IMG/VR virus record: IMGVR_UViG_3300031963_000186
Coordinates: 1-55,561 of that record
Origin: a virus
Lineage: Duplodnaviria > Caudoviricetes
Direction: 5' to 3' (one strand)
Length of the DNA stretch: 55,561 nt
Under the pieces are notes generated by a model. The model was not told the origin of the DNA, ran no database searches, and saw only the letters and a list, made by a program, of their open reading frames with translations. The position numbers and the translations under genes were made by a program. This document shows, piece by piece, positions 1-55,561 of this stretch (position 1 is the first letter of the stretch; the number at the start of each line of letters is the position of its first letter).

Positions 1-707
1 GACGTAAACGAGGAGTTGGCAGAGACGGTTATCGCCCCAGTAACCCCCAACGTCGTGCCGTTCCATGTTAGGTTTGCGGAATCAACTAAATTGCCCCCCG
101 TACCGGCGTAAGTAACGCGACCTGAAGTCAACGAAGAATCAGTAAAGTCGGCGACGGTCAGCGTTGTGCCATTAAAGGTCATGTTAGCAGAGTCAACCAG
201 CAGACCACCCGTGCTTGCATAAGGTACGCGGGTAGAGGTCAATGACCCCACAGTTAAGTTTGTGCCTAAGAAAAGGCTACGTGGACGAGTAGCCCCTGAC
301 GCACCGATGTCGTACGTGTTGTCGGTGAAGATCAGATTACTGGTGATCGTGCTGTTGACCGTAAGGGTATCTGCCGACGAGTCTCCAACAGTTACGTTGC
401 CGTCTAGCTGAAAACCTCCTGTGACCTGCAGTTTGCTAACAACGACGGATCCTGTACCATTTGGCGTAATGTTAATGTTGCCGTTGGTGTTAGTGCTGCT
501 GATCGTGTTGCCATCGACCTGAATGTTGTCGATGTTTAGGATTGTCGGGTTGGTGCCAATCTCAACGACGGTACCACTACCGTTCTTAGTATATAGGCGC
601 TTGTCAAATGTGTTGACGGCCAATTCTGCACCGCCAGCTGCATTAGTTAGGTCACCAGGAGCCGGTGCCCCAGTAGTGTCCTTCTTCTTGGTCAGAATGG
701 TTGTCAT
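1..707 (-). CDS. Tail fibre/virion protein, runs off the left edge (partial)
   Basis: Not in the ORF track. ATG at 707 overlaps the TGA of the upstream gene. Translation MTTILTKKKDTTGAPAPGDL..AELAVNTFDKRLY.. with internal repeat SLTSxRVxYAxTGGxLVDSANxTxNGTTL, typical of fibre proteins. Confidence 0.75.
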   Translation of the reverse strand, partial: MTTILTKKKDTTGAPAPGDLTNAAGGAELAVNTFDKRLYTKNGSGTVVEIGTNPTILNIDNIQVDGNTISSTNTNGNINITPNGTGSVVVSKLQVTGGFQLDGNVTVGDSSADTLTVNSTITSNLIFTDNTYDIGASGATRPRSLFLGTNLTVGSLTSTRVPYASTGGLLVDSANMTFNGTTLTVADFTDSSLTSGRVTYAGTGGNLVDSANLTWNGTTLGVTGAITVSANSSFT

Positions 708-3310
708 GCGTAAGTTCCTCCAGGGATGGTGTCAGTCCAAGTGGGCGAACCTGTACCCCCTGAGATTAAAAAATAACCAGATGTTCCAGCTGCACTAAAG
801 TCATAAGCGGAACCTGTCCCGTAAGCCACGGCCCCCGCTGTTGGTGTTGCTGTAGCATTGGTGCCTCCATTAGCAATAGGTAATGTTCCACTTACGTGGG
901 TCGTCAAACCAATCTTACCATAACTTGGAGCCGCTCCAACACCACCGGAGATTAAAGCATTGCCAGTTGCCACATCAGACAACTTAGTCAGGCTAGTAGT
1001 TGTATCAGCTACTAAAAGATCCCCAATCGTGTAGCTAGATTGGCCTGTACCACCATAAAGGGCCGCAATAGTGCTAGCGTTCCATGTACCTGCTGTCAGT
1101 GTACCAACCCCGGTGATCCCAGTATATGAGCCGCTGATATAGGCCGATCCCACAACGCCCGAGGTGATCTGGTTGCCATCAATAGCAATCGACACCGTCG
1201 CGGCAGTCGTTAGCTGCCCTTGGGCGTTGACTGTAAAGGTGCCCACAGCCGACGACGAACCATAAGCCGCCGCAGTTACCCCAGTGTTGGTGATGCTGAA
1301 CTGACTACCAGTGAGGGTCAGCCCAGTGCCTGCCGTATAGGTTCCAGCCCCAGAGAACTGCTGCCAGACAATAGCATCGGTGCCGACAATCGTGACCGGG
1401 TTAGTCTGCACCCAGCCCGTATTCGCATACTGAGTGCCGTTAGACACAAACGTAAAGTCACCGCTGGCAATCTCAGTCGAGGTGTCAAAATCCGTCGCCC
1501 GAGTCAGTACCGTTCCACCAGTTGCCCAAGTGTAAATACCGTTGTTTGCTTGCGTGGCTTCGTTCTTGACCAAAATCCGGTTAGTCGGCTGCAGGGTGTA
1601 GCCATCAAGAATCGTCAGCGGGTTCGACAAAGTCAGCGTAGCGCCTACCCCTGCCGTGCCGTTGTTGTAGGTAACCGTACCGCCGGTAATCGACGCCAGG
1701 GTCCCTGTGGTCGCTGCCGCGCAAGACGCATGGACATGCAGACCTTCAGCTACGGCGTCCACATACTGCTTTGTGGCTAACTGCAAGGCCGAAGTCGGGT
1801 CTTGCGTAACGGCTACCGAAGTTAGTCCACCTAAAGTCGTTGTCGAGCCGCCTAGAGAGACGGCAGTCGTGCCGATCGTTATCGAAGAGTTATCAAGCGC
1901 AACATTCGGGATATTGGTTAATGTGTTGGTGGCGCCAGAGATCGACTTATTTGTCAGCGTCTGGGTGCCGTTCAAAGTCACGACGGTCGAATCAATTGCA
2001 ATCGTGACGGCTGTCGAGCCGTTAAAGCTGGTGCCCTGTAAACCGGTCCCTATTGTTAAGGCGGCAGTCGTACTAGCGGTGATTGTCCCAGAGGCCCCAA
2101 GAGCCACTGAAACACCATTAAACGTCGTAGACGAGTTGACCAGTGACGAATTTCCAATGTTCGTCAGCGTGTTGTCAGGACCATTGATAGTCTTACCAGT
2201 CAACGTCTGGATACCTGTCAACGTTGCGACCGTGCTGTCAATGCTGATGGTCTTGGCTGTTGATCCATCAAATGTCGACCCGGAATTCAGTTGGAGACCG
2301 GTTCCGGCGGTCAGTGCAGCTGTCGTACTAGCGGTGATCGTTCCAGATCCCCCCAGTGCAACATTGACCCCGTTATACGTGACAGAACTGTTGGTCAGGG
2401 AAGCATTACCAATGTCTGTAAAGGTATTTAACGCCCCTGAAAGAGTCTTGCCAGTCAACGTTGCAGGAATGTCGGCATTGACTAATAGTCTAAACGTGGT
2501 CGGTGCTGGAGAACCTGACGTGGGACCTGCATATACGTAGTTGGCCGGTTGATCTACAACAATTAAAGCAGATCCCCAAGTCGGCGCAGAAGATCCCCCA
2601 GACAAAAGAACTTGACTTGGAAGTCCTTGAGTAGTTTGTGCAAAACCGGTTCCGTCGTTATACCAAACGGCACCTTGGACATTATTTAATACTTGTTGAC
2701 CCGTACCGCCTTGTGTCAGCGGCAAGATACCTGTGACCTCAGTTGCATCTGCTAGGTCAACGGCTGGGTGAACGTGATCTCCACGGGCAGCTTCCGAAGC
2801 CACGCCAGACGTGGCAGACCCTACTGCAAGAGGTGTTGCATTAGAAAAATTGACACTCAGGGTCCTGTTAGCTTGAAGATTTCCGCCGCCAGTTAAGCCA
2901 GTGCCTGCAATGATCTGCCTAGTATCAGGAACATACCCAATGATGACTAGGGAGGCCTCAGTGACATTTGTGACCTGACCCTGGGCATTTACTGTCACCA
3001 CAGGAACCATGGTCCCGGAGCCATACGTACCAGCCGCAACGCCCGTTGGTGCAAGCTTGTCCGTCGTTACGCCTGCCGTAGCAATGCTCAAGGTACGGTC
3101 AGCAGACAAGTTACCGCCACCTTGCAGGCCGCCACCAGTGCTGATCAAGCGGCTTGCAGGAACTGAAATGGTCGACTGGAGGTCAATAAACTGAACCTGA
3201 TATGTGACCCCACCAATGACGCAAACCATTGTGGCCGTCGGCGTCGGGTTTGGCGCAACGGGAAGGTCTGTGATCTTTGTCGGGACCAGATTTGATGGTA
3301 CTGTCGTCAT
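704..3310 (-). CDS. Long Thr/Gly-rich tail fibre or virion structural protein (868 aa)
   Basis: Thr/Gly/Ser-rich; repeated TLTxKTIxGxxNTLTNIxNxxLxNSS and AGTGL units; structural context. Confidence 0.75.
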   Translation of the reverse strand: MTTVPSNLVPTKITDLPVAPNPTPTATMVCVIGGVTYQVQFIDLQSTISVPASRLISTGGGLQGGGNLSADRTLSIATAGVTTDKLAPTGVAAGTYGSGTMVPVVTVNAQGQVTNVTEASLVIIGYVPDTRQIIAGTGLTGGGNLQANRTLSVNFSNATPLAVGSATSGVASEAARGDHVHPAVDLADATEVTGILPLTQGGTGQQVLNNVQGAVWYNDGTGFAQTTQGLPSQVLLSGGSSAPTWGSALIVVDQPANYVYAGPTSGSPAPTTFRLLVNADIPATLTGKTLSGALNTFTDIGNASLTNSSVTYNGVNVALGGSGTITASTTAALTAGTGLQLNSGSTFDGSTAKTISIDSTVATLTGIQTLTGKTINGPDNTLTNIGNSSLVNSSTTFNGVSVALGASGTITASTTAALTIGTGLQGTSFNGSTAVTIAIDSTVVTLNGTQTLTNKSISGATNTLTNIPNVALDNSSITIGTTAVSLGGSTTTLGGLTSVAVTQDPTSALQLATKQYVDAVAEGLHVHASCAAATTGTLASITGGTVTYNNGTAGVGATLTLSNPLTILDGYTLQPTNRILVKNEATQANNGIYTWATGGTVLTRATDFDTSTEIASGDFTFVSNGTQYANTGWVQTNPVTIVGTDAIVWQQFSGAGTYTAGTGLTLTGSQFSITNTGVTAAAYGSSSAVGTFTVNAQGQLTTAATVSIAIDGNQITSGVVGSAYISGSYTGITGVGTLTAGTWNASTIAALYGGTGQSSYTIGDLLVADTTTSLTKLSDVATGNALISGGVGAAPSYGKIGLTTHVSGTLPIANGGTNATATPTAGAVAYGTGSAYDFSAAGTSGYFLISGGTGSPTWTDTIPGGTYA

Positions 3311-3618
3311 TACTCAGGTTCCGGAAAGAGATAGCCGTTATTTGAACTGATCAAGAAGTTGTTATCATCTTCTGTGACTAGTCCATCGGGATCGCTGTAC
3401 AACGGAGCATCTGGCCTGACAAAAGGCAAGACGATTTGATCGGGTTGGCGAGGCGGCAGACGATATGGATCGAGATTGTCAAGATCTTCTTTGCAGACTC
3501 GAAGCCCTGGTGAATTAGGGTCGGAGTACAAAGCATCAAGCGACATCTTCCGCCGGCAACGGTCACACACGCCGATGCCCAGCGTGCTATTGCCACGGGT
3601 GTCCAGCCAAATGCTCAT
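3310..3618 (-). CDS. Small Cys-containing phage protein (head/neck region)
   Basis: CDRC and RVC motifs; overlaps both neighbours. Confidence 0.6.
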   Translation of the reverse strand: MSIWLDTRGNSTLGIGVCDRCRRKMSLDALYSDPNSPGLRVCKEDLDNLDPYRLPPRQPDQIVLPFVRPDAPLYSDPDGLVTEDDNNFLISSNNGYLFPEPE

Positions 3619-4601
3619 CTTGTGTACACCGCAATGTTAGGCGTGAGATAGATCGGGCTATCGTCACGTTCTTCATTCTCTGCTTCGATGAGTGCTCGTT
3701 GTGCCTTTTGATCCAAGATTGAGATCATCTGCGGATCAACAGTCGGAATCTCTTCAGCAAGCTTAGCGGCTAGCTGATAGACCATGGCATCATACCAGCG
3801 CTGTGGTACCTCTATCTCTTGCGTCAAGTTACCGACGTCCATGATGTATCTCTTGATCCAGACGACGACTTGCGCAGTCACAAACTGGGCAGATGGCACA
3901 GGCCATAGATACAAGATTGGATTATTCAGCTGACGATTGACCCAGAACTGCAGGGGGCGACCTTGAAACTGTTTATTTGGCAAGTTCACATAATCATCAC
4001 GGTTTAGGCGAGCCATCGGGATCTCTGTAGGCGTGTTGCCTAAAAAGACATTGGCTGCATTCAAGTTGCCCGATGTCGACCTGACCCTAAAATAAAATGT
4101 GGCTAGCGCCCCTTCAATGTCGTACCAGGTGTAAGTCCCAGTTCCCGTACTTGGATTTGTTTCTGTAGCAACAGTTGTCCAAATAGCTCCATCGTCTGAG
4201 GTCTCAAAGGCAACGGACGTTGATAGACCAGACCACTCTATACCGATATTCGTGACCTGGGTCTGGGTCGCAAATTCGGTGGTAACAATGGTTGATGTTT
4301 GGGTCTCAGTGCCACTGACTTGCTGCAGGGTGCGTAGGTTAGTGTTGAGAATGTCGACGATGCCGTTTGGCATCTCGATCAGGCCCTGAGCCTCATAGAG
4401 AGGCATAAGGTACCGCTCAATGCACCAGAGCTGCAGGCCTCTGTTGGCCAGGGCACTGAGGATGAGATAAAGATTTTCGAGAGCAACTTGCAATTGCTCG
4501 GAACTGACGCCCTCAGGCGGTAGCCGGCAACGACGAAACGCGTGGTCTACGACCTTGCGAGTATTGAATACCGTCTGACTAACTGTGCCTGAAACTGCCA
4601 C
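3615..4601 (-). CDS. Putative head-tail adaptor/neck protein
   Basis: Helical N-terminus (VVDHAFRRC..ALENLYLILSALAN), GRPLQFW and LYLWPVP motifs, helical C-terminus; position after capsid genes. Confidence 0.6.
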   Translation of the reverse strand: MAVSGTVSQTVFNTRKVVDHAFRRCRLPPEGVSSEQLQVALENLYLILSALANRGLQLWCIERYLMPLYEAQGLIEMPNGIVDILNTNLRTLQQVSGTETQTSTIVTTEFATQTQVTNIGIEWSGLSTSVAFETSDDGAIWTTVATETNPSTGTGTYTWYDIEGALATFYFRVRSTSGNLNAANVFLGNTPTEIPMARLNRDDYVNLPNKQFQGRPLQFWVNRQLNNPILYLWPVPSAQFVTAQVVVWIKRYIMDVGNLTQEIEVPQRWYDAMVYQLAAKLAEEIPTVDPQMISILDQKAQRALIEAENEERDDSPIYLTPNIAVYTR

Positions 4602-4667
4602 CGGATCTGCTCCTCGAGAAAATAAGTGGTTTGCCGATTCAGCAGACCCGGAATGGTTTATTAAATT

Positions 4668-5600
4668 TTACTTCATTCGTCCAACTTTGGGCATCTTAGA
4701 GAACGTGGGCACGCCACCTCGTTTGAGTCTGGCAGCAGCTCCTGGGCCATGGGCCTGGGAAGCCGGCATGTCGGCATGCTTTTTCAGCTTAGATTCAACC
4801 GAACCACCGCTTTTGTAGTTCTGGCGGTTGGTCATCCTGGCCCGTTCAGCCTCTGTTGGGGCAGCACCTGCACGATTTCTTATTTCCCGGTCGGCTTGCT
4901 GGGCTTTGCGGATCATCTCCATCTCCCGCATGCCTTGAGTAGACCTTGCTCGCTCGCCTTCGGTGACAGAAGAGCCATATTTGCGGCTTAATTCTGACAA
5001 AATGTCCTCATTTGCCTCTTCTCGTTGAGAATCGCGCGCTTTTGGCATAGAGATTTGGCCGCCATCGGCCTTTTTAGTGGCTTTTCGGCCTTCGGACAGG
5101 GCAATTGCAATGGCTTGCTTAGGATTTTTCACCACGGGGCCATTTTTTCCTGAATGCAAGGTCCCTTCCTTGAATTCGGACATGACCGTGCCTACTTTTT
5201 TCTGCATCTTGGTCTTACCGCCATCTTTCATGGCAGTTGGCTCAGTCATCTCGTGCTTAATCATCTCCATGGGCGCCTTGGCCTTACGGAGCATAGAAAC
5301 TTCGGCCTTTTTTGTAGCCGGAGTGTCCATCTCGCCCTTAACTTCACGCACTTCGTGCTTAATCAGGGCCTTTGGAGCACCTGCTTTTTTCAAAAGAGCA
5401 ACTTCTCGTTTAACGACGGCCTCTGGCTCGCGTTTTGCGGTCATCTTTTGATCATTTTTGGCCTGACCACCCTTTTTCATGCCGTGCGGCTGATCATAGG
5501 TTGCCTTAGATATGCCCTTAGTGGAGCGATATGAGCCTGTTGTGGGCCTAGTATTAGGCTGGGAGAATGAAAAGTCACCGTATTTCAAAGTTTTTCCCAT
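4668..5600 (-). CDS. Lys/Met-rich basic protein with five xxxGG motifs, probable internal virion protein
   Basis: Start moved to ATG 5600 (AAGGA upstream). Contains VMSEFKEGTLHSG..KQAIAIALSE and MKKGG/MKDGG/KADGG/YKSGG/LKRGG. Confidence 0.65.
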   Translation of the reverse strand: MGKTLKYGDFSFSQPNTRPTTGSYRSTKGISKATYDQPHGMKKGGQAKNDQKMTAKREPEAVVKREVALLKKAGAPKALIKHEVREVKGEMDTPATKKAEVSMLRKAKAPMEMIKHEMTEPTAMKDGGKTKMQKKVGTVMSEFKEGTLHSGKNGPVVKNPKQAIAIALSEGRKATKKADGGQISMPKARDSQREEANEDILSELSRKYGSSVTEGERARSTQGMREMEMIRKAQQADREIRNRAGAAPTEAERARMTNRQNYKSGGSVESKLKKHADMPASQAHGPGAAARLKRGGVPTFSKMPKVGRMK

Positions 5601-5601
5601 G

Positions 5602-5799
5602 TCATTTCCTTTTTGCGGCAGCCCGCATGTTATCAACAAGGTTGGGATATGGGCGTCCGGCTGCTTTTGCTGAAGCCTTGGCGCTAGCTTTTGCAGCCGG
5701 CGAGAGTTTTTTAGGTTTGGGCAGATCCTTTGGCCTTGGACTATCCCAAGGTGCTTTTACTTTGCCTCCACGTTTGAAGGCCATCTTTTGTCCGATCAT
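5602..5799 (-). CDS. Small basic protein
   Basis: Start moved to ATG 5799, just after the upstream stop; Lys/Ala-rich, FKRGG and AGRPYPNLVDNM. Confidence 0.6.
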   Translation of the reverse strand: MIGQKMAFKRGGKVKAPWDSPRPKDLPKPKKLSPAAKASAKASAKAAGRPYPNLVDNMRAAAKRK

Positions 5800-5800
5800 G

Positions 5801-6118
5801 TCAGCAATCCCATTTGTTGAGTGCAAGAGCCTTCCTAGTAGGCCTACCCTTATCATCCTTCATAGGGCCTGGCATACCGGACATACGGGCACAAAAACTT
5901 TTACGTCGGCCTGCTGCTTTTGGGCTTTTTGCGGCTTGTTTTGAAGATACAGGAGGCTTCAAGTCGCCGCCGGTTTGTCGATTGTAAGCATCTCGACCCT
6001 TTTGATTCAACCCGCCCTTAGGATTTTGACCTTCTTTGCGAGCCCAAACTGCCCCGCCTTTTGCAACAAATACGGTCTCACCTTTTTTACCAAACTTAAA
6101 ATCGTTCACGGCCATCAT
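5801..6118 (-). CDS. Small basic phage protein
   Basis: KGGLNQKGR..RRKSFCARMSGM..LNKWDC; start overlaps upstream stop. Confidence 0.65.
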   Translation of the reverse strand: MMAVNDFKFGKKGETVFVAKGGAVWARKEGQNPKGGLNQKGRDAYNRQTGGDLKPPVSSKQAAKSPKAAGRRKSFCARMSGMPGPMKDDKGRPTRKALALNKWDC

Positions 6119-6714
6119 TGCACCTGTGAAGCGATGAAAATTGCGGACGGTATTGCTGGGGCAGCATACGGAGATACTTGAGCAGCATCGTAACGAAGAG
6201 ACACGGCTGTATTGTTCACTGCAAATATGTATTGCAGGTAATCTCCTGCCGTAGCATTAAAGAACGTATTCAGTTCAAAGATGGTAGTGCCACCATCGGC
6301 TGCTTTTGGCACTGAAATAATTGAACCTGAGGTGGCTATGTCGCTTCCATTCTTGCGCTGCCATATACGCAGCGTGTGATCGGCCGCATCAGAATTGTCT
6401 ACTTGCAAGTTAATACTAACCTCATAAAGGCCTGTATTTGCAAACGTGATCTGAGTCGGATTACCACTACCGTCATTGACAACACTTATGTCATTTGAAA
6501 CATCAGTGGTGCCTAGTCGCACGGCTGTTGGCGTATTAAGCGCTGCCGTTTGATCAACGAGACTGTATGCTTGAATGTAAGCGTTGTCGAGAACGTACTC
6601 TTTAATTTGGGTAGCTGTAATCTTGACTGACGAAGCGGTTTGCACCGCTTCGAACAGCTCTGTCCCGATCAGTGTTGTCCCAGAGGTTAGGTCTGTAATC
6701 TTGACGTTTGCCAT
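6115..6714 (-). CDS. Virion protein with beta-sandwich (C1q/BclA-C-like) C-terminus
   Basis: N-terminal VKITDL anchor motif as in 704..3310; QITFANTGLYEVSINLQ and GDYLQY strands. Confidence 0.55.
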   Translation of the reverse strand: MANVKITDLTSGTTLIGTELFEAVQTASSVKITATQIKEYVLDNAYIQAYSLVDQTAALNTPTAVRLGTTDVSNDISVVNDGSGNPTQITFANTGLYEVSINLQVDNSDAADHTLRIWQRKNGSDIATSGSIISVPKAADGGTTIFELNTFFNATAGDYLQYIFAVNNTAVSLRYDAAQVSPYAAPAIPSAIFIASQVQ

Positions 6715-6716
6715 GA

Positions 6717-7337
6717 TTAAGCCGTAGACTGTTGGGTTACGGTAAATCGCAGCGTGCCATCACCTGAATTGATCACGTAACGGACTGCTCGCATCAGCAC
6801 AGTTGTTGAGGCTGTGTGGTCAACGGCGCAAGTCGTAAAGACCGAGTCGGGATGAGCAACGGCTTGATGCACAAAGCTATTATCAAACGGGTCCTCATTA
6901 GTGTACTCAACAGAGTAATCAACCGTCCCGTTGACTGAGGCTGAGATGGTCGTCACCTGATTAGGTGTATAGATGTCCAATGGCATCCATGCGCTATAGC
7001 CACCGTCAGCATTGCCTGCCTCAACGTCATCAGACGTTGCATCGTCTGCAGCGATTGACGTGATAGTTGCAAATGTTAACGTAGAAGTGACCGTACCAGC
7101 ATTGCCGCCGGCGATTGTCTCGCTTTGAGTTTGGCCAGATGGTCCTGTACCAGTGATCGTGAAGTTCACGCCCGTCTCATCTCCGACAGACGTGATGGTC
7201 ACATAGCAAGGAGGATCTAACGTTACTGTCGACGAGACCAGGGTGAGGTCACCCGCAAGAGCCAGTGTTTGGGCCAGGGCCACTGAATCGGTGACCGCAT
7301 TGCCAAAACTTGGCGTGATGATTTGAATTGGTCTCAT
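6717..7337 (-). CDS. Virion structural protein
   Basis: Thr-rich beta-type sequence, RBS AGGAG, located after capsid genes. Confidence 0.55.
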   Translation of the reverse strand: MRPIQIITPSFGNAVTDSVALAQTLALAGDLTLVSSTVTLDPPCYVTITSVGDETGVNFTITGTGPSGQTQSETIAGGNAGTVTSTLTFATITSIAADDATSDDVEAGNADGGYSAWMPLDIYTPNQVTTISASVNGTVDYSVEYTNEDPFDNSFVHQAVAHPDSVFTTCAVDHTASTTVLMRAVRYVINSGDGTLRFTVTQQSTA

Positions 7338-7384
7338 GCTTTTCTCCTGTGGTTAGAGAGCCGGGAACAAGTCCCGGCGCTTCA

Positions 7385-8362
7385 TTAAGCCTGGGTTACG
7401 CCCAAGGCGCCCACACGAGTTGCATTAGGACCGACTGCAATACCAGGCAACAGGATACCCATGACTAGGCGCTTGATACCGTCGCAAGCACCAGAAGGCA
7501 AGTAGGTTCCACGAACGTCACCAGTAGTCGTCGTTGCAGTTGCTGTCGCAGCGGCTACAAAGGTACCAGCATCGCGAGCTAGGGTATTGTTGTAACCAAC
7601 AGAGGCTAGGTAACCGGCATCGGTGACTCGAACAGGCAAGCCGATGATGTCGGTGGTGCCCACAGCAATAGTGGCTCCACAGTCACCAGCAACTGCAACT
7701 TGACTGACCTGATAGAAAGCCTTCTTACCGTTGACGGTAGTCGACTGGGTGGTGCCTGTAGCGATCACTTCTGACATGGCTTGACCGTAATAGTCAAAAC
7801 CTGATACGGTCACATTGGTGTCTGCAATAGTACCTGCACCGATTGTGATTGCAACGGCACGGGGGCAGTCAAGCTGGATCACAGACGTACCGGCCACGGT
7901 AGTGGCTGCCTTAGTACCTGCTCCTGCAGCCAAGGTTGCATCACCAGCGACCGCATAGCTAGCAGCAGCAGAGATGTTGTTTGTCAACTTGGCTTGAGGA
8001 ATCACGTCGAAGACGTAGATACGACCAAGGGGACCGACACCGCGCTCCATTGGAGACGAGTCATCTAGCAAGGCATTGCCATTGGCGTACATGGTTGTTG
8101 AACCAGCACTTTGGCTATTGTTGACGGTATAGGTGCCAACGCCGCCTCCACCGGTGCCAAAAGCTGTGATGTAAGTGCCGTTGGTGACACCTGAACCATC
8201 GATGTACTGGCCCAAACGAATTGGATCACCTGACAGCATGGCTGTCACGGTCAAGGTAGTAGTTGTGATGGATCCTGTAAATGTCGATTGGGCAGGCTGT
8301 AGACCATTACCCATGGCGGTCTGTGCAGGACCTAAAAAGAGATCATCTGAAAACTGAGGCAT
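7385..8362 (-). CDS. Minor capsid/decoration-type structural protein
   Basis: Gly/Thr/Ala-rich 325 aa, RBS AAGGAG, immediately downstream of the major capsid gene. Confidence 0.55.
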   Translation of the reverse strand: MPQFSDDLFLGPAQTAMGNGLQPAQSTFTGSITTTTLTVTAMLSGDPIRLGQYIDGSGVTNGTYITAFGTGGGGVGTYTVNNSQSAGSTTMYANGNALLDDSSPMERGVGPLGRIYVFDVIPQAKLTNNISAAASYAVAGDATLAAGAGTKAATTVAGTSVIQLDCPRAVAITIGAGTIADTNVTVSGFDYYGQAMSEVIATGTTQSTTVNGKKAFYQVSQVAVAGDCGATIAVGTTDIIGLPVRVTDAGYLASVGYNNTLARDAGTFVAAATATATTTTGDVRGTYLPSGACDGIKRLVMGILLPGIAVGPNATRVGALGVTQA

Positions 8363-8395
8363 TTTGTCTTCTCCTTGAAAAGCTTGACAAAAGTT

Positions 8396-8429
8396 AAAAA
8401 ATGGGGAACCGACTTATGTCAGCTCCCCA
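8396..8429 (-). terminator. Intrinsic terminator after the major capsid gene
   Basis: Minus strand GGGGAGCTGAC-ATAA-GTCGGTTCCCC followed by ATTTTTT. Confidence 0.7.
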
Positions 8430-8435
8430 CAAGGA

Positions 8436-9350
8436 TCAGATACCAGGAGTACCGTAGACGGTACGTGGATCTGTCCAGCCAGGGATATAACGCTCGGTCG
8501 CCTTGTAGCGCATAGAGTCGGTTTCGAAATCACCTTCCATGCTCTTCTCAAGCTTGCGACGCATCATCAGCTGCAGACCAACTTGCGCGTCAGTCTTCAC
8601 CCACCAAGCGGTATTTGAAGTCAAACGAGACAGGTTAGCTTGGCCACCACCCAACATGCCCATCGACTTGATTGGGTTGATGTCGTTGTTGCCAGTGCCT
8701 GCGCGCAAGACGGACTTGAGCAGCACTTCAGCCTGGAACACGTTAGCCGGGCTCACGACCAGCTTTTCAGGTGTCAGACGAATACGCTTGCCGTTGTTGT
8801 CTACAGCTTGACGAATCTGGATCAGGATCTGTTCCAGAGAAGTCTGCGACAGGTTAGCAGCTGTGGTCAGCTGGTTGCTGAACGTACCAGAAGCGATCGG
8901 ATGAGCTGTGTTAACCAGCGACACGCCGTCACCACCGGTGTACGAGCCGTTAAAGGCACGGTTCAGGATGTTGGCGCACAAAGTCTCCTTGGTCTCGATC
9001 AACGACTGTGCCAAGTGCTTGGCGTAGGTTTGACCGATGGCAATGTGATCGCCGTCTTCTACGAGGACCTTGGTCAAGGCAAATGCCAGACCGTAGACCT
9101 TATAGACGTAGCGAGCATTGAACAGGACACCACCAGATTGGTAAGTGACCGGCATGCCGTCAGGGAGTTCAGGAGCCGCACCAAAACCGTAGAGCACAGG
9201 CTCTTCATGGTAGTTACGGGGGATACCTTGGCGCTCGTTGAATACTTGCTTCCATTCATCGGCGCGTTGGTCGTACAAGCCGTCAAACTCTTCATTAAGT
9301 ATGGGCTCAACAATGGACCGAAAGTCCGTACTTCTCATTGGGACAGCCAT
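8436..9350 (-). CDS. Major capsid protein
   Basis: 304 aa; follows scaffold and decoration genes; PEKLVVSP, EGDFETDSMRYKATERY..GWTDPRTVYGTPG C-terminus typical of HK97-fold capsids; strong RBS and own terminator. Confidence 0.85.
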   Translation of the reverse strand: MAVPMRSTDFRSIVEPILNEEFDGLYDQRADEWKQVFNERQGIPRNYHEEPVLYGFGAAPELPDGMPVTYQSGGVLFNARYVYKVYGLAFALTKVLVEDGDHIAIGQTYAKHLAQSLIETKETLCANILNRAFNGSYTGGDGVSLVNTAHPIASGTFSNQLTTAANLSQTSLEQILIQIRQAVDNNGKRIRLTPEKLVVSPANVFQAEVLLKSVLRAGTGNNDINPIKSMGMLGGGQANLSRLTSNTAWWVKTDAQVGLQLMMRRKLEKSMEGDFETDSMRYKATERYIPGWTDPRTVYGTPGI

Positions 9351-9362
9351 GTTTTAGCCTCC

Positions 9363-9926
9363 TTAGTAAGCGTTGATGGTTGCCACGTTCTGGTGCTCAG
9401 AAATCTGCACTTGAACAATGGTATACGCATCGCCCCAATTGTTGTCGGGACCAGGAGTGATGCCGATAACGCGCATTTGGGCGGTGCTGCCAGATGTGAC
9501 GACCGAACCGGTGTCCAATACGGCTTGGCTAATACCAGTCACGGTGCTACCCGCGGTGATACTGCCGAAGTTGAACTGGTTACCGATGTTAGTCACGTTT
9601 ACACTGCCATTGGCCTGGATCTGGTAAACGATCGTGGGGTCAATGGTGATGTAAGCCGTGATGTCGGTCGCTGGCGTGTTTGCCAGAAACTTGTTGGAAA
9701 CACGACGGCGGCCATCGCCATCGGTGAATTCAACGCCTTGGAAAGTGCCGACGAACGGATCGCCAACAGTCGCTGGAACTACGACACCATCCGTGCTGAT
9801 CTTGACGGGCTGGTTGAGTAGCAGAGTGACTGCAGCGTTGTTCGCCAGCGTGAAGGCTGCTGGCCGGACGAAACCACTTGCGTGGTACACCGGCTGGAAG
9901 CCAAAAGGTGCACTGGTAGAAGACAT
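9363..9926 (-). CDS. Putative capsid decoration/cement protein
   Basis: APFGFQPV start, VGTFQGVEF and DPTIVYQIQ motifs; directly upstream of the capsid gene. Confidence 0.6.
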   Translation of the reverse strand: MSSTSAPFGFQPVYHASGFVRPAAFTLANNAAVTLLLNQPVKISTDGVVVPATVGDPFVGTFQGVEFTDGDGRRRVSNKFLANTPATDITAYITIDPTIVYQIQANGSVNVTNIGNQFNFGSITAGSTVTGISQAVLDTGSVVTSGSTAQMRVIGITPGPDNNWGDAYTIVQVQISEHQNVATINAY

Positions 9927-9961
9927 TTGCTAGTTCCTCATAAAGGGAATTGACAATCCCA

Positions 9962-10495
9962 TCAGGATTCTTCAAAGACTCCATGACGGGGGTTGTTGCG
10001 CAAGTCCTGCATACCGTCACCCTCAATGATACGTCCACCAGCTGCTGCAGCGCTTTCCTTGATTCCATCTAGGACGGCTGTAAGCTTTTCATCTTCGCGA
10101 GCAGGCGCGTCATGATGGGCTTCAGCCATGTAGCGTTGATAAAGAGACATTGGCAACTTAAATGCCAGCATCTCGTTGACACCAATGAACCCTGTCCATT
10201 CGCCTGTCTTAATGGTAACGTATTCCCAGCCAGGCACGTCTTCGGGTTTAATAGGTTCATAGCCCAACCGGATTCGCATCTGAATGGAATCACGGGGGTT
10301 TGTGGTGGTCAACCAGCAAGTGTGGTATCCGGGCAACTTCGGTAAATCAGGAAGTGCGTCTTGGAAAAATTGAGATCTGAACATCTCAACGCGGTCGTCA
10401 TCGCTGATGGCGCGGTTCTCAGTCACTGGGCGATCAGCGGCTGCTCTAGACTGGCGCGAGACGTCAGCGGTTCGTTTCAATCTTTCATCGGTCAT
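9962..10495 (-). CDS. Head-module protein of unknown function
   Basis: 177 aa with RBS AAGGAG between scaffold and decoration genes. Confidence 0.6.
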   Translation of the reverse strand: MTDERLKRTADVSRQSRAAADRPVTENRAISDDDRVEMFRSQFFQDALPDLPKLPGYHTCWLTTTNPRDSIQMRIRLGYEPIKPEDVPGWEYVTIKTGEWTGFIGVNEMLAFKLPMSLYQRYMAEAHHDAPAREDEKLTAVLDGIKESAAAAGGRIIEGDGMQDLRNNPRHGVFEES

Positions 10496-10509
10496 TTTCT
10501 CACTCCTTT

Positions 10510-11487
10510 TCAGCGAGTTGCGTTATTTGAATTCTCACGATCCCACTTCGCGTACTGTTTCAAGTAACGCTGACGAAGTACGGGATCTTCCCAGACGCCG
10601 GCATCAATCATGGCTTGTTTCCGTTCTGGGGAGATGTAGACTTGTTGGCGAGAAGACGGTGGCGCTTGGTCCCTGCTCGAACCAATCGGCGGGCCCTTGC
10701 GACCCCCACGAGAATAGCCATCGTCATTATCCCCGCCTCCTTTAACGTGCGGTAGGCGTTTGGCAACACGCTTATCTAGCTCTTGCCAATACTCCTCTGA
10801 TTTCGGATTATAGCCCTCTTCCACGAGGGTTTGATCAATTGCAAGAACGATTTTAGATTCTTCATTCCGTGCATTTGGGTCATACCATCGATTCTTGCTG
10901 ATCCAGTCTTTCGCGTAGTTCGCGACTTCAGGATCTGGGCCTTGCTGCTCTGGTGCCTGGGTATGCATCTCCTGGGCAACCTGAGTCTGCTTGTGCTTGA
11001 TCATCTGAAGCTGCTGCACTTGCTTCATGGCCTCGTCACGGATCCGGAGAGCCTTGGCTACGTCCTCACCATTACCGGCCTCAACGGCCTGGCCCATGAT
11101 TCTTTCTGCGGCACGAACTTCTGCGATCTTCTCGTTGAGCCGAACATCGATGTTGCTGATCGTGTTTTGGACAGCCGTCTTTTCGACAGCCATCATACGC
11201 TTCTCGAGGTCCTCGTTCCGCTGCCTCAGGAAGTCAAGCTCGCGCTTGTCTCTCTCGATGGCCTGCTTCCGGCGCTCTGCACGGATCTGCTTTTCTTCTC
11301 GCCGCTTACGGCGGATTTCCTCGCGATCTTCGTTGTCCTCCGACAAACGGGCATCTTCGCCTGAATCATCGTCTTGGTCGTCGTTGTCCTCAGCCTTTGA
11401 CTCGACGGGTACAAACTCGACTTCTTGAGGCTTTTTCTGATCCTCGTCATCCTCTATGAGGATGGTCTCGCCTTTGTTTTCTGCCAT
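10510..11487 (-). CDS. Putative scaffolding protein
   Basis: Acidic N-terminus, long charged coiled coil, position between portal and capsid. Confidence 0.7.
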   Translation of the reverse strand: MAENKGETILIEDDEDQKKPQEVEFVPVESKAEDNDDQDDDSGEDARLSEDNEDREEIRRKRREEKQIRAERRKQAIERDKRELDFLRQRNEDLEKRMMAVEKTAVQNTISNIDVRLNEKIAEVRAAERIMGQAVEAGNGEDVAKALRIRDEAMKQVQQLQMIKHKQTQVAQEMHTQAPEQQGPDPEVANYAKDWISKNRWYDPNARNEESKIVLAIDQTLVEEGYNPKSEEYWQELDKRVAKRLPHVKGGGDNDDGYSRGGRKGPPIGSSRDQAPPSSRQQVYISPERKQAMIDAGVWEDPVLRQRYLKQYAKWDRENSNNATR

Positions 11488-11506
11488 TGCCTGCTCCTTT
11501 CAGCAG

Positions 11507-11926
11507 TTAGATAAATGCCCGAATTGTGGTCGGATCTGCTGTAACCTTGCCAATGATGTCTAGGTCGTTGAAGATCACGAACTCGATTTCCTCCTCATTA
11601 GACCTGACGGTCCAACGATCGCCGCCATACTTTGGGGTCCGGACAAAGTCCCCAAGCTGGCACCAATGGCCCTCTGGCCAAGATTCCATGGTGTTTCTAT
11701 TTTTGTAAGCCAGTGGTCCAATAGCTACCACTTTGGCAACTTGTGTATTGCTGGCCTCGGTCTTCCGTGCCTCTTCAGGGATGAAGATGCCGCTTTTGGT
11801 TTGGCTCTTGGCCCGACGAATCTGGACCATGACACGGCTGCCAAACGGGATGATCCCAGGATCAACGACCGGAAAGGCGTCGTCAAGGGAATCATAGGCC
11901 ATACTGATGGGGTTTTCAAGTAGCAT
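11507..11926 (-). CDS. groES: Co-chaperonin GroES-like protein
   Basis: PFGSRVMVQ, mobile-loop TKSGIFIP, KVVAIGP, KYGG, DIIGKV match the Cpn10 pattern. Confidence 0.85.
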   Translation of the reverse strand: MLLENPISMAYDSLDDAFPVVDPGIIPFGSRVMVQIRRAKSQTKSGIFIPEEARKTEASNTQVAKVVAIGPLAYKNRNTMESWPEGHWCQLGDFVRTPKYGGDRWTVRSNEEEIEFVIFNDLDIIGKVTADPTTIRAFI

Positions 11927-11946
11927 TCGCTGTTCTCCGTATGCTG

Positions 11947-12147
11947 TTAAAGTTCTGAGTCTCGCTTGTCTTGATCTCGCAAAAGCTGTTCGATCAGCTG
12001 CTTGGCACGGTCTAGGCCTGCGTACACGCCTTGCTGTCTGCCGGTCTCATAGCTGATGTCCTTACCTTCGCCGAACTTCTGGGCCATTGCCTCATGGGCA
12101 ATACGGGCCTTTTCGGCTTCGATCTTTGCGAAGATCTTGTCAAACAC
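11947..12147 (-). CDS. Small helical protein upstream of GroES
   Basis: GTG start directly after the upstream stop; Y..QGVYAGL..A motif. Confidence 0.55.
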   Translation of the reverse strand: MFDKIFAKIEAEKARIAHEAMAQKFGEGKDISYETGRQQGVYAGLDRAKQLIEQLLRDQDKRDSEL

Positions 12148-12312
12148 CTATTTGCCTTTGCCGTTAGTCTTGACGACTTGCATCTTAGGCATCTTCTTGT
12201 AATCAGCACTAGGCTGAGGTGGCGTTGGGGCCGGATCTTTACCGCTGCCCTGAAGGGACGTTGGGTAAGGCTTGCCCATGGCCATTTGCTTATGCAAGTT
12301 GATGGCTTCCAT
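12148..12312 (-). CDS. Small basic protein
   Basis: Start moved to ATG 12312 with RBS AAGGAG; MEAINLHKQMAMG.. Confidence 0.55.
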   Translation of the reverse strand: MEAINLHKQMAMGKPYPTSLQGSGKDPAPTPPQPSADYKKMPKMQVVKTNGKGK

Positions 12313-12322
12313 GATTCTCTCC

Positions 12323-14863
12323 TTATGGACGTGGATTGGGATTGATACCGGTGCCTGTTGAGACACCGACCTTGTCACCCGACGCTATCTCCAAGGCGGC
12401 CAATTGCTTAGCCGTCTGGTTGTCGGATTCGTTCATGGCCAGACGAGCATCGATCTCGGCCCTGGTGCGCTGGTCCTCGGCGGACTGACGCAACTGTTCA
12501 CGCTGCAACTCTGCTTGCAGTTTTTCGATCTGCTGCTGCAATGTCATCTGGCGTTCCTGACTGCGCAACTGCATCTCGGCTTGCTTGAGCTGAGCATCGG
12601 TCTGCGCCTTCTGCTGCTTGAACTGTGCATCAGCCTGATCTTTCTGCATCTGTGCCTCGATTTGCTGCTTCATGACCTCGACACGAGGATCTGCTGGCAT
12701 CTGAGGCGGCGGCTGCATCTGCTGGAGCATCTCGATAGTCTGCTGGATGATGGCAGGTATCTGGCTGAAGGTCTCCTGAGCCTGCTTGTTGACCAGTTGA
12801 CTGGTTGCTGCTAGCATCCGATCCAAGGCTTTCTTCTCCTCAGTCGATGCGTCTTTTTGCAGTTCGCCAATGTCGACCTGGGCAGCATCAGAAGCTTCCT
12901 CGAAGATCTGGTTGGCATACCACAAGACCATGTGCTCCTTGAGGTGATCTAGCAAGAACGGCACGGCTTGCATGCCAATGATCTTGTTGCCACCAAACAT
13001 GGGGTTTGTGATGAAGTCCAAGTGCACCTGCAGATGAGCCAAGTGATCTTGCTCAGGGAACGCGACAATTGGGCGCTTCATGGTGGCCGCAATGTTCTCG
13101 TTGACTGCGTTCAGTTCCAAGGGCTGCTGTTTCGGGAGCAGCAAGTCCTTGCCCTGAGGAATCCGAAGTCTCTGGAGGAACATCTCCTCGACCTTGCGCA
13201 AGTCATACAGCTGAGGCATCGCCTGGGCACGGGCCATGACGGCCTGCACCTGGGCAAAACGCTGGGCTTCACTGAAGATGTTGGGGTCAGAGACTGGCAC
13301 GACATTCATCGGGCCTTCAAAGTCACTGCGCTTAACTAGCAACTCGCCAGTCTCGTCAACGACCTCCGATTCTTCAAGGTAAGTCTTGTTCAGGCGGAAC
13401 AACAGGTTCAAGACCCTGGCCATCGCATCATGCATCCGAGCATGAATGGCAGAGAACACGACCATGCCTTGCTCAAGGCGGGCAAGGGTCGTGCCGACTG
13501 GGGTGTTGGCATTGCTGTCAGCCAGTTCCTCAAACGTGGTCCTGACGACCTGTTGGCTGGCATCGACTAAGAAGCCGAGCAACTGGAACAGGACTGGGCT
13601 TGGTGGGTTGTATGGCATTGGCATGAGCATCTTGCGAATGTCATCCTGACCAAACGAACCTTCAATCTCCTTGACTTCTGTCGGGTCAACACGGTCTGTC
13701 TGGCCACCGGTCCCTGACTTCAGCTTCAAGAGCCCTGGGAAGTTGTTGATGTGGGCCGAGTCAAGCAGTGCCCTCAAGGCGCCAGTGGCAGCAGCTGACA
13801 GGCCACCGATCATGTGGATCATGCCAATGGGGTAAGCACCGCGCCAAGGCACGAATGGGAACTCAACCATCCAGAACATCTCCTGTCTGGTCTGGTCATC
13901 TTCTTCCCAGTTGCGATAGATGCTGAGAACCCGCTGAGTGTTCTTGTCAATGCTGATGATGTACGGAGCCAAGCCGTCATCGTTGCCGATGTCCATGAGC
14001 ACATAGCACTCAAACACGGTCCTCAGACCATCGGTGTTATAGCCATCTGATGCCCGACCTTCGATCTTGTCGTTAGCTTTCTGGGCCTTGGACTCATCAG
14101 GCGGTGCTGGGTCCGCACGAAGGTCTGCATCAAGGTACATGCCGGTGTCAACTCGCTTCTGATACTCGATGCGAGTCAGATACTGGACGTGAGTCTTGCG
14201 CTCTGACGTGTAGTAATTGGTGGCTGCAAACGGCAAGTAGACGTCGTCAATCGGGACGAACATCGGGACTGGCCGCTTCTTGTTCGGATCCCATGTGATC
14301 TTGAGGTACTGGCCGCCACCCAATGGCAACTGGGTCATGAGCTGCTCAAGCTCAGCCCTGAACTCAGGCATCTGAGTCGTCATCTGCCAGTTCAAGTACC
14401 TGGTGATGCGCTGCGCTTTCTCAACCTTGTCAAGGGTGGGATCACCGACGATCTTCTCTTTTGCAGGACCATCAGACGGGAAGATCTCCTTCATGGCCCT
14501 GGCTGAGAAGTCCACACATGCTTGAGTCAGCATGGGGTGAACAACCTTTGATGCGCCTGTGAAGGAAGCACCACCTGGGGCGTCGTCACCTAGGCCAGTG
14601 CGCCTAAGGCCTTCTTCATACTGCTCGTCTCGACGCTTACGGGCTTCCTTGTCCTTCTCGATCAGTTCAGAGAGACTGGTGCCAAGGTTTGCCAGTTCCC
14701 AGCTAGGCATTGACTCAGCCAAGTTTGCATAGAACTCGGTCTGACCAGGCGGAGTCTTGTCATTGATGGTGATTAATGCGCCACCGTCCTCAGTGTCCTC
14801 AACATCGTTGTCTTCTTCCGGAAGCTCGATGTATTCGCCTTGGTCGTCGTCTCTTTCAGCCAT
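12323..14863 (-). CDS. Portal protein
   Basis: 846 aa directly after TerL; VVHPML, YLNWQ, ANTPVGTTLA motifs; Gln-rich C-terminal coiled coil as in P22-type portal barrels. Confidence 0.85.
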   Translation of the reverse strand: MAERDDDQGEYIELPEEDNDVEDTEDGGALITINDKTPPGQTEFYANLAESMPSWELANLGTSLSELIEKDKEARKRRDEQYEEGLRRTGLGDDAPGGASFTGASKVVHPMLTQACVDFSARAMKEIFPSDGPAKEKIVGDPTLDKVEKAQRITRYLNWQMTTQMPEFRAELEQLMTQLPLGGGQYLKITWDPNKKRPVPMFVPIDDVYLPFAATNYYTSERKTHVQYLTRIEYQKRVDTGMYLDADLRADPAPPDESKAQKANDKIEGRASDGYNTDGLRTVFECYVLMDIGNDDGLAPYIISIDKNTQRVLSIYRNWEEDDQTRQEMFWMVEFPFVPWRGAYPIGMIHMIGGLSAAATGALRALLDSAHINNFPGLLKLKSGTGGQTDRVDPTEVKEIEGSFGQDDIRKMLMPMPYNPPSPVLFQLLGFLVDASQQVVRTTFEELADSNANTPVGTTLARLEQGMVVFSAIHARMHDAMARVLNLLFRLNKTYLEESEVVDETGELLVKRSDFEGPMNVVPVSDPNIFSEAQRFAQVQAVMARAQAMPQLYDLRKVEEMFLQRLRIPQGKDLLLPKQQPLELNAVNENIAATMKRPIVAFPEQDHLAHLQVHLDFITNPMFGGNKIIGMQAVPFLLDHLKEHMVLWYANQIFEEASDAAQVDIGELQKDASTEEKKALDRMLAATSQLVNKQAQETFSQIPAIIQQTIEMLQQMQPPPQMPADPRVEVMKQQIEAQMQKDQADAQFKQQKAQTDAQLKQAEMQLRSQERQMTLQQQIEKLQAELQREQLRQSAEDQRTRAEIDARLAMNESDNQTAKQLAALEIASGDKVGVSTGTGINPNPRP

Positions 14864-14875
14864 TCAAGTCTCCGG

Positions 14876-16351
14876 TCATGCAGCGTATGGGTTCACCAGC
14901 CGCGGTTTGTGCTCTCGCTCAACGGCCTTTTGCACTGGTTTAGTGACTGAGAGCGTATTGCGGTCAGCCAAGAGCCGTAGCGCTTGAGTCGTACTGTCGA
15001 CAAAATCATCATGCTTGATGGATCTTTCTCCATGGAAGCTGCAGATTTGCGAGATAAGCGGGTCGGCCCAGGAACGTGGATTCCCAGGCCGTTTGTCGGA
15101 TTCTACAACCCAAACGAATCCATGTGCAAATAAATGCGAGACTGCGTGAAGTCTTTGAAGCTTGTCAGCATTGCCCGGGTTGTATGGATAAGCCAGGATG
15201 TCCTCACGGGACAGCATTTGGCGGAGGCTGATGCCTGAGCCCTTGTCCTCGATAATCAGCAAGTCTGGTGAACGGCCTGTGAGATAGGACTGCTTGGGCC
15301 CAACGAGAGGCTTGATGACTGGCTTCATGTCATCGTCGCCATACCTGACTACCATCTCTTTTTTGACCCGTTCAATCAGGTCTGGCATGCCGAGGCGGTC
15401 TTGCCAGCAGTCAAGCAGCAAGAAGGCTGGCTTCTTGTCCTGCCTGAATACGCCCCAGACCGAGCAGGCCGTGTAGTCAGGATCGTGGCTCTTGCGGTCC
15501 GTAGTCTTCTCGCTGAAGGCCGTGTCCAGGCTCATGACGATGTACTCGAAGGATGGCAGCGGCTTGTCCTTAGACCACAGCTTCAGCCAGCTGCGCTTGA
15601 TGATGCCTGACTCTTCAGGATCGATGACCTCGGCGTAGATTTCCTGGCGGCCTAACTGCGTGCCTTCATACTGGGTAATTTCCTCAAGGAACGTCTTAGC
15701 CAGGTTCTCGGCATTGTCGTAGGTCGAACCTCTGGTCACCAGAACCCTGGACTTGGGCTTCTCGGCATCCTTGATCAGCTTGCGGACCAGCTCAATGGGC
15801 CTTGGGGTTGTGGTCACTACGACCTGGGGATTGTCCCCGAGACGTAGGCCAAAGCGCATCATGTCCCAGGTCTCCTCGACGTATTGCCAAGCAGCTAACT
15901 CATCGCACCAAACTCGGTGGAACTGTGGACCACGAAGACGGCTAGGTTCCTCAGCAGAGAAGCCACTGATGATGGACCCATTTGTCATGGTCAGTTCAGC
16001 CAGGCTCTTGTTGTAGCTCTCAATCTGGCTCTGTGGCAAGATGGACAAGAGCCCAGATTCACCCTCGAAGCAGACCCGTCTCACGTCAGAGCTAGTCGGT
16101 GCAATGACCCCGCATCTGACTCCTTGGTTCGTGACTGCGTATTTTGCGATGTCCTCAGCGCCAGTCCTTGTCTTGCCGAAGCCGCGTCCTGCCAAGATCA
16201 GCCACGTTGACCAGTCACCTTTCGGGGTCAGTTGTTCAGGTCTTGCGGTGGCTTTCCATTTAAGTTTCCAAGCCAGCAACTCAAGGTCCGACACCTCCAG
16301 CTGCGCGAGGCTGGACTGGATGGTCGTGAGTTCTGTCTTCGACAGGATCAT
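14876..16351 (-). CDS. terL: Terminase large subunit
   Basis: Walker A AGRGFGKT, LRGPQF..WCDE Walker B, VTTTP motif III, nuclease SLDTA..HDDFVDS. Confidence 0.95.
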   Translation of the reverse strand: MILSKTELTTIQSSLAQLEVSDLELLAWKLKWKATARPEQLTPKGDWSTWLILAGRGFGKTRTGAEDIAKYAVTNQGVRCGVIAPTSSDVRRVCFEGESGLLSILPQSQIESYNKSLAELTMTNGSIISGFSAEEPSRLRGPQFHRVWCDELAAWQYVEETWDMMRFGLRLGDNPQVVVTTTPRPIELVRKLIKDAEKPKSRVLVTRGSTYDNAENLAKTFLEEITQYEGTQLGRQEIYAEVIDPEESGIIKRSWLKLWSKDKPLPSFEYIVMSLDTAFSEKTTDRKSHDPDYTACSVWGVFRQDKKPAFLLLDCWQDRLGMPDLIERVKKEMVVRYGDDDMKPVIKPLVGPKQSYLTGRSPDLLIIEDKGSGISLRQMLSREDILAYPYNPGNADKLQRLHAVSHLFAHGFVWVVESDKRPGNPRSWADPLISQICSFHGERSIKHDDFVDSTTQALRLLADRNTLSVTKPVQKAVEREHKPRLVNPYAA

Positions 16352-16668
16352 TTCGTGTTCAGTTTCTCGATGAGCCCGGTGATCTGCTCAATAAGCTCGA
16401 GCCGCATCTCAAGGGGACCGCCGTCGGGTCCGGTGATCTCGACGGACTTCTTCTTGGCGTAGCCGTACTGAACCAGCTCCTTCATACAATCCTTGCGGAC
16501 CAGGAGATCGTGAGTGGGTTCAAAAGCCATCTCGGCCAGGGCCTCGAGAGGGTCACCGTGCTTGTCGACGATGCGGTCAAAGGTCTCTTGCCTGAGGATG
16601 TTTCTCTTGTTCAGACTACCCTTTTTGCGCCCGGAGCCCTCTGGCTTCACTCCTTTTTGGAATGGCAT
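16348..16668 (-). CDS. terS: Terminase small subunit (putative)
   Basis: N-terminal GRKKGSLNK, C-terminal EITGPDGGPL; overlaps the terL start. Confidence 0.75.
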   Translation of the reverse strand: MPFQKGVKPEGSGRKKGSLNKRNILRQETFDRIVDKHGDPLEALAEMAFEPTHDLLVRKDCMKELVQYGYAKKKSVEITGPDGGPLEMRLELIEQITGLIEKLNTK

Positions 16669-16699
16669 ACTTGTACTCCTTGCATTCTATGCAACCTCT

Positions 16700-16729
16700 A
16701 TTTTAGTTCGAAGACTAAAAAAGTGTAAA
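16700..16729 (-). promoter_or_regulatory. Possible sigma70-type promoter for the packaging/head operon
   Basis: Minus strand TTTACA-18 nt-TAAAAT upstream of terS. Confidence 0.4.
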
Positions 16730-16740
16730 CAAGGCAACTC

Positions 16741-16904
16741 AAAATCCCTATATAGCATATTTTTTAGCCAAAACAGAGTGTATCAATACAGAAAACTAAT
16801 TATTTTAGTATCGTTCGTTCGATTTCATAAGAGTCCGCGCACCGAAAACAGGCTGGATTAATACACTCTGTTTTGGCTCTAAAACTCCTATATAGCGTTT
16901 TGAC
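16741..16904. repeat. Non-coding inverted-repeat element, copy A
   Basis: Perfect 18-bp inverted repeat AGCCAAAACAGAGTGTAT (16766-16783) / ATACACTCTGTTTTGGCT (16861-16878); collinear with 34730-34890. Confidence 0.85.
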
Positions 16905-16910
16905 AGATGA

Positions 16911-16939
16911 TTACATTGCTTGCATTTTTAATTTATAAT
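16911..16939 (+). promoter_or_regulatory. Possible sigma70-type promoter for the divergent gene at 16969
   Basis: TTACAT-17 nt-TATAAT. Confidence 0.5.
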
Positions 16940-16968
16940 TCGCTCACCAGAGCTCACGAAAGCAAAAC

Positions 16969-17412
16969 ATGTCCCGGCCTATTGAAGCAACCTCCTCGTT
17001 AGATCTAGACACCATTAAGGTACTCCTCTGGGCCAGCGAATATGGCACCGGTCAGCCCAACGTCAGTAGACTCTACGACCGCGAGTCAGTTGACGGTTTG
17101 ACATTGAGTCGGGGGACCTTTTTCAATGCCGTGAAGGGCCGGAAGGTCACCAATCATGTCATCGAAAAGATCGACGAACTCATCGCACTACGCGGTTGGA
17201 GGTCCAAGTGGCTCGATCACTGTCGTGAGGAGCATCGGCAGCGGGTTATCCGTGCTTTTGGTAGTCCTCAGGCCTTCTGTCAGGTCTGCGGCCATGCCTG
17301 TCCGAACTGCGGAAACCCTAAGACTCAGCGTCGTCGGGAGGCCGTCAAGGCTTACTTGAAGATCGATCCGGTTGATCTTGGCTGCAGGGTCATGTTAGAC
17401 CCCGAGGAGTAG
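16969..17412 (+). CDS. Putative DNA-binding regulator with CxxC-CxxC zinc motif
   Basis: Fills an otherwise empty gap with its own promoter; LSRGTFFNAVKG resembles an HTH recognition helix; CQVCGHACPNC. Confidence 0.55.
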   Translation: MSRPIEATSSLDLDTIKVLLWASEYGTGQPNVSRLYDRESVDGLTLSRGTFFNAVKGRKVTNHVIEKIDELIALRGWRSKWLDHCREEHRQRVIRAFGSPQAFCQVCGHACPNCGNPKTQRRREAVKAYLKIDPVDLGCRVMLDPEE

Positions 17413-17418
17413 GGGGAT

Positions 17419-17443
17419 AAAAAACCGGGCCTCAAGGGCCCGG
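17419..17443 (-). terminator. Intrinsic terminator ending the small-gene run
   Basis: Minus strand CCGGGCC-CTTGA-GGCCCGG followed by TTTTTT, between convergent genes. Confidence 0.75.
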
Positions 17444-17505
17444 AAATGCCGGAGTGGCAACTGCGGCAGGGGGAGACTATGGGTTAATCATACAGCCAAA
17501 ACTTC

Positions 17506-17691
17506 TTAGTAGATACCCATCCAGATGCAGATTTGTAGCATTAGGACAATGGCCACGATGACTAGGCCGGTCTTTCCCCTGTACAGCCATTCTTTTTCAA
17601 ACCATGTCTTGAGCCATGGGCCCAGGATCTTAGGCCTTGTGTAGTGGCAGTCTCTGCCTTGCCTGCAGTCTCCATGGCATTCAGGGCACAC
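17506..17691 (-). CDS. Small protein, Cys-rich N-terminus and C-terminal TM helix
   Basis: CPECHGDCRQGRDC; hydrophobic C-terminus. Confidence 0.5.
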   Translation of the reverse strand: MCPECHGDCRQGRDCHYTRPKILGPWLKTWFEKEWLYRGKTGLVIVAIVLMLQICIWMGIY

Positions 17692-17784
17692 AGTTATCCT
17701 CTTGTCAATATCACCACGATGGCTGCCAAGATCCCAAAGATCACGTCACTCATCTTCTTTCCTCCTATCTTACTCTTTTTACGG

Positions 17785-18033
17785 TCAAAAATTCTCATTG
17801 AAGAACTTAGCCACGTGGTCTCGGAAAAGTTTGAAGTTAAATTCTCCACTTTCCCCTGACTCGTGGATGATCACAAGTTTCTGGTTTGACGGGTCGACCT
17901 TTATCGCGAAGTCTCCAAGGGTGATGGTATTCACCATCTGGAGGACTTGTTCTAGGCCCTTCTTGTTGACGACCACGAAGTCTTCTGAGGCCATCGGTTC
18001 TTGTAGCTTGTCTGCATCGATCTCAATTTCCAT
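17785..18033 (-). CDS. Hypothetical protein
   Basis: RBS AAGGAG, in coupled gene run. Confidence 0.55.
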   Translation of the reverse strand: MEIEIDADKLQEPMASEDFVVVNKKGLEQVLQMVNTITLGDFAIKVDPSNQKLVIIHESGESGEFNFKLFRDHVAKFFNENF

Positions 18034-18409
18034 GGTTTTTCTCCTTTAGTTTTGCTTCAATAGCGCGATAAGTTGCAAGCGGTTTTATAAAGCCATCCAA
18101 AGAACCGCTCTCACCCATTTGAATACACACTGCAATTTCCTCATCCGTCAACCCTTGCCATTCGCGCTGTGCTGCGTTATGCGCGATCCATTGCCCACGC
18201 GGCGTGCATGAGCGAAGACACTTGTCAAACTCTTGGCAGCAAACACCAACTTCCGGTTCAGGCTGCGCTAGTCGGGCGCGGAGTGCTTCGTTCTCTTTGT
18301 ATAAGAGCCTGATTGTGTGCGCTGCCATCGCTCGTGCAAGGCTGGATTCGGCACCTATAGCCTCTAACTCGTCTGCGCGTATCAATGCTTCTGGTTGTTT
18401 GTCAGTCAT
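18023..18409 (-). CDS. Hypothetical phage protein
   Basis: Start moved to ATG 18409 (ATGA overlap). MTDKQPEAL..WQGLTDEEI..RAIEAKLKEKN, a common phage small-protein pattern. Confidence 0.65.
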   Translation of the reverse strand: MTDKQPEALIRADELEAIGAESSLARAMAAHTIRLLYKENEALRARLAQPEPEVGVCCQEFDKCLRSCTPRGQWIAHNAAQREWQGLTDEEIAVCIQMGESGSLDGFIKPLATYRAIEAKLKEKNHGN

Positions 18410-18621
18410 GGCGCACCTCTCTTGCGGATAGCGAACGCGCAACTTACCCAAGACGCATCGACTCGTTCACCTTCAGCCTCACACACCTTCGCACACGCCT
18501 CGCGCTCCGCTGCTGCGACTAGGTTGGCAAAGCGTTCAAGAAATTCTGATATGCCTTCAGCTCTTTCAAGCCAACCGATGCCAGCCTCCCGCGCCATGCG
18601 GATAATGTCATCTCTGTTCAT
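18406..18621 (-). CDS. Hypothetical phage protein
   Basis: MNRDDIIRMAREAG..LERFANLVAAAEREACAKVC..AIRKRG, common phage pattern. Confidence 0.65.
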   Translation of the reverse strand: MNRDDIIRMAREAGIGWLERAEGISEFLERFANLVAAAEREACAKVCEAEGERVDASWVSCAFAIRKRGAP

Positions 18622-18793
18622 TTTTCTTCCTCGCTTCAATAGCATCGGGCCGATAGCTCTTGTAGATGCTTTCCGACTTACGTTCTATACAGGCAAGGCA
18701 CACCCAGCGGGGGACACCGCGTGTTTTCCGACGTTCCCCACCCTGGATGGCCCGGGTCACTTGGCAGCTAGTGCAAAACCGTGTCTCAATCAT
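18608..18793 (-). CDS. Small zinc-ribbon protein
   Basis: CTSC and CLAC pairs. Confidence 0.55.
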   Translation of the reverse strand: MIETRFCTSCQVTRAIQGGERRKTRGVPRWVCLACIERKSESIYKSYRPDAIEARKKNEQR

Positions 18794-19050
18794 CTCTTCA
18801 CCCTGACGTAGAAGACCGTCCCCGTAGGGTACTGAGTCTTGCGGTCTGAAGGTTCGTAGTTCATGTAGCCTCCATACGTGCCAGAGGCCTTAGCTGCTTC
18901 AATCAACTCGGTGCCCGTTGATGCCCGCTTGGCAACTTCTTCAATGAGCTTCTTGATCCGCCGCATCATGTGAGGCGAATAGGTATTGGGGCCTTTCCAG
19001 TTCATGAACAGGCAAATCTCTGTCTCGTCCATGATGTCGTCTGAATTCAT
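18790..19050 (-). CDS. Hypothetical protein
   Basis: Start at ATG 19050 gives ATGA overlaps at both ends. Confidence 0.5.
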   Translation of the reverse strand: MNSDDIMDETEICLFMNWKGPNTYSPHMMRRIKKLIEEVAKRASTGTELIEAAKASGTYGGYMNYEPSDRKTQYPTGTVFYVRVKR

Positions 19051-19373
19051 TCCCATCCCCTTGCCCGAATGGCACTGATACACAGTTCCACACCGTCAGC
19101 ATCAACCATCTCGCAGGCCCTGATGCAGGCCATCCGTTCCTTCTGGATCGCCATCCTGACTGACGAGACCATCTGGTCTAAGGTCCCAGTCTCAGACTTC
19201 GTAGCTAAGTGTTCCCACTTGCTTCTCTCGTACTCCCTGACCCGGTCGACGAAGGCCTCAAGATCCTCAGTCGACTCGAAGGTCCACAGTTCTCGGAGTG
19301 ACGGCACAAGGACCTGGCAGAACCCGCCTGCTTCTGACACAAGGCTATCTAACTTCTCTCTATCCACTACCAC
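19047..19373 (-). CDS. Hypothetical phage protein
   Basis: GTG start with AGGAG; ERMACIRAC..CISAIRARG similar to 18406..18621. Confidence 0.55.
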   Translation of the reverse strand: MVVDREKLDSLVSEAGGFCQVLVPSLRELWTFESTEDLEAFVDRVREYERSKWEHLATKSETGTLDQMVSSVRMAIQKERMACIRACEMVDADGVELCISAIRARGWE

Positions 19374-19495
19374 CTCCTGTGTATGGGTTCACGGTACGGG
19401 AGCCGTGTCTCGTGGTCCTCTATCCATGAGAACAGTAGGCTGCACAAGCTTACGACTGCCACAACGGCATAAAACAAAAGGATCAGCCTGATCAT
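19367..19495 (-). CDS. 42-aa membrane peptide
   Basis: Below ORF-track cutoff; MIRLILLFYAVVAVVSLCSLLFSW..; ATGA overlap with upstream gene. Confidence 0.45.
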   Translation of the reverse strand: MIRLILLFYAVVAVVSLCSLLFSWIEDHETRLPYREPIHRRW

Positions 19496-19671
19496 TTCTT
19501 TGGGTGATTCATGAACAGACATTCATGGGAGTGACGGCGACCCTTGCTGTCGACGTAGGTCTCCCCGCAGCCCGCCATCCATTCCGCAAAGACAATGGCG
19601 AAGAAGATCAAGAAGGCCAAGGCCACCACTACGTGGACGATGACTGACAATACCTTACCAAACCATCTCAT
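19492..19671 (-). CDS. 59-aa membrane protein
   Basis: Below cutoff; MRWFGKVLSVIVHVVVALAFLIFFAIVFAEWMAGCGETY..; GGAGG RBS, ATGA overlaps. Confidence 0.55.
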   Translation of the reverse strand: MRWFGKVLSVIVHVVVALAFLIFFAIVFAEWMAGCGETYVDSKGRRHSHECLFMNHPKK

Positions 19672-19751
19672 CGGTCCTCCCTATCAAGATACCATGCGAA
19701 CAAGACGAAGATCGATGCCCACCCTAAGAGTTCAAACATCTCGCCGCTCAT
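19668..19751 (-). CDS. 27-aa hydrophobic peptide
   Basis: MSGEMFELLGWASIFVLFAWYLDREDR; GGAGG RBS, ATGA overlaps at both ends. Confidence 0.45.
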   Translation of the reverse strand: MSGEMFELLGWASIFVLFAWYLDREDR

Positions 19752-19927
19752 ACTTCCTCCGGCTGCACCGTGATCTTGTAGCCAAGGGCCTTGATGCAAT
19801 TGATGGTCTCAGGCTTCAAGGTCTTGGTACCTGCAATCGTAGCAAAGATCTGCGCAGTTTCGCAAACCGGATAGACGGCCTTTTGGCCATAGTTCGTCGT
19901 GATGCGGACAGTGATTTCCATGATCAT
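19748..19927 (-). CDS. 59-aa hypothetical protein
   Basis: MIMEITVRITTNYGQKAVYPVCETAQIFATIAGTKTL..LGYKITV; ATGA overlaps. Confidence 0.6.
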   Translation of the reverse strand: MIMEITVRITTNYGQKAVYPVCETAQIFATIAGTKTLKPETINCIKALGYKITVQPEEV

Positions 19928-20196
19928 GCTCCGATCGCGGCGTAATAGCCGTTGGCAACAACGCGATACCTGTTTGGAGTTGCGGTCTCAAAAAACTCCG
20001 GTACCGAACCGGTGAAATGAATCACGGCTTGCGTGATCAATTGACGATCTTCTTGATCCTTGATGACCACAAGGCGCCAAATACGCTTCTTCCAATCCGA
20101 TTTGTTCTCAACACGCTTGAAGGCTGCCAGCAATTCCTCTTGAGTGTAAACACGATGCTCGACTTTGCGAGGCTTGAATTCGACGACGGTCAACAT
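19924..20196 (-). CDS. Hypothetical protein, first gene of the small-gene operon
   Basis: Start moved to ATG 20196 behind RBS AGAAAGGAG. Confidence 0.6.
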   Translation of the reverse strand: MLTVVEFKPRKVEHRVYTQEELLAAFKRVENKSDWKKRIWRLVVIKDQEDRQLITQAVIHFTGSVPEFFETATPNRYRVVANGYYAAIGA

Positions 20197-20311
20197 AACT
20201 TTCTCCTTTCTAGGGTAGCACCAAGGGGATGGTGCATGGGTGCATTGTAGAGCGACTTCTACGCGACCGCGCACTTTTTTGCAAAAAATTTTTGCCTGGG
20301 ACTTTTCCTAG
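20194..20311 (-). promoter_or_regulatory. Conserved leader/promoter, copy 1
   Basis: TACAAT (minus strand, 20244-20249), 28-bp upstream block 20284-20311 and 18-bp RBS/start block 20194-20211 shared with 34549-34658. Confidence 0.6.
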
Positions 20312-20530
20312 CCGGAGGCCAACCCCTAGGATGACCCGTAGGACCCCGTAGAACCATGGTCCATGTCTCCTTATCCACCGGCCACAAAGCCTCTCTAGGG
20401 TCCACGTCGTGAGTCCTGGCATGGTCTTGACAAAAAGGCCATCCCCGAAGGCCCAAAAAGCCATGATCTGTCACTATTTTACGCGCACTGACGCAGCACG
20501 TAGTAATATCTGGTTTGAAAGGAGATTGCC

Positions 20531-20725
20531 ATGCGAGTAGTTATTGCCAAAAAGATAGCAACAGAAAACGGCATGTCTTTGGAATACAGCAACGACATGC
20601 GACTCTACGTCTTGAAGGATCAGGAGCAGGGTTGGCCTGACCAATACTTCCCAGGGTCTGCCTTGAGGACTATGGACGAATCGACATTCACCAAGTTCTT
20701 CTTGAGGATCAAGAGCACCGACTAA
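20531..20725 (+). CDS. Hypothetical protein (divergent)
   Basis: GGAG RBS; occupies a gap with no minus-strand gene. Confidence 0.55.
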   Translation: MRVVIAKKIATENGMSLEYSNDMRLYVLKDQEQGWPDQYFPGSALRTMDESTFTKFFLRIKSTD

Positions 20726-20820
20726 GGTCCCCTACAGGTGAAGTGGGACAGAGGAGGTTGACCGGCTCGACCTCTGCACCAGGTGGGAGCCCTGGCCTCT
20801 AACTTAAAGTAAGCAGACCT

Positions 20821-22257
20821 CTAACTTAACCAATCCTTCCATTCATCGCCCAAGACCTTGGCTGATAGCTGCCGCTTCTCGCGAAGGGCCTTGACGATCT
20901 TCTCATCCACAGTCTTCCGGCAGATCAGGTCGACGTAGTTCACTGTGTGCTTCTGCCCGATCCTGTGTGCCCGATCTTCTGATTGCAGCCTGTGTTCTAG
21001 GTTGTAGCTATTCGAGTAATAGACCACTGTCGTAGCTGCTGTCAAGGTAATACCAAAGCCCCCGGTCTGGGCGTTGCCGACGAAGTACCTGCATGACGGG
21101 TCCTCCTGAAAACGGCTGACGGCATCTTGCCTATCTTTCGTGGTGGTGTCCCCGTAGTAGGTCACGACAGACTTGGCTCCGTACTCCTCCTTCAAGGCCT
21201 CCTCAATGGCCTGGATGTCAGCCCGGTAATTCGCCCAGATGATCACCTTGCCACTGGTCTCCTCCAACACTTCCATGAGAGCCTTCATCCGGTTACTGTC
21301 GACAGGACTGACCTTGCCGTCATCAGTGGTCAAGTGGCCGCAGACTAATTGATGCAGCCTAAGTAACTTAGTCAGCACGATAGGAGCCGACACCAGCTTC
21401 CCCTCAAGTTCTGCCATGGCCTTCTCCTTGAGGCTCTTGTAGTGCTTCTTCTGGTCATCGGTCAACTCGACCTCGTAAAACTGGTAGATCTTCTCAGGCA
21501 AGTCGAGGCACTCGTCTTTTGTGCGGCGTGAACTCCAGGACTGAATCGACTTAGTCAGGTCATCTAGATTCTTGTACCCCTTGATCTTGGTGAAGGCACG
21601 ATTACCTGCCGTGATCTTGACCATCTCAGCGTACTTTGCCCGGAAGGTGTAATAGCTGCTGAAGCCCAGGAGATGCGGGTTTAGGAAGTTGGCTTGGCTG
21701 TAAAGGTCTAGTGGATTATTGGTCACTGGAGACCCAGTTAGGATCCTCCGGTAATTCGCCTTGCGGCCGATCTTCATGCAGGCCTTTGTTCGCTTCGCAT
21801 CCCGGTTCTTGATGGTTGTGGACTCGTCTACGATCATCAGGGTCTTATGGCAGTTGACAAAAGACTCGGCCACCTTGTAACTACGGTCAAAGGCCAACGC
21901 CTCGATGTTCATGACAAACACCTTCAACGGCTCCATGGGCAAGAATAATTGGGAGTAGCTCTTCTTCAGTTCGGTGTTTGCGGCACTATCCCAGTAAGTC
22001 CCCACCCACGTGACGTAATCAGGCATGTGTTCAGGCAGCTCCTTGGTCACCCAGTTGCGGTATGACCCCTTGTTGCCCAAGATGAACACGGCATCGATCT
22101 TGCCTGTCGCATACAGCCACGCAGCGGTATCAATCGTGGTCTTCGTCTTACCTAAGCCCATCTCCCAGAACAGGGCGAACTCGTCCATGTCCCGGCTACG
22201 CAAGAAGTCCTCATGCTGGTGCTCAAAGGGCTTTGTCTTGTACTTGTACTCGATCAT
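20821..22257 (-). CDS. SNF2-family (SF2) helicase
   Basis: EMGLGKT, IVDES, LTGSPVTN, GFGITLTAA, QSEDRAHRIGQ. Confidence 0.92.
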   Translation of the reverse strand: MIEYKYKTKPFEHQHEDFLRSRDMDEFALFWEMGLGKTKTTIDTAAWLYATGKIDAVFILGNKGSYRNWVTKELPEHMPDYVTWVGTYWDSAANTELKKSYSQLFLPMEPLKVFVMNIEALAFDRSYKVAESFVNCHKTLMIVDESTTIKNRDAKRTKACMKIGRKANYRRILTGSPVTNNPLDLYSQANFLNPHLLGFSSYYTFRAKYAEMVKITAGNRAFTKIKGYKNLDDLTKSIQSWSSRRTKDECLDLPEKIYQFYEVELTDDQKKHYKSLKEKAMAELEGKLVSAPIVLTKLLRLHQLVCGHLTTDDGKVSPVDSNRMKALMEVLEETSGKVIIWANYRADIQAIEEALKEEYGAKSVVTYYGDTTTKDRQDAVSRFQEDPSCRYFVGNAQTGGFGITLTAATTVVYYSNSYNLEHRLQSEDRAHRIGQKHTVNYVDLICRKTVDEKIVKALREKRQLSAKVLGDEWKDWLS

Positions 22258-22889
22258 TTGTTCAACTCCTCAAAGCCGTAGAACCATTCATCCTTGGCGC
22301 TCCACTTGGCGTGGTTCTCGACGCTGTAGACTTGGGTGGGGATCTTGAAGTCGGGTGTCTTTAGGGTTGCTGGCACCAGTGACACGTCGTACCACAAGCA
22401 ACGGTTGTTGGGCTGGCAAGCGAACTGGCCGTTGTCAAGCTGGATGAAGTTGTAGCTCTTATGTTCTTGCACCCCTTCGCTGAAGCTGGTGTCAATCCGG
22501 TTCATGTCAGGGGCCGCAAAGTCGATCGTGAACAGGTAATTCCCAAAGTGAAACTGCTTGTCCTTGCCAAAGAATTTGACCTTGAGTCCACGCAGGTTTG
22601 ACTTCTCGATGACTGCCATGTCGTACGACAAGCAATCCCAGATCTGCAAGTGATCAAGGGGTAAGGGCTCATCAACCGGCTTCCATACGTAGGCGCTGAT
22701 GGGTAGCTTGTCATACAAGGCCCCGTAGTTCGTCAGCATGGACTCGATACGGAAAGCTTGGCCCTTGATGGCTTTAGCAGTCATCCATACGCAAGGCTCG
22801 AGTTCTCCATGACCTGACTCGTGGTTGTACAAGAATTCTCTCCGAACAAAACACTTGACCGGCGGAATGTTAGCAACTAGAAAGCTCAT
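22254..22889 (-). CDS. Hypothetical phage protein
   Basis: 211 aa coupled to both helicase genes; no motif I can assign. Confidence 0.65.
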   Translation of the reverse strand: MSFLVANIPPVKCFVRREFLYNHESGHGELEPCVWMTAKAIKGQAFRIESMLTNYGALYDKLPISAYVWKPVDEPLPLDHLQIWDCLSYDMAVIEKSNLRGLKVKFFGKDKQFHFGNYLFTIDFAAPDMNRIDTSFSEGVQEHKSYNFIQLDNGQFACQPNNRCLWYDVSLVPATLKTPDFKIPTQVYSVENHAKWSAKDEWFYGFEELNK

Positions 22890-24382
22890 AAGTCAAAGTA
22901 CCTTCCTGTCCGTGGCATGACAATGTGCAGATTCTGTTTGGCCCGGGTTGCTGCCACGTAAAACACCCTGGACTCGTCATCTTGATTTTCCTGATAACTC
23001 GTGTGAGTCTTTGGACTGATGTCGGTCAATAGCAAGACATTGTCCGCTTCCCCACCCTTACTGCCATGGATCGTGCTGATGTGGATCCTAGATTCGCCAG
23101 ACAAGGATTCCCCTTGCCTAAGAGCCGCTAGGAAGTACTCCTTCTCCTCGTCGCTGATCTTGTCCAAGGCCTGATGCCAGATGGCCCTGGTCTTCAGTCC
23201 GTACTTCTGGACTAGCGTCTCAAGGCTCACGACGTCTTCGGTCAGTTGTTTCAGTTCCTTGTAACCGTGTTCGATCATCCGCTTACTCATGTGACTGTAG
23301 ATGATCTTGGCCATGTCAGCCGTGACCGTCTCGCCTTTACGAAGTCGTTCCCAAGCCCTGATGGCAAACAATGCCTCAGACTTACGAGGAGATACCCCCT
23401 GGCATTCGTAGGAGTAGCCCTCACGATGACATAGGTCAATCAATTCTCTTAGCATGTAGACATTCCTAGCAAGCAAGAGCCATGAACCACTACCCATGTC
23501 GATGTGATCGATGTCATTGTGGTAGTTGATGGTGCCTTGATGGGCTGCCGGATTGAATTGCTTCTCACGCCGCTTACTGACCCGGCTAATGATGCCGCCA
23601 GAAAACTGGTGAACGACTGCCGGGATCCGGTACGACTGGTCAAGGATCCTGACCTTGGCATCAAGTCCAATGAAGTGATCGACGTCAGCCCCTGCCCACC
23701 TGAAGATGGCTTGGTCATCATCACCTGCAATGTAGACTTGCTCGGCGTGCTGCATCATCCGTTCTACCACCTTCCACTGCAGTTGGCTTAAGTCTTGCGC
23801 CTCATCAACTAGCAACGCCTTAAGCTTCGGACAAAAGCCAGAAGTCCGCATCTGGTCTAACATGTCAGTGTAGTCGATCAAGCCCATCTCATTCTTGTAT
23901 TCCATCAGGCTCCTTGCAAAGTGGTCTAGCTCATACCAGCCCACGTCGTCCTCAGAGGCCTCCTCCCACTGTTGCTTCAGGGGTATGCAACGAATCCTAG
24001 CTAACCCTTCGAGGAACTTCAGCTTGTCACCCTTTGCCATGCCTGTCATGGTGCCATCTTCCGCGCTGACCTTACCTGTCATCTCAACGCCGATTAAGTC
24101 TGCCAACTCCTGATAGTGGCTTGACTGCATCACCTGCTGCCGACTAAGTCCCAACTGCCTAAAAGCCAGGCTATGAATTGTCCTGAAGAACGGCATGTCA
24201 TCGATGGAAAAGCCAAACCGTTTCCTTGCCTTGTCACGAGCCTCTGCAGTTGCCTTCTTTGTGAAGCTGATGAAGCCGATCTGATCTGGCTTGACTCCCT
24301 TCTCTAACAAGGACTCCACAATGTTCATCAGCGTTGTCGTCTTGCCTGTACCTGGAGGGCCTAAGATTAATTCAGGCTTCAT
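22886..24382 (-). CDS. UvrD/Rep-like SF1 helicase
   Basis: GPPGTGKT, TIHS, VDEAQD, GDDDQAIF, STIHGSKGGE, YVAATRAK. Confidence 0.92.
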   Translation of the reverse strand: MKPELILGPPGTGKTTTLMNIVESLLEKGVKPDQIGFISFTKKATAEARDKARKRFGFSIDDMPFFRTIHSLAFRQLGLSRQQVMQSSHYQELADLIGVEMTGKVSAEDGTMTGMAKGDKLKFLEGLARIRCIPLKQQWEEASEDDVGWYELDHFARSLMEYKNEMGLIDYTDMLDQMRTSGFCPKLKALLVDEAQDLSQLQWKVVERMMQHAEQVYIAGDDDQAIFRWAGADVDHFIGLDAKVRILDQSYRIPAVVHQFSGGIISRVSKRREKQFNPAAHQGTINYHNDIDHIDMGSGSWLLLARNVYMLRELIDLCHREGYSYECQGVSPRKSEALFAIRAWERLRKGETVTADMAKIIYSHMSKRMIEHGYKELKQLTEDVVSLETLVQKYGLKTRAIWHQALDKISDEEKEYFLAALRQGESLSGESRIHISTIHGSKGGEADNVLLLTDISPKTHTSYQENQDDESRVFYVAATRAKQNLHIVMPRTGRYFDL

Positions 24383-25902
24383 ATCAAGCTGCCCCCACCA
24401 AAGTCAGGAGTCTGATGACCCTTGTCTTGGAAGGCGAATGCCGGGATTGACCACACCGTGGCCCGCTTACCATTCAGGCGGTATGTATGCGTCTCTCCAC
24501 CGTAGTCTCTGATGGCACTACTGATCTGGTTCAGCTTGAACTCCTTGAACTTCTGCTTGTCAAGGAAGTTCATGAAGTCTGCCAACCTAAACAGATGGCG
24601 GTTCTCATCCTGGTCATGGAATGGTTTACCTAGCAAGATCTCGTCAAGATGCTTGGCTTGTGCCTTACCAGTACAGAACCGCTCTAGCAGCTCAATGAAC
24701 TGACCCTTCGGTGTCGAGTCTTCAGGTGCCTCGATGATGACTACGTCTTGCAGCAAGGCCTGAATCATCTGACTCCACTGTGTCAGGTTCATCTTCTGTG
24801 GCATGTAGTTCATGGTCTCCATGCATCTCTTCTGGAAGCCCGATTGATTTTGCAGGTCTTCGGTAGACAAGGAAAGCCGCATGCCATTGTCCATGTCAAG
24901 AAACCAGATGGGAGGATCCGTGTTGTACTTGCTAAGACTTGAAAGCCTTGGAGCCCCTTGCTGGATACCGACCCCGTACTTTCTCATGCGGCACATACCA
25001 GCGTTGCAGTGCTGGCGGATTGGAGGCCTACTGCACGTGTACTGATAGTCACTGGTCTGCATAGAGTTCATGACCCCCATCACCTCAGACTCTGGCAGCG
25101 GCGGATCCATGACGTCGATGTTCATCTGCATGACCAAGGGCTGCCAATCGTCTGGCCGCATCTTCTTTGCAAGGACACATAGATTGAACAAGCCGTTGTT
25201 GCGGGTACCTTCTGGAAAGCCGGTCTGCGACAGCTTCTCAAGGCATGGGGGAGCATCCTTAAATTGCTTACGTCTAGTCTTTGATTCATTAAACTTCAGC
25301 TTAATGAACTGAGCCCTTGTCATCTTCAAGGGTTCTGCAAAATCTAAAAACTGCTCGGGAGTCATTGGAGCCCCTGACTCGGCAACGCCATACCGGCTTG
25401 TGGACGTGCCTTCAAAGTACGGCATGTTGATCCAGTTACCAACATCTCCTCGTTCTGTCAAGACGGTGTCTTGCTTCGGGAAGATCTCACTGGTTGCATG
25501 CCCCAAGACCGATGCCAACTCGGCTAGCTTACGCTTGACGTCGGCAGCTGGCACGGGTTCTGAGAAGAACATATAGATGTGGGCACCGCCCGACTTGCTG
25601 CGGCAGACGACTACCGGAGCCTTGGCTTTCTTACAGGCTTCAACGGCTTCTTTCAAGTCGTAGTTCTTGTATTCGTCAATGTCAATCGCACCAAAGAGGC
25701 ATGTGTTGTCCTCCCTGATGGGCACAATACCGATTCCCTTGGCTCCTGAGAGATGAGATTCCCACAGTTCCTCGGTGACAGGGGCACGTTTGGTGACGGC
25801 TGTTCCCTGAACCTTTAGACCGGTATTCTTGCCATCAATGTCATAAGTACCATAGGCTCCAGAGTGCCCAGCAAACAAGGCCATGAATCGTTGTGCAAGC
25901 AT
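24379..25902 (-). CDS. Primase (AEP-type with PriCT-like domain)
   Basis: GAIDID, RSKSGGAH, EIFPKQ, GNWINMPY, GTRNNGLF; start taken as ATG 25902. Confidence 0.75.
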   Translation of the reverse strand: MLAQRFMALFAGHSGAYGTYDIDGKNTGLKVQGTAVTKRAPVTEELWESHLSGAKGIGIVPIREDNTCLFGAIDIDEYKNYDLKEAVEACKKAKAPVVVCRSKSGGAHIYMFFSEPVPAADVKRKLAELASVLGHATSEIFPKQDTVLTERGDVGNWINMPYFEGTSTSRYGVAESGAPMTPEQFLDFAEPLKMTRAQFIKLKFNESKTRRKQFKDAPPCLEKLSQTGFPEGTRNNGLFNLCVLAKKMRPDDWQPLVMQMNIDVMDPPLPESEVMGVMNSMQTSDYQYTCSRPPIRQHCNAGMCRMRKYGVGIQQGAPRLSSLSKYNTDPPIWFLDMDNGMRLSLSTEDLQNQSGFQKRCMETMNYMPQKMNLTQWSQMIQALLQDVVIIEAPEDSTPKGQFIELLERFCTGKAQAKHLDEILLGKPFHDQDENRHLFRLADFMNFLDKQKFKEFKLNQISSAIRDYGGETHTYRLNGKRATVWSIPAFAFQDKGHQTPDFGGGSLI

Positions 25903-25921
25903 AGCTTTCTTTCTTGTAGTA

Positions 25922-25946
25922 GAAAACCGGGGGCCGGAACCCCCGG
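25922..25946 (-). terminator. Possible terminator/attenuator hairpin ahead of the primase gene
   Basis: Minus strand CCGGGGG-TTCCGG-CCCCCGG followed by TTTTC. Confidence 0.45.
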
Positions 25947-25952
25947 AGGTCG

Positions 25953-26183
25953 TCAACTGCCTCTTGTGGCTGCCTTCAAAGGTTTATTTGTGACGTTATC
26001 AGTCTGAGACTGACCTACCTTTGTGGCAACCTTCTTCACGTACCGCTTAGGACCCTTGCGTTTGATCTTCTTGTGTCCATGAGCAGCCTTCCTCCCAGGG
26101 CCTTTTTTAGTGGCACTGGGACTCTTGCCGTCTGAAGTAGAAGCGCCAGCTCCTAATGTAGGAAACAATTGCCTGATGTCCAT
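25953..26183 (-). CDS. Small Lys-rich protein
   Basis: 76 aa, strongly basic; fills the gap between SSB-like and primase genes. Confidence 0.5.
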   Translation of the reverse strand: MDIRQLFPTLGAGASTSDGKSPSATKKGPGRKAAHGHKKIKRKGPKRYVKKVATKVGQSQTDNVTNKPLKAATRGS

Positions 26184-26191
26184 ACTGTTTC

Positions 26192-26962
26192 CTAGTAGGG
26201 TACTTCAGCAGAGTCTGATGCAACACCATCAACCGGTGGCTCCGAGACCTTGACTAGACCAGCGGAGACATCTTGGCCAAACTTCTTAGCCGTCTCGTAC
26301 AGACCCTTGTCGTTGATCATCGTCGGATCGTTAATGATCCAGCCAAACCAGCTGTTTGTGTCCTTTGTCTCCATGCCTGTGCCCACATGGTAGCTATGGC
26401 TAAACGGCGGAGGCGTAAACGACTTGTCGCCAATCTTGACTTGCAGACTCATCATCTGGCCCAACCAGCGACGGCTCTTCTTCAGTTGGGTTGAGCTCAT
26501 GGCCATGACAGCCCGCTCATAACCGCCTTCGGTCAAGACAAGCACGTAGTGATACGACGTCGTGACGATCAGGTTGCCGTTAGAAAGAACGTCTTGATTG
26601 CGTTCGTTCTTCTTAGTCTTCTCAAGGATCTTCTCGTCCATGTGTTCCTTGACGAGGCCGCCACCGGCTTCCCGAGGAGTCCACTCAACGTAGCTCTTCT
26701 TGAAGGCACAAGGAATGACACGGAACTCCTTCATCAGCTGCTGCGTCACGGTGTTGATAATCAGGCCTTCCTCAGCGCCCGGTACCTTAGTGGTGCCACG
26801 GAGTTCAGGGGACAGCGCCTGAAGGATCTTCAGGTACGGAATGGCGACGTCATTTGCCGTGACGTTTTCAAAGCCCATACCTGCGTCAGCCATCATGTCG
26901 TCTGCGAAGGCAACTACTGGCAGGTCAGACTGTTTCACAGCCACCTCATTTTTCTTGCTCAT
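26192..26962 (-). CDS. Putative single-stranded DNA-binding/annealing protein
   Basis: IPYLKILQALSP, MSSTQLKKSRRW; acidic tail ending in an aromatic residue (SDSAEVPY); replication context. Confidence 0.55.
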   Translation of the reverse strand: MSKKNEVAVKQSDLPVVAFADDMMADAGMGFENVTANDVAIPYLKILQALSPELRGTTKVPGAEEGLIINTVTQQLMKEFRVIPCAFKKSYVEWTPREAGGGLVKEHMDEKILEKTKKNERNQDVLSNGNLIVTTSYHYVLVLTEGGYERAVMAMSSTQLKKSRRWLGQMMSLQVKIGDKSFTPPPFSHSYHVGTGMETKDTNSWFGWIINDPTMINDKGLYETAKKFGQDVSAGLVKVSEPPVDGVASDSAEVPY

Positions 26963-27525
26963 GCTTTGCTCCTTTTAACTTTAGCGATTTGGCCGATGTA
27001 CACGTTGAAAAGCTCTAGTGGAAATTCGGCACCACTCTCCACTTGCTCCCTGACAAATGCTGTCAAAGTCTGCGGATGCACTCCCATCTTGCCAGAATAA
27101 TCAATGCCCTGCTGTTCTAGCTTGGCCTTAAACTGTTCGGCTTTCTGGTGTTCACCGCGGTTAAATGTGATCGACACCTCGTCTTTTATCAGCGCTACAT
27201 GACCGTGGTCTTCCAACCACCCAAAGCACTCTTCTCGCTTGTCATCACCTATCTTAGCTGAGTAATACGGCTTGACCGTAATTTCACTGCCATCGGTCAA
27301 CGTAAACTTAGCCATTCCAACTTCGGCCATTGCATCTGGCAGTTGCTTTTCTGCAATGTCTCTAAGTTGCTCCTTTAAGATCTTCAGTCGCGTTTCCGCT
27401 TCCTTAATCTCCTCTTCCTTCTCAATCAAGGCTTCGGCTAAACGACTGATCTTTTTAAGACCGTCATTGCTTAGCGTTGATTGACTGTCGGCCAACATGT
27501 CTTCAAGCATTTGCTCTGACTCCAT
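26959..27525 (-). CDS. Replication-module protein
   Basis: N-terminal coiled coil, WLEDHGH..LIK, VHPQTLTAFVRE. Confidence 0.6.
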   Translation of the reverse strand: MESEQMLEDMLADSQSTLSNDGLKKISRLAEALIEKEEEIKEAETRLKILKEQLRDIAEKQLPDAMAEVGMAKFTLTDGSEITVKPYYSAKIGDDKREECFGWLEDHGHVALIKDEVSITFNRGEHQKAEQFKAKLEQQGIDYSGKMGVHPQTLTAFVREQVESGAEFPLELFNVYIGQIAKVKRSKA

Positions 27526-27823
27526 TCAAATCCGCCTCAATGGCGTAGTAACGATGCTCTTGGCGATCCCACTTAAGCATCTTGATCTTGCCGCCGTTAA
27601 AATTGGCAGCAACCGCTACGGACAATCCGATGGCTATTGGATCTCCAATAGCTAACAGAAAATCGCTGTCCGAAAATGAGCGTAGCTTGTCACGCAACGC
27701 CCGAATTGTTGGAGCCGTGGACAGGGTTACCTGGCCAGGCGGTAATAGAGTCCTCAAGTCACCGTACTCAGCAGCAGGCAAGATGTTGAACTTAGGACTT
27801 TCCTGAACGACATAGACAGTCAT
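27503..27823 (-). CDS. Hypothetical protein
   Basis: Start moved to ATG 27823 (ATGA overlap, GGAGG RBS); DFLLAIGDP..LKWDRQ. Confidence 0.6.
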   Translation of the reverse strand: MTVYVVQESPKFNILPAAEYGDLRTLLPPGQVTLSTAPTIRALRDKLRSFSDSDFLLAIGDPIAIGLSVAVAANFNGGKIKMLKWDRQEHRYYAIEADLNGVRANA

Positions 27824-28221
27824 TGCACCTCCCCACGATAAATAACTTGCAACTCTGTACAAAACGGTGGCACTGTAAAGATCAGTTGGTTCATGCTGTT
27901 CCACTCAAAAGGCTTCGTGCATTGCCAGATCTCAAACATCTCCATGTTACGTTGGACCTGATACAGCTTCAACACGTTGTCGTTCCTTGCCAACACAAAG
28001 ACACGGCCACCGTTTTCTTGGCGCCTCCGATGCCACAAGGTTTGTTCAGGCCTCAATTCACAACGGCCCTTGTCATCAAGCACCTTCAGCTCAAGCCAGT
28101 ACTCATTAGACTCAAAGCAGCCGTTGACATCAGGGGTTCCTCGTGTCAAGGCGTTCTCAACACGTTCGACATCTCCAAGCAGCTTGTCCTTGACGAGCGC
28201 CCAAAACTGACTCTCTTTCAT
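27820..28221 (-). CDS. PD-(D/E)xK nuclease (VRR-NUC/resolvase-like)
   Basis: RVE..GTPD..WLELK..LRPEQTLW..GGRVFVL; start ATG 28221. Confidence 0.75.
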   Translation of the reverse strand: MKESQFWALVKDKLLGDVERVENALTRGTPDVNGCFESNEYWLELKVLDDKGRCELRPEQTLWHRRRQENGGRVFVLARNDNVLKLYQVQRNMEMFEIWQCTKPFEWNSMNQLIFTVPPFCTELQVIYRGEVQ

Positions 28222-30080
28222 AGTTGCACCTCGACGGCTGTCCCCCAGTTGGCTCCAAGTTCGCAGTCTACTTTCAATGGCACTTCTAAGTCCACGCATG
28301 TCAACATCTCCTGCCGTATCATCCTTGCATGATCAAGGTCCCTAATGCTGAAATCCAATTCATCATGGATGGTCAGATGAGGAACTTCTCCCTTTTTATA
28401 TAAGTTCACCATGGCCCGCTTGATCATGTCTGCTGATGACCCTTGGATCACGGCATTCATGGCCTTATGAACAAAGTACCGCTTCAATGGCAAGCCATAC
28501 TTATCTTCAGCCTGATCTTTCTTTAGCGGTATCAAACCGGCACTGTACTTAGGGGGTCCAAATAACTGGAACCTCCTCCGCCTCCCCAATAACGTCTTGA
28601 CGTAGCCGCGGTTTGTAGCAATTCGCATACACTCCTCACCTAACGCCTTGATGAAGGGCACGTTCTCATGGTACTGCTCGTAGACCTTCTTTGCTTCGGC
28701 AGGTGCCAGTCCAAGTTGGCTTGCTGCCTTAGCTGCCCCCATACCGTAGGCAAGGCCAAGATTTAACGTCTTAGCGTTCTTACGACTGATACCTGCCATG
28801 TCAGCTACCAACTGATGGTAGTCGGTATCTGGGTTGTCGATATACCTGCTTCTTGCAGTATCTGCCCCAGGAAACCCTCGTAGATACGCGTAGTGCACCG
28901 TGACCCGAGGTTCTTGCTGCGAGTAGTCAAAGACACCCCACTGATGGCCATCTTCAGGGATGAAGATTGACCGAATCATTGGAGCCAAGACCGGGTCTCT
29001 AGCAGGGACTTGCTGCATGTTTGGGTTTGCTGACGCAAAACGGCCTGACTTAGTACCCCCACGGTCCCCACGGACTTGCCGCCATTCCGGGTAAATCCGC
29101 CCACCACTTTCCATCTGAATGATCTTGCTGTCGATAAATACTCCACCGGCCCGGTCAAGCTTCCTGGCCTTCGAAATTAAGGAGAAAAATTCATGATCAG
29201 CACTTTCAAGAAACTCAGCCGCAAAACTTGCATTCCCCTTTTCAGTCTTTGGGTAATCCAGCTTCAAAGCATCACAGGCTGCTTGTATATCATCACCAGA
29301 CCAGATGTCTATGGTCCTGTCTGCAACCTTCTTCAGCTTATCCATCAGCTGCTCTTGCTCGTCAAGTAGTTGAGCCTTGATCCTGTGGGCAAGGTCGACA
29401 TCGACCCTCACGCCCTTCTGGCGCATGGCAACTAAGACATCGATGATCTCGCTTTCTAGCATGAACAGGTCCCATAGCTTCTCGTCGTGAAGCAAGACCT
29501 CTTGCTGGGCGAAGATCCGGATCGGCAGATCTGCATCCTTACGGCCGTAAGTTGCAACTTCGCCGGCATGCAGTCGCCAAAGACTTCCCTTGATGTCTGA
29601 TGGCTTGATGCCACGACGGACACCAGCCTCGATCATCTGACTCTCGTCTTTGTGTTCACCAAGATACGACTCGGCTAAGGCGTCTAACTTATAGGTCACA
29701 CGATCTTCATCAAGCAACGGCTCAGCAACCTGAATGTCGTACTTAGGCCCATTTAAGACGACTCCTTCTGTCAGCAGCCATTCCATGTCGTATGGCATGT
29801 TGGCCCCTAGTTTTGGGATGTCGGTCTTCATCTGGTCTTTTAGCCATGCAAAGACATTCTCAGGATTCAAGTTACCGCCGGCCTCATGGCGCACCGGGTA
29901 ATACTCAGCAAAGCCATCGTCAGTGGCCACGGAAACGCCAACGATGTAACCGTCTTTGCGAACACCGCCAGGACCCTTTGTCATCAGGTTGGGATCCCTA
30001 GTCTCGCAATCGACGGCGATCCTCTTGGCCCGACTAAGATCTGGAAAATGTTGCGGGGGCTTGTAGGAGTTCTCGTCCAT
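28218..30080 (-). CDS. polA: Family A DNA polymerase with 3'-5' exonuclease domain
   Basis: Exo VDCET, NMPYD, YGRKD; TKSGRFAS..PNMQQVP, DYSQQEPR (motif A), RKNAKTLNLGLAYG (B), TIHDEL (C). Confidence 0.95.
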   Translation of the reverse strand: MDENSYKPPQHFPDLSRAKRIAVDCETRDPNLMTKGPGGVRKDGYIVGVSVATDDGFAEYYPVRHEAGGNLNPENVFAWLKDQMKTDIPKLGANMPYDMEWLLTEGVVLNGPKYDIQVAEPLLDEDRVTYKLDALAESYLGEHKDESQMIEAGVRRGIKPSDIKGSLWRLHAGEVATYGRKDADLPIRIFAQQEVLLHDEKLWDLFMLESEIIDVLVAMRQKGVRVDVDLAHRIKAQLLDEQEQLMDKLKKVADRTIDIWSGDDIQAACDALKLDYPKTEKGNASFAAEFLESADHEFFSLISKARKLDRAGGVFIDSKIIQMESGGRIYPEWRQVRGDRGGTKSGRFASANPNMQQVPARDPVLAPMIRSIFIPEDGHQWGVFDYSQQEPRVTVHYAYLRGFPGADTARSRYIDNPDTDYHQLVADMAGISRKNAKTLNLGLAYGMGAAKAASQLGLAPAEAKKVYEQYHENVPFIKALGEECMRIATNRGYVKTLLGRRRRFQLFGPPKYSAGLIPLKKDQAEDKYGLPLKRYFVHKAMNAVIQGSSADMIKRAMVNLYKKGEVPHLTIHDELDFSIRDLDHARMIRQEMLTCVDLEVPLKVDCELGANWGTAVEVQL

Positions 30081-30474
30081 TTCGTATCCAAAGATCTTTA
30101 GCTTCAGCATGCGGATAGTCTTCAATGTAGATGATCCGCTTGCAGCTAGTGTTAAGTAAGAGTTTTATGCACGTCATGCAAGGCATGGCAGTTACATAGG
30201 CGGTTTCGATTTCGAAGACGTTTCGACATTGGAGTAAGGCATTCTGTTCTGCATGTACCGCTTCGCATCTCTCGAGTCCAGTGCCTGACGGATAAGATGC
30301 GCCGGGGCAAGGAGAATCGATGCAATGATCACTGCCGCTAGGAGTGCCGTTATAGCCAGTAGCGAGCACATGCCCACGACTAGATACAAGTACGCAGCCA
30401 ACAGACCGCCTCGCGCACGTAGCCCGTCGACTGACGAGTTGACCCATTTTCGTAAAATATTCATCTTTGCTCAT
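30034..30474 (-). CDS. dCMP deaminase family protein
   Basis: TCARRSVG, TGYNG, HAEQNAL, PCMTC; start at 30474 gives an ATGA overlap (30483 is an alternative). Confidence 0.9.
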   Translation of the reverse strand: MSKDEYFTKMGQLVSRRATCARRSVGCVLVSSRGHVLATGYNGTPSGSDHCIDSPCPGASYPSGTGLERCEAVHAEQNALLQCRNVFEIETAYVTAMPCMTCIKLLLNTSCKRIIYIEDYPHAEAKDLWIRNGRELLQAPATFSRS

Positions 30475-31271
30475 CCTTTCCATGTTTGCAGCTCCTCTAA
30501 GAAGCCTGTTACCTGCTTGTCGTTTGCCACTGCCCATAGATGCAACACAAGATCGTCATAGCCCACAAACTGATCAAGGTCCACTGGCTTGACGTTTCCT
30601 AAGATCTCGCCTTCAGTACAGTGATAGGCTTGCTCAAAATTTTGCTCGTACAAGTGTTGGCTGGCTGCATAAAAATGTAAGAGTCCGGGCCTCACATTGA
30701 TGCCCTTGTCTCTTAGCAACAGGCACACGCCGTAGGACAACATGCTGAAATTAAACCAGTCGTACGGAACACCTAACCAGGCATCAGAAGATCTCATGTT
30801 CATGAAGCAATACAGCAAGTCATTGCGAATCATGAACTGGCAGCTTATTGTGCAAGGTATATCTTTTGATTGGCGTGGGTTAGGGCGCCAGATAGTGATG
30901 ACTGCTTGACGTGAGTCTCTATCGTCGCATAACGCCTTGACCACATGGCCCAGTTGATCACGTATCGGGGGTCCATAAGCCCCAAAGAATAAGATGCCGT
31001 CATCACTGAAGTTGCTGATGGCCTTGCTGTAAGGCGAGATCGTATTGACACGGTTATCTCCTGACATGATCCAAGCTGCCTCTGCTGCCATGAACCTATA
31101 GCCTAACTTTCGTTCCTTGATGGTGATGACAGGCTGAGTCATGTCAATCAAAGATTTGATGCCAAGCAGTTCCTTTGTCTTCTTACCCCTTGGGCTTGAC
31201 TCCACGCCGACATTCATGACCATGTCGAGCAAGCTGATCCATGCTAGGTTAGTTGAGTTTGAGCGCTGCAT
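30471..31271 (-). CDS. Thymidylate-synthase-family enzyme, probably dCMP-specific (hydroxy)methylase
   Basis: SRQAV, DIPC (catalytic Cys), MRSSDAWLGVPYD, SQHLY; start ATG 31271 with AAGGAG. Confidence 0.85.
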   Translation of the reverse strand: MQRSNSTNLAWISLLDMVMNVGVESSPRGKKTKELLGIKSLIDMTQPVITIKERKLGYRFMAAEAAWIMSGDNRVNTISPYSKAISNFSDDGILFFGAYGPPIRDQLGHVVKALCDDRDSRQAVITIWRPNPRQSKDIPCTISCQFMIRNDLLYCFMNMRSSDAWLGVPYDWFNFSMLSYGVCLLLRDKGINVRPGLLHFYAASQHLYEQNFEQAYHCTEGEILGNVKPVDLDQFVGYDDLVLHLWAVANDKQVTGFLEELQTWKG

Positions 31272-32259
31272 TGACGGCTCCTTTGAGTTGGGATTGAAAC
31301 TCATCTCGCTTGTTAAACCTCTTTGCATACGACGGATGCATGATCGTCTGGTGCTTCACAAGGCAATAATGAGTCAATGTCTTGCAAGCAGCTTCACCTA
31401 AAGCAATGACCTTTAAGAACGGTTGAGCACGTAATGAATCATTGATGTACAACCCACCAGAAGGACTATTGGCATTGACATAGATGGCTTGTTGTTCATC
31501 AAACAGCATCTCATGTAAACAAGACGCAAAGAACTCGCTACTGTTGCCGAAGTCATACCAAGGCCAATTGATAGCACGAAGCTTGCTGTTCGTCTGGTCA
31601 CCGACAAAGATGATCTTGGCCTCAGCAAGATAGCCTGCAAAGTTTTCATGCTTCATTGACAAGGCTTCTGGCAGTTGACGCATCTGGCGCTGGGCAAGGA
31701 CAGAAGCTGCCATGTCGCAAAACAAATTCATGTCACGACCTTCTACGTCATAGCGATAAGCCAAGACGTCGTTTCTGTACTTCATGCCATGAACAGAGAG
31801 TTGCTGGGCATAGTCACGATCGTGGCCCTCGTAGCCACCTTGAAACAGCTGATCAAATTTTTGCCTGACCTGCTTGACGTTGTCATACATCTCATTGCGA
31901 CTCTTTTTTAATTCCTCAAACTTCTCGTCATGACCTTCTGGCGATTGCGTGATGATGTACAAACCACAAAAACGGCGAATGATACGGTCCATGGTCCGTC
32001 CCATGTGAGGCCAAGGGCTACCGCCACGGTACACGTCGGCGTAGATAGCCTCACTCATCCACAAACGATCGACGACTACAAGCCTTTCACGAGATAGCTT
32101 AAGTGCCCGGTGAAGTGATGCCGTGTGGTACAAGGGCATCTTCTTAGGCCAGCGATACGTGTTGTGCATGTAGATGCCATCAAAACGGTTGCAGATGGCT
32201 TCAGCAAGAGTCGTCTTGCCAGTCCCATCACAGCCATCAATGACGATCAAACCTTTCAT
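31249..32259 (-). CDS. dNMP (thymidylate-like) kinase fused to a C-terminal UDG-like domain
   Basis: DGCDGTGKTT P-loop, VDR..SE..Y; C-terminal IIFVGD, VIALG, HPSY. Confidence 0.7.
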   Translation of the reverse strand: MKGLIVIDGCDGTGKTTLAEAICNRFDGIYMHNTYRWPKKMPLYHTASLHRALKLSRERLVVVDRLWMSEAIYADVYRGGSPWPHMGRTMDRIIRRFCGLYIITQSPEGHDEKFEELKKSRNEMYDNVKQVRQKFDQLFQGGYEGHDRDYAQQLSVHGMKYRNDVLAYRYDVEGRDMNLFCDMAASVLAQRQMRQLPEALSMKHENFAGYLAEAKIIFVGDQTNSKLRAINWPWYDFGNSSEFFASCLHEMLFDEQQAIYVNANSPSGGLYINDSLRAQPFLKVIALGEAACKTLTHYCLVKHQTIMHPSYAKRFNKRDEFQSQLKGAVNAALKLN

Positions 32260-32651
32260 GCTTTCTCCTTTCTGACCAGGTCTGCAAGCTCAGGAGCAGT
32301 CCAACCTGGAGGCTTCACTATATCATAGGTCGATCCGCGTTTGCTATCCATGGCAGATAAAGCGCGAACTTTTTTCATGTTGGCTTCATGTACCCTGCGA
32401 AAGCCTTCGTCAAACGGCAAGCCAGAAAGATAGGCAGCTCCCAAAGCCACGTAGACTAGATCGATCAAGCCGTCAAAGTATTCCTCTAGGTCCCCGTTGA
32501 TGGCTGATGCCCTGATCTCGTCTAGCTCTTCTTGCATGTGCCGATTCTTGAGTTGCCAGATCTCATCAACCGGAAAACTAGGCTTTTCGGTAGGAGCCAG
32601 TTCGAACTTTTGATGAAACTCGGCCACCATGTTGAACAGGTCGTTTCTCAT
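32256..32651 (-). CDS. All-alpha NTP pyrophosphohydrolase (MazG/PRA-PH-like)
   Basis: EELDE..DGLIDLVYV..VHEANMKK..KPPGW; start ATG 32651. Confidence 0.85.
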   Translation of the reverse strand: MRNDLFNMVAEFHQKFELAPTEKPSFPVDEIWQLKNRHMQEELDEIRASAINGDLEEYFDGLIDLVYVALGAAYLSGLPFDEGFRRVHEANMKKVRALSAMDSKRGSTYDIVKPPGWTAPELADLVRKEKA

Positions 32652-33508
32652 CAGGCTTCTCCGAGGTAGTCGAACAAGGGCTGCCACTGGTCACTGCTGG
32701 AAAGTGGCTGGCTGCAGTCACTAAGTCTTTGAGCCTCGAACATCTGGTTTGTCCTGGGCAACTTGACTCGCCACAGCACGTTGCGAGCGCGGTGTGGATA
32801 GAGGGGGGCAAAGATAGTCGCCAAGTAATTGCTGTCGTAGTAATCACGTAGGCGATTGAACACTGCGTCCAAATCATCTCTTTCAATCATCTCCTTGTAA
32901 TCTTTGATGCTGGCAAAAGTGCCATAGTGGGCGTCAACTTCAAGACCTGCCTTGTGCAGCAAGACTTGCATGACCTGGTAAGTCATCTCATTGACGTGGT
33001 TGTCTGCAGCCCCTACCTTGGGGTCATAGACCGGAGTGCTGATAAAGGCCATGCCATCTTCAGCCAAGCGGTCACGGATCCCCTCGATCATCTTGTAGGC
33101 GTGCAGCGGCTCGACGTGTTCTAACACCTCAAAGCACGTGATGACGTCAAACTTCTCAATGGGCAGTTCGACATCGGGAAAGGCAACATTGCCAATTAAG
33201 GTAGGCTTGAACTTCGTGTTCTCAAAGGCCTTAGGCATCTCTAGCTTGTTGTAGTCGATGCCGATATAGACTAACCCATCAGATGCCATGCGGCTAGTCA
33301 TCAGCATCTTGGCCAGTGGTACGTCCTTGCCGCAACCGATGTCAAGTAGCTTGCAGTCTCGGCGGTTATCTGGTTTTCCCATCCACTTAGCTACGTGGGT
33401 CCACCGAAGGCAGTGGGCAATGTAGTCTCGGTGGATGAAGCCGCGTTCTTCGGCTTGATCAATACTCAGGTGAGTGTTGTCAATATGTTTACCTCTGGCA
33501 TTTGCCAT
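32651..33508 (-). CDS. Class I SAM-dependent methyltransferase (small-molecule type)
   Basis: LLDIGCG, FDVITCFEVLEHV, FISTP; start moved to ATG 33508 with AGGAG. Confidence 0.85.
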   Translation of the reverse strand: MANARGKHIDNTHLSIDQAEERGFIHRDYIAHCLRWTHVAKWMGKPDNRRDCKLLDIGCGKDVPLAKMLMTSRMASDGLVYIGIDYNKLEMPKAFENTKFKPTLIGNVAFPDVELPIEKFDVITCFEVLEHVEPLHAYKMIEGIRDRLAEDGMAFISTPVYDPKVGAADNHVNEMTYQVMQVLLHKAGLEVDAHYGTFASIKDYKEMIERDDLDAVFNRLRDYYDSNYLATIFAPLYPHRARNVLWRVKLPRTNQMFEAQRLSDCSQPLSSSDQWQPLFDYLGEA

Positions 33509-33534
33509 AGTCTTCTCCTGTCTACAAAGGGAAT

Positions 33535-33554
33535 GAAGAAGCCCCCGGAGGGGC
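33535..33554 (-). terminator. Possible terminator after DUF932 gene
   Basis: Minus strand GCCCC-TCCG-GGGGC followed by TTCTTC. Confidence 0.35.
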
Positions 33555-33564
33555 CCCTCCAGAA

Positions 33565-34551
33565 TTACGCAGCTTCGGCGAACTCGACAGCTAGGTCGAG
33601 GGCTTGACGCTTGCGAGTGGCAGCAGAACCAAACCAAGCAGACGTGAGCCGCTTGTCTTGATCTGTACCTGCGACGTGATCGTAGTAGTACGTCACGGCA
33701 TTGAAGGCACCCCACCAAGTACCTTGGGATGTCTTGAGGTCGGCACCAGGTTGGGTGGCAACTAAGTCAAACAGGCGATTGACCGTACGGCCAAGATCTG
33801 CACGGCTGACGGTACCGTCTTCGCTCAAGTCTTGAGCTGCCTTGTACAGGTCAGGATTGACTAGTTTGCTGAAGAACTCCAAGACTTGCTGATCCTTGGC
33901 GCGCTTTTTGGCCAAGAATTCTGCCTTGTCCTTGAAGACGTCAAGGGCCTTCATAGCAAGACCCACTTTTTCTGCAGCTTGCTGCTTGATCTCGTCGTCA
34001 AAGGCGCGATCATGCGACATTCTGAAGGTGTTCTCTTGGTTCGTGTTATTCCGAAGGGCTGCGGTCAGGGTATTGTTGCAGACTACTCGGATTGGCGTGA
34101 ACAAGATCTGCAGACTACGGCCCCAGATGTGCGGGTTGTCTAGCAAGATGTAACCTTCGACTTCGTCCTTGCCGCCCAGCATAAAGCCGCCGTTGATCTT
34201 GGCCAGACCCCAGACACGCTTGCCACCTGAAAGTGAGCCAGCAGTCTCCATCTTCATGTCACCGGCCTTGCAGAACTTGTCAAAGAAGTCAAAGACTTCC
34301 GCGTTTTGCGTAGGCTGATAGTCTTGGCCGCAGATACCAAGGACCTTGTCGTCCAAATCCCGGACCAGAGCGAAGTGACTGCCTACTGGATTCTCATGGC
34401 CATCAATCCACAAAGCCTTTCGGTCGACTTTCCAATCCAGGCCAGCTGCCCCTAACATCTCGGCAGGCGTCAAGTTATCAGAAACCTGGACACCCAGACC
34501 ATGCCAAGGCACTTCATTGGCGTACGCCATTGTCTCAACATTGTGCGACAT
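33565..34551 (-). CDS. DUF932 / phage-plasmid LGT-family protein
   Basis: PWHGLG, AGLDWKV, ETAGSL.GGKRVW, TPIRVVCNNTL, GTWWGAFNAVT; start ATG 34551. Confidence 0.85.
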   Translation of the reverse strand: MSHNVETMAYANEVPWHGLGVQVSDNLTPAEMLGAAGLDWKVDRKALWIDGHENPVGSHFALVRDLDDKVLGICGQDYQPTQNAEVFDFFDKFCKAGDMKMETAGSLSGGKRVWGLAKINGGFMLGGKDEVEGYILLDNPHIWGRSLQILFTPIRVVCNNTLTAALRNNTNQENTFRMSHDRAFDDEIKQQAAEKVGLAMKALDVFKDKAEFLAKKRAKDQQVLEFFSKLVNPDLYKAAQDLSEDGTVSRADLGRTVNRLFDLVATQPGADLKTSQGTWWGAFNAVTYYYDHVAGTDQDKRLTSAWFGSAATRKRQALDLAVEFAEAA

Positions 34552-34658
34552 AACTTTCTCCTTTCTGAACCGCACCAGTCGTGCGTGGGCCAATTATAGG
34601 CCAAAATCACGTACCGCGCGACTTATTACTAAAAATTTTTAGCTGGGACTTTTACTAG
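34549..34658 (-). promoter_or_regulatory. Conserved leader/promoter, copy 2
   Basis: TATAAT (minus strand, 34593-34598), 28-bp block 34631-34658, 18-bp RBS/start block 34549-34566. Confidence 0.6.
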
Positions 34659-34729
34659 ATAATTTTCATTATGACATTTTTATGGCAATCTGGGGTCATT
34701 TTATTGCCTTTTTCATATCAGATATCTCC

Positions 34730-34890
34730 AAAAAAGCTATAGAGTAATTCTAGAGCCATAACTGGTTGGATCAGTGTGTGCAATTAACTTTTCTTCTATC
34801 GTTCGCTCGTCTCTAGACTGCGCGTGCTCAAAAAAGGCTGTCTTAATACACTCTGTTTTGGCTCTAGAAATCTCTTATAGGGATTTTGGC
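34730..34890. repeat. Non-coding inverted-repeat element, copy B
   Basis: 24-bp identity TTAATACACTCTGTTTTGGCTCTA (34843-34866 = 16858-16881); arms TCTAGAGCCATAAC / GTTTTGGCTCTAGA. Confidence 0.85.
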
Positions 34891-37800
34891 TAATTTTGAG
34901 CCAATCCCCCGCGCTTCTTAAGCTTTGTTACCGACTTAACATCTTCTGGCCGCAATTCCCTGGCCTGAGTGATGATTGGTTCCTCACTGGCCTTGGTCAT
35001 GACAGAGTGGCCATACTTTCCACGGCCAAACGGATCGACCATCAACATCTCGATGTGAGGGTCGGATTGCATTTGCTGGGCACGACGGTTAGCGTAGACT
35101 TCGGCAGCCCTTCTTTGCGGGCTGGCATAAATCAGACCAGACGCCTCAGACGCCTTGGCTGTGTCGTAGTCTCCGGCGTAACCCCGGTAGACGCCCTGCA
35201 GCATTTTTTGCTCTTGGGCTCCCCTGAGGGCCTCAGAGAACTTTTCAGCAGCTTTCCTAACCATCCCTACTTTCCCACCATCCTGAAAGCCCTGGGGACC
35301 TCCTAGGGGTTCCTGGGATGGTTCAGGGGCAATGGATCCCTTAGGCACAGAGAAGTACCTATTTCCTCGCTTGATGATCTCCGCACCGCGTTCTTTTTCG
35401 GCCTCTTCTGCCAGGTTCCAGGTCTCATGTTGCCGACCTTTTAACAGCATGTAGCTGTCCTCTGGCAAGCCGTACTTCTGGCGGTCTTCTGGCCTTGTCT
35501 GGGTTACGGATCCCCAATGGCCTTGGTTCTCACCAGACTCCTCAGGGGCCATGCCAGCAGACTTTGCGGTCTCGTAGTCGTAGTCAGATCCTTCTGGGTC
35601 AAAGGCCGGTTGTTCCGTTTGTGCAACTCCCAGTCCTACGACAGGGGCCGCGGCAAAGAGCCGTTGGCCTTCTGCCTGGATCCGCTCTCTCATCTTTGGG
35701 GTCACGTCAACCGTGAAGGCGCGCAGTGTCTTGCCTTCTTGTTTCTTCAAACGTCCTTCGGCAGCTTCTCGTAGACCTATTTCATTGATGCGGTCTACCG
35801 TAGAAAAAGGCAAATTGTTGTACGTATCGTTGTACATGCTGTCATAGTTTGGATCGGCATCAGTGATGCCTCTCCTTGACAAGACGTTCTCAACTTCCTC
35901 ATTCATGTGGTAGCCTATTGTCCGACTGACATCTTCGTCGTCAAGACTTAGGGTATCGATCATGTCCTCTATCTCTTGCCAGGTTGGAGCCCCTTGTCTT
36001 CCTCCGGTCATGACGATGTCTTCATACCCGGTCTTAGCGTCAAACTCCTTACCGGCGTAGCTTCTCACGAAGTCGGGAACCCGCTTGTCATAGAACGACT
36101 TCATGCCTTCACCACCAACGGCTAAGTCTTCGCCAGTGATGGTTCTCATCTGACCAGAAGGGGTTTCAGGCCCTAACGTTTGGGTACTAAGCCATTGATT
36201 ATAGGAATTTGTCAATTCGTCTATTTTTTCAACGTCATCCGAATTTACATTTTTTTCCCAGTCTTTAATAAACTGGTTTAACCAAGAACGTTGCTCTCTT
36301 GTCATCTGATCACCGTGAGTGGCCAAAAGCTCGTCAGCTGACATCCCAGGCATGGGTATAGCTTGGGCACTAGAAATATTTTCAGAAGGTTCTTCAATTT
36401 GCTTTGCGATGTTTGACCCAAAGACTTCCGATACTGTCTTGCCTTTGGCAGGACCCGTAGTAAAGATGCCTTCAGCAGCTTCTCCCATAAATACGGTGTT
36501 ACCATCTTTTAAGGCAGAGACGATTATTCTTCCGTCGTTATAAGGATTGACCTTGATCTCATCAATGGCCTTACGCATCTCATTGCTGTACCGCTTGATT
36601 TGTTCAATGCCTGGGCTAAAGGCAACCTTGTCATAGCCTTCTTTGGCAGCTATGTCAAAGATCTCCTTAACGGCCAGCTCATGCCAGGTATCTTTGAAAG
36701 GGGCATCTGGTTTCTTAATATCAAAAGAGTCTATTTTTGCAGCTAAATCAAACATAATTTCACGATGAGGAGACGTAGAGTGCTGCCTTTCCATAGCCCC
36801 ACGAATAGGCTTTCCAGCTACAGGATCAAAAGAAATCACGTTGACGGACCAATCGTACTTTGAAGCTTCAAGGGCCTTGTTCCTAGCGTACTGCTTAGCC
36901 GTTTCTTCGTCAACATTGCCGATGCTCAAGGCCCTCTCTAAAGCCCTGTCGTATTCCCGTTGATATGCAGGCGAGTTTTCTCCGGTGTTAAATGACAAGA
37001 CTTTTTCATATCCCATGTCACTCTTGACTACCGATCCGGGCTTGTAGTGTTCCGCAATCTCGTCTATGGTCAATCCATCTCTACGAATACGACTTAACTC
37101 TTCTTTAAGACCCGATAGAATTTTTTCATCTCCAGGTTTACGATAACCAAAGTCTTTAGGCAGTTCTTTTTCAAGTTCTGCCATACGTTCCCTTGTCAAA
37201 CGATTTTTGATTTTTATAAGTTCACGTTCATTTTCAGGAGTAACATCAAGTTTTCCAGAAGCTCTAAGTTGTTCTATTGTCTTCTGATGTATAGCATCCC
37301 GCTCTTTATTGATGACGGTCTGAATATACTTTTTACGAGCATCCCGGGCCTTTTGATGCCAGTCAGATTGGATCTCGTCGACATATAAGACTTTCTCGTC
37401 ATTAGGGCCAACACGGTCACTGATCCTGAAGTGCGTCAAGATATTAGGCGTGTCGTAATGTCCGGCTACAAATTCTTCTGCAGGAACCATCAAGTCATCC
37501 ATTAAGGTCATGGCCTCGAATCTAGACTCAGGATCTAGCTCATACACGTTCTTGCCGCCTAATAACTCTGCTAAACGGTTTCGCTTTGTGCTAAGGCCTG
37601 CAGATGCAGATTCAGGCAAGTGAACCATGACTTCCCTGTAGTTCTCACCACCTGGTTGGCTCCATTGTTTGTACTTGGTCTCGTACTTATCAAGATCTAT
37701 TTGGAAACGTTTGTTGGCAGCCCTAAAAGCTACCATCAAGTCTTGATAATCTTGAGGAGACCTAACATCAATATCTTCTGGTCCCATCCTTAAGATGGTC

Positions 37801-38807
37801 TCAGGATCAATGACGTCACCCGTTCTTTCATCAAAAAACCCCATGTTCGTCCTGTCTTCAGGATTGACAATGGGTTCAATTTCATATTTCTGCAAGATGT
37901 TTTTATTTTTATCGGTCAGCTTAAACTCATAGTCCTCAGGAACCCCGGCTCCCAAGATGGTCCGTTGGGGAATGGGGGCCTTGTTACGCTGAGCAGCTTG
38001 CCGTAGCTCTTCCTGAGTGATCTTAGGTGCAGTCTGCAGCTTTTGACGGATACCACGGGTCTCAAGTTCTTCTTTCTTGACACCGGGAGTCGTCTCAAGT
38101 TGCTTAAGGATCTGTTCGCCGGTACCCTTCTTTTGTTTCAGGGTCTCGATGGCCTTGTCAATGGCTGAAAAGAATCGGCCGACCTTGCCACCCTTTTCAT
38201 ACTTCTGAATCAGGCCACCCAGTTCTTTCTTTACTGGGTCCTCAAGGGCTTCGCCAATGACGCCGATGGTCCCACCAAAACCGGTTCCAATCCCGTAATT
38301 GATGGCCTTAGGATCCACAATAGGAGACAGGTATTCCACAGGAGCCGCTGCTACCTTACCTGCTACGCCTGCCTTCTTGACGGTACCAAGGGCCTTGTTT
38401 AATAAGGCTCCTGGCACAGGTATCTGGCCTAACATCTCGCCACCGGCATAAGCAAAGTGTTGAAGAGCCCCTCTAGGCTCGTCAATTCCCATCTGCTTAC
38501 GCACGCCCTCCTTGATTCGCCCTGCTTGCTTATCAGCCTCAACAGAGAATTCGGGGGCGTACTTTTCATCTACCAAACCAAGCAGCGATGGGATGGCAGC
38601 CGTGTTGTAGTAGATGCCAGGGGTTCCTTTGCCAACCCCAACTTCACCCTTCTCATTGATGCCGGCCCACTGGCTTCTGAAGCCAGCAATGGCCTGGTCT
38701 AAGGCAGAAGATGCTTTTTTCTTTTCTTCCTTTAAGGAAGCCGTCAGGTTCTTGATCTTCTCGGCCTTACCGCCATCCTCATATTTGCGCTTGAGATCAT
38801 CCATCAC
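34890..38807 (-). CDS. Large multidomain internal virion/ejection protein (1305 aa)
   Basis: Last gene of the virion operon; GGENYRE..YVDEIQSDWHQ core; C-terminal YRG..IYASP...AEVYA segment; xxxGG motifs at junctions. Confidence 0.7.
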   Translation of the reverse strand: MMDDLKRKYEDGGKAEKIKNLTASLKEEKKKASSALDQAIAGFRSQWAGINEKGEVGVGKGTPGIYYNTAAIPSLLGLVDEKYAPEFSVEADKQAGRIKEGVRKQMGIDEPRGALQHFAYAGGEMLGQIPVPGALLNKALGTVKKAGVAGKVAAAPVEYLSPIVDPKAINYGIGTGFGGTIGVIGEALEDPVKKELGGLIQKYEKGGKVGRFFSAIDKAIETLKQKKGTGEQILKQLETTPGVKKEELETRGIRQKLQTAPKITQEELRQAAQRNKAPIPQRTILGAGVPEDYEFKLTDKNKNILQKYEIEPIVNPEDRTNMGFFDERTGDVIDPETILRMGPEDIDVRSPQDYQDLMVAFRAANKRFQIDLDKYETKYKQWSQPGGENYREVMVHLPESASAGLSTKRNRLAELLGGKNVYELDPESRFEAMTLMDDLMVPAEEFVAGHYDTPNILTHFRISDRVGPNDEKVLYVDEIQSDWHQKARDARKKYIQTVINKERDAIHQKTIEQLRASGKLDVTPENERELIKIKNRLTRERMAELEKELPKDFGYRKPGDEKILSGLKEELSRIRRDGLTIDEIAEHYKPGSVVKSDMGYEKVLSFNTGENSPAYQREYDRALERALSIGNVDEETAKQYARNKALEASKYDWSVNVISFDPVAGKPIRGAMERQHSTSPHREIMFDLAAKIDSFDIKKPDAPFKDTWHELAVKEIFDIAAKEGYDKVAFSPGIEQIKRYSNEMRKAIDEIKVNPYNDGRIIVSALKDGNTVFMGEAAEGIFTTGPAKGKTVSEVFGSNIAKQIEEPSENISSAQAIPMPGMSADELLATHGDQMTREQRSWLNQFIKDWEKNVNSDDVEKIDELTNSYNQWLSTQTLGPETPSGQMRTITGEDLAVGGEGMKSFYDKRVPDFVRSYAGKEFDAKTGYEDIVMTGGRQGAPTWQEIEDMIDTLSLDDEDVSRTIGYHMNEEVENVLSRRGITDADPNYDSMYNDTYNNLPFSTVDRINEIGLREAAEGRLKKQEGKTLRAFTVDVTPKMRERIQAEGQRLFAAAPVVGLGVAQTEQPAFDPEGSDYDYETAKSAGMAPEESGENQGHWGSVTQTRPEDRQKYGLPEDSYMLLKGRQHETWNLAEEAEKERGAEIIKRGNRYFSVPKGSIAPEPSQEPLGGPQGFQDGGKVGMVRKAAEKFSEALRGAQEQKMLQGVYRGYAGDYDTAKASEASGLIYASPQRRAAEVYANRRAQQMQSDPHIEMLMVDPFGRGKYGHSVMTKASEEPIITQARELRPEDVKSVTKLKKRGGLAQN

Positions 38808-41800
38808 TGATTCTCCCGGAGAATTCGTTGAATTGTGGCTTCATCGTCTTCCTCGGTAGCGGGTTCAGGAACGGTTGCAGGCTTGACAGGGGTGCCTTCA
38901 GGGTACGCTGTTCCTACAGCCCCTGAGATGGCCTTCATGCGGTTAGCTGCTCTCTCTTGCTGCTTTGTAAATTCGCCAGCACTCTTCTCAAGACGGCTCA
39001 AGACACTATCAACTTCAGGCAAGTTGCTCGACTTCAGCATCGTTGCTACTTCACCTGCTGTCTGCTCATCTAATGTCGACCTCGCCTGCAGATACTTAAG
39101 AACACGACCCACCACGGTACCAGGGGATCCTGTGGCTACATTGACGGCTTCTCCTGCCACGTCTAGGACATTAGCAGATCTCTTCAAGTCTTCAATGGCT
39201 TCCTTCTTGTTAGCCGTCCTACTATTTCGAATGACCTCTTGGGCGTTCCTAAACAGTTCGGCTTCACGCTGGAGAGCTGCCTCAAATACCTTGTATTCGG
39301 CTGGGTTGTCAAACAAGGCCTCAAGACGCTTACGAGTAGCAGGGGCACCAATGACACGCTGGGCAGCATTGATCTGCTGGGGAGCATCCATGATCTTAGT
39401 CAAGATCGACTGGGCGGCTCCAATTCTCAATGCATCTTTCTCGGCATCAGACATCCCACTAACCAGCTTGCGGGCTTGCTCAGGCAGCATCTTAGGTGTC
39501 AGGTAGTCATCTTTGCCAAGACGAAGGGCATCGAGAACCTCCATGTCACCGGCATACTTGGCACGGGCAGCGGCGTACTCAGGCACGTTCTCGTCAATGA
39601 CTCCGATGTACGCCTTGCGAAGATCCTTAAGTGCGTTGGCTTCTGCCTTTGCCATGCCCTTACCTTGATAGCCTTTGTCAATCAGGGCATCAATGCCTCG
39701 CTTGATGTAGTCAAGGGTCCGGACATCTGGAATCTTGCCAACTGAGACCATGTTACCATCGGCATCTAGGTTATAGATGTCATTCAAGACGTACTTGCTT
39801 GGATCCTCGCCACGGAGTTCGGCAGCCCTTGCTTCCTTATTAGCGATTCTCTGGGCCTCTCTAAATGCATCCTTGAAGGTCTCATCTTCCAAGACTTTCA
39901 GAAGTCGGGTATCGTCAACCGACCCATGGGCATAGGCGCGGTCATACATGTTGTTGGCATTAGCACGCAAGCGTCCTACTAACGAATCTTCGGTTGCCGT
40001 AAAGTCTTGGCCCTTGGCCAGGGTCCGGCTAGTTCTTTCGCCAACCAAATCACGACCTTGTTCTAGCCGTTCCTCTAGTGGGGTTCCCAGGGTCTTCCTG
40101 CCTTTACCTGGTAACGTGACAACGGCTTCACCTAGTGTCTTGGTGGAAGGGGTCACGTCCATCAACATGGGTTTGACTCCCATCTTCTGGTCGGCAATCA
40201 TCTTAGCTCTCACATCTGCCGGAGTCATCTCATCACGACTCATGGCCTCCAAAACTTTCATGGTGGCACGGTCTTCAACACTCTGGGTCGATGGTGACAC
40301 GACATTCTTTAGTGCCTTAGCGCCACGGACCCCAAGGTCAACTCCCTTAGCAACGACAGGGCCTGCTACGGCACCTGTTGCACCGCCAGTCACGGCACCC
40401 ATGCCACGTTCACCCTCTGTCGCAGTACCTGCCCCTGAGATGGCCCCAGTACCTGCCCCAACGGCAGTTGCCTTACCCATCTGGCCTGTCATGAATCTAG
40501 GCAAGACTTGGCCTAGCTTTTGGGCAGCTTGTGCCATACGGGCTCCACCAACAGCAGAAGCCACTTGGGTACCCGGCACAAACATGGCAGCCACTGTAGG
40601 GACGGCACCAGAGACCAGTTCGGTACCGATAGCAGTAATTGGGTATCTCTCAGCAAACTTTTGATAAGACTCACGCTCCTCACGAAGCACATCTTCATAA
40701 GGACGGCCTTCCATCTTGGCACGGACCCTGGCAACGGCTTCGTCACCAAAGCCAAAACCAAGTCCCTGGCCTACTGCCCGACCAATGTTTGCAGCGCTAA
40801 GTTCACCACCCTTTTGCATCTTGACGGGACCGCCATCAGCCATACCTTCAGGGGTGTCTGATGCTCTCCTTGCAGAGGCGCCACTGACCAAGTCTTGCAG
40901 CCGCTTCTGGTTGTCAGTAAGGCGACGAGTAGCTGCTGCCTGGGCATTTTTCCAGATGGTCTCACGAGTCTTAGCGGGCTTGTTGATTGAGCCTTGTAAG
41001 TCAACCAAGATCTTGCGTTCACCTTCAGTTGGGGCTGCTCCAAAGATCACCTTCAGTTGGCTCAACGCATTGCTGAGAATCAGGTTCTCCAGCTCTGCAG
41101 TGGCCGTCTGGGCTTCACTGCTACGGACCAAAGGCACCAGGCGTCCGGCAACTTCACGGGCACCTGCCGTTGATCCTTCATAGGCCACCTCATTTAGCTT
41201 CAGGGCCTTTTCAAGTGTCAAGATGACTTCTTTACCGGCAGTAACGCGATCCTTTAACTCGTCTTGCATCTTGAGTTCTGTAGGATTTAGCTTATCTTGA
41301 CCTTGACGGACTAGATCTTTTACCCGACTGTTGTAGTCCGTGGTACCTGGAACAAAGCCCTCATCTGCGGCAATCTTCCCTTGCGGTGATTGCGGCTTAG
41401 TCGATACACCCTCAGCACCGCTTGGAGGTATGTGAACCAGCTTGTCATACCGACGCTTGTACATGCGCTTGGCTTCAGGAGGCGTATTTGGATCATTGAT
41501 CTTAGCAATCAGCTGATCTATCTCAGTACCCTTTTGGGCTCCTCCCCTTGTGGTCAGATAGTCAATCCGGGCTTTTGCTGTCTTTTTAGCTTCAGCTGTT
41601 GCATTGGGATCATCAATGATCTCTTGCATAGCCATGACTTCAGGCACCCTTTCCTTTGGTACTGACCTAGCAAGGGTAGACAGGGCACTGATCTTGGTCT
41701 TCATACCTTCAGACTTGGTATCTAAACCAGCCATCCGATATTTCAGGTCAAGGTCTTCTAGTTCTTGTTGAGACTTGCGGCGCTCGCCTAAGATCCCTGC

Positions 41801-42133
41801 GGTAGCCTCTGAGACGTTAGCAAGGCCCTCAGAAAAGTGGCCTGTCCTAGTTGGCTTACCTAAGGCGGCAGCAATCCTAAAAGCGACCTCAGAGTCGCTA
41901 GGACCCAAAGATCTTTTTAAGATTCGATCACGTGCCTCGTCAAGAAGGCGTTCTTTTTCTGTTGCTTGACGATCTGTCTGCTGAAGGTATTTTTTCAACA
42001 GGTCATTGAGATCCTTGGTGTAAGGATTTTGGGCAGAACGAGAGATGTAGCCTGCGGTGTCAGCAACGGCGCTGGGTCCATCAGACACGCCACCGGTGTC
42101 GAGATCATCGTCTTGTTCATTCATCAGCGCCAT
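38804..42133 (-). CDS. Internal virion/ejection protein (1109 aa)
   Basis: Helical Ala-rich; Gly-rich hydrophobic segments after GLGFGFGDE; position after tail genes. Confidence 0.7.
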   Translation of the reverse strand: MALMNEQDDDLDTGGVSDGPSAVADTAGYISRSAQNPYTKDLNDLLKKYLQQTDRQATEKERLLDEARDRILKRSLGPSDSEVAFRIAAALGKPTRTGHFSEGLANVSEATAGILGERRKSQQELEDLDLKYRMAGLDTKSEGMKTKISALSTLARSVPKERVPEVMAMQEIIDDPNATAEAKKTAKARIDYLTTRGGAQKGTEIDQLIAKINDPNTPPEAKRMYKRRYDKLVHIPPSGAEGVSTKPQSPQGKIAADEGFVPGTTDYNSRVKDLVRQGQDKLNPTELKMQDELKDRVTAGKEVILTLEKALKLNEVAYEGSTAGAREVAGRLVPLVRSSEAQTATAELENLILSNALSQLKVIFGAAPTEGERKILVDLQGSINKPAKTRETIWKNAQAAATRRLTDNQKRLQDLVSGASARRASDTPEGMADGGPVKMQKGGELSAANIGRAVGQGLGFGFGDEAVARVRAKMEGRPYEDVLREERESYQKFAERYPITAIGTELVSGAVPTVAAMFVPGTQVASAVGGARMAQAAQKLGQVLPRFMTGQMGKATAVGAGTGAISGAGTATEGERGMGAVTGGATGAVAGPVVAKGVDLGVRGAKALKNVVSPSTQSVEDRATMKVLEAMSRDEMTPADVRAKMIADQKMGVKPMLMDVTPSTKTLGEAVVTLPGKGRKTLGTPLEERLEQGRDLVGERTSRTLAKGQDFTATEDSLVGRLRANANNMYDRAYAHGSVDDTRLLKVLEDETFKDAFREAQRIANKEARAAELRGEDPSKYVLNDIYNLDADGNMVSVGKIPDVRTLDYIKRGIDALIDKGYQGKGMAKAEANALKDLRKAYIGVIDENVPEYAAARAKYAGDMEVLDALRLGKDDYLTPKMLPEQARKLVSGMSDAEKDALRIGAAQSILTKIMDAPQQINAAQRVIGAPATRKRLEALFDNPAEYKVFEAALQREAELFRNAQEVIRNSRTANKKEAIEDLKRSANVLDVAGEAVNVATGSPGTVVGRVLKYLQARSTLDEQTAGEVATMLKSSNLPEVDSVLSRLEKSAGEFTKQQERAANRMKAISGAVGTAYPEGTPVKPATVPEPATEEDDEATIQRILRENQ

Positions 42134-42146
42134 GTGCTACCCCTCA

Positions 42147-43706
42147 TCACTTAAACATGTTCTTAAAGCCGTAGTACGTCGCAGCACCTTGAGCCAGCTG
42201 AGACAGCGGCGAAGGTTGATACACGCTGCCAGGACCTGTAGAAGTCGTTGACGTACTGGTCGGAATCTCAAGACCACGAATTGCTGCATTAAGGAACGCA
42301 ATGTTGTTGCGGTCGTAGTCACGCTGAGACAAGAAGTCGGCGTAGGCTTGATCAAGATTGCGCTGCTGTTGCTGCTGTTGCATTTGACCTGCTGCCTCAA
42401 GGGCTCCGATGTTCTGTAGGCCCATGGCTTGTTGCATCTGGCCCAAGGTCCCAAGTTGTTGGGCAGCTTGCAGTTGACGGGTGTAGTCTTGACCTGCGAA
42501 TGTGCCGGCTTGCTGACCAAGGTTAGCTAGCTGCTGGGCTGTGGCTCCTGCCATGTTTCCATAGACTTGGCCAAGGGCCCCTAGTTGGGCGCCTGCCTGA
42601 CCGTATCTTGCTAGGTCTGCCCCTGCTAAACCTGAAGCTGCCTGACCCATTGCTGCTTGCTGTTGGGCACCAGCTAACATACGCTGATAATCTGCAGAAG
42701 TCAAACCTGCCATTGATTGGCCGATAGCCGCTTGCTGACCTGCTGCTGACAGAAGCCGCTGGTAATCGGCAGAAGACAGTTGAGCAGCTTGCTGACCAAA
42801 CTGGGCTTGTTGTTGAGCAGCCTGCAATTGACGGGCCCGATCTTCTGCTTGCCTTTGCGCAGCTTGACCATAGCCCTGTTGCAAAGCCTGTGATTGGGCA
42901 GCCAGGGTAGATTCCTGAATGTCTCGCATAGCACGGCCCATAGCTTCGCCTTGGCGGCTGCCACCAAATTGGCCTGCTGCTATTGCCCTATCTTGGATCT
43001 CTGGAAGCAAATTTTCACGAAGATTTCGTTGACCTAGCTTACCGATCCGCTCAATGACTTGTTCTTGATACGGGTTTAAGTATTCCTCAATGCCACCAAC
43101 CCCGGTTTCGGCACCACGGTTAGCTAATTGACTAGCTTGCTGCATATATGGATTGGCAAGACCTGCAGTGTCTGCAGCGCCAGAAATTGCAGTACCTAGA
43201 CTAGCTTGCTGCATGTATGGGCTGGCAAGAGCCGCGGTCCCTTGGGTTCCGATACCTGTCAAGGCAGAAGCCTGATTAAAGTAGGGCTGCGCAAGACCTG
43301 CAGTATTGCCGACTTGCTGGCGCAATAGGTTACTGGCTTCACCCAATACAGGGGCTGATGCGGCATATGGGTTGTAGCCCTGGGCTTGCTGAAGATACGG
43401 CAATGCTTGATTTAAGGCACTACCCTGGCCACCTTGGGTTGCAGAAGAGATGGCCGAAGTCATTGTGGGGGCGTAGGTCCCCTCAAGATCAAAGGTCTTG
43501 TTATAAGCTGCTGTCTGCCCAGGATCCAAGCTAGCGATCCTTTGATCACCGTAGGCACGATAAGGCTCTGCTGCAATCGCGTTGGCGCGGCTGATCAGGC
43601 CTTGTGTGTAGTCACTGTACCAGGCAGGAAGATCGGTTGTCGTCTCGCCATACGTCGTAACGGATGGAGGAGGACTTCCTTGGAACAGGAAATCAAGGAC
43701 TCCCAT
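42147..43706 (-). CDS. Gln/Ala-rich internal virion (DNA transfer-like) protein
   Basis: YLNPYQEQV, AGQFGGSRQ, internal repeats, C-terminal SPLSQLAQGAATYYG. Confidence 0.7.
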   Translation of the reverse strand: MGVLDFLFQGSPPPSVTTYGETTTDLPAWYSDYTQGLISRANAIAAEPYRAYGDQRIASLDPGQTAAYNKTFDLEGTYAPTMTSAISSATQGGQGSALNQALPYLQQAQGYNPYAASAPVLGEASNLLRQQVGNTAGLAQPYFNQASALTGIGTQGTAALASPYMQQASLGTAISGAADTAGLANPYMQQASQLANRGAETGVGGIEEYLNPYQEQVIERIGKLGQRNLRENLLPEIQDRAIAAGQFGGSRQGEAMGRAMRDIQESTLAAQSQALQQGYGQAAQRQAEDRARQLQAAQQQAQFGQQAAQLSSADYQRLLSAAGQQAAIGQSMAGLTSADYQRMLAGAQQQAAMGQAASGLAGADLARYGQAGAQLGALGQVYGNMAGATAQQLANLGQQAGTFAGQDYTRQLQAAQQLGTLGQMQQAMGLQNIGALEAAGQMQQQQQQRNLDQAYADFLSQRDYDRNNIAFLNAAIRGLEIPTSTSTTSTGPGSVYQPSPLSQLAQGAATYYGFKNMFK

Positions 43707-43707
43707 A

Positions 43708-45789
43708 TCAAGCTCCCTTCAGATAAGCCAACGGGCTTTTTGCGTCGGGACTAATCTTGCCTTGTGACAAGTTTTTTCCCTTATGTTTGCGGATGCTAGA
43801 TCTCATCTGATCTAGGCGGCTAGCACCTGCCTCAGATGATCCATTACCAAGCATGGCGACTGTCTCGGCATCGATCACGTATTCGCCGTCACTGAGTAAG
43901 GCGTCAACGTCATCAGACCTACCATCAGCACCGCCACCAACATTCATGCTCCTGACCATGTTCAGACCACCTGCTGCCATACCAGGAGGGGTCCCGTATT
44001 GGTAGTAGGCCGTCTTAGGATTTCGATTGATCGGACCCTGACGAGCAGGTTGTGGCTGTTGAGGCATCATTCCAGACATGCCTTGGGGAGCTGCCATTGG
44101 CATGCCACCTTGCATCTGGGCTAAGGCACCCTGACGCTTGGCCATGGCAGCCCGCTGTTGCATGGCAGCCATTACGGCTTCTCTTTGGCTCATAGCGTTT
44201 TGTGGAGTCTGTGGCATACCGATTTGTGGGCCAGCTATGCCACCATCGGCATAACGCTGCTTGTATTGAATCAGGCCACCTGTCTTAGACTGGACAGGAA
44301 CCGGCTCAAACCTCGTGTTTAAGAAGAACCTGTGCTCACCTGGGCGTTCACCGTAAGAAGTCAAGTCACCGCCATAAGCTTGCTGGTCACGAAGGTAATT
44401 GTAGTAGTCTAGAGGACGATCAAAGTTTTCATCTCTCGTACCACCTGGAGATGGGGCTCCACCACCCGGAGGTTGATCGCCACCTGACAAGGCGCCACCG
44501 GCAAGGGCTACAGCGGCTAAGGTAGTCAGCGGATTCTCGACAGCATAATTCATTGCTGCCTTACCGATGTCAGACATATTGATATCGCTGAACTCAAAAT
44601 TCTTCAGCTTATCACCTAGGCTCTTGCCTGCTCCCTCAGTAGCTGCTGTCATTGATGGCGCAACAGGTGGGACATTTGGAGCAAATCCCGAAGCCGACAC
44701 GGTACCCTCAGGTGTCCCCATACCATAGGTCTTACCACCTGTACCCGTCCAGACGTCCGGTGTGCCATCAGCATAAGCAAAGTCGTCTAGGGCACCGACT
44801 CCTACCTTCATGCCGGCCTGACCGACACCAGGCTGGATACCAACGGATGTGTTAGGGATCCCGGCAAGTAAGTCATAGTCAACTTGGTTAGGTGCTAAAC
44901 CGTAAGCGCTGCTTGTCCCGCCCTTATAGCTGAGTGGAGTATCTTTTGTAATTGTCGGAATCTTCAAGCCTTCGCTAGGAAGATTAACTCCTTCTAGCAA
45001 ATAATTTTGAGGAACTTCCGGTTTTAGCGGAGAAGGTTGATTCAGGTTAGTCGCAGCAGATCCTGAACCTGGCCGGTTTTTAAGAAAAGCTTCGCCTGCC
45101 TCATCTGTTAAAGAAGGATCTCTAACAAATAGATTATCTATTTCACCACTTATATCAGGACTAGATAAACTAGGATCTCTAGTAAAAAATGCATCATCAG
45201 GAGTCGCTGCATTTCTAATGATGTTTTCAATGGGGTCATCAACAAGGGATGAAGCCCCTGGTGTTGGATAATAAGTTTCCGGCATCAACGTATTAGCCGG
45301 CTGACTAGAAAGCTTTGGTGAAGTGTAGTATGTATCAGGGGTAGCTGCAGAAGCTAACAAGGCCTCATCAGGAGTGGCCGCTGCAGCGGCGGGCGAGAAC
45401 GCGCCACCACCTGTTAAATAATCAAAGCCTGCTGCTCCAGCACCAGACGTGATACCGGCCATCACGCCGCCTTTGATAGCCTCATCAAAATCTTCACCTT
45501 GAGCAAGGCCTGCTGCCGTGTTACCGGCAGCTGCTCCTGCCCCAGTTGCTACATAGGTTCCTGCCGTTCCCAAAGCTCCCAGTGAGGGAGCAATCATGGG
45601 TCCTAAGATAGCAGCCCCTGCCATCGTAGCTATGGCAGTCAGTGGATCATCTAAGATAGGTTGAATGACGTATTTGTCGACGGCTTGACCCACGTCCTTG
45701 ACAACGTCAACAACCCCCTCAACGACGCTACCGACGGCTTCAACAGCCCCGCCAATAACGTCCCCAACAAATTCGACGACGGCTGTCAT
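43708..45789 (-). CDS. Internal virion/ejection protein with hydrophobic Gly-rich N-terminus
   Basis: Gly/Val/Ala-rich N-terminus; C-terminal DGRSDDVDALLSDGEYVI motif resembling tape-measure-protein C-termini. Confidence 0.7.
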   Translation of the reverse strand: MTAVVEFVGDVIGGAVEAVGSVVEGVVDVVKDVGQAVDKYVIQPILDDPLTAIATMAGAAILGPMIAPSLGALGTAGTYVATGAGAAAGNTAAGLAQGEDFDEAIKGGVMAGITSGAGAAGFDYLTGGGAFSPAAAAATPDEALLASAATPDTYYTSPKLSSQPANTLMPETYYPTPGASSLVDDPIENIIRNAATPDDAFFTRDPSLSSPDISGEIDNLFVRDPSLTDEAGEAFLKNRPGSGSAATNLNQPSPLKPEVPQNYLLEGVNLPSEGLKIPTITKDTPLSYKGGTSSAYGLAPNQVDYDLLAGIPNTSVGIQPGVGQAGMKVGVGALDDFAYADGTPDVWTGTGGKTYGMGTPEGTVSASGFAPNVPPVAPSMTAATEGAGKSLGDKLKNFEFSDINMSDIGKAAMNYAVENPLTTLAAVALAGGALSGGDQPPGGGAPSPGGTRDENFDRPLDYYNYLRDQQAYGGDLTSYGERPGEHRFFLNTRFEPVPVQSKTGGLIQYKQRYADGGIAGPQIGMPQTPQNAMSQREAVMAAMQQRAAMAKRQGALAQMQGGMPMAAPQGMSGMMPQQPQPARQGPINRNPKTAYYQYGTPPGMAAGGLNMVRSMNVGGGADGRSDDVDALLSDGEYVIDAETVAMLGNGSSEAGASRLDQMRSSIRKHKGKNLSQGKISPDAKSPLAYLKGA

Positions 45790-46244
45790 TGTTCAGCTCC
45801 TCCACGAGGGGTTCCTAGCTGCAAAGCAACCTGATAGTCGCCGTTGTCCATCATCTGGACGTTGTATCCCATACCAGGGTTTGGCGGGTTCTTTGCAACA
45901 TTTCGGAAGATATTGATCAGACTCTGATCTTTGAATTGAGTGACCAGGGTGTCAAAGCCAGCCTTGTAAGCATCAATAACAAACTGGAAACCGGAGGCCA
46001 TGAAGTTCTGGGCGGTGTCAGCATTCAATGCCCTGAACATCCCCTTGCGAGGTTCTTTTTCAGAAGCATGAATCACATAGATGGTGTTGCCGTAGCGAAA
46101 AAACTTGCTCCCTGGCATCTGGACTTCTTTGACGAAGGTCGCGTAGACGAACTCTACGGCGTACTCGCTTTGGGTATTTTCTGCGGCAATCCTCAGAACG
46201 TCCCCAACGGGCAGCATCTCTTGTTTGCTATCGACAACAGGCAT
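45786..46244 (-). CDS. 152-aa protein, possible GNAT-like acyltransferase
   Basis: ORF is solid (coupled both sides); function inferred only from size, alpha/beta pattern and position before ejection genes. Confidence 0.4.
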   Translation of the reverse strand: MPVVDSKQEMLPVGDVLRIAAENTQSEYAVEFVYATFVKEVQMPGSKFFRYGNTIYVIHASEKEPRKGMFRALNADTAQNFMASGFQFVIDAYKAGFDTLVTQFKDQSLINIFRNVAKNPPNPGMGYNVQMMDNGDYQVALQLGTPRGGAEQ

Positions 46245-46246
46245 GA

Positions 46247-47368
46247 TCAGATCCTCACGTTAAACAGTGCGGCGCTGAAGACGTTCCCCATGCCAGCACT
46301 CAAACTGAGCACCATGCCGTCAGGAGCCTCAACTGGATGTGAGAGGTATCGATCGTCCCTCTCTGTTCGGTTGAGGATCTCAGGCACAATGCCCTTCTCC
46401 AAATCTTTGAACAGCAAGAGGGTCTCTAAGAGTCCGCTCGCTCCCATCGTATGGCCGATTCGCTGCTTATACGATGTCGCTACAAACCCACTCAAGGTGG
46501 AATCTAGGGCCGTTTTTTCGGCCGCATTATTAGACTTGGTCCCAGTTCCATGAGTCTTCACGATTTTAATTTGTTCTGGGTTAATTTGACAAAATTCAAG
46601 TGTTCCTTTAATGGCCCTGACAAACCCCTGACCGTCTTCTCGTTGGCCGATCGTGTTCGTCAAGACTTCCGTAGCCGTGTAAGCCGAGACCAGTTCAGCC
46701 GTGATCTCTAAGCCAGAACGGCGTACGGCTTCCTCAGACTCGAAAACTGCTAAGGCAGCTCCTTGCCCTATATAGAACCCGAAGTTCTTCTCATCAAAGG
46801 CGCTAGGAACGACTTGATGGGTCTTGGCCATGCTTTCTGTCAGGGTAGCCTTAGCTTCCCCAAAGAACTGAAGGGTCATATTGTTGACCTGATCTTCAAC
46901 AGCTAGGACAATGACCCGGTCAAACCCGTAAAACTTGATCAAGGTCTGTACATCCATCAAGACCTTCAGGCCAGAGGTACAAGCCGTGGCGTCAGTTGCC
47001 GTGTGATCAATCTCCCCGCACTGCGCAGCAACCCGGCCTGCGTAGATCTGGGTCAGGGACAACGGGAGGATCTTATAGTTGTAGCTCATCTGGTTGTCGA
47101 TCTTCATCTTGTGACCCTCGGCAGCAAAGTTGCTGTTACCAGAGGCTAGGATGAAGGCCGTCTTACCCGGCTGGGTTTGTTTCAACAATGAAAACAAATC
47201 AGGGGTCAATATCTTTTCGGCAACTGCATGGGGCGGGCAGACAAGGCCTGTCTTGACCCTGGAATAGGTATCAGGAAACCAGTGCAGCTTTTGCGGAAAA
47301 GGATGGTCTTCAAAGAGTTGAGCATCTTCCGTACACACGGTGCGCTCTAGGGTCAGAAAGATTCTCAT
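46247..47368 (-). CDS. Beta-ketoacyl-ACP synthase (FabB/FabF-like ketosynthase)
   Basis: Catalytic Cys in DATACTSG, His in THGTGT, His in KQRIGHTMGASG; GFYIGQGAA matches the GFxxGEGA motif. Confidence 0.9.
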   Translation of the reverse strand: MRIFLTLERTVCTEDAQLFEDHPFPQKLHWFPDTYSRVKTGLVCPPHAVAEKILTPDLFSLLKQTQPGKTAFILASGNSNFAAEGHKMKIDNQMSYNYKILPLSLTQIYAGRVAAQCGEIDHTATDATACTSGLKVLMDVQTLIKFYGFDRVIVLAVEDQVNNMTLQFFGEAKATLTESMAKTHQVVPSAFDEKNFGFYIGQGAALAVFESEEAVRRSGLEITAELVSAYTATEVLTNTIGQREDGQGFVRAIKGTLEFCQINPEQIKIVKTHGTGTKSNNAAEKTALDSTLSGFVATSYKQRIGHTMGASGLLETLLLFKDLEKGIVPEILNRTERDDRYLSHPVEAPDGMVLSLSAGMGNVFSAALFNVRI

Positions 47369-47655
47369 CGGAACATCCTGACTGCTTCTTCAAAGCTTTG
47401 AGGTTGTCTACGACCCCACTGTTTCAAAAAATCCATGCATTCGCGAGGAGTCTTGACTTGCATCTCCTGGCTTTTTTCGTCTTCTATGTCAAAGACCTCA
47501 CATAGATAAACGGTGCACATGAGCATGTCTAGGCTATCAAGGCCTGTCTCAGAAAGATCTTGATCAAGATCTTCGATGGGAGATAGTTCGTCGTGAAACG
47601 GTTTTGCTTTTTTAGCTACTTCTTTCAGTAGCATGAGAAAATCTTGGTCTGTCAT
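47365..47655 (-). CDS. Acyl carrier protein
   Basis: Acidic 96 aa with GLDSLD phosphopantetheine-attachment motif; ATG 47655 overlaps upstream TGA. Confidence 0.85.
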   Translation of the reverse strand: MTDQDFLMLLKEVAKKAKPFHDELSPIEDLDQDLSETGLDSLDMLMCTVYLCEVFDIEDEKSQEMQVKTPRECMDFLKQWGRRQPQSFEEAVRMFR

Positions 47656-47879
47656 GAAACCACCTGTACGAAACGCTCCGCCCATGTTCGCCAGTCGGTG
47701 AAATCATAAGGGTTAGGTGGATTCTTTTGACTCAGCCCCGAGATTACGCAGAACTGCAGGCCCCACTCTTGCCATTGTGTTTCATCGTCTAGCCTCCTAA
47801 GGGGACTGTAATTGTCCAAGTCCAATATCACCTGGTCTGCCCAATCCCTGAGGCCGATTATAACGGGCTGCGTAATCAC
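47652..47879 (-). CDS. Small Trp-rich protein following the tail nozzle gene
   Basis: GTGA overlap with upstream gene; WQEWG and DWRTWA. Confidence 0.6.
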   Translation of the reverse strand: MITQPVIIGLRDWADQVILDLDNYSPLRRLDDETQWQEWGLQFCVISGLSQKNPPNPYDFTDWRTWAERFVQVVS

Positions 47880-49525
47880 GTGGAACCACTTTCATCATTA
47901 ACTGCCCCCAAAACATTACCATCTGCAGGTGCTACGTGGGCAATGATCTGGCCCATCTGATAGTCACCATTCAGCGTGTTTGAGGTAAACTTAAACCGCA
48001 GTTCACGACGTTCTTCTTTGAACCAGACAACTTGCTCATACGGGGTTGACGGATTGGCATAGACGATCCGCTCAGGTCCGGGGACCTCTTTGGCCTTGGC
48101 ATTTGCCCGTCCGGTCAACTGAACTGTCATATTTTCTGACTGCACAAAGTCGGGTTCAATCATCTCGACCCGGATCCACTTGTTTTGTGGATTACCACCA
48201 ACAAGCATGCTCATGTCAGCCGTCTCAAACCAGGACGGGATTGCCGTGATAAATTGGCCATCAACTTCATCTCGGCCCCTATCGTGCTGCCAGACCAGAT
48301 AACCTTCTTCTGCCTCAATAATCCTTTGATCCCCTTCTTGAGTGATCCGCAAGTCGTCGTTTTCGGTGATCCGGTTATTAGGTCTAAAGCTAGACTGGCT
48401 AACTCCCGTTAGCAAAGGCGCCGCGTACACCGGTGAAAATTCGCCTGCAGAACGGCCTCCATTAGGAAGTTCTGTGTCATACCAGGTATTTTCCTTGATG
48501 TTAAAGATGACGGCATGTGTGCATTCAGTAGCATCCCCTCTTGGATAACACCACCAGATCTCACCAAAGCGAGGTACCTTGAATGAGAAGACTTTTTGAG
48601 TAGCTTGCCTATTTAGACCATCAAAGAAGTAGTTGATGTTTAAGTTGTTGGGGACCTCTCGGACCACGCCGTTAAACATCAAAAATCGATCTGTGCCGCA
48701 CCAAAAATACTGGCCGTCATACTCAATGACCGAGTTAGGACTCAAGATACTGGAATTGCTGCTAATTGTGTCAAACTGGAAGACAGAAGTACCACCCACA
48801 AAAGAACAACGAATGACGGCATCAGCAGACCAGTAAAGGCCGGCCGGCGCATTACCAGGACCCCCACGTAAGGGGAGACCACGAACGATCTTTTGGGCAG
48901 CAATACGAGCATTTCCTGAACCGATGCCTGTCAAGTTTGTCGGTTCCCCAGCAACTGACCATCCAAGGAAGCCGTCAGATCCAAAGTAGGTCAAGTAAGG
49001 ATGCAAGACGCAAACGCCGCCGTTAACATTAGCCCCTGCCGGAAAGATAGTCACTTCTTGAAGAGCTGCGGTACCTGTGAGTCCCCCAACGAACAACTGA
49101 CCGCCGACATTGTTGCAGATGCAGTTACCGTTAGGAGCTACCTGGGCAACTAACATATTGACAGGCGGAAGACCTGTGCTGTCATACATCACGTCAAACT
49201 GCCACTTATTGGCATCATTGACAGCCAGGGTAAGCGGTGTACGGTTAATGATTAGGCTAGTAGCCCCTTGGGAATCGATGACAAACCGCTCAATAAATCC
49301 TGCAGAGCCCGAATGGAAGTACGTACCCCCATTCTCCGTGTAGGTCTTGATGCCTCGGCTGATCTCAGACAAGTAGCGGTTGATGGCAGTATAGCCGCCG
49401 ATCTTACGAGGCAAGCCCCGTTGAAATCGGACCCACTGTCCGTCAACATAAAAATCTCCCTCATACTTGGTACCGTCTCGCTTGATACCCGGTAATGACT
49501 TAAGAATGACCGGGGTAGCTTCCAT
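47876..49525 (-). CDS. Putative tail nozzle/tubular protein (beta-propeller type)
   Basis: 549 aa beta-rich; WVRFQRGLPRKIGG, FGEIWWCYP; position before ejection genes. Confidence 0.65.
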   Translation of the reverse strand: MEATPVILKSLPGIKRDGTKYEGDFYVDGQWVRFQRGLPRKIGGYTAINRYLSEISRGIKTYTENGGTYFHSGSAGFIERFVIDSQGATSLIINRTPLTLAVNDANKWQFDVMYDSTGLPPVNMLVAQVAPNGNCICNNVGGQLFVGGLTGTAALQEVTIFPAGANVNGGVCVLHPYLTYFGSDGFLGWSVAGEPTNLTGIGSGNARIAAQKIVRGLPLRGGPGNAPAGLYWSADAVIRCSFVGGTSVFQFDTISSNSSILSPNSVIEYDGQYFWCGTDRFLMFNGVVREVPNNLNINYFFDGLNRQATQKVFSFKVPRFGEIWWCYPRGDATECTHAVIFNIKENTWYDTELPNGGRSAGEFSPVYAAPLLTGVSQSSFRPNNRITENDDLRITQEGDQRIIEAEEGYLVWQHDRGRDEVDGQFITAIPSWFETADMSMLVGGNPQNKWIRVEMIEPDFVQSENMTVQLTGRANAKAKEVPGPERIVYANPSTPYEQVVWFKEERRELRFKFTSNTLNGDYQMGQIIAHVAPADGNVLGAVNDESGST

Positions 49526-50715
49526 CAGTATGTTCCACCATTGATAGGATCAAGGCCAATGGCCACTTGGGCAGCAGCTTGAGAAGCTGCAGTAAAGATA
49601 CCAATACCTGTTGCTGTGCCTCCTAAATTGATTAAGGCGTTGCCGGCAGTCGTGGCCCCTGTTCCACCTTGACTAATGGCAATTGGAACGGAGATCCCTC
49701 CTGTATCTGCAATGACAACATTCGTGCCATCACAATACATGATGGTTCTAGATCCCTGGTTAACTGTAGAACCAGTGGCTGCTGCCGTCTTGATGGTCAG
49801 GGTATAAGGGCCGGTAGTATTGTTGGCCACCCAGTATTGCTGAACCGTTGGAGGCACAATGACGCTGCGATTACCTGTCAAGGCACCTGTAAAGTTGTAT
49901 GAGATCCGGTTAAGTTCAGAGCCTGTCAATGTATAGGCACCCGAACCCGCGATATTGATCGACGTATAGTCAAATGCAAAGACAGGTGCTTGCCCGTAAC
50001 CGATCGTGTAGAACGCAACACCGTCGGTAAAGATGGTTGCAGAATCCCCCGGCTGGAACGTCAAGCCAGATGATCCATTGATCTGTTGTGATCCTGCAGG
50101 ATCCACAATTAGGGCACCAGTTCCCTCATTTCTTAAATTGATAAACCAGTTGTCTCCAACGGTTCCTGCATTAGTCAGGTTTAAGACACCGGCTCCCCCA
50201 ACCCAAATAAAGGTCTTTGCTCTGTCAGCAACCCCTGCGGTATACGTGGAACTAAATGAGGTGACTGGCATGGCAAGAGACAGCAATGAGCCTATTGCCA
50301 CAAGACCGGTTCCTGCTAAGGTCGCCGCATTTGCCGTAGACACTTGGGCGCCATATAAAAACGCCTCCCAAGTACCACCAGTTGTGGTGTTATCGGTCAG
50401 GTAGATTTGCCAAACCGATCCGCTAACCGGGGCGATGACTTGGTTTCCCTGATAGTCCTGGACTATAAAGGTTTCTGAACCCACGTTATTGATCAAGACC
50501 GTTTGGCCATTTGATGCCTCAGTGGCATCTGGAAGCGTCATGATCAGATTAGGAGTCGTCGCCGTAACGTCCATGATGATGGCCATCAAGTTAGACGATG
50601 GGGCCGTCTCTAGTGGCCAATCAAATGACGTATTTGCATTTAACGTTACGGCCGAATAACTTACAGTCGACGGACTGATATTAGATCCGCCAAAGATGTT
50701 GGTGTAGACAGTCAT
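49525..50715 (-). CDS. Tail structural protein
   Basis: Thr/Gly-rich beta repeats, FTGALTGNRSVIVP. Confidence 0.6.
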   Translation of the reverse strand: MTVYTNIFGGSNISPSTVSYSAVTLNANTSFDWPLETAPSSNLMAIIMDVTATTPNLIMTLPDATEASNGQTVLINNVGSETFIVQDYQGNQVIAPVSGSVWQIYLTDNTTTGGTWEAFLYGAQVSTANAATLAGTGLVAIGSLLSLAMPVTSFSSTYTAGVADRAKTFIWVGGAGVLNLTNAGTVGDNWFINLRNEGTGALIVDPAGSQQINGSSGLTFQPGDSATIFTDGVAFYTIGYGQAPVFAFDYTSINIAGSGAYTLTGSELNRISYNFTGALTGNRSVIVPPTVQQYWVANNTTGPYTLTIKTAAATGSTVNQGSRTIMYCDGTNVVIADTGGISVPIAISQGGTGATTAGNALINLGGTATGIGIFTAASQAAAQVAIGLDPINGGTY

Positions 50716-50716
50716 A

Positions 50717-51370
50717 TCAGGCCTCGTTTCTTATGGCGCCACGGTCTAAGATCTTCTTCAGGTCTTCACCATTCAAAGCTTGTGCTGCCATGGCATACAT
50801 GTTTTGCCAGATCGGAATCCGCTCATCATTCTTCAAGAATGGGGTCGCCTCAAGAAGAGTTGCATACAACAGCAAGTTCGGGGCGTATTCGGTGAGCCAG
50901 TTCATCTGGTTGTTGTCATCAAGTAGTGCAGGCAGCTCATAATACAAGATCTCGATGGGATAGTTCTCATCAGGAGTCGGCACGAGCAGCCAGTTTGTAT
51001 AGTTGTAGTCAGCATAAAATTCCGGGGTCCCAACCTCTGTTTGGTCAGGCCAATACATCCGGCAGTACTCATAAGCCCGTGGATACACTTGGCTTCTGGT
51101 ATTATTTTGGTTACCAGTCCCCACGTTCATGCTGATGGTCTCACGCCAGCGATCTGGTTTTGCTAAGACAGCTACACCACTTTGCAAAGTAGTGACGACG
51201 ACCGTCTGAAAACCCTGGATCTTCAGATCGCGACTGATCCTGCGCTCTGCTAACGTGATTAAATTTGGAATCTGCGCATAGACCAGAGGATCTGTCGAGG
51301 CAGAACCTCCACGTTCTAGATAGCTTCGAACATCGTTCTTCAGCGTTGTGAAGGTCATTGCTGCTGGCAT
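50717..51370 (-). CDS. Putative tail adaptor protein
   Basis: LKNDVRSYL..IPNLITLAERRI, LVPTPD..Y..EILYY, NWL..APNLLLYATLLEA. Confidence 0.65.
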   Translation of the reverse strand: MPAAMTFTTLKNDVRSYLERGGSASTDPLVYAQIPNLITLAERRISRDLKIQGFQTVVVTTLQSGVAVLAKPDRWRETISMNVGTGNQNNTRSQVYPRAYEYCRMYWPDQTEVGTPEFYADYNYTNWLLVPTPDENYPIEILYYELPALLDDNNQMNWLTEYAPNLLLYATLLEATPFLKNDERIPIWQNMYAMAAQALNGEDLKKILDRGAIRNEA

Positions 51371-51395
51371 TACGCATTCCTCTCAAAATAAAGCG

Positions 51396-51710
51396 TCACC
51401 GACCACTAGGGGTTGTTATGCCAAGCTTAGCGGTGATGCCGATGATTGTCAGGCCGCAGATAATGATCAGCAATCCCCAAACGCCTTTTTTAGCTATGTC
51501 AAGGCGGAGTTCTCTCCAGAATTCTGTTTGTGCTTTGGCGGCTTGAATCATCTCGTCATGACATCTTTTATGCCCCTCAAAGTCAACGCTGCCGTCATCA
51601 TTGCGAGGGAATGCACCATTGAGCTTGCGGAGCTCCGCAAGGATCTCATCAAAACGTCTATCAATATGCGCATTGTCGCTTTTTGCGAGATGCACTCCCT
51701 CTTCAGTCAT
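51396..51710 (-). CDS. Membrane protein, possibly lysis-related
   Basis: Single C-terminal TM helix (VWGLLIIICGLTIIGI); near endolysin. Confidence 0.5.
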   Translation of the reverse strand: MTEEGVHLAKSDNAHIDRRFDEILAELRKLNGAFPRNDDGSVDFEGHKRCHDEMIQAAKAQTEFWRELRLDIAKKGVWGLLIIICGLTIIGITAKLGITTPSGR

Positions 51711-51712
51711 TC

Positions 51713-51868
51713 TTACTCTTCCTTATTTTCCGGTTTTGGTAGCTGTTCTTCTGCTTGGGCTTTAATCTTCATCACTAAGGGATACACTCCCGCTTTAGTG
51801 GGAAGGTCTCCAATGATTTGCAATACAACGTTGATTTCTTCAACTGTCAGTTTAAGTGTCAGTTCCAT
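51713..51868 (-). CDS. 51-aa helical protein
   Basis: Below cutoff; MELTLKLTVEEINVVLQIIGDLPTKAGVYPLVMKIKAQAEEQLPKPENKEE; GGAG RBS. Confidence 0.65.
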   Translation of the reverse strand: MELTLKLTVEEINVVLQIIGDLPTKAGVYPLVMKIKAQAEEQLPKPENKEE

Positions 51869-51884
51869 GTTTTCTCCAAAATTT

Positions 51885-51917
51885 GTCTCTCATCAAGGGC
51901 TGAGAGACTTTGCCCTT
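51885..51917 (-). other. Pseudoknot-like/interlocked RNA stems in an intergenic spacer
   Basis: Minus strand AAGGGC-AAA-GTCTCTCA-GCCCTT-GA-TGAGAGAC. Confidence 0.45.
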
Positions 51918-51919
51918 AA

Positions 51920-52339
51920 TTAAACAATCTTAGATCCTTGCTGCAATTGTGCCAGGGTTAGACCCCCGGTGTACTGAAAGTGCGGAAATTCACGAAACCT
52001 TTTCCAATCTCCTGCCCACTCTAGTCCGGCTGCTTTGCCGAGCCTGCCAACAGCTTGCCATACGGGGTCTTTGGAGTCCCAGACCGGCTTCCCGTTACGC
52101 ACAGGAACCACATCCACAGCACACCTATAATTATGAAAAGACTGACCGGCTTTGGCATTAGTGACAATCCTCCCAGGCGCAGTCCTGCCTTGGGCATACA
52201 AAGCGTCCTGACTCGCATTGTCTCGATAAGTGCTAGTCACTAACAAGTCAATGCCTTCGTCATCTGCTGCTTTGATAAACGCCTCAACACGACTTTTGAC
52301 TTGTGGTAGTAAGTCTTCTAGCTTACGGCTATTGATCAT
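51920..52339 (-). CDS. Endolysin, M15 (L-Ala-D-Glu peptidase-like) family
   Basis: YR..SQDALYAQGRT, SFHNY..AVD, LEWAGDW, EFPHFQ. Confidence 0.9.
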   Translation of the reverse strand: MINSRKLEDLLPQVKSRVEAFIKAADDEGIDLLVTSTYRDNASQDALYAQGRTAPGRIVTNAKAGQSFHNYRCAVDVVPVRNGKPVWDSKDPVWQAVGRLGKAAGLEWAGDWKRFREFPHFQYTGGLTLAQLQQGSKIV

Positions 52340-52500
52340 CCCTTAGTTGCCATCCCAACAATGCCTGCTAGGCCAAGGCCGACGGTCACTATATTATTTG
52401 CTAATTCTGGAGCCACCGGTACCCCGACAGCCGTCAAGAACAGCAAAATCCCACGCCATGTCGAGGGTTCTTTTGCACGATCAAGAATATATTGTTTCAT
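52336..52500 (-). CDS. Putative holin (54 aa, two hydrophobic segments)
   Basis: Below cutoff; MKQYILDRAKEPSTWRGILLFLTAVG..IVTVGLGLAGIVGMATKG; ATGA overlap with the endolysin; alternative ATG at 52503. Confidence 0.65.
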   Translation of the reverse strand: MKQYILDRAKEPSTWRGILLFLTAVGVPVAPELANNIVTVGLGLAGIVGMATKG

Positions 52501-52538
52501 CATTCTCTCCTTTTGAAGTGTTTAAGATAAGGAAGGAC

Positions 52539-52676
52539 TTAAACAGGCTTGGGTACTTGCTCGTTAAACTGTGCTACCAGCTTCTGCCACAGAGGATGCG
52601 CTCCTGACTGCGTTGGCAGGTTGCCGATTACCTGTACGATAAACTGCGCTTCGTTTTGGTCTAGTTAGAATTTCAT
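52539..52676 (-). pseudogene. Paralogue of 51713..51868 with an in-frame TAA at codon 4
   Basis: MKF*LDQNEAQFIVQVIGNLPTQSGAHPLWQKLVAQFNEQVPKPV; ATG overlaps upstream TGA. Confidence 0.6.
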
Positions 52677-53980
52677 GCGTTGCCTTTCAATGCTGCGATT
52701 TCTGCTTTCATCTCGTCAATCATGGCTTGCTGTTCTTGGATGGCTTTCAGCAGCATTATCGGTAACACGGAGAACTTGATTGACTTGCTGTATTCGCCTG
52801 TGCCAACTTTCTCTGTGTATTCCTCTGTTCTTGCTGGCTCAACTTCATTACCCTCTTCATCAAGCACCGCAGGTACTTCACGGGTATTTACCTCATCCCT
52901 CGTTTGCTCGTCAGTAATCACAAGACCGGGGAATACTTGCTCGACTTCTTGAGCAATTAAACCAAGCTCTTTAGGCGTTCCATCGTCGTGGTTGTACCAG
53001 TTGTATTTGACTACGCGCAGCTTTGCCAAATCTTCAGCATAGCCATCACGGGCTGTTTCAATGTTTTTTTTCCACTTGGCATCTGAACGTGCTGTGACTG
53101 TGCCATTCGACCAAATTTTGTAGATGTTTACGCCTGTATTTTGCTCGGCTGCAAAAACATACGATGTAGTGTTATTTGGGTCAGCAGCGGTATATTTAAC
53201 AAATATCCCGTAAGGAGTTGCATTACTATTGAAGAAACGAACAATGTCATTGGAAGCACTATTGTTAATAGTATGAGCCGTACCTGCGTAGCTGTACGTT
53301 CCATTGTCTGCAAAACGAGAATACCCATCGCTGGTGATACGAGCGCGTTCGGTATCAGAATTAGAACCTGATGGGCAAGTTCTAAAACTTATGTAGCCAC
53401 CTTTTGCGCCTGTAGCTGCTTGTTCAATTCCTATCGAACCAAGAAGACCTTGGCTTGAGCCACCGTTAAGTCTTCCCCCTGCTGTTGTAACATCTAATAG
53501 TTGGTATGAGTTTACAAAACCATTACCATCAATAGCGCAGTAACCACCACTAGAATAGGTTACAAACTTTCCATAAGTGCTAGGCGAAGTCGTACCAATC
53601 CCCACGTTGCCATTATCTTGGAGATACAAACCGGTAGCTCCGTTGGCATAAATGCCGAGAACATCAGTACTCCCTGTTGTGTTTGTAGAGTCAATAATCC
53701 AGTTTTCACCGCCAGTCGCAGTAAGATCGAAGAACGCTCCTGTGCGGGCAGAAGTTGCAATCTTCATTTTTGCACTAGCTGCTGGAGCGCTTGTTGTGTT
53801 TAGCAACAAACTCTGCGAGCTATTCACCCGCAACGCTTCCGTACCACCTGTACCAATAGCTACCGTATCCGCAGCAGGGAAGAATATGCCTGTGTTGCTG
53901 TCTGTGCCTTCATAGGACGGGTTGGACGCAGTACCATCTACGCCGCTGACTCCGTTTGTGCCGTCTAATACGAGTGGCAT
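52673..53980 (-). CDS. Tail fibre with C-terminal intramolecular chaperone (peptidase S74-like)
   Basis: GNVGIGT repeat, SDAKWKKNI, LGLIAQEVEQVFP, C-terminal coiled coil KAIQEQQ. Confidence 0.85.
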   Translation of the reverse strand: MPLVLDGTNGVSGVDGTASNPSYEGTDSNTGIFFPAADTVAIGTGGTEALRVNSSQSLLLNTTSAPAASAKMKIATSARTGAFFDLTATGGENWIIDSTNTTGSTDVLGIYANGATGLYLQDNGNVGIGTTSPSTYGKFVTYSSGGYCAIDGNGFVNSYQLLDVTTAGGRLNGGSSQGLLGSIGIEQAATGAKGGYISFRTCPSGSNSDTERARITSDGYSRFADNGTYSYAGTAHTINNSASNDIVRFFNSNATPYGIFVKYTAADPNNTTSYVFAAEQNTGVNIYKIWSNGTVTARSDAKWKKNIETARDGYAEDLAKLRVVKYNWYNHDDGTPKELGLIAQEVEQVFPGLVITDEQTRDEVNTREVPAVLDEEGNEVEPARTEEYTEKVGTGEYSKSIKFSVLPIMLLKAIQEQQAMIDEMKAEIAALKGNA

Positions 53981-53982
53981 GG

Positions 53983-54204
53983 TTATGCTCCTTGTTCCGG
54001 TCTTTGTGGCAGTACATAGCCTACCAACTGATTATTCTCATCAAACGATGGTGTTGAATTCGCTGGCAAATCTCTTAACGCCTGACGATATGTAGCCCAT
54101 GCTTGCTTTTGCTCTGCCGTTAGCGGTGAATCTGCAAACTGTGTCCAATCACATTCACGCAAGTGAGCATTACGGATTCTTCTTAGTTCCCATTCTGGTG
54201 TCAT
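53983..54204 (-). CDS. Tail fibre assembly chaperone
   Basis: RNAHLRECDWTQ..W.TYRQALRDLP; start moved to ATG 54204. Confidence 0.8.
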   Translation of the reverse strand: MTPEWELRRIRNAHLRECDWTQFADSPLTAEQKQAWATYRQALRDLPANSTPSFDENNQLVGYVLPQRPEQGA

Positions 54205-54205
54205 G

Positions 54206-54925
54206 TTAGCCTCCGCAATACTGGATAGTTGCGTTGCAATACGCTGTATGTTGGCTGGCAGTTCCACCGCCAGCAGAAACCCTGTATCGTGGCTGAATCG
54301 TAAGCGTTTGACTGGCTGTAGCACTCACATAAAAAGATGTTGTTATAGACATATTCCCGTCATTCGTGCCGTCTCCCCAGTTATTCGGGTCGTCCCTACC
54401 AATTCTTCGCGTTGCAGTACCACCTAAGTTGGTATAAAAAGTATCGTAGATATAAGCATTGGCGTGAAACGCGATACCATTAATGCAGACCAAATATGTT
54501 CCAGCAACATCAAAAGTAACCGTCAATGTGCCGGATGAATTCGACATTGTGACGTAGTTGCTATCGTCAGTCGTTCCTGTAGATGGGGCAGTAGTTGTCG
54601 TTCCAATTATGTCGGAGGGATTCCATGCAGTCCATTGATAAGAGGCTAACGTAGAAGCACGGTATGTCCATGTGCCATTAGCGTCAATTCTCGCAGACTC
54701 AACACCACCCTCGGTAAATGCAATCGTATCTGCTGCCGGGAAGAAAATACCTGTGTTGGTATCACCTGATGTCGTAATACTCGGAGCCGCTGCTGTTCCT
54801 GCTTGTACCGTCGTAGGGCTAGTCACAAACGTCGCAGCACCACCTGATGTCAGCGTAATAACGTCTGTGCCGCCTACCTGAATAGCTGCGCTGCCGTCAA
54901 CATTGGCTTTGATCGAGGCTGTCAA
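54206..54925 (-). CDS. Short tail-fibre/receptor-binding-like protein
   Basis: TTG start overlapping upstream TGA with GGAG RBS; DTNTGIFFPAADT module shared with 52673..53980; beta-sandwich-like C-terminus. Confidence 0.65.
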   Translation of the reverse strand: MTASIKANVDGSAAIQVGGTDVITLTSGGAATFVTSPTTVQAGTAAAPSITTSGDTNTGIFFPAADTIAFTEGGVESARIDANGTWTYRASTLASYQWTAWNPSDIIGTTTTAPSTGTTDDSNYVTMSNSSGTLTVTFDVAGTYLVCINGIAFHANAYIYDTFYTNLGGTATRRIGRDDPNNWGDGTNDGNMSITTSFYVSATASQTLTIQPRYRVSAGGGTASQHTAYCNATIQYCGG

Positions 54926-55089
54926 TTGGATTCTCCTTCATCTGCTGGCAATGGTTCGTTGCCAGATTCCATCCAAGCCTTAAACTCTGGATAGTCTGCG
55001 GTACAAGTCAAACGGCATAGTCCGTCATCGTCAATACGAGCGTAGATTGTTTGTCCGTCTCTATCGGTTGTCAGTATTTTGAAGATCAT
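54922..55089 (-). CDS. 55-aa fibre-associated chaperone-like protein
   Basis: Below cutoff; ..DYPEFKAWMESGNEPLPAD; ATGA overlap. Confidence 0.6.
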   Translation of the reverse strand: MIFKILTTDRDGQTIYARIDDDGLCRLTCTADYPEFKAWMESGNEPLPADEGESN

Positions 55090-55561
55090 AGTTCAGCACT
55101 CCATCCGAGATAGGCAGAAGCATTGTTGCTATACATATTTGTCATATATCCAGCAACACCACCAGAAGCGGTAGTAAAGTTTGTTACCGCTAAATATTCT
55201 CGTGTGTCGCCACCATAAGTTGGTACGGCAGAACAAGCAATACCTCCACCAACACTAGAAACCATTGCATAATGGTTTGCAGTTCCAGATTGTTCTAGCG
55301 CTGTAGGTCTTGTTCGCATCGTGACTGGGAATGTCGTAATTACACCGCCAGCCGTTGAGCTGTACCATTGCCCACTAGACGACAAAAAGCCACTCGTAGT
55401 TCCAGTTGAAACCCGATAGTAGTATCTCTGGCATAACTGCAACTCCGTACCATACGGTCTGTAATCAAAGCTCGTCGCTGTGCTGCCTTTTTCTAGTTGT
55501 ACGCCGGTGATGTAGAAGGTTGCGCCGTTGGTTCCGACTACGCTGACTGCGCCTGTGGCTG
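55086..55561 (-). CDS. Tail fibre-like protein, C-terminal part (start lies beyond the right edge)
   Basis: Frame open to the edge: ..ATFYITGVQLEKGSTATSFDYRPYGTELQLCQRYYY..SAEL. Confidence 0.75.
   Translation of the reverse strand, partial: ATGAVSVVGTNGATFYITGVQLEKGSTATSFDYRPYGTELQLCQRYYYRVSTGTTSGFLSSSGQWYSSTAGGVITTFPVTMRTRPTALEQSGTANHYAMVSSVGGGIACSAVPTYGGDTREYLAVTNFTTASGGVAGYMTNMYSNNASAYLGWSAEL

Follow-up and report, generated by a model that had tools for sequence, protein, structure and literature searches.

The hydroxymethylcytosine pathway of phage T4 includes the dCTPase gp56, the dNMP kinase gp1, the dCMP deaminase Cd and an alpha-glucosyltransferase alongside the hydroxymethylase gp42 and b-gt, the gene for which adjoins gene 42. 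MetaGPA contigs with 5-carbamoyloxymethylcytosine encode a thymidylate synthase (TS) homologue, a PRA-PH protein and a dCMP deaminase together with a carbamoyltransferase, which decorates the hydroxyl of 5-hydroxymethylcytosine (5hmC) and has been demonstrated to accept oligonucleotides as substrates (Yang et al. 2021, eLife, PMC8670742). This sets a precedent for one tailoring enzyme acting on the 5hmC hydroxyl beside TS, PRA-PH and deaminase; the word 'methyltransferase' was not found in the main text of that paper. In the 5-methylcytosine (5mC) phages Xp12 and PaMx74, for which a preprint reports full replacement of cytosine (bioRxiv 10.1101/2024.12.05.627091), an Asp-type TS is preceded by a nucleotide hydrolase (or NTP-PPase) and directly followed by a deaminase.

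Stenotrophomonas phage AXL3 is a further point of comparison. Its DNA resists 35 of 37 restriction enzymes and is cut only by TasI and Tru1I, which have A/T-only sites; it carries ThyX, and its authors describe a similar restriction-resistance panel for phage DLP4 (PMC7504290). In the excerpts of that paper used here, the gene cluster gp27-gp31 is read as thymidylate synthesis and the modification is given no identity. The authors of Pseudoxanthomonas phage PW916 also annotated its cluster (ORF58-63) as a thymidylate synthesis pathway.

AXL3 and PW916 both carry the five genes examined here, in identical order. We study these genes in a freshwater phage (IMG/VR record IMGVR_UViG_3300031963_000186); the whole stretch analysed, of 55,561 nucleotides, is called the window. 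The module probably swaps cytosine in the phage DNA for a modified form. Our preferred reading, with a probability of roughly 0.45, is that polA and the five genes preceding it constitute a single early operon which would put a 5hmC derivative, O-methylated by the methyltransferase, in place of cytosine, the chemistry being deduced from enzyme families and gene neighbours. If the methyltransferase adds a further methyl group, a DNA base not yet described may result.

The logic of the locus is that of T4: a dCTP remover and an Asp-type TS homologue are combined with a kinase for dNMPs and a deaminase for dCMP, and a tailoring enzyme is encoded beside the hydroxymethylase. It differs from T4 in that the putative dCTPase is a MazG/PRA-PH protein, the kinase bears a UDG-fold domain and tailoring would fall to a SAM methyltransferase in place of a glycosyltransferase. 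Like the MetaGPA module, it joins an Asp-type TS, PRA-PH and dCMP deaminase to one extra transferase, here a class-I methyltransferase. No glycosyltransferase had been recognised in the original prediction, and this agrees with Pfam scans of 40 window ORFs, which gave none, and with whole-record searches, which found neither a GT2 enzyme nor a carbamoyltransferase.

Organisation of the locus

Five overlapping genes on the minus strand (33508..30034) read into polA, in the order class-I SAM methyltransferase, MazG/PRA-PH pyrophosphatase, kinase-UDG-fold fusion, TS homologue and dCMP deaminase. An ORF check found all five, and the Pfam, PHROG and fold assignments and the overlapping junctions confirm the five-gene nucleotide cluster beside polA that had been predicted from the sequence. 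At the methyltransferase/MazG junction (TGATG) the MazG ATG overlaps the methyltransferase stop by one base, ATGA overlaps occur at the MazG/kinase and TS/deaminase junctions, the TS start falls within the 3' part of the kinase gene, and the deaminase gene overlaps polA at its own end; the junctions of the module are coupled. The polA gene (28218..30125, minus strand) encodes a family-A DNA polymerase with a 3'-5' exonuclease domain (PF00476, E 9.2e-58; PF01612, E 9e-7). A terminator-like hairpin with a 12-pair stem (33534..33561, minus strand) lies in the sole intergenic gap, between a DUF932 gene and the methyltransferase start, and is a possible operon boundary, the 7 terminator-like sites of the region equalling the shuffled expectation of 6.8. 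An AGGAG ribosome-binding site separates it from the methyltransferase ATG.

The complete order through to PolA was found again by tblastn in 38 of 83 related loci, with methyltransferase identity down to 49% and polA directly 3' of the deaminase, so the arrangement is not due to chance. AXL3 and PW916 share with the window 33% identity in the methyltransferase, 40% in MazG, 24% in the kinase fusion, 44% in the TS and 49% in the deaminase; unlike the window phage they are Xanthomonadaceae siphoviruses with 63% GC, in which polA is not adjacent.

A TS homologue adjoins the methyltransferase in 67 of the 83 fetched loci, the remaining 16 ending before the expected TS place (L032 is the one ambiguous case), and all 67 are Asp-type. 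The co-occurrence of methyltransferase and Asp-type TS proposed as a check is therefore strongly positive and, together with the restriction resistance of AXL3, supports the base-replacement pathway with a modified cytosine that had been suggested. The deaminase is a constant member in the loci compared. The genes are rearranged in L048 (TS-x-x-MT-MazG-PolA), occur as TS-MT-Dcd in a T4-like context in L037, and are found in the siphovirus AXL3; the methyltransferase-TS pairing thus survives rearrangement and differing phage backgrounds.

The thymidylate synthase homologue

The TS homologue (30471..31271, minus strand; PF00303, E 2.9e-20) is assigned the ATG at 31271, which is preceded by AGGAG; the longest ORF begins at 31328. 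Its closest solved relative is the CMP 5-hydroxymethylase MilA (5b6d, E 5.8e-24), the best true TS reaching 1e-14. It keeps the catalytic Cys, and in alignments to Brucella TS and Escherichia coli ThyA it has Asp at the position of ThyA Asn177, which by sequence comparison is the cytosine-specific form of the enzyme. Position 147 of ThyA is Thr in T4 gp42, MilA and the window TS, Pro in the 5mC-making enzymes of Xp12 and PaMx74 and His in ThyA itself, a rule drawn from two characterised enzymes per side. Among methyltransferase-linked TS homologues this residue is Thr in 57/59 loci and Ser in 2/59. We propose that the window enzyme is a dCMP 5-hydroxymethylase, hydroxymethylation being favoured over methylation by these residues and relatives.

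For the clade of the window TS this assignment could be wrong, because the mSCD preprint (bioRxiv 10.1101/2024.12.05.627091) reports 5-methyl-dCMP as the product of 5 of 7 Asp-type TS enzymes assayed in cis with deaminases. An Xp12-type route, in which the TS methylates dCMP, all cytosine gives way to 5mC, some of the 5-methyl-dC pool is turned into thymidine nucleotides by the deaminase and the methyltransferase adds a second methyl (e.g. at N4) or acts elsewhere, is nevertheless unlikely in our judgement. The same preprint places an Asp-type TS within 3 kb of a deaminase, with PRA-PH and PolA, in 104 of 149 modified contigs, and reports that deaminases of that kind can make dTTP from 5mdCTP. 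Such a bypass would explain a window that holds neither a ThyA-type TS nor ThyX; no TS-family gene other than the window TS was found in the record, nor was ThyX or DHFR. By BLAST the window TS scores 79 bits against the Xp12 TS and 40 bits against gp42, the AXL3 restriction pattern is compatible with plain 5mC too, and the similarly resistant DLP4 carries an Xp12-type TS.

Against this route, Xp12 and PaMx74 combine Pro147 with a DHFR encoded beside TS-Dcd, whereas the window has Thr147 and DHFR was found neither there nor in any of the 83 methyltransferase loci. The methyltransferase-linked TS homologues form three clades; gp42 nests in one of these clades, which comprises 16 loci and in which the same methyltransferase family pairs with gp42-type hydroxymethylases, and the clade of the window TS (44 loci plus the window) lies outside both the gp42 and Xp12 clades, the Xp12 split having 96/95 support. 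The methyltransferase matches just 5 phage records, and neither Xp12 nor PaMx74, which have no homologue of it, is one of these. AXL3 also retains ThyX, which would be redundant on a 5mC-type route since its TS and deaminase would already make dTMP. This alternative, omitted from the original prediction, is weakened by the evidence assembled here.

The methyltransferase

The first gene of the operon (32651..33508, minus strand) encodes a class-I SAM methyltransferase of 285 amino acids, with a Pfam match above cut-off (Methyltransf_23, E 4.8e-13). UbiG is its best NCBIfam match (E 7e-12), below the family cut-off at 45 vs 103 bits. Fold searches with its AF2 model (pLDDT 84.9) gave generic class-I matches only, tied within about 2 Z units. 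The family is virus-specific, with 1635 relatives and Atlas clusters that are 95-100% viral, and in close relatives the methyltransferase is more conserved (75-92% identity) than the rest of the module (61-83% for MazG, kinase, TS and deaminase).

Besides two Rickettsia lysine methyltransferases, UbiG/Coq3 and HEN1/bacterial Hen1 are the sole solved families reached by its profile. They share with the phage enzyme a DxGCG SAM motif, an E-x-x-E-H helix after strand 4 and a later His; in HEN1 these acidic and His residues (E796, E799, H800, H860) are Mg/Mn ligands. E127, E130, H131 and H171, invariant in an alignment of 15 homologues, mirror them by spacing and placement, H171 being the putative counterpart of H860, although the E-x-x-E-H motif is widespread in the methyltransferase clan, which counts against a specific reading. 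The phage enzyme is less than 20% identical to these proteins and, unlike them, its family is marked by an invariant N-terminal segment (the MANARGK start is common to 15/15 aligned homologues) and by C-terminal motifs of its own. O-methylation and metal dependence are thus putative, by likeness to UbiG and Hen1.

The translation, read by eye, contains no DNA-methyltransferase catalytic motifs (as judged by the patterns we take to define them), in agreement with what was first noted. The enzyme is acidic (pI 5.77; 5.6-7.1 in 15/15 family members), more in keeping with a nucleotide substrate than with DNA. It is most likely, judging from family resemblance, an O-methyltransferase serving as the tailoring enzyme. 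Given the strict gene linkage, the small-molecule/O-methyltransferase character and the acidic pI, it may methylate the modified base further, a substrate suggested by the gene neighbours.

A reading in which 5hmC or 5mC takes the place of cytosine while the methyltransferase leaves the base alone and acts on RNA, protein or a metabolite, linked to the module merely as a fellow early gene, is improbable in our view. The neighbours of the enzyme in fold and profile searches do include tRNA/RNA-end methyltransferases (CmoM, Trm9, HEN1) among other small-molecule and RNA enzymes, as well as the protein lysine methyltransferases; its best PHROG is labelled 'tRNA methyltransferase', and a conserved N-terminal helix is the sole candidate nucleotide- or DNA-binding add-on seen in the model. 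However, its linkage to an Asp-type TS in every judgeable locus (67 of 67) is too strict for co-regulation alone and holds across all three TS clades, in different gene orders and in phages of unrelated types. Its translational coupling to MazG, and a TS stop only 13 bases from the methyltransferase start in some loci (L037), also argue against this reading.

The proposed pathway

On the preferred reading, the replacement of cytosine by an O-methylated 5hmC derivative, the MazG-like all-alpha NTP pyrophosphohydrolase (32256..32651, minus strand; PF01503, E 7.2e-14; phrog_671 nucleotide pyrophosphohydrolase, E 1.1e-25; longest ORF from GTG 32687) is proposed to be a dCTPase, from its place in the module, and would hydrolyse dCTP to dCMP, both removing dCTP and supplying dCMP. 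The Asp-type TS would then turn dCMP into 5-hydroxymethyl-dCMP with methylene-tetrahydrofolate. The thymidylate-kinase-like domain, proposed to be the kinase for modified dCMP, would phosphorylate it, host NDP kinase would form the triphosphate, and this modified dCTP would then have to be used by the phage PolA for DNA synthesis. The deaminase (30034..30474, minus strand; PF00383, E 3.2e-20; phrog_174 dCMP deaminase, E 5.1e-37; longest ORF from 30537) belongs to the dCMP/dCTP deaminase family and has the HAE and PCxxC zinc motifs. It would drain dCMP/dCTP to dUMP for conversion to dTMP by host ThyA, which would be needed because the phage is without a ThyA-type TS, ThyX and DHFR. Lastly, the UbiG/Hen1-like methyltransferase would methylate the modified pyrimidine with SAM as donor, most likely on the 5-CH2OH oxygen, giving 5-methoxymethylcytosine. 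A free nucleotide is a likelier substrate for this step than DNA; the known 5hmC decorations (glucosyl, carbamoyl) come after replication, and action on a free nucleotide is without that precedent.

A modified thymine, formed by deamination of 5-hydroxymethyl-dCMP to 5-hydroxymethyl-dUMP, perhaps O-methylated and used in place of T, is very unlikely, despite the constant presence of the deaminase and the reported in vivo formation of 5hmdU from 5hmdC by 7 of 90 deaminases of this kind (bioRxiv 10.1101/2024.12.05.627091). The 5-hmdU DNA kinase and aGPT-Pplase families were unmatched in the Pfam scans. Moreover, AXL3 DNA is cut at A/T-only sites and resists all 35 enzymes with G/C in their sites, several of which presumably consist of G and C only, a pattern that indicates C or G as the affected base instead of T. 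That the cluster just boosts and balances dNTP supply through dTTP synthesis, with only canonical bases in the DNA, is the least credible reading of all: it has the annotations of the AXL3 and PW916 authors on its side, and against it the combination of MazG with a dedicated kinase, a signature of base replacement, an Asp-type TS, which is expected to prefer dCMP, and the refractory DNA of AXL3.

The kinase-UDG-fold fusion

The fusion gene (32259..31249, minus strand; AF2 model, pLDDT 92.2) consists of a thymidylate-kinase-like P-loop domain (residues about 1-199; 31663..32259; phrog_761 thymidylate kinase, E 3.8e-10) and a UDG-fold domain recognised by Foldseek (residues about 200-336; 31249..31662), the boundary being an estimate from the secondary structure of the model. 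Pfam recognises the P-loop only, with Thymidylate_kin and AAA_28 both under cut-off, and gives no match for the UDG-fold domain. With the N-terminal half, Foldseek finds the yeast, vaccinia and S. aureus thymidylate kinases (E about 5e-4). The kinase of MW202510 (187 aa) is without the UDG-fold domain.

The best matches of the UDG-fold domain are the T. maritima UDG 1l9g (E 1.1e-4) and UdgX (6iob/8iim; rmsd 3.6-3.8 over 179 columns). It differs from family-4 UDG/UdgX in its fusion to a dNMP kinase and in being without a sequence-family match or, in the alignment, the conserved Fe-S cluster cysteines. It shares their fold and keeps Gly220 followed by Asp/Glu and a C-terminal His308-Pro309, which we take to correspond in position to UDG motifs A and B; the domain could be a glycosylase for uracil or unmodified cytosine, or a binding module for a pyrimidine nucleotide.

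Organisation of the module

Five minus-strand ORFs follow one another from 33508 to 30034 and run into polA. A five-gene nucleotide cluster next to polA had been described from the sequence alone, and that description is right at every point which could be checked, namely the ORFs, the family matches and the junctions. The first gene, at the 33508 end of the module (-), encodes a class-I SAM methyltransferase (Methyltransf_23, PF13489, E 4.8e-13, above the cut-off). It is followed by a second gene (-) for a MazG-like PRA-PH pyrophosphohydrolase, which matches PF01503 over profile positions 1-86 of 86 (E 7.2e-14) as well as phrog_671, and by a third (-) for a kinase fusion of 336 aa. The fourth gene (-) encodes a thymidylate synthase (TS) homologue (PF00303, E 2.9e-20, above the cut-off), and the fifth (-), which reaches 30034, a dCMP deaminase (PF00383, E 3.2e-20) whose zinc-binding HAE and PCxxC motifs are legible in the translation. 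The family-A DNA polymerase gene polA (-, E 9e-58) comes directly after the deaminase.

The junctions of the module show translational coupling. TGATG forms the methyltransferase/MazG junction, and ATGA both the MazG/kinase and the TS/deaminase junctions, while the TS start lies within the 3′ end of the kinase gene and is preceded by AGGAG. The only intergenic gap, upstream of the methyltransferase, holds a 12-pair terminator-like hairpin, in a scan whose total was no higher than that of shuffled sequences.

At 55.5 kb, the window covers a virus record that CheckV rates as complete (completeness 100), and nearly all of its genes lie on the minus strand. A megablast search of 28218-34593 against 50,697 deposited phage records returned no match, so that at the DNA level the window has no close relative there. 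Metagenome runs from 18 coded studies (2017-2025), with the labels freshwater, lake water and 'fungus metagenome', contain near-identical copies of 30034-33508. All of these runs are in contig form and none informs on modification; 11 of them are possibly the source sample.

Linkage of the methyltransferase to thymidylate synthase homologues

The methyltransferase matches five of the 50,697 phage records, which correspond to four genomes: the cultured Stenotrophomonas phage AXL3 (filed twice), the cultured Pseudoxanthomonas phage PW916, and the phage records MW202510 and MW202621. In all four the genes next to the methyltransferase and their order are the same. Of 2295 candidates in a large protein collection, 1635 qualified as relatives at E <= 1e-5, and the Atlas clusters of the methyltransferase are 95-100% viral. 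Within the module the methyltransferase shows the highest conservation among the close relatives of the window (75-92% identity), about equal to that of PolA.

A pattern scan of IMG/VR gave 187 methyltransferase relatives (at least 187 stretches), from which 80 loci were kept; with three annotated loci these make up a set of 83, which was searched by tblastn with the proteins of the window. A MazG homologue was found in 75 of the 83 loci, and 38 of them hold all six genes in the order of the window. An HMM built from TS homologues detected a TS homologue in 67 loci. The remaining 16 all end short of the place where TS would be expected, and the sole ambiguous case among them (locus L032) continues for 1.25 kb past the kinase before the contig ends. 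The methyltransferase is thus strictly linked to TS homologues, and this holds across gene orders. One locus (L048) has the order TS, two small ORFs, methyltransferase, MazG and PolA. In another (L037), TS, methyltransferase and deaminase are spaced by 13 bases, and UvsX- and gp41-like genes give the surroundings a T4-like character.

Two of these loci contain further genes. Between the methyltransferase and MazG of L032 (8135-9762) are two extra genes which, judged by eye, appear to encode a C5-cytosine DNA methyltransferase-like protein and a second small class-I methyltransferase-like protein. The trio of L037 (1383-5609) is flanked by sugar-nucleotide genes, namely a cytidylyltransferase-like gene, a UDP-glucose/GDP-mannose dehydrogenase and an NAD-dependent epimerase/dehydratase, which might indicate further glycosylation of DNA or of the surface.

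Specificity of the thymidylate synthase homologue

In an alignment of the window TS, E. coli ThyA, the TS of the 5mC-making phages Xp12 and PaMx74, and the dCMP hydroxymethylase T4 gp42, the catalytic Cys146 (ThyA numbering) is invariant. Alignments to Brucella TS and to ThyA both place an Asp in the window TS at the position of ThyA Asn177. Residue 177 is said to dictate specificity for dUMP versus dCMP in the available text of the MetaGPA paper, with 147 as the second most discriminating position (PMC8670742). All 67 methyltransferase-linked TS homologues have Asp at 177, and so the co-occurrence of the methyltransferase with Asp-type TS homologues, proposed as a check in the original prediction, is observed in every locus that extends far enough. 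Position 147 is His in ThyA, Pro in Xp12 and PaMx74, and Thr in T4 gp42, in the CMP 5-hydroxymethylase MilA and in the window; among the 59 linked loci listed for this position it is Thr in 57 and Ser in two. MilA is also the best solved relative of the window TS (E 5.8e-24), compared with 1e-14 for the best true TS.

A maximum-likelihood tree of 37 sequences, with locus counts assigned from the bit scores of all 67 linked homologues, divides the linked TS into three clades. The first (44 loci) holds the window, AXL3 and the methyltransferase-less pelagiphage HTVC200P; the second (16 loci, support 100/99) has T4 gp42 nested inside it, and the third comprises seven loci. The Xp12 and PaMx74 enzymes cluster with ThyA, outside the clade of the window (96/95). 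Two points speak against a hydroxymethylase: the clade of the window TS is separate from that of gp42, and the window TS scores higher against Xp12 than against gp42.

The closest named relative of the window TS (53% identity) is that of Pelagibacter phage HTVC200P (locus L085, 4992-5810). In the 10.7 kb retrieved from this T7-like pelagiphage the annotation lists neither MazG nor a deaminase nor a methyltransferase, so the TS clade of the window exists also apart from the rest of the module.

The strongest alternative to a hydroxymethylase is a pathway of the Xp12 kind, in which the TS homologue makes 5mC and the deaminase turns 5-methyl-dC nucleotides into thymidine nucleotides. It would account for the lack of a further TS in the window phage, where neither a second TS nor ThyX was found. 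Experiments on TS genes from just such a neighbourhood also provide a direct precedent. According to the parts of the mSCD preprint that were available, the Xp12 TS makes 5mdCMP, and Xp12 and PaMx74 are reported with full replacement of C by 5mC; a deaminase lies within 3 kb of TS in 104 of 149 cases on modified contigs, where PRA-PH and PolA are frequent neighbours too; 5mdCMP was the product of five of the seven TS tested; and there are deaminases with a preference for 5mC nucleotides, which bypasses the need for a second TS (10.1101/2024.12.05.627091). The main text of the preprint, as available, gives no rule for calling 5mdC versus 5hmdC products (10.1101/2024.12.05.627091).

Several observations argue against this pathway. 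Thr147 of the window TS is one, and the cofactor economy is another: Xp12 and PaMx74 have a DHFR gene directly after TS and deaminase, as a reductive methylase that releases dihydrofolate would, by our own reasoning, require, whereas no DHFR was found in the window, nor in any of the 83 loci by tblastn with two queries, a search of limited sensitivity. The methyltransferase is absent from Xp12-type phages, in other lineages its TS partners are of the gp42 type, and AXL3 has a ThyX. A 5mC product would, moreover, leave the methyltransferase without an obvious target except N4. Hydroxymethylation of dCMP is the reading we prefer. The other alternatives, that the methyltransferase acts outside DNA metabolism, that the end product is thymine-directed or that the DNA is canonical, are weaker than the 5mC pathway; general Pfam scans of 40 window ORFs gave no match to the families that mark thymidine hypermodification systems, 5-hmdU DNA kinase (5-HMUDK) and the helix-hairpin-helix aGPT-Pplase.

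The kinase fusion

The AlphaFold model of the kinase fusion, built on 17 homologues, has a pLDDT of 92.2. In Foldseek searches the N-terminal half matches thymidylate kinases and has a P-loop NMP-kinase fold. Sequence models recognise just the P-loop of the kinase, below their cut-offs, which points to a divergent member of the thymidylate kinase/dNMP kinase family. The C-terminal half matches family-4 uracil-DNA glycosylase (UDG)/UdgX structures (1l9g, 6iob and 8iim; E 1e-4 to 3e-4), with an rmsd of 3.6-3.8 over ~179 columns. In the alignment this domain keeps a Gly followed by Asp or Glu, as well as a His-Pro near its end, which we take to be the positions of UDG motifs A and B. Family-4 UDGs have four conserved Cys that bind a 4Fe-4S cluster. 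No invariant or near-invariant Cys was found in the UDG-fold domain across the 17 sequences, and the domain is therefore not a canonical Fe-S family-4 enzyme. It is an accessory part, as the kinase of the related metagenomic phage MW202510 lacks it. For the same reason we dropped the idea of a DNA-level kinase like 5-HMUDK in which the UDG fold flips the base.

Fold and likely chemistry of the methyltransferase

Structure searches with the methyltransferase model (pLDDT 84.9) by Foldseek and VIA-align yield numerous class-I methyltransferases of the small-molecule and RNA type, with tied scores. Many of these reach Z scores of 16-18, among them CmoM (18.4), ChlM (18.1), Trm9 (17.1), HEN1 (16.9) and RebM (16.5). 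Such matches of a predicted model indicate fold rather than function, and a specific assignment is not possible from them. At the sequence level, the family profile reaches seven solved chains (two Rickettsia lysine methyltransferases, three UbiG and two bacterial Hen1), and the best NCBIfam match is UbiG, far below its cut-off.

The family alignment contains many invariant polar residues. The DIGCG SAM motif is invariant (D56-x-G58-C59-G60), as are E127-x-x-E130-H131 just after strand 4 and H171 after strand 5. The Mg/Mn ligands of plant HEN1 are given as E796, E799, H800 and H860, in corresponding elements, in the available text (PMC10781085). UbiG aligns through the E-x-x-E-H of the methyltransferase. 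From these residue patterns we propose a HEN1-like metal site formed by E127, E130, H131 and H171. A phmmer search of residues 102-200 against the PDB, made for a Hen1 alignment around H171, gave nothing useful.

The methyltransferase had been read as lacking the catalytic motifs of DNA methyltransferases, and this is borne out. Motif IV, as generally known for the N6A/N4C amino- and C5-type enzymes, is absent from the sequence and from the family consensus, and the segment after strand 4 reads F-E-V-L-E-H. The protein is acidic, with a pI of 5.6-7.1 in 15 of 15 family members, which fits a nucleotide substrate better than DNA. Methylation of the pyrimidine at C5 or C6 via the invariant Cys33 was rejected as the main reading, as C5 would already be substituted by the TS homologue.

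Relation to known modification systems

Base replacement is a main route by which phages escape restriction and CRISPR, and it also supplies enzymes used to sequence epigenomes. The fates of TS-derived modified cytosine include no tailoring (5mC, 5hmC), glycosylation and carbamoylation. A methyltransferase strictly coupled to a cytosine-specific TS would add a fourth tailoring fate. The logic of the module is like that of the T4 hmC system, but it differs in the type of dCTPase, in the kinase-UDG fusion and in having a methyltransferase as the putative tailoring enzyme. It is also like that of the carbamoyl system found by MetaGPA, where a carbamoyltransferase does the tailoring that would fall to the methyltransferase here. 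In that system TS, PRA-PH and dCMP deaminase co-occur on modified-cytosine contigs with a carbamoyltransferase which converts 5hmC to 5-carbamoyloxymethylcytosine, according to the available text (PMC8670742). The carbamoyltransferase family PF02543 has no match in the whole record, while control genomes were matched.

The AXL3 and PW916 copies of the cluster are already deposited in GenBank, under the annotation thymidylate synthesis. As described in the available text on AXL3, of the 37 restriction enzymes for which its genome has sites only TasI and Tru1I, which both recognise A/T-only sequences, cut the DNA; the authors inferred a modified G or C without naming the base, and took gp27-31 to be a dTMP pathway (PMC7504290). 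The available texts on AXL3, PW916, MetaGPA and mSCD do not tie a SAM methyltransferase to DNA modification, and those on MetaGPA and mSCD do not name one as part of the module. In the main texts covered (the MetaGPA supplements possibly list methyltransferase domains) we found no published functional link of the methyltransferase family to a cytosine-specific TS or to DNA modification, and no report of the base predicted here. Since cultured phages carry the module, and the DNA of one of them is refractory to restriction, the question can be addressed directly and cheaply.

Proposed pathway

Taking together the gene content, the coupled junctions, the Asp-type TS, its linkage to the methyltransferase and the restriction resistance of a module-bearing phage, we infer the following pathway. 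MazG would remove dCTP, and the TS homologue would hydroxymethylate dCMP. The kinase, with host NDK, would bring the modified nucleotide to the triphosphate, which PolA could then incorporate. The deaminase may divert dCMP or dCTP to the thymidylate branch, served by host ThyA (ThyX in AXL3). The methyltransferase would methylate the new base, and of the positions available O-methylation of the 5-CH2OH group is favoured. This highly constrained methyltransferase family also partners gp42-type hydroxymethylases, the hydroxyl is the position attacked by known tailoring enzymes, and the nearest sequence relatives of the methyltransferase are O-methyltransferases with a matching ligand pattern. 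As to the substrate, the acidic pI, the small-molecule fold and the place at the head of a nucleotide-metabolism operon favour a nucleotide, while the precedents of glucosyl- and carbamoyl-transferases favour DNA.

The original prediction, that the genome carries a modified cytosine to which the SAM enzyme adds a further methyl group, is thus partly supported. The methyltransferase may make a new DNA base. To our most far-reaching reading we give a probability of roughly 0.3: Hen1/UbiG-like methyltransferases of a large, virus-only family may O-methylate 5-hydroxymethyl-dC nucleotides before replication, so that 5-methoxymethylcytosine would replace C in many freshwater, marine and soil phages, including AXL3 and PW916, and the kinase-fused UDG-fold domain would police the DNA for uracil or unmodified C. 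If this is true, 5-methoxymethylcytosine would be a DNA base not described before, and probably invisible to host nucleases directed at 5hmC and at C.

Other features of the record

Very large ORFs (1305 and 1109 aa) with no Pfam matches occupy 34890-42133 (-), directly upstream of a DUF932 gene. Just downstream of polA and a VRR-NUC/resolvase-like ORF, three consecutive genes at 26192-27904 (-) match the Pam3 gp34-, gp33- and gp32-like families of unknown function. A replication block at 20821-25956 (-) encodes an SNF2-family helicase, a UvrD-type helicase and a primase, the last of which matches the AEP domain of the TOTE conflict system (PF22548, E 3.6e-22). At 46247-47368 (-), among unannotated and probably structural or late genes, a 373-aa ORF matches both beta-ketoacyl synthase domains (PF02801, E 1.6e-16; PF00109, E 5.5e-8), an unusual gene in a 55-kb phage.
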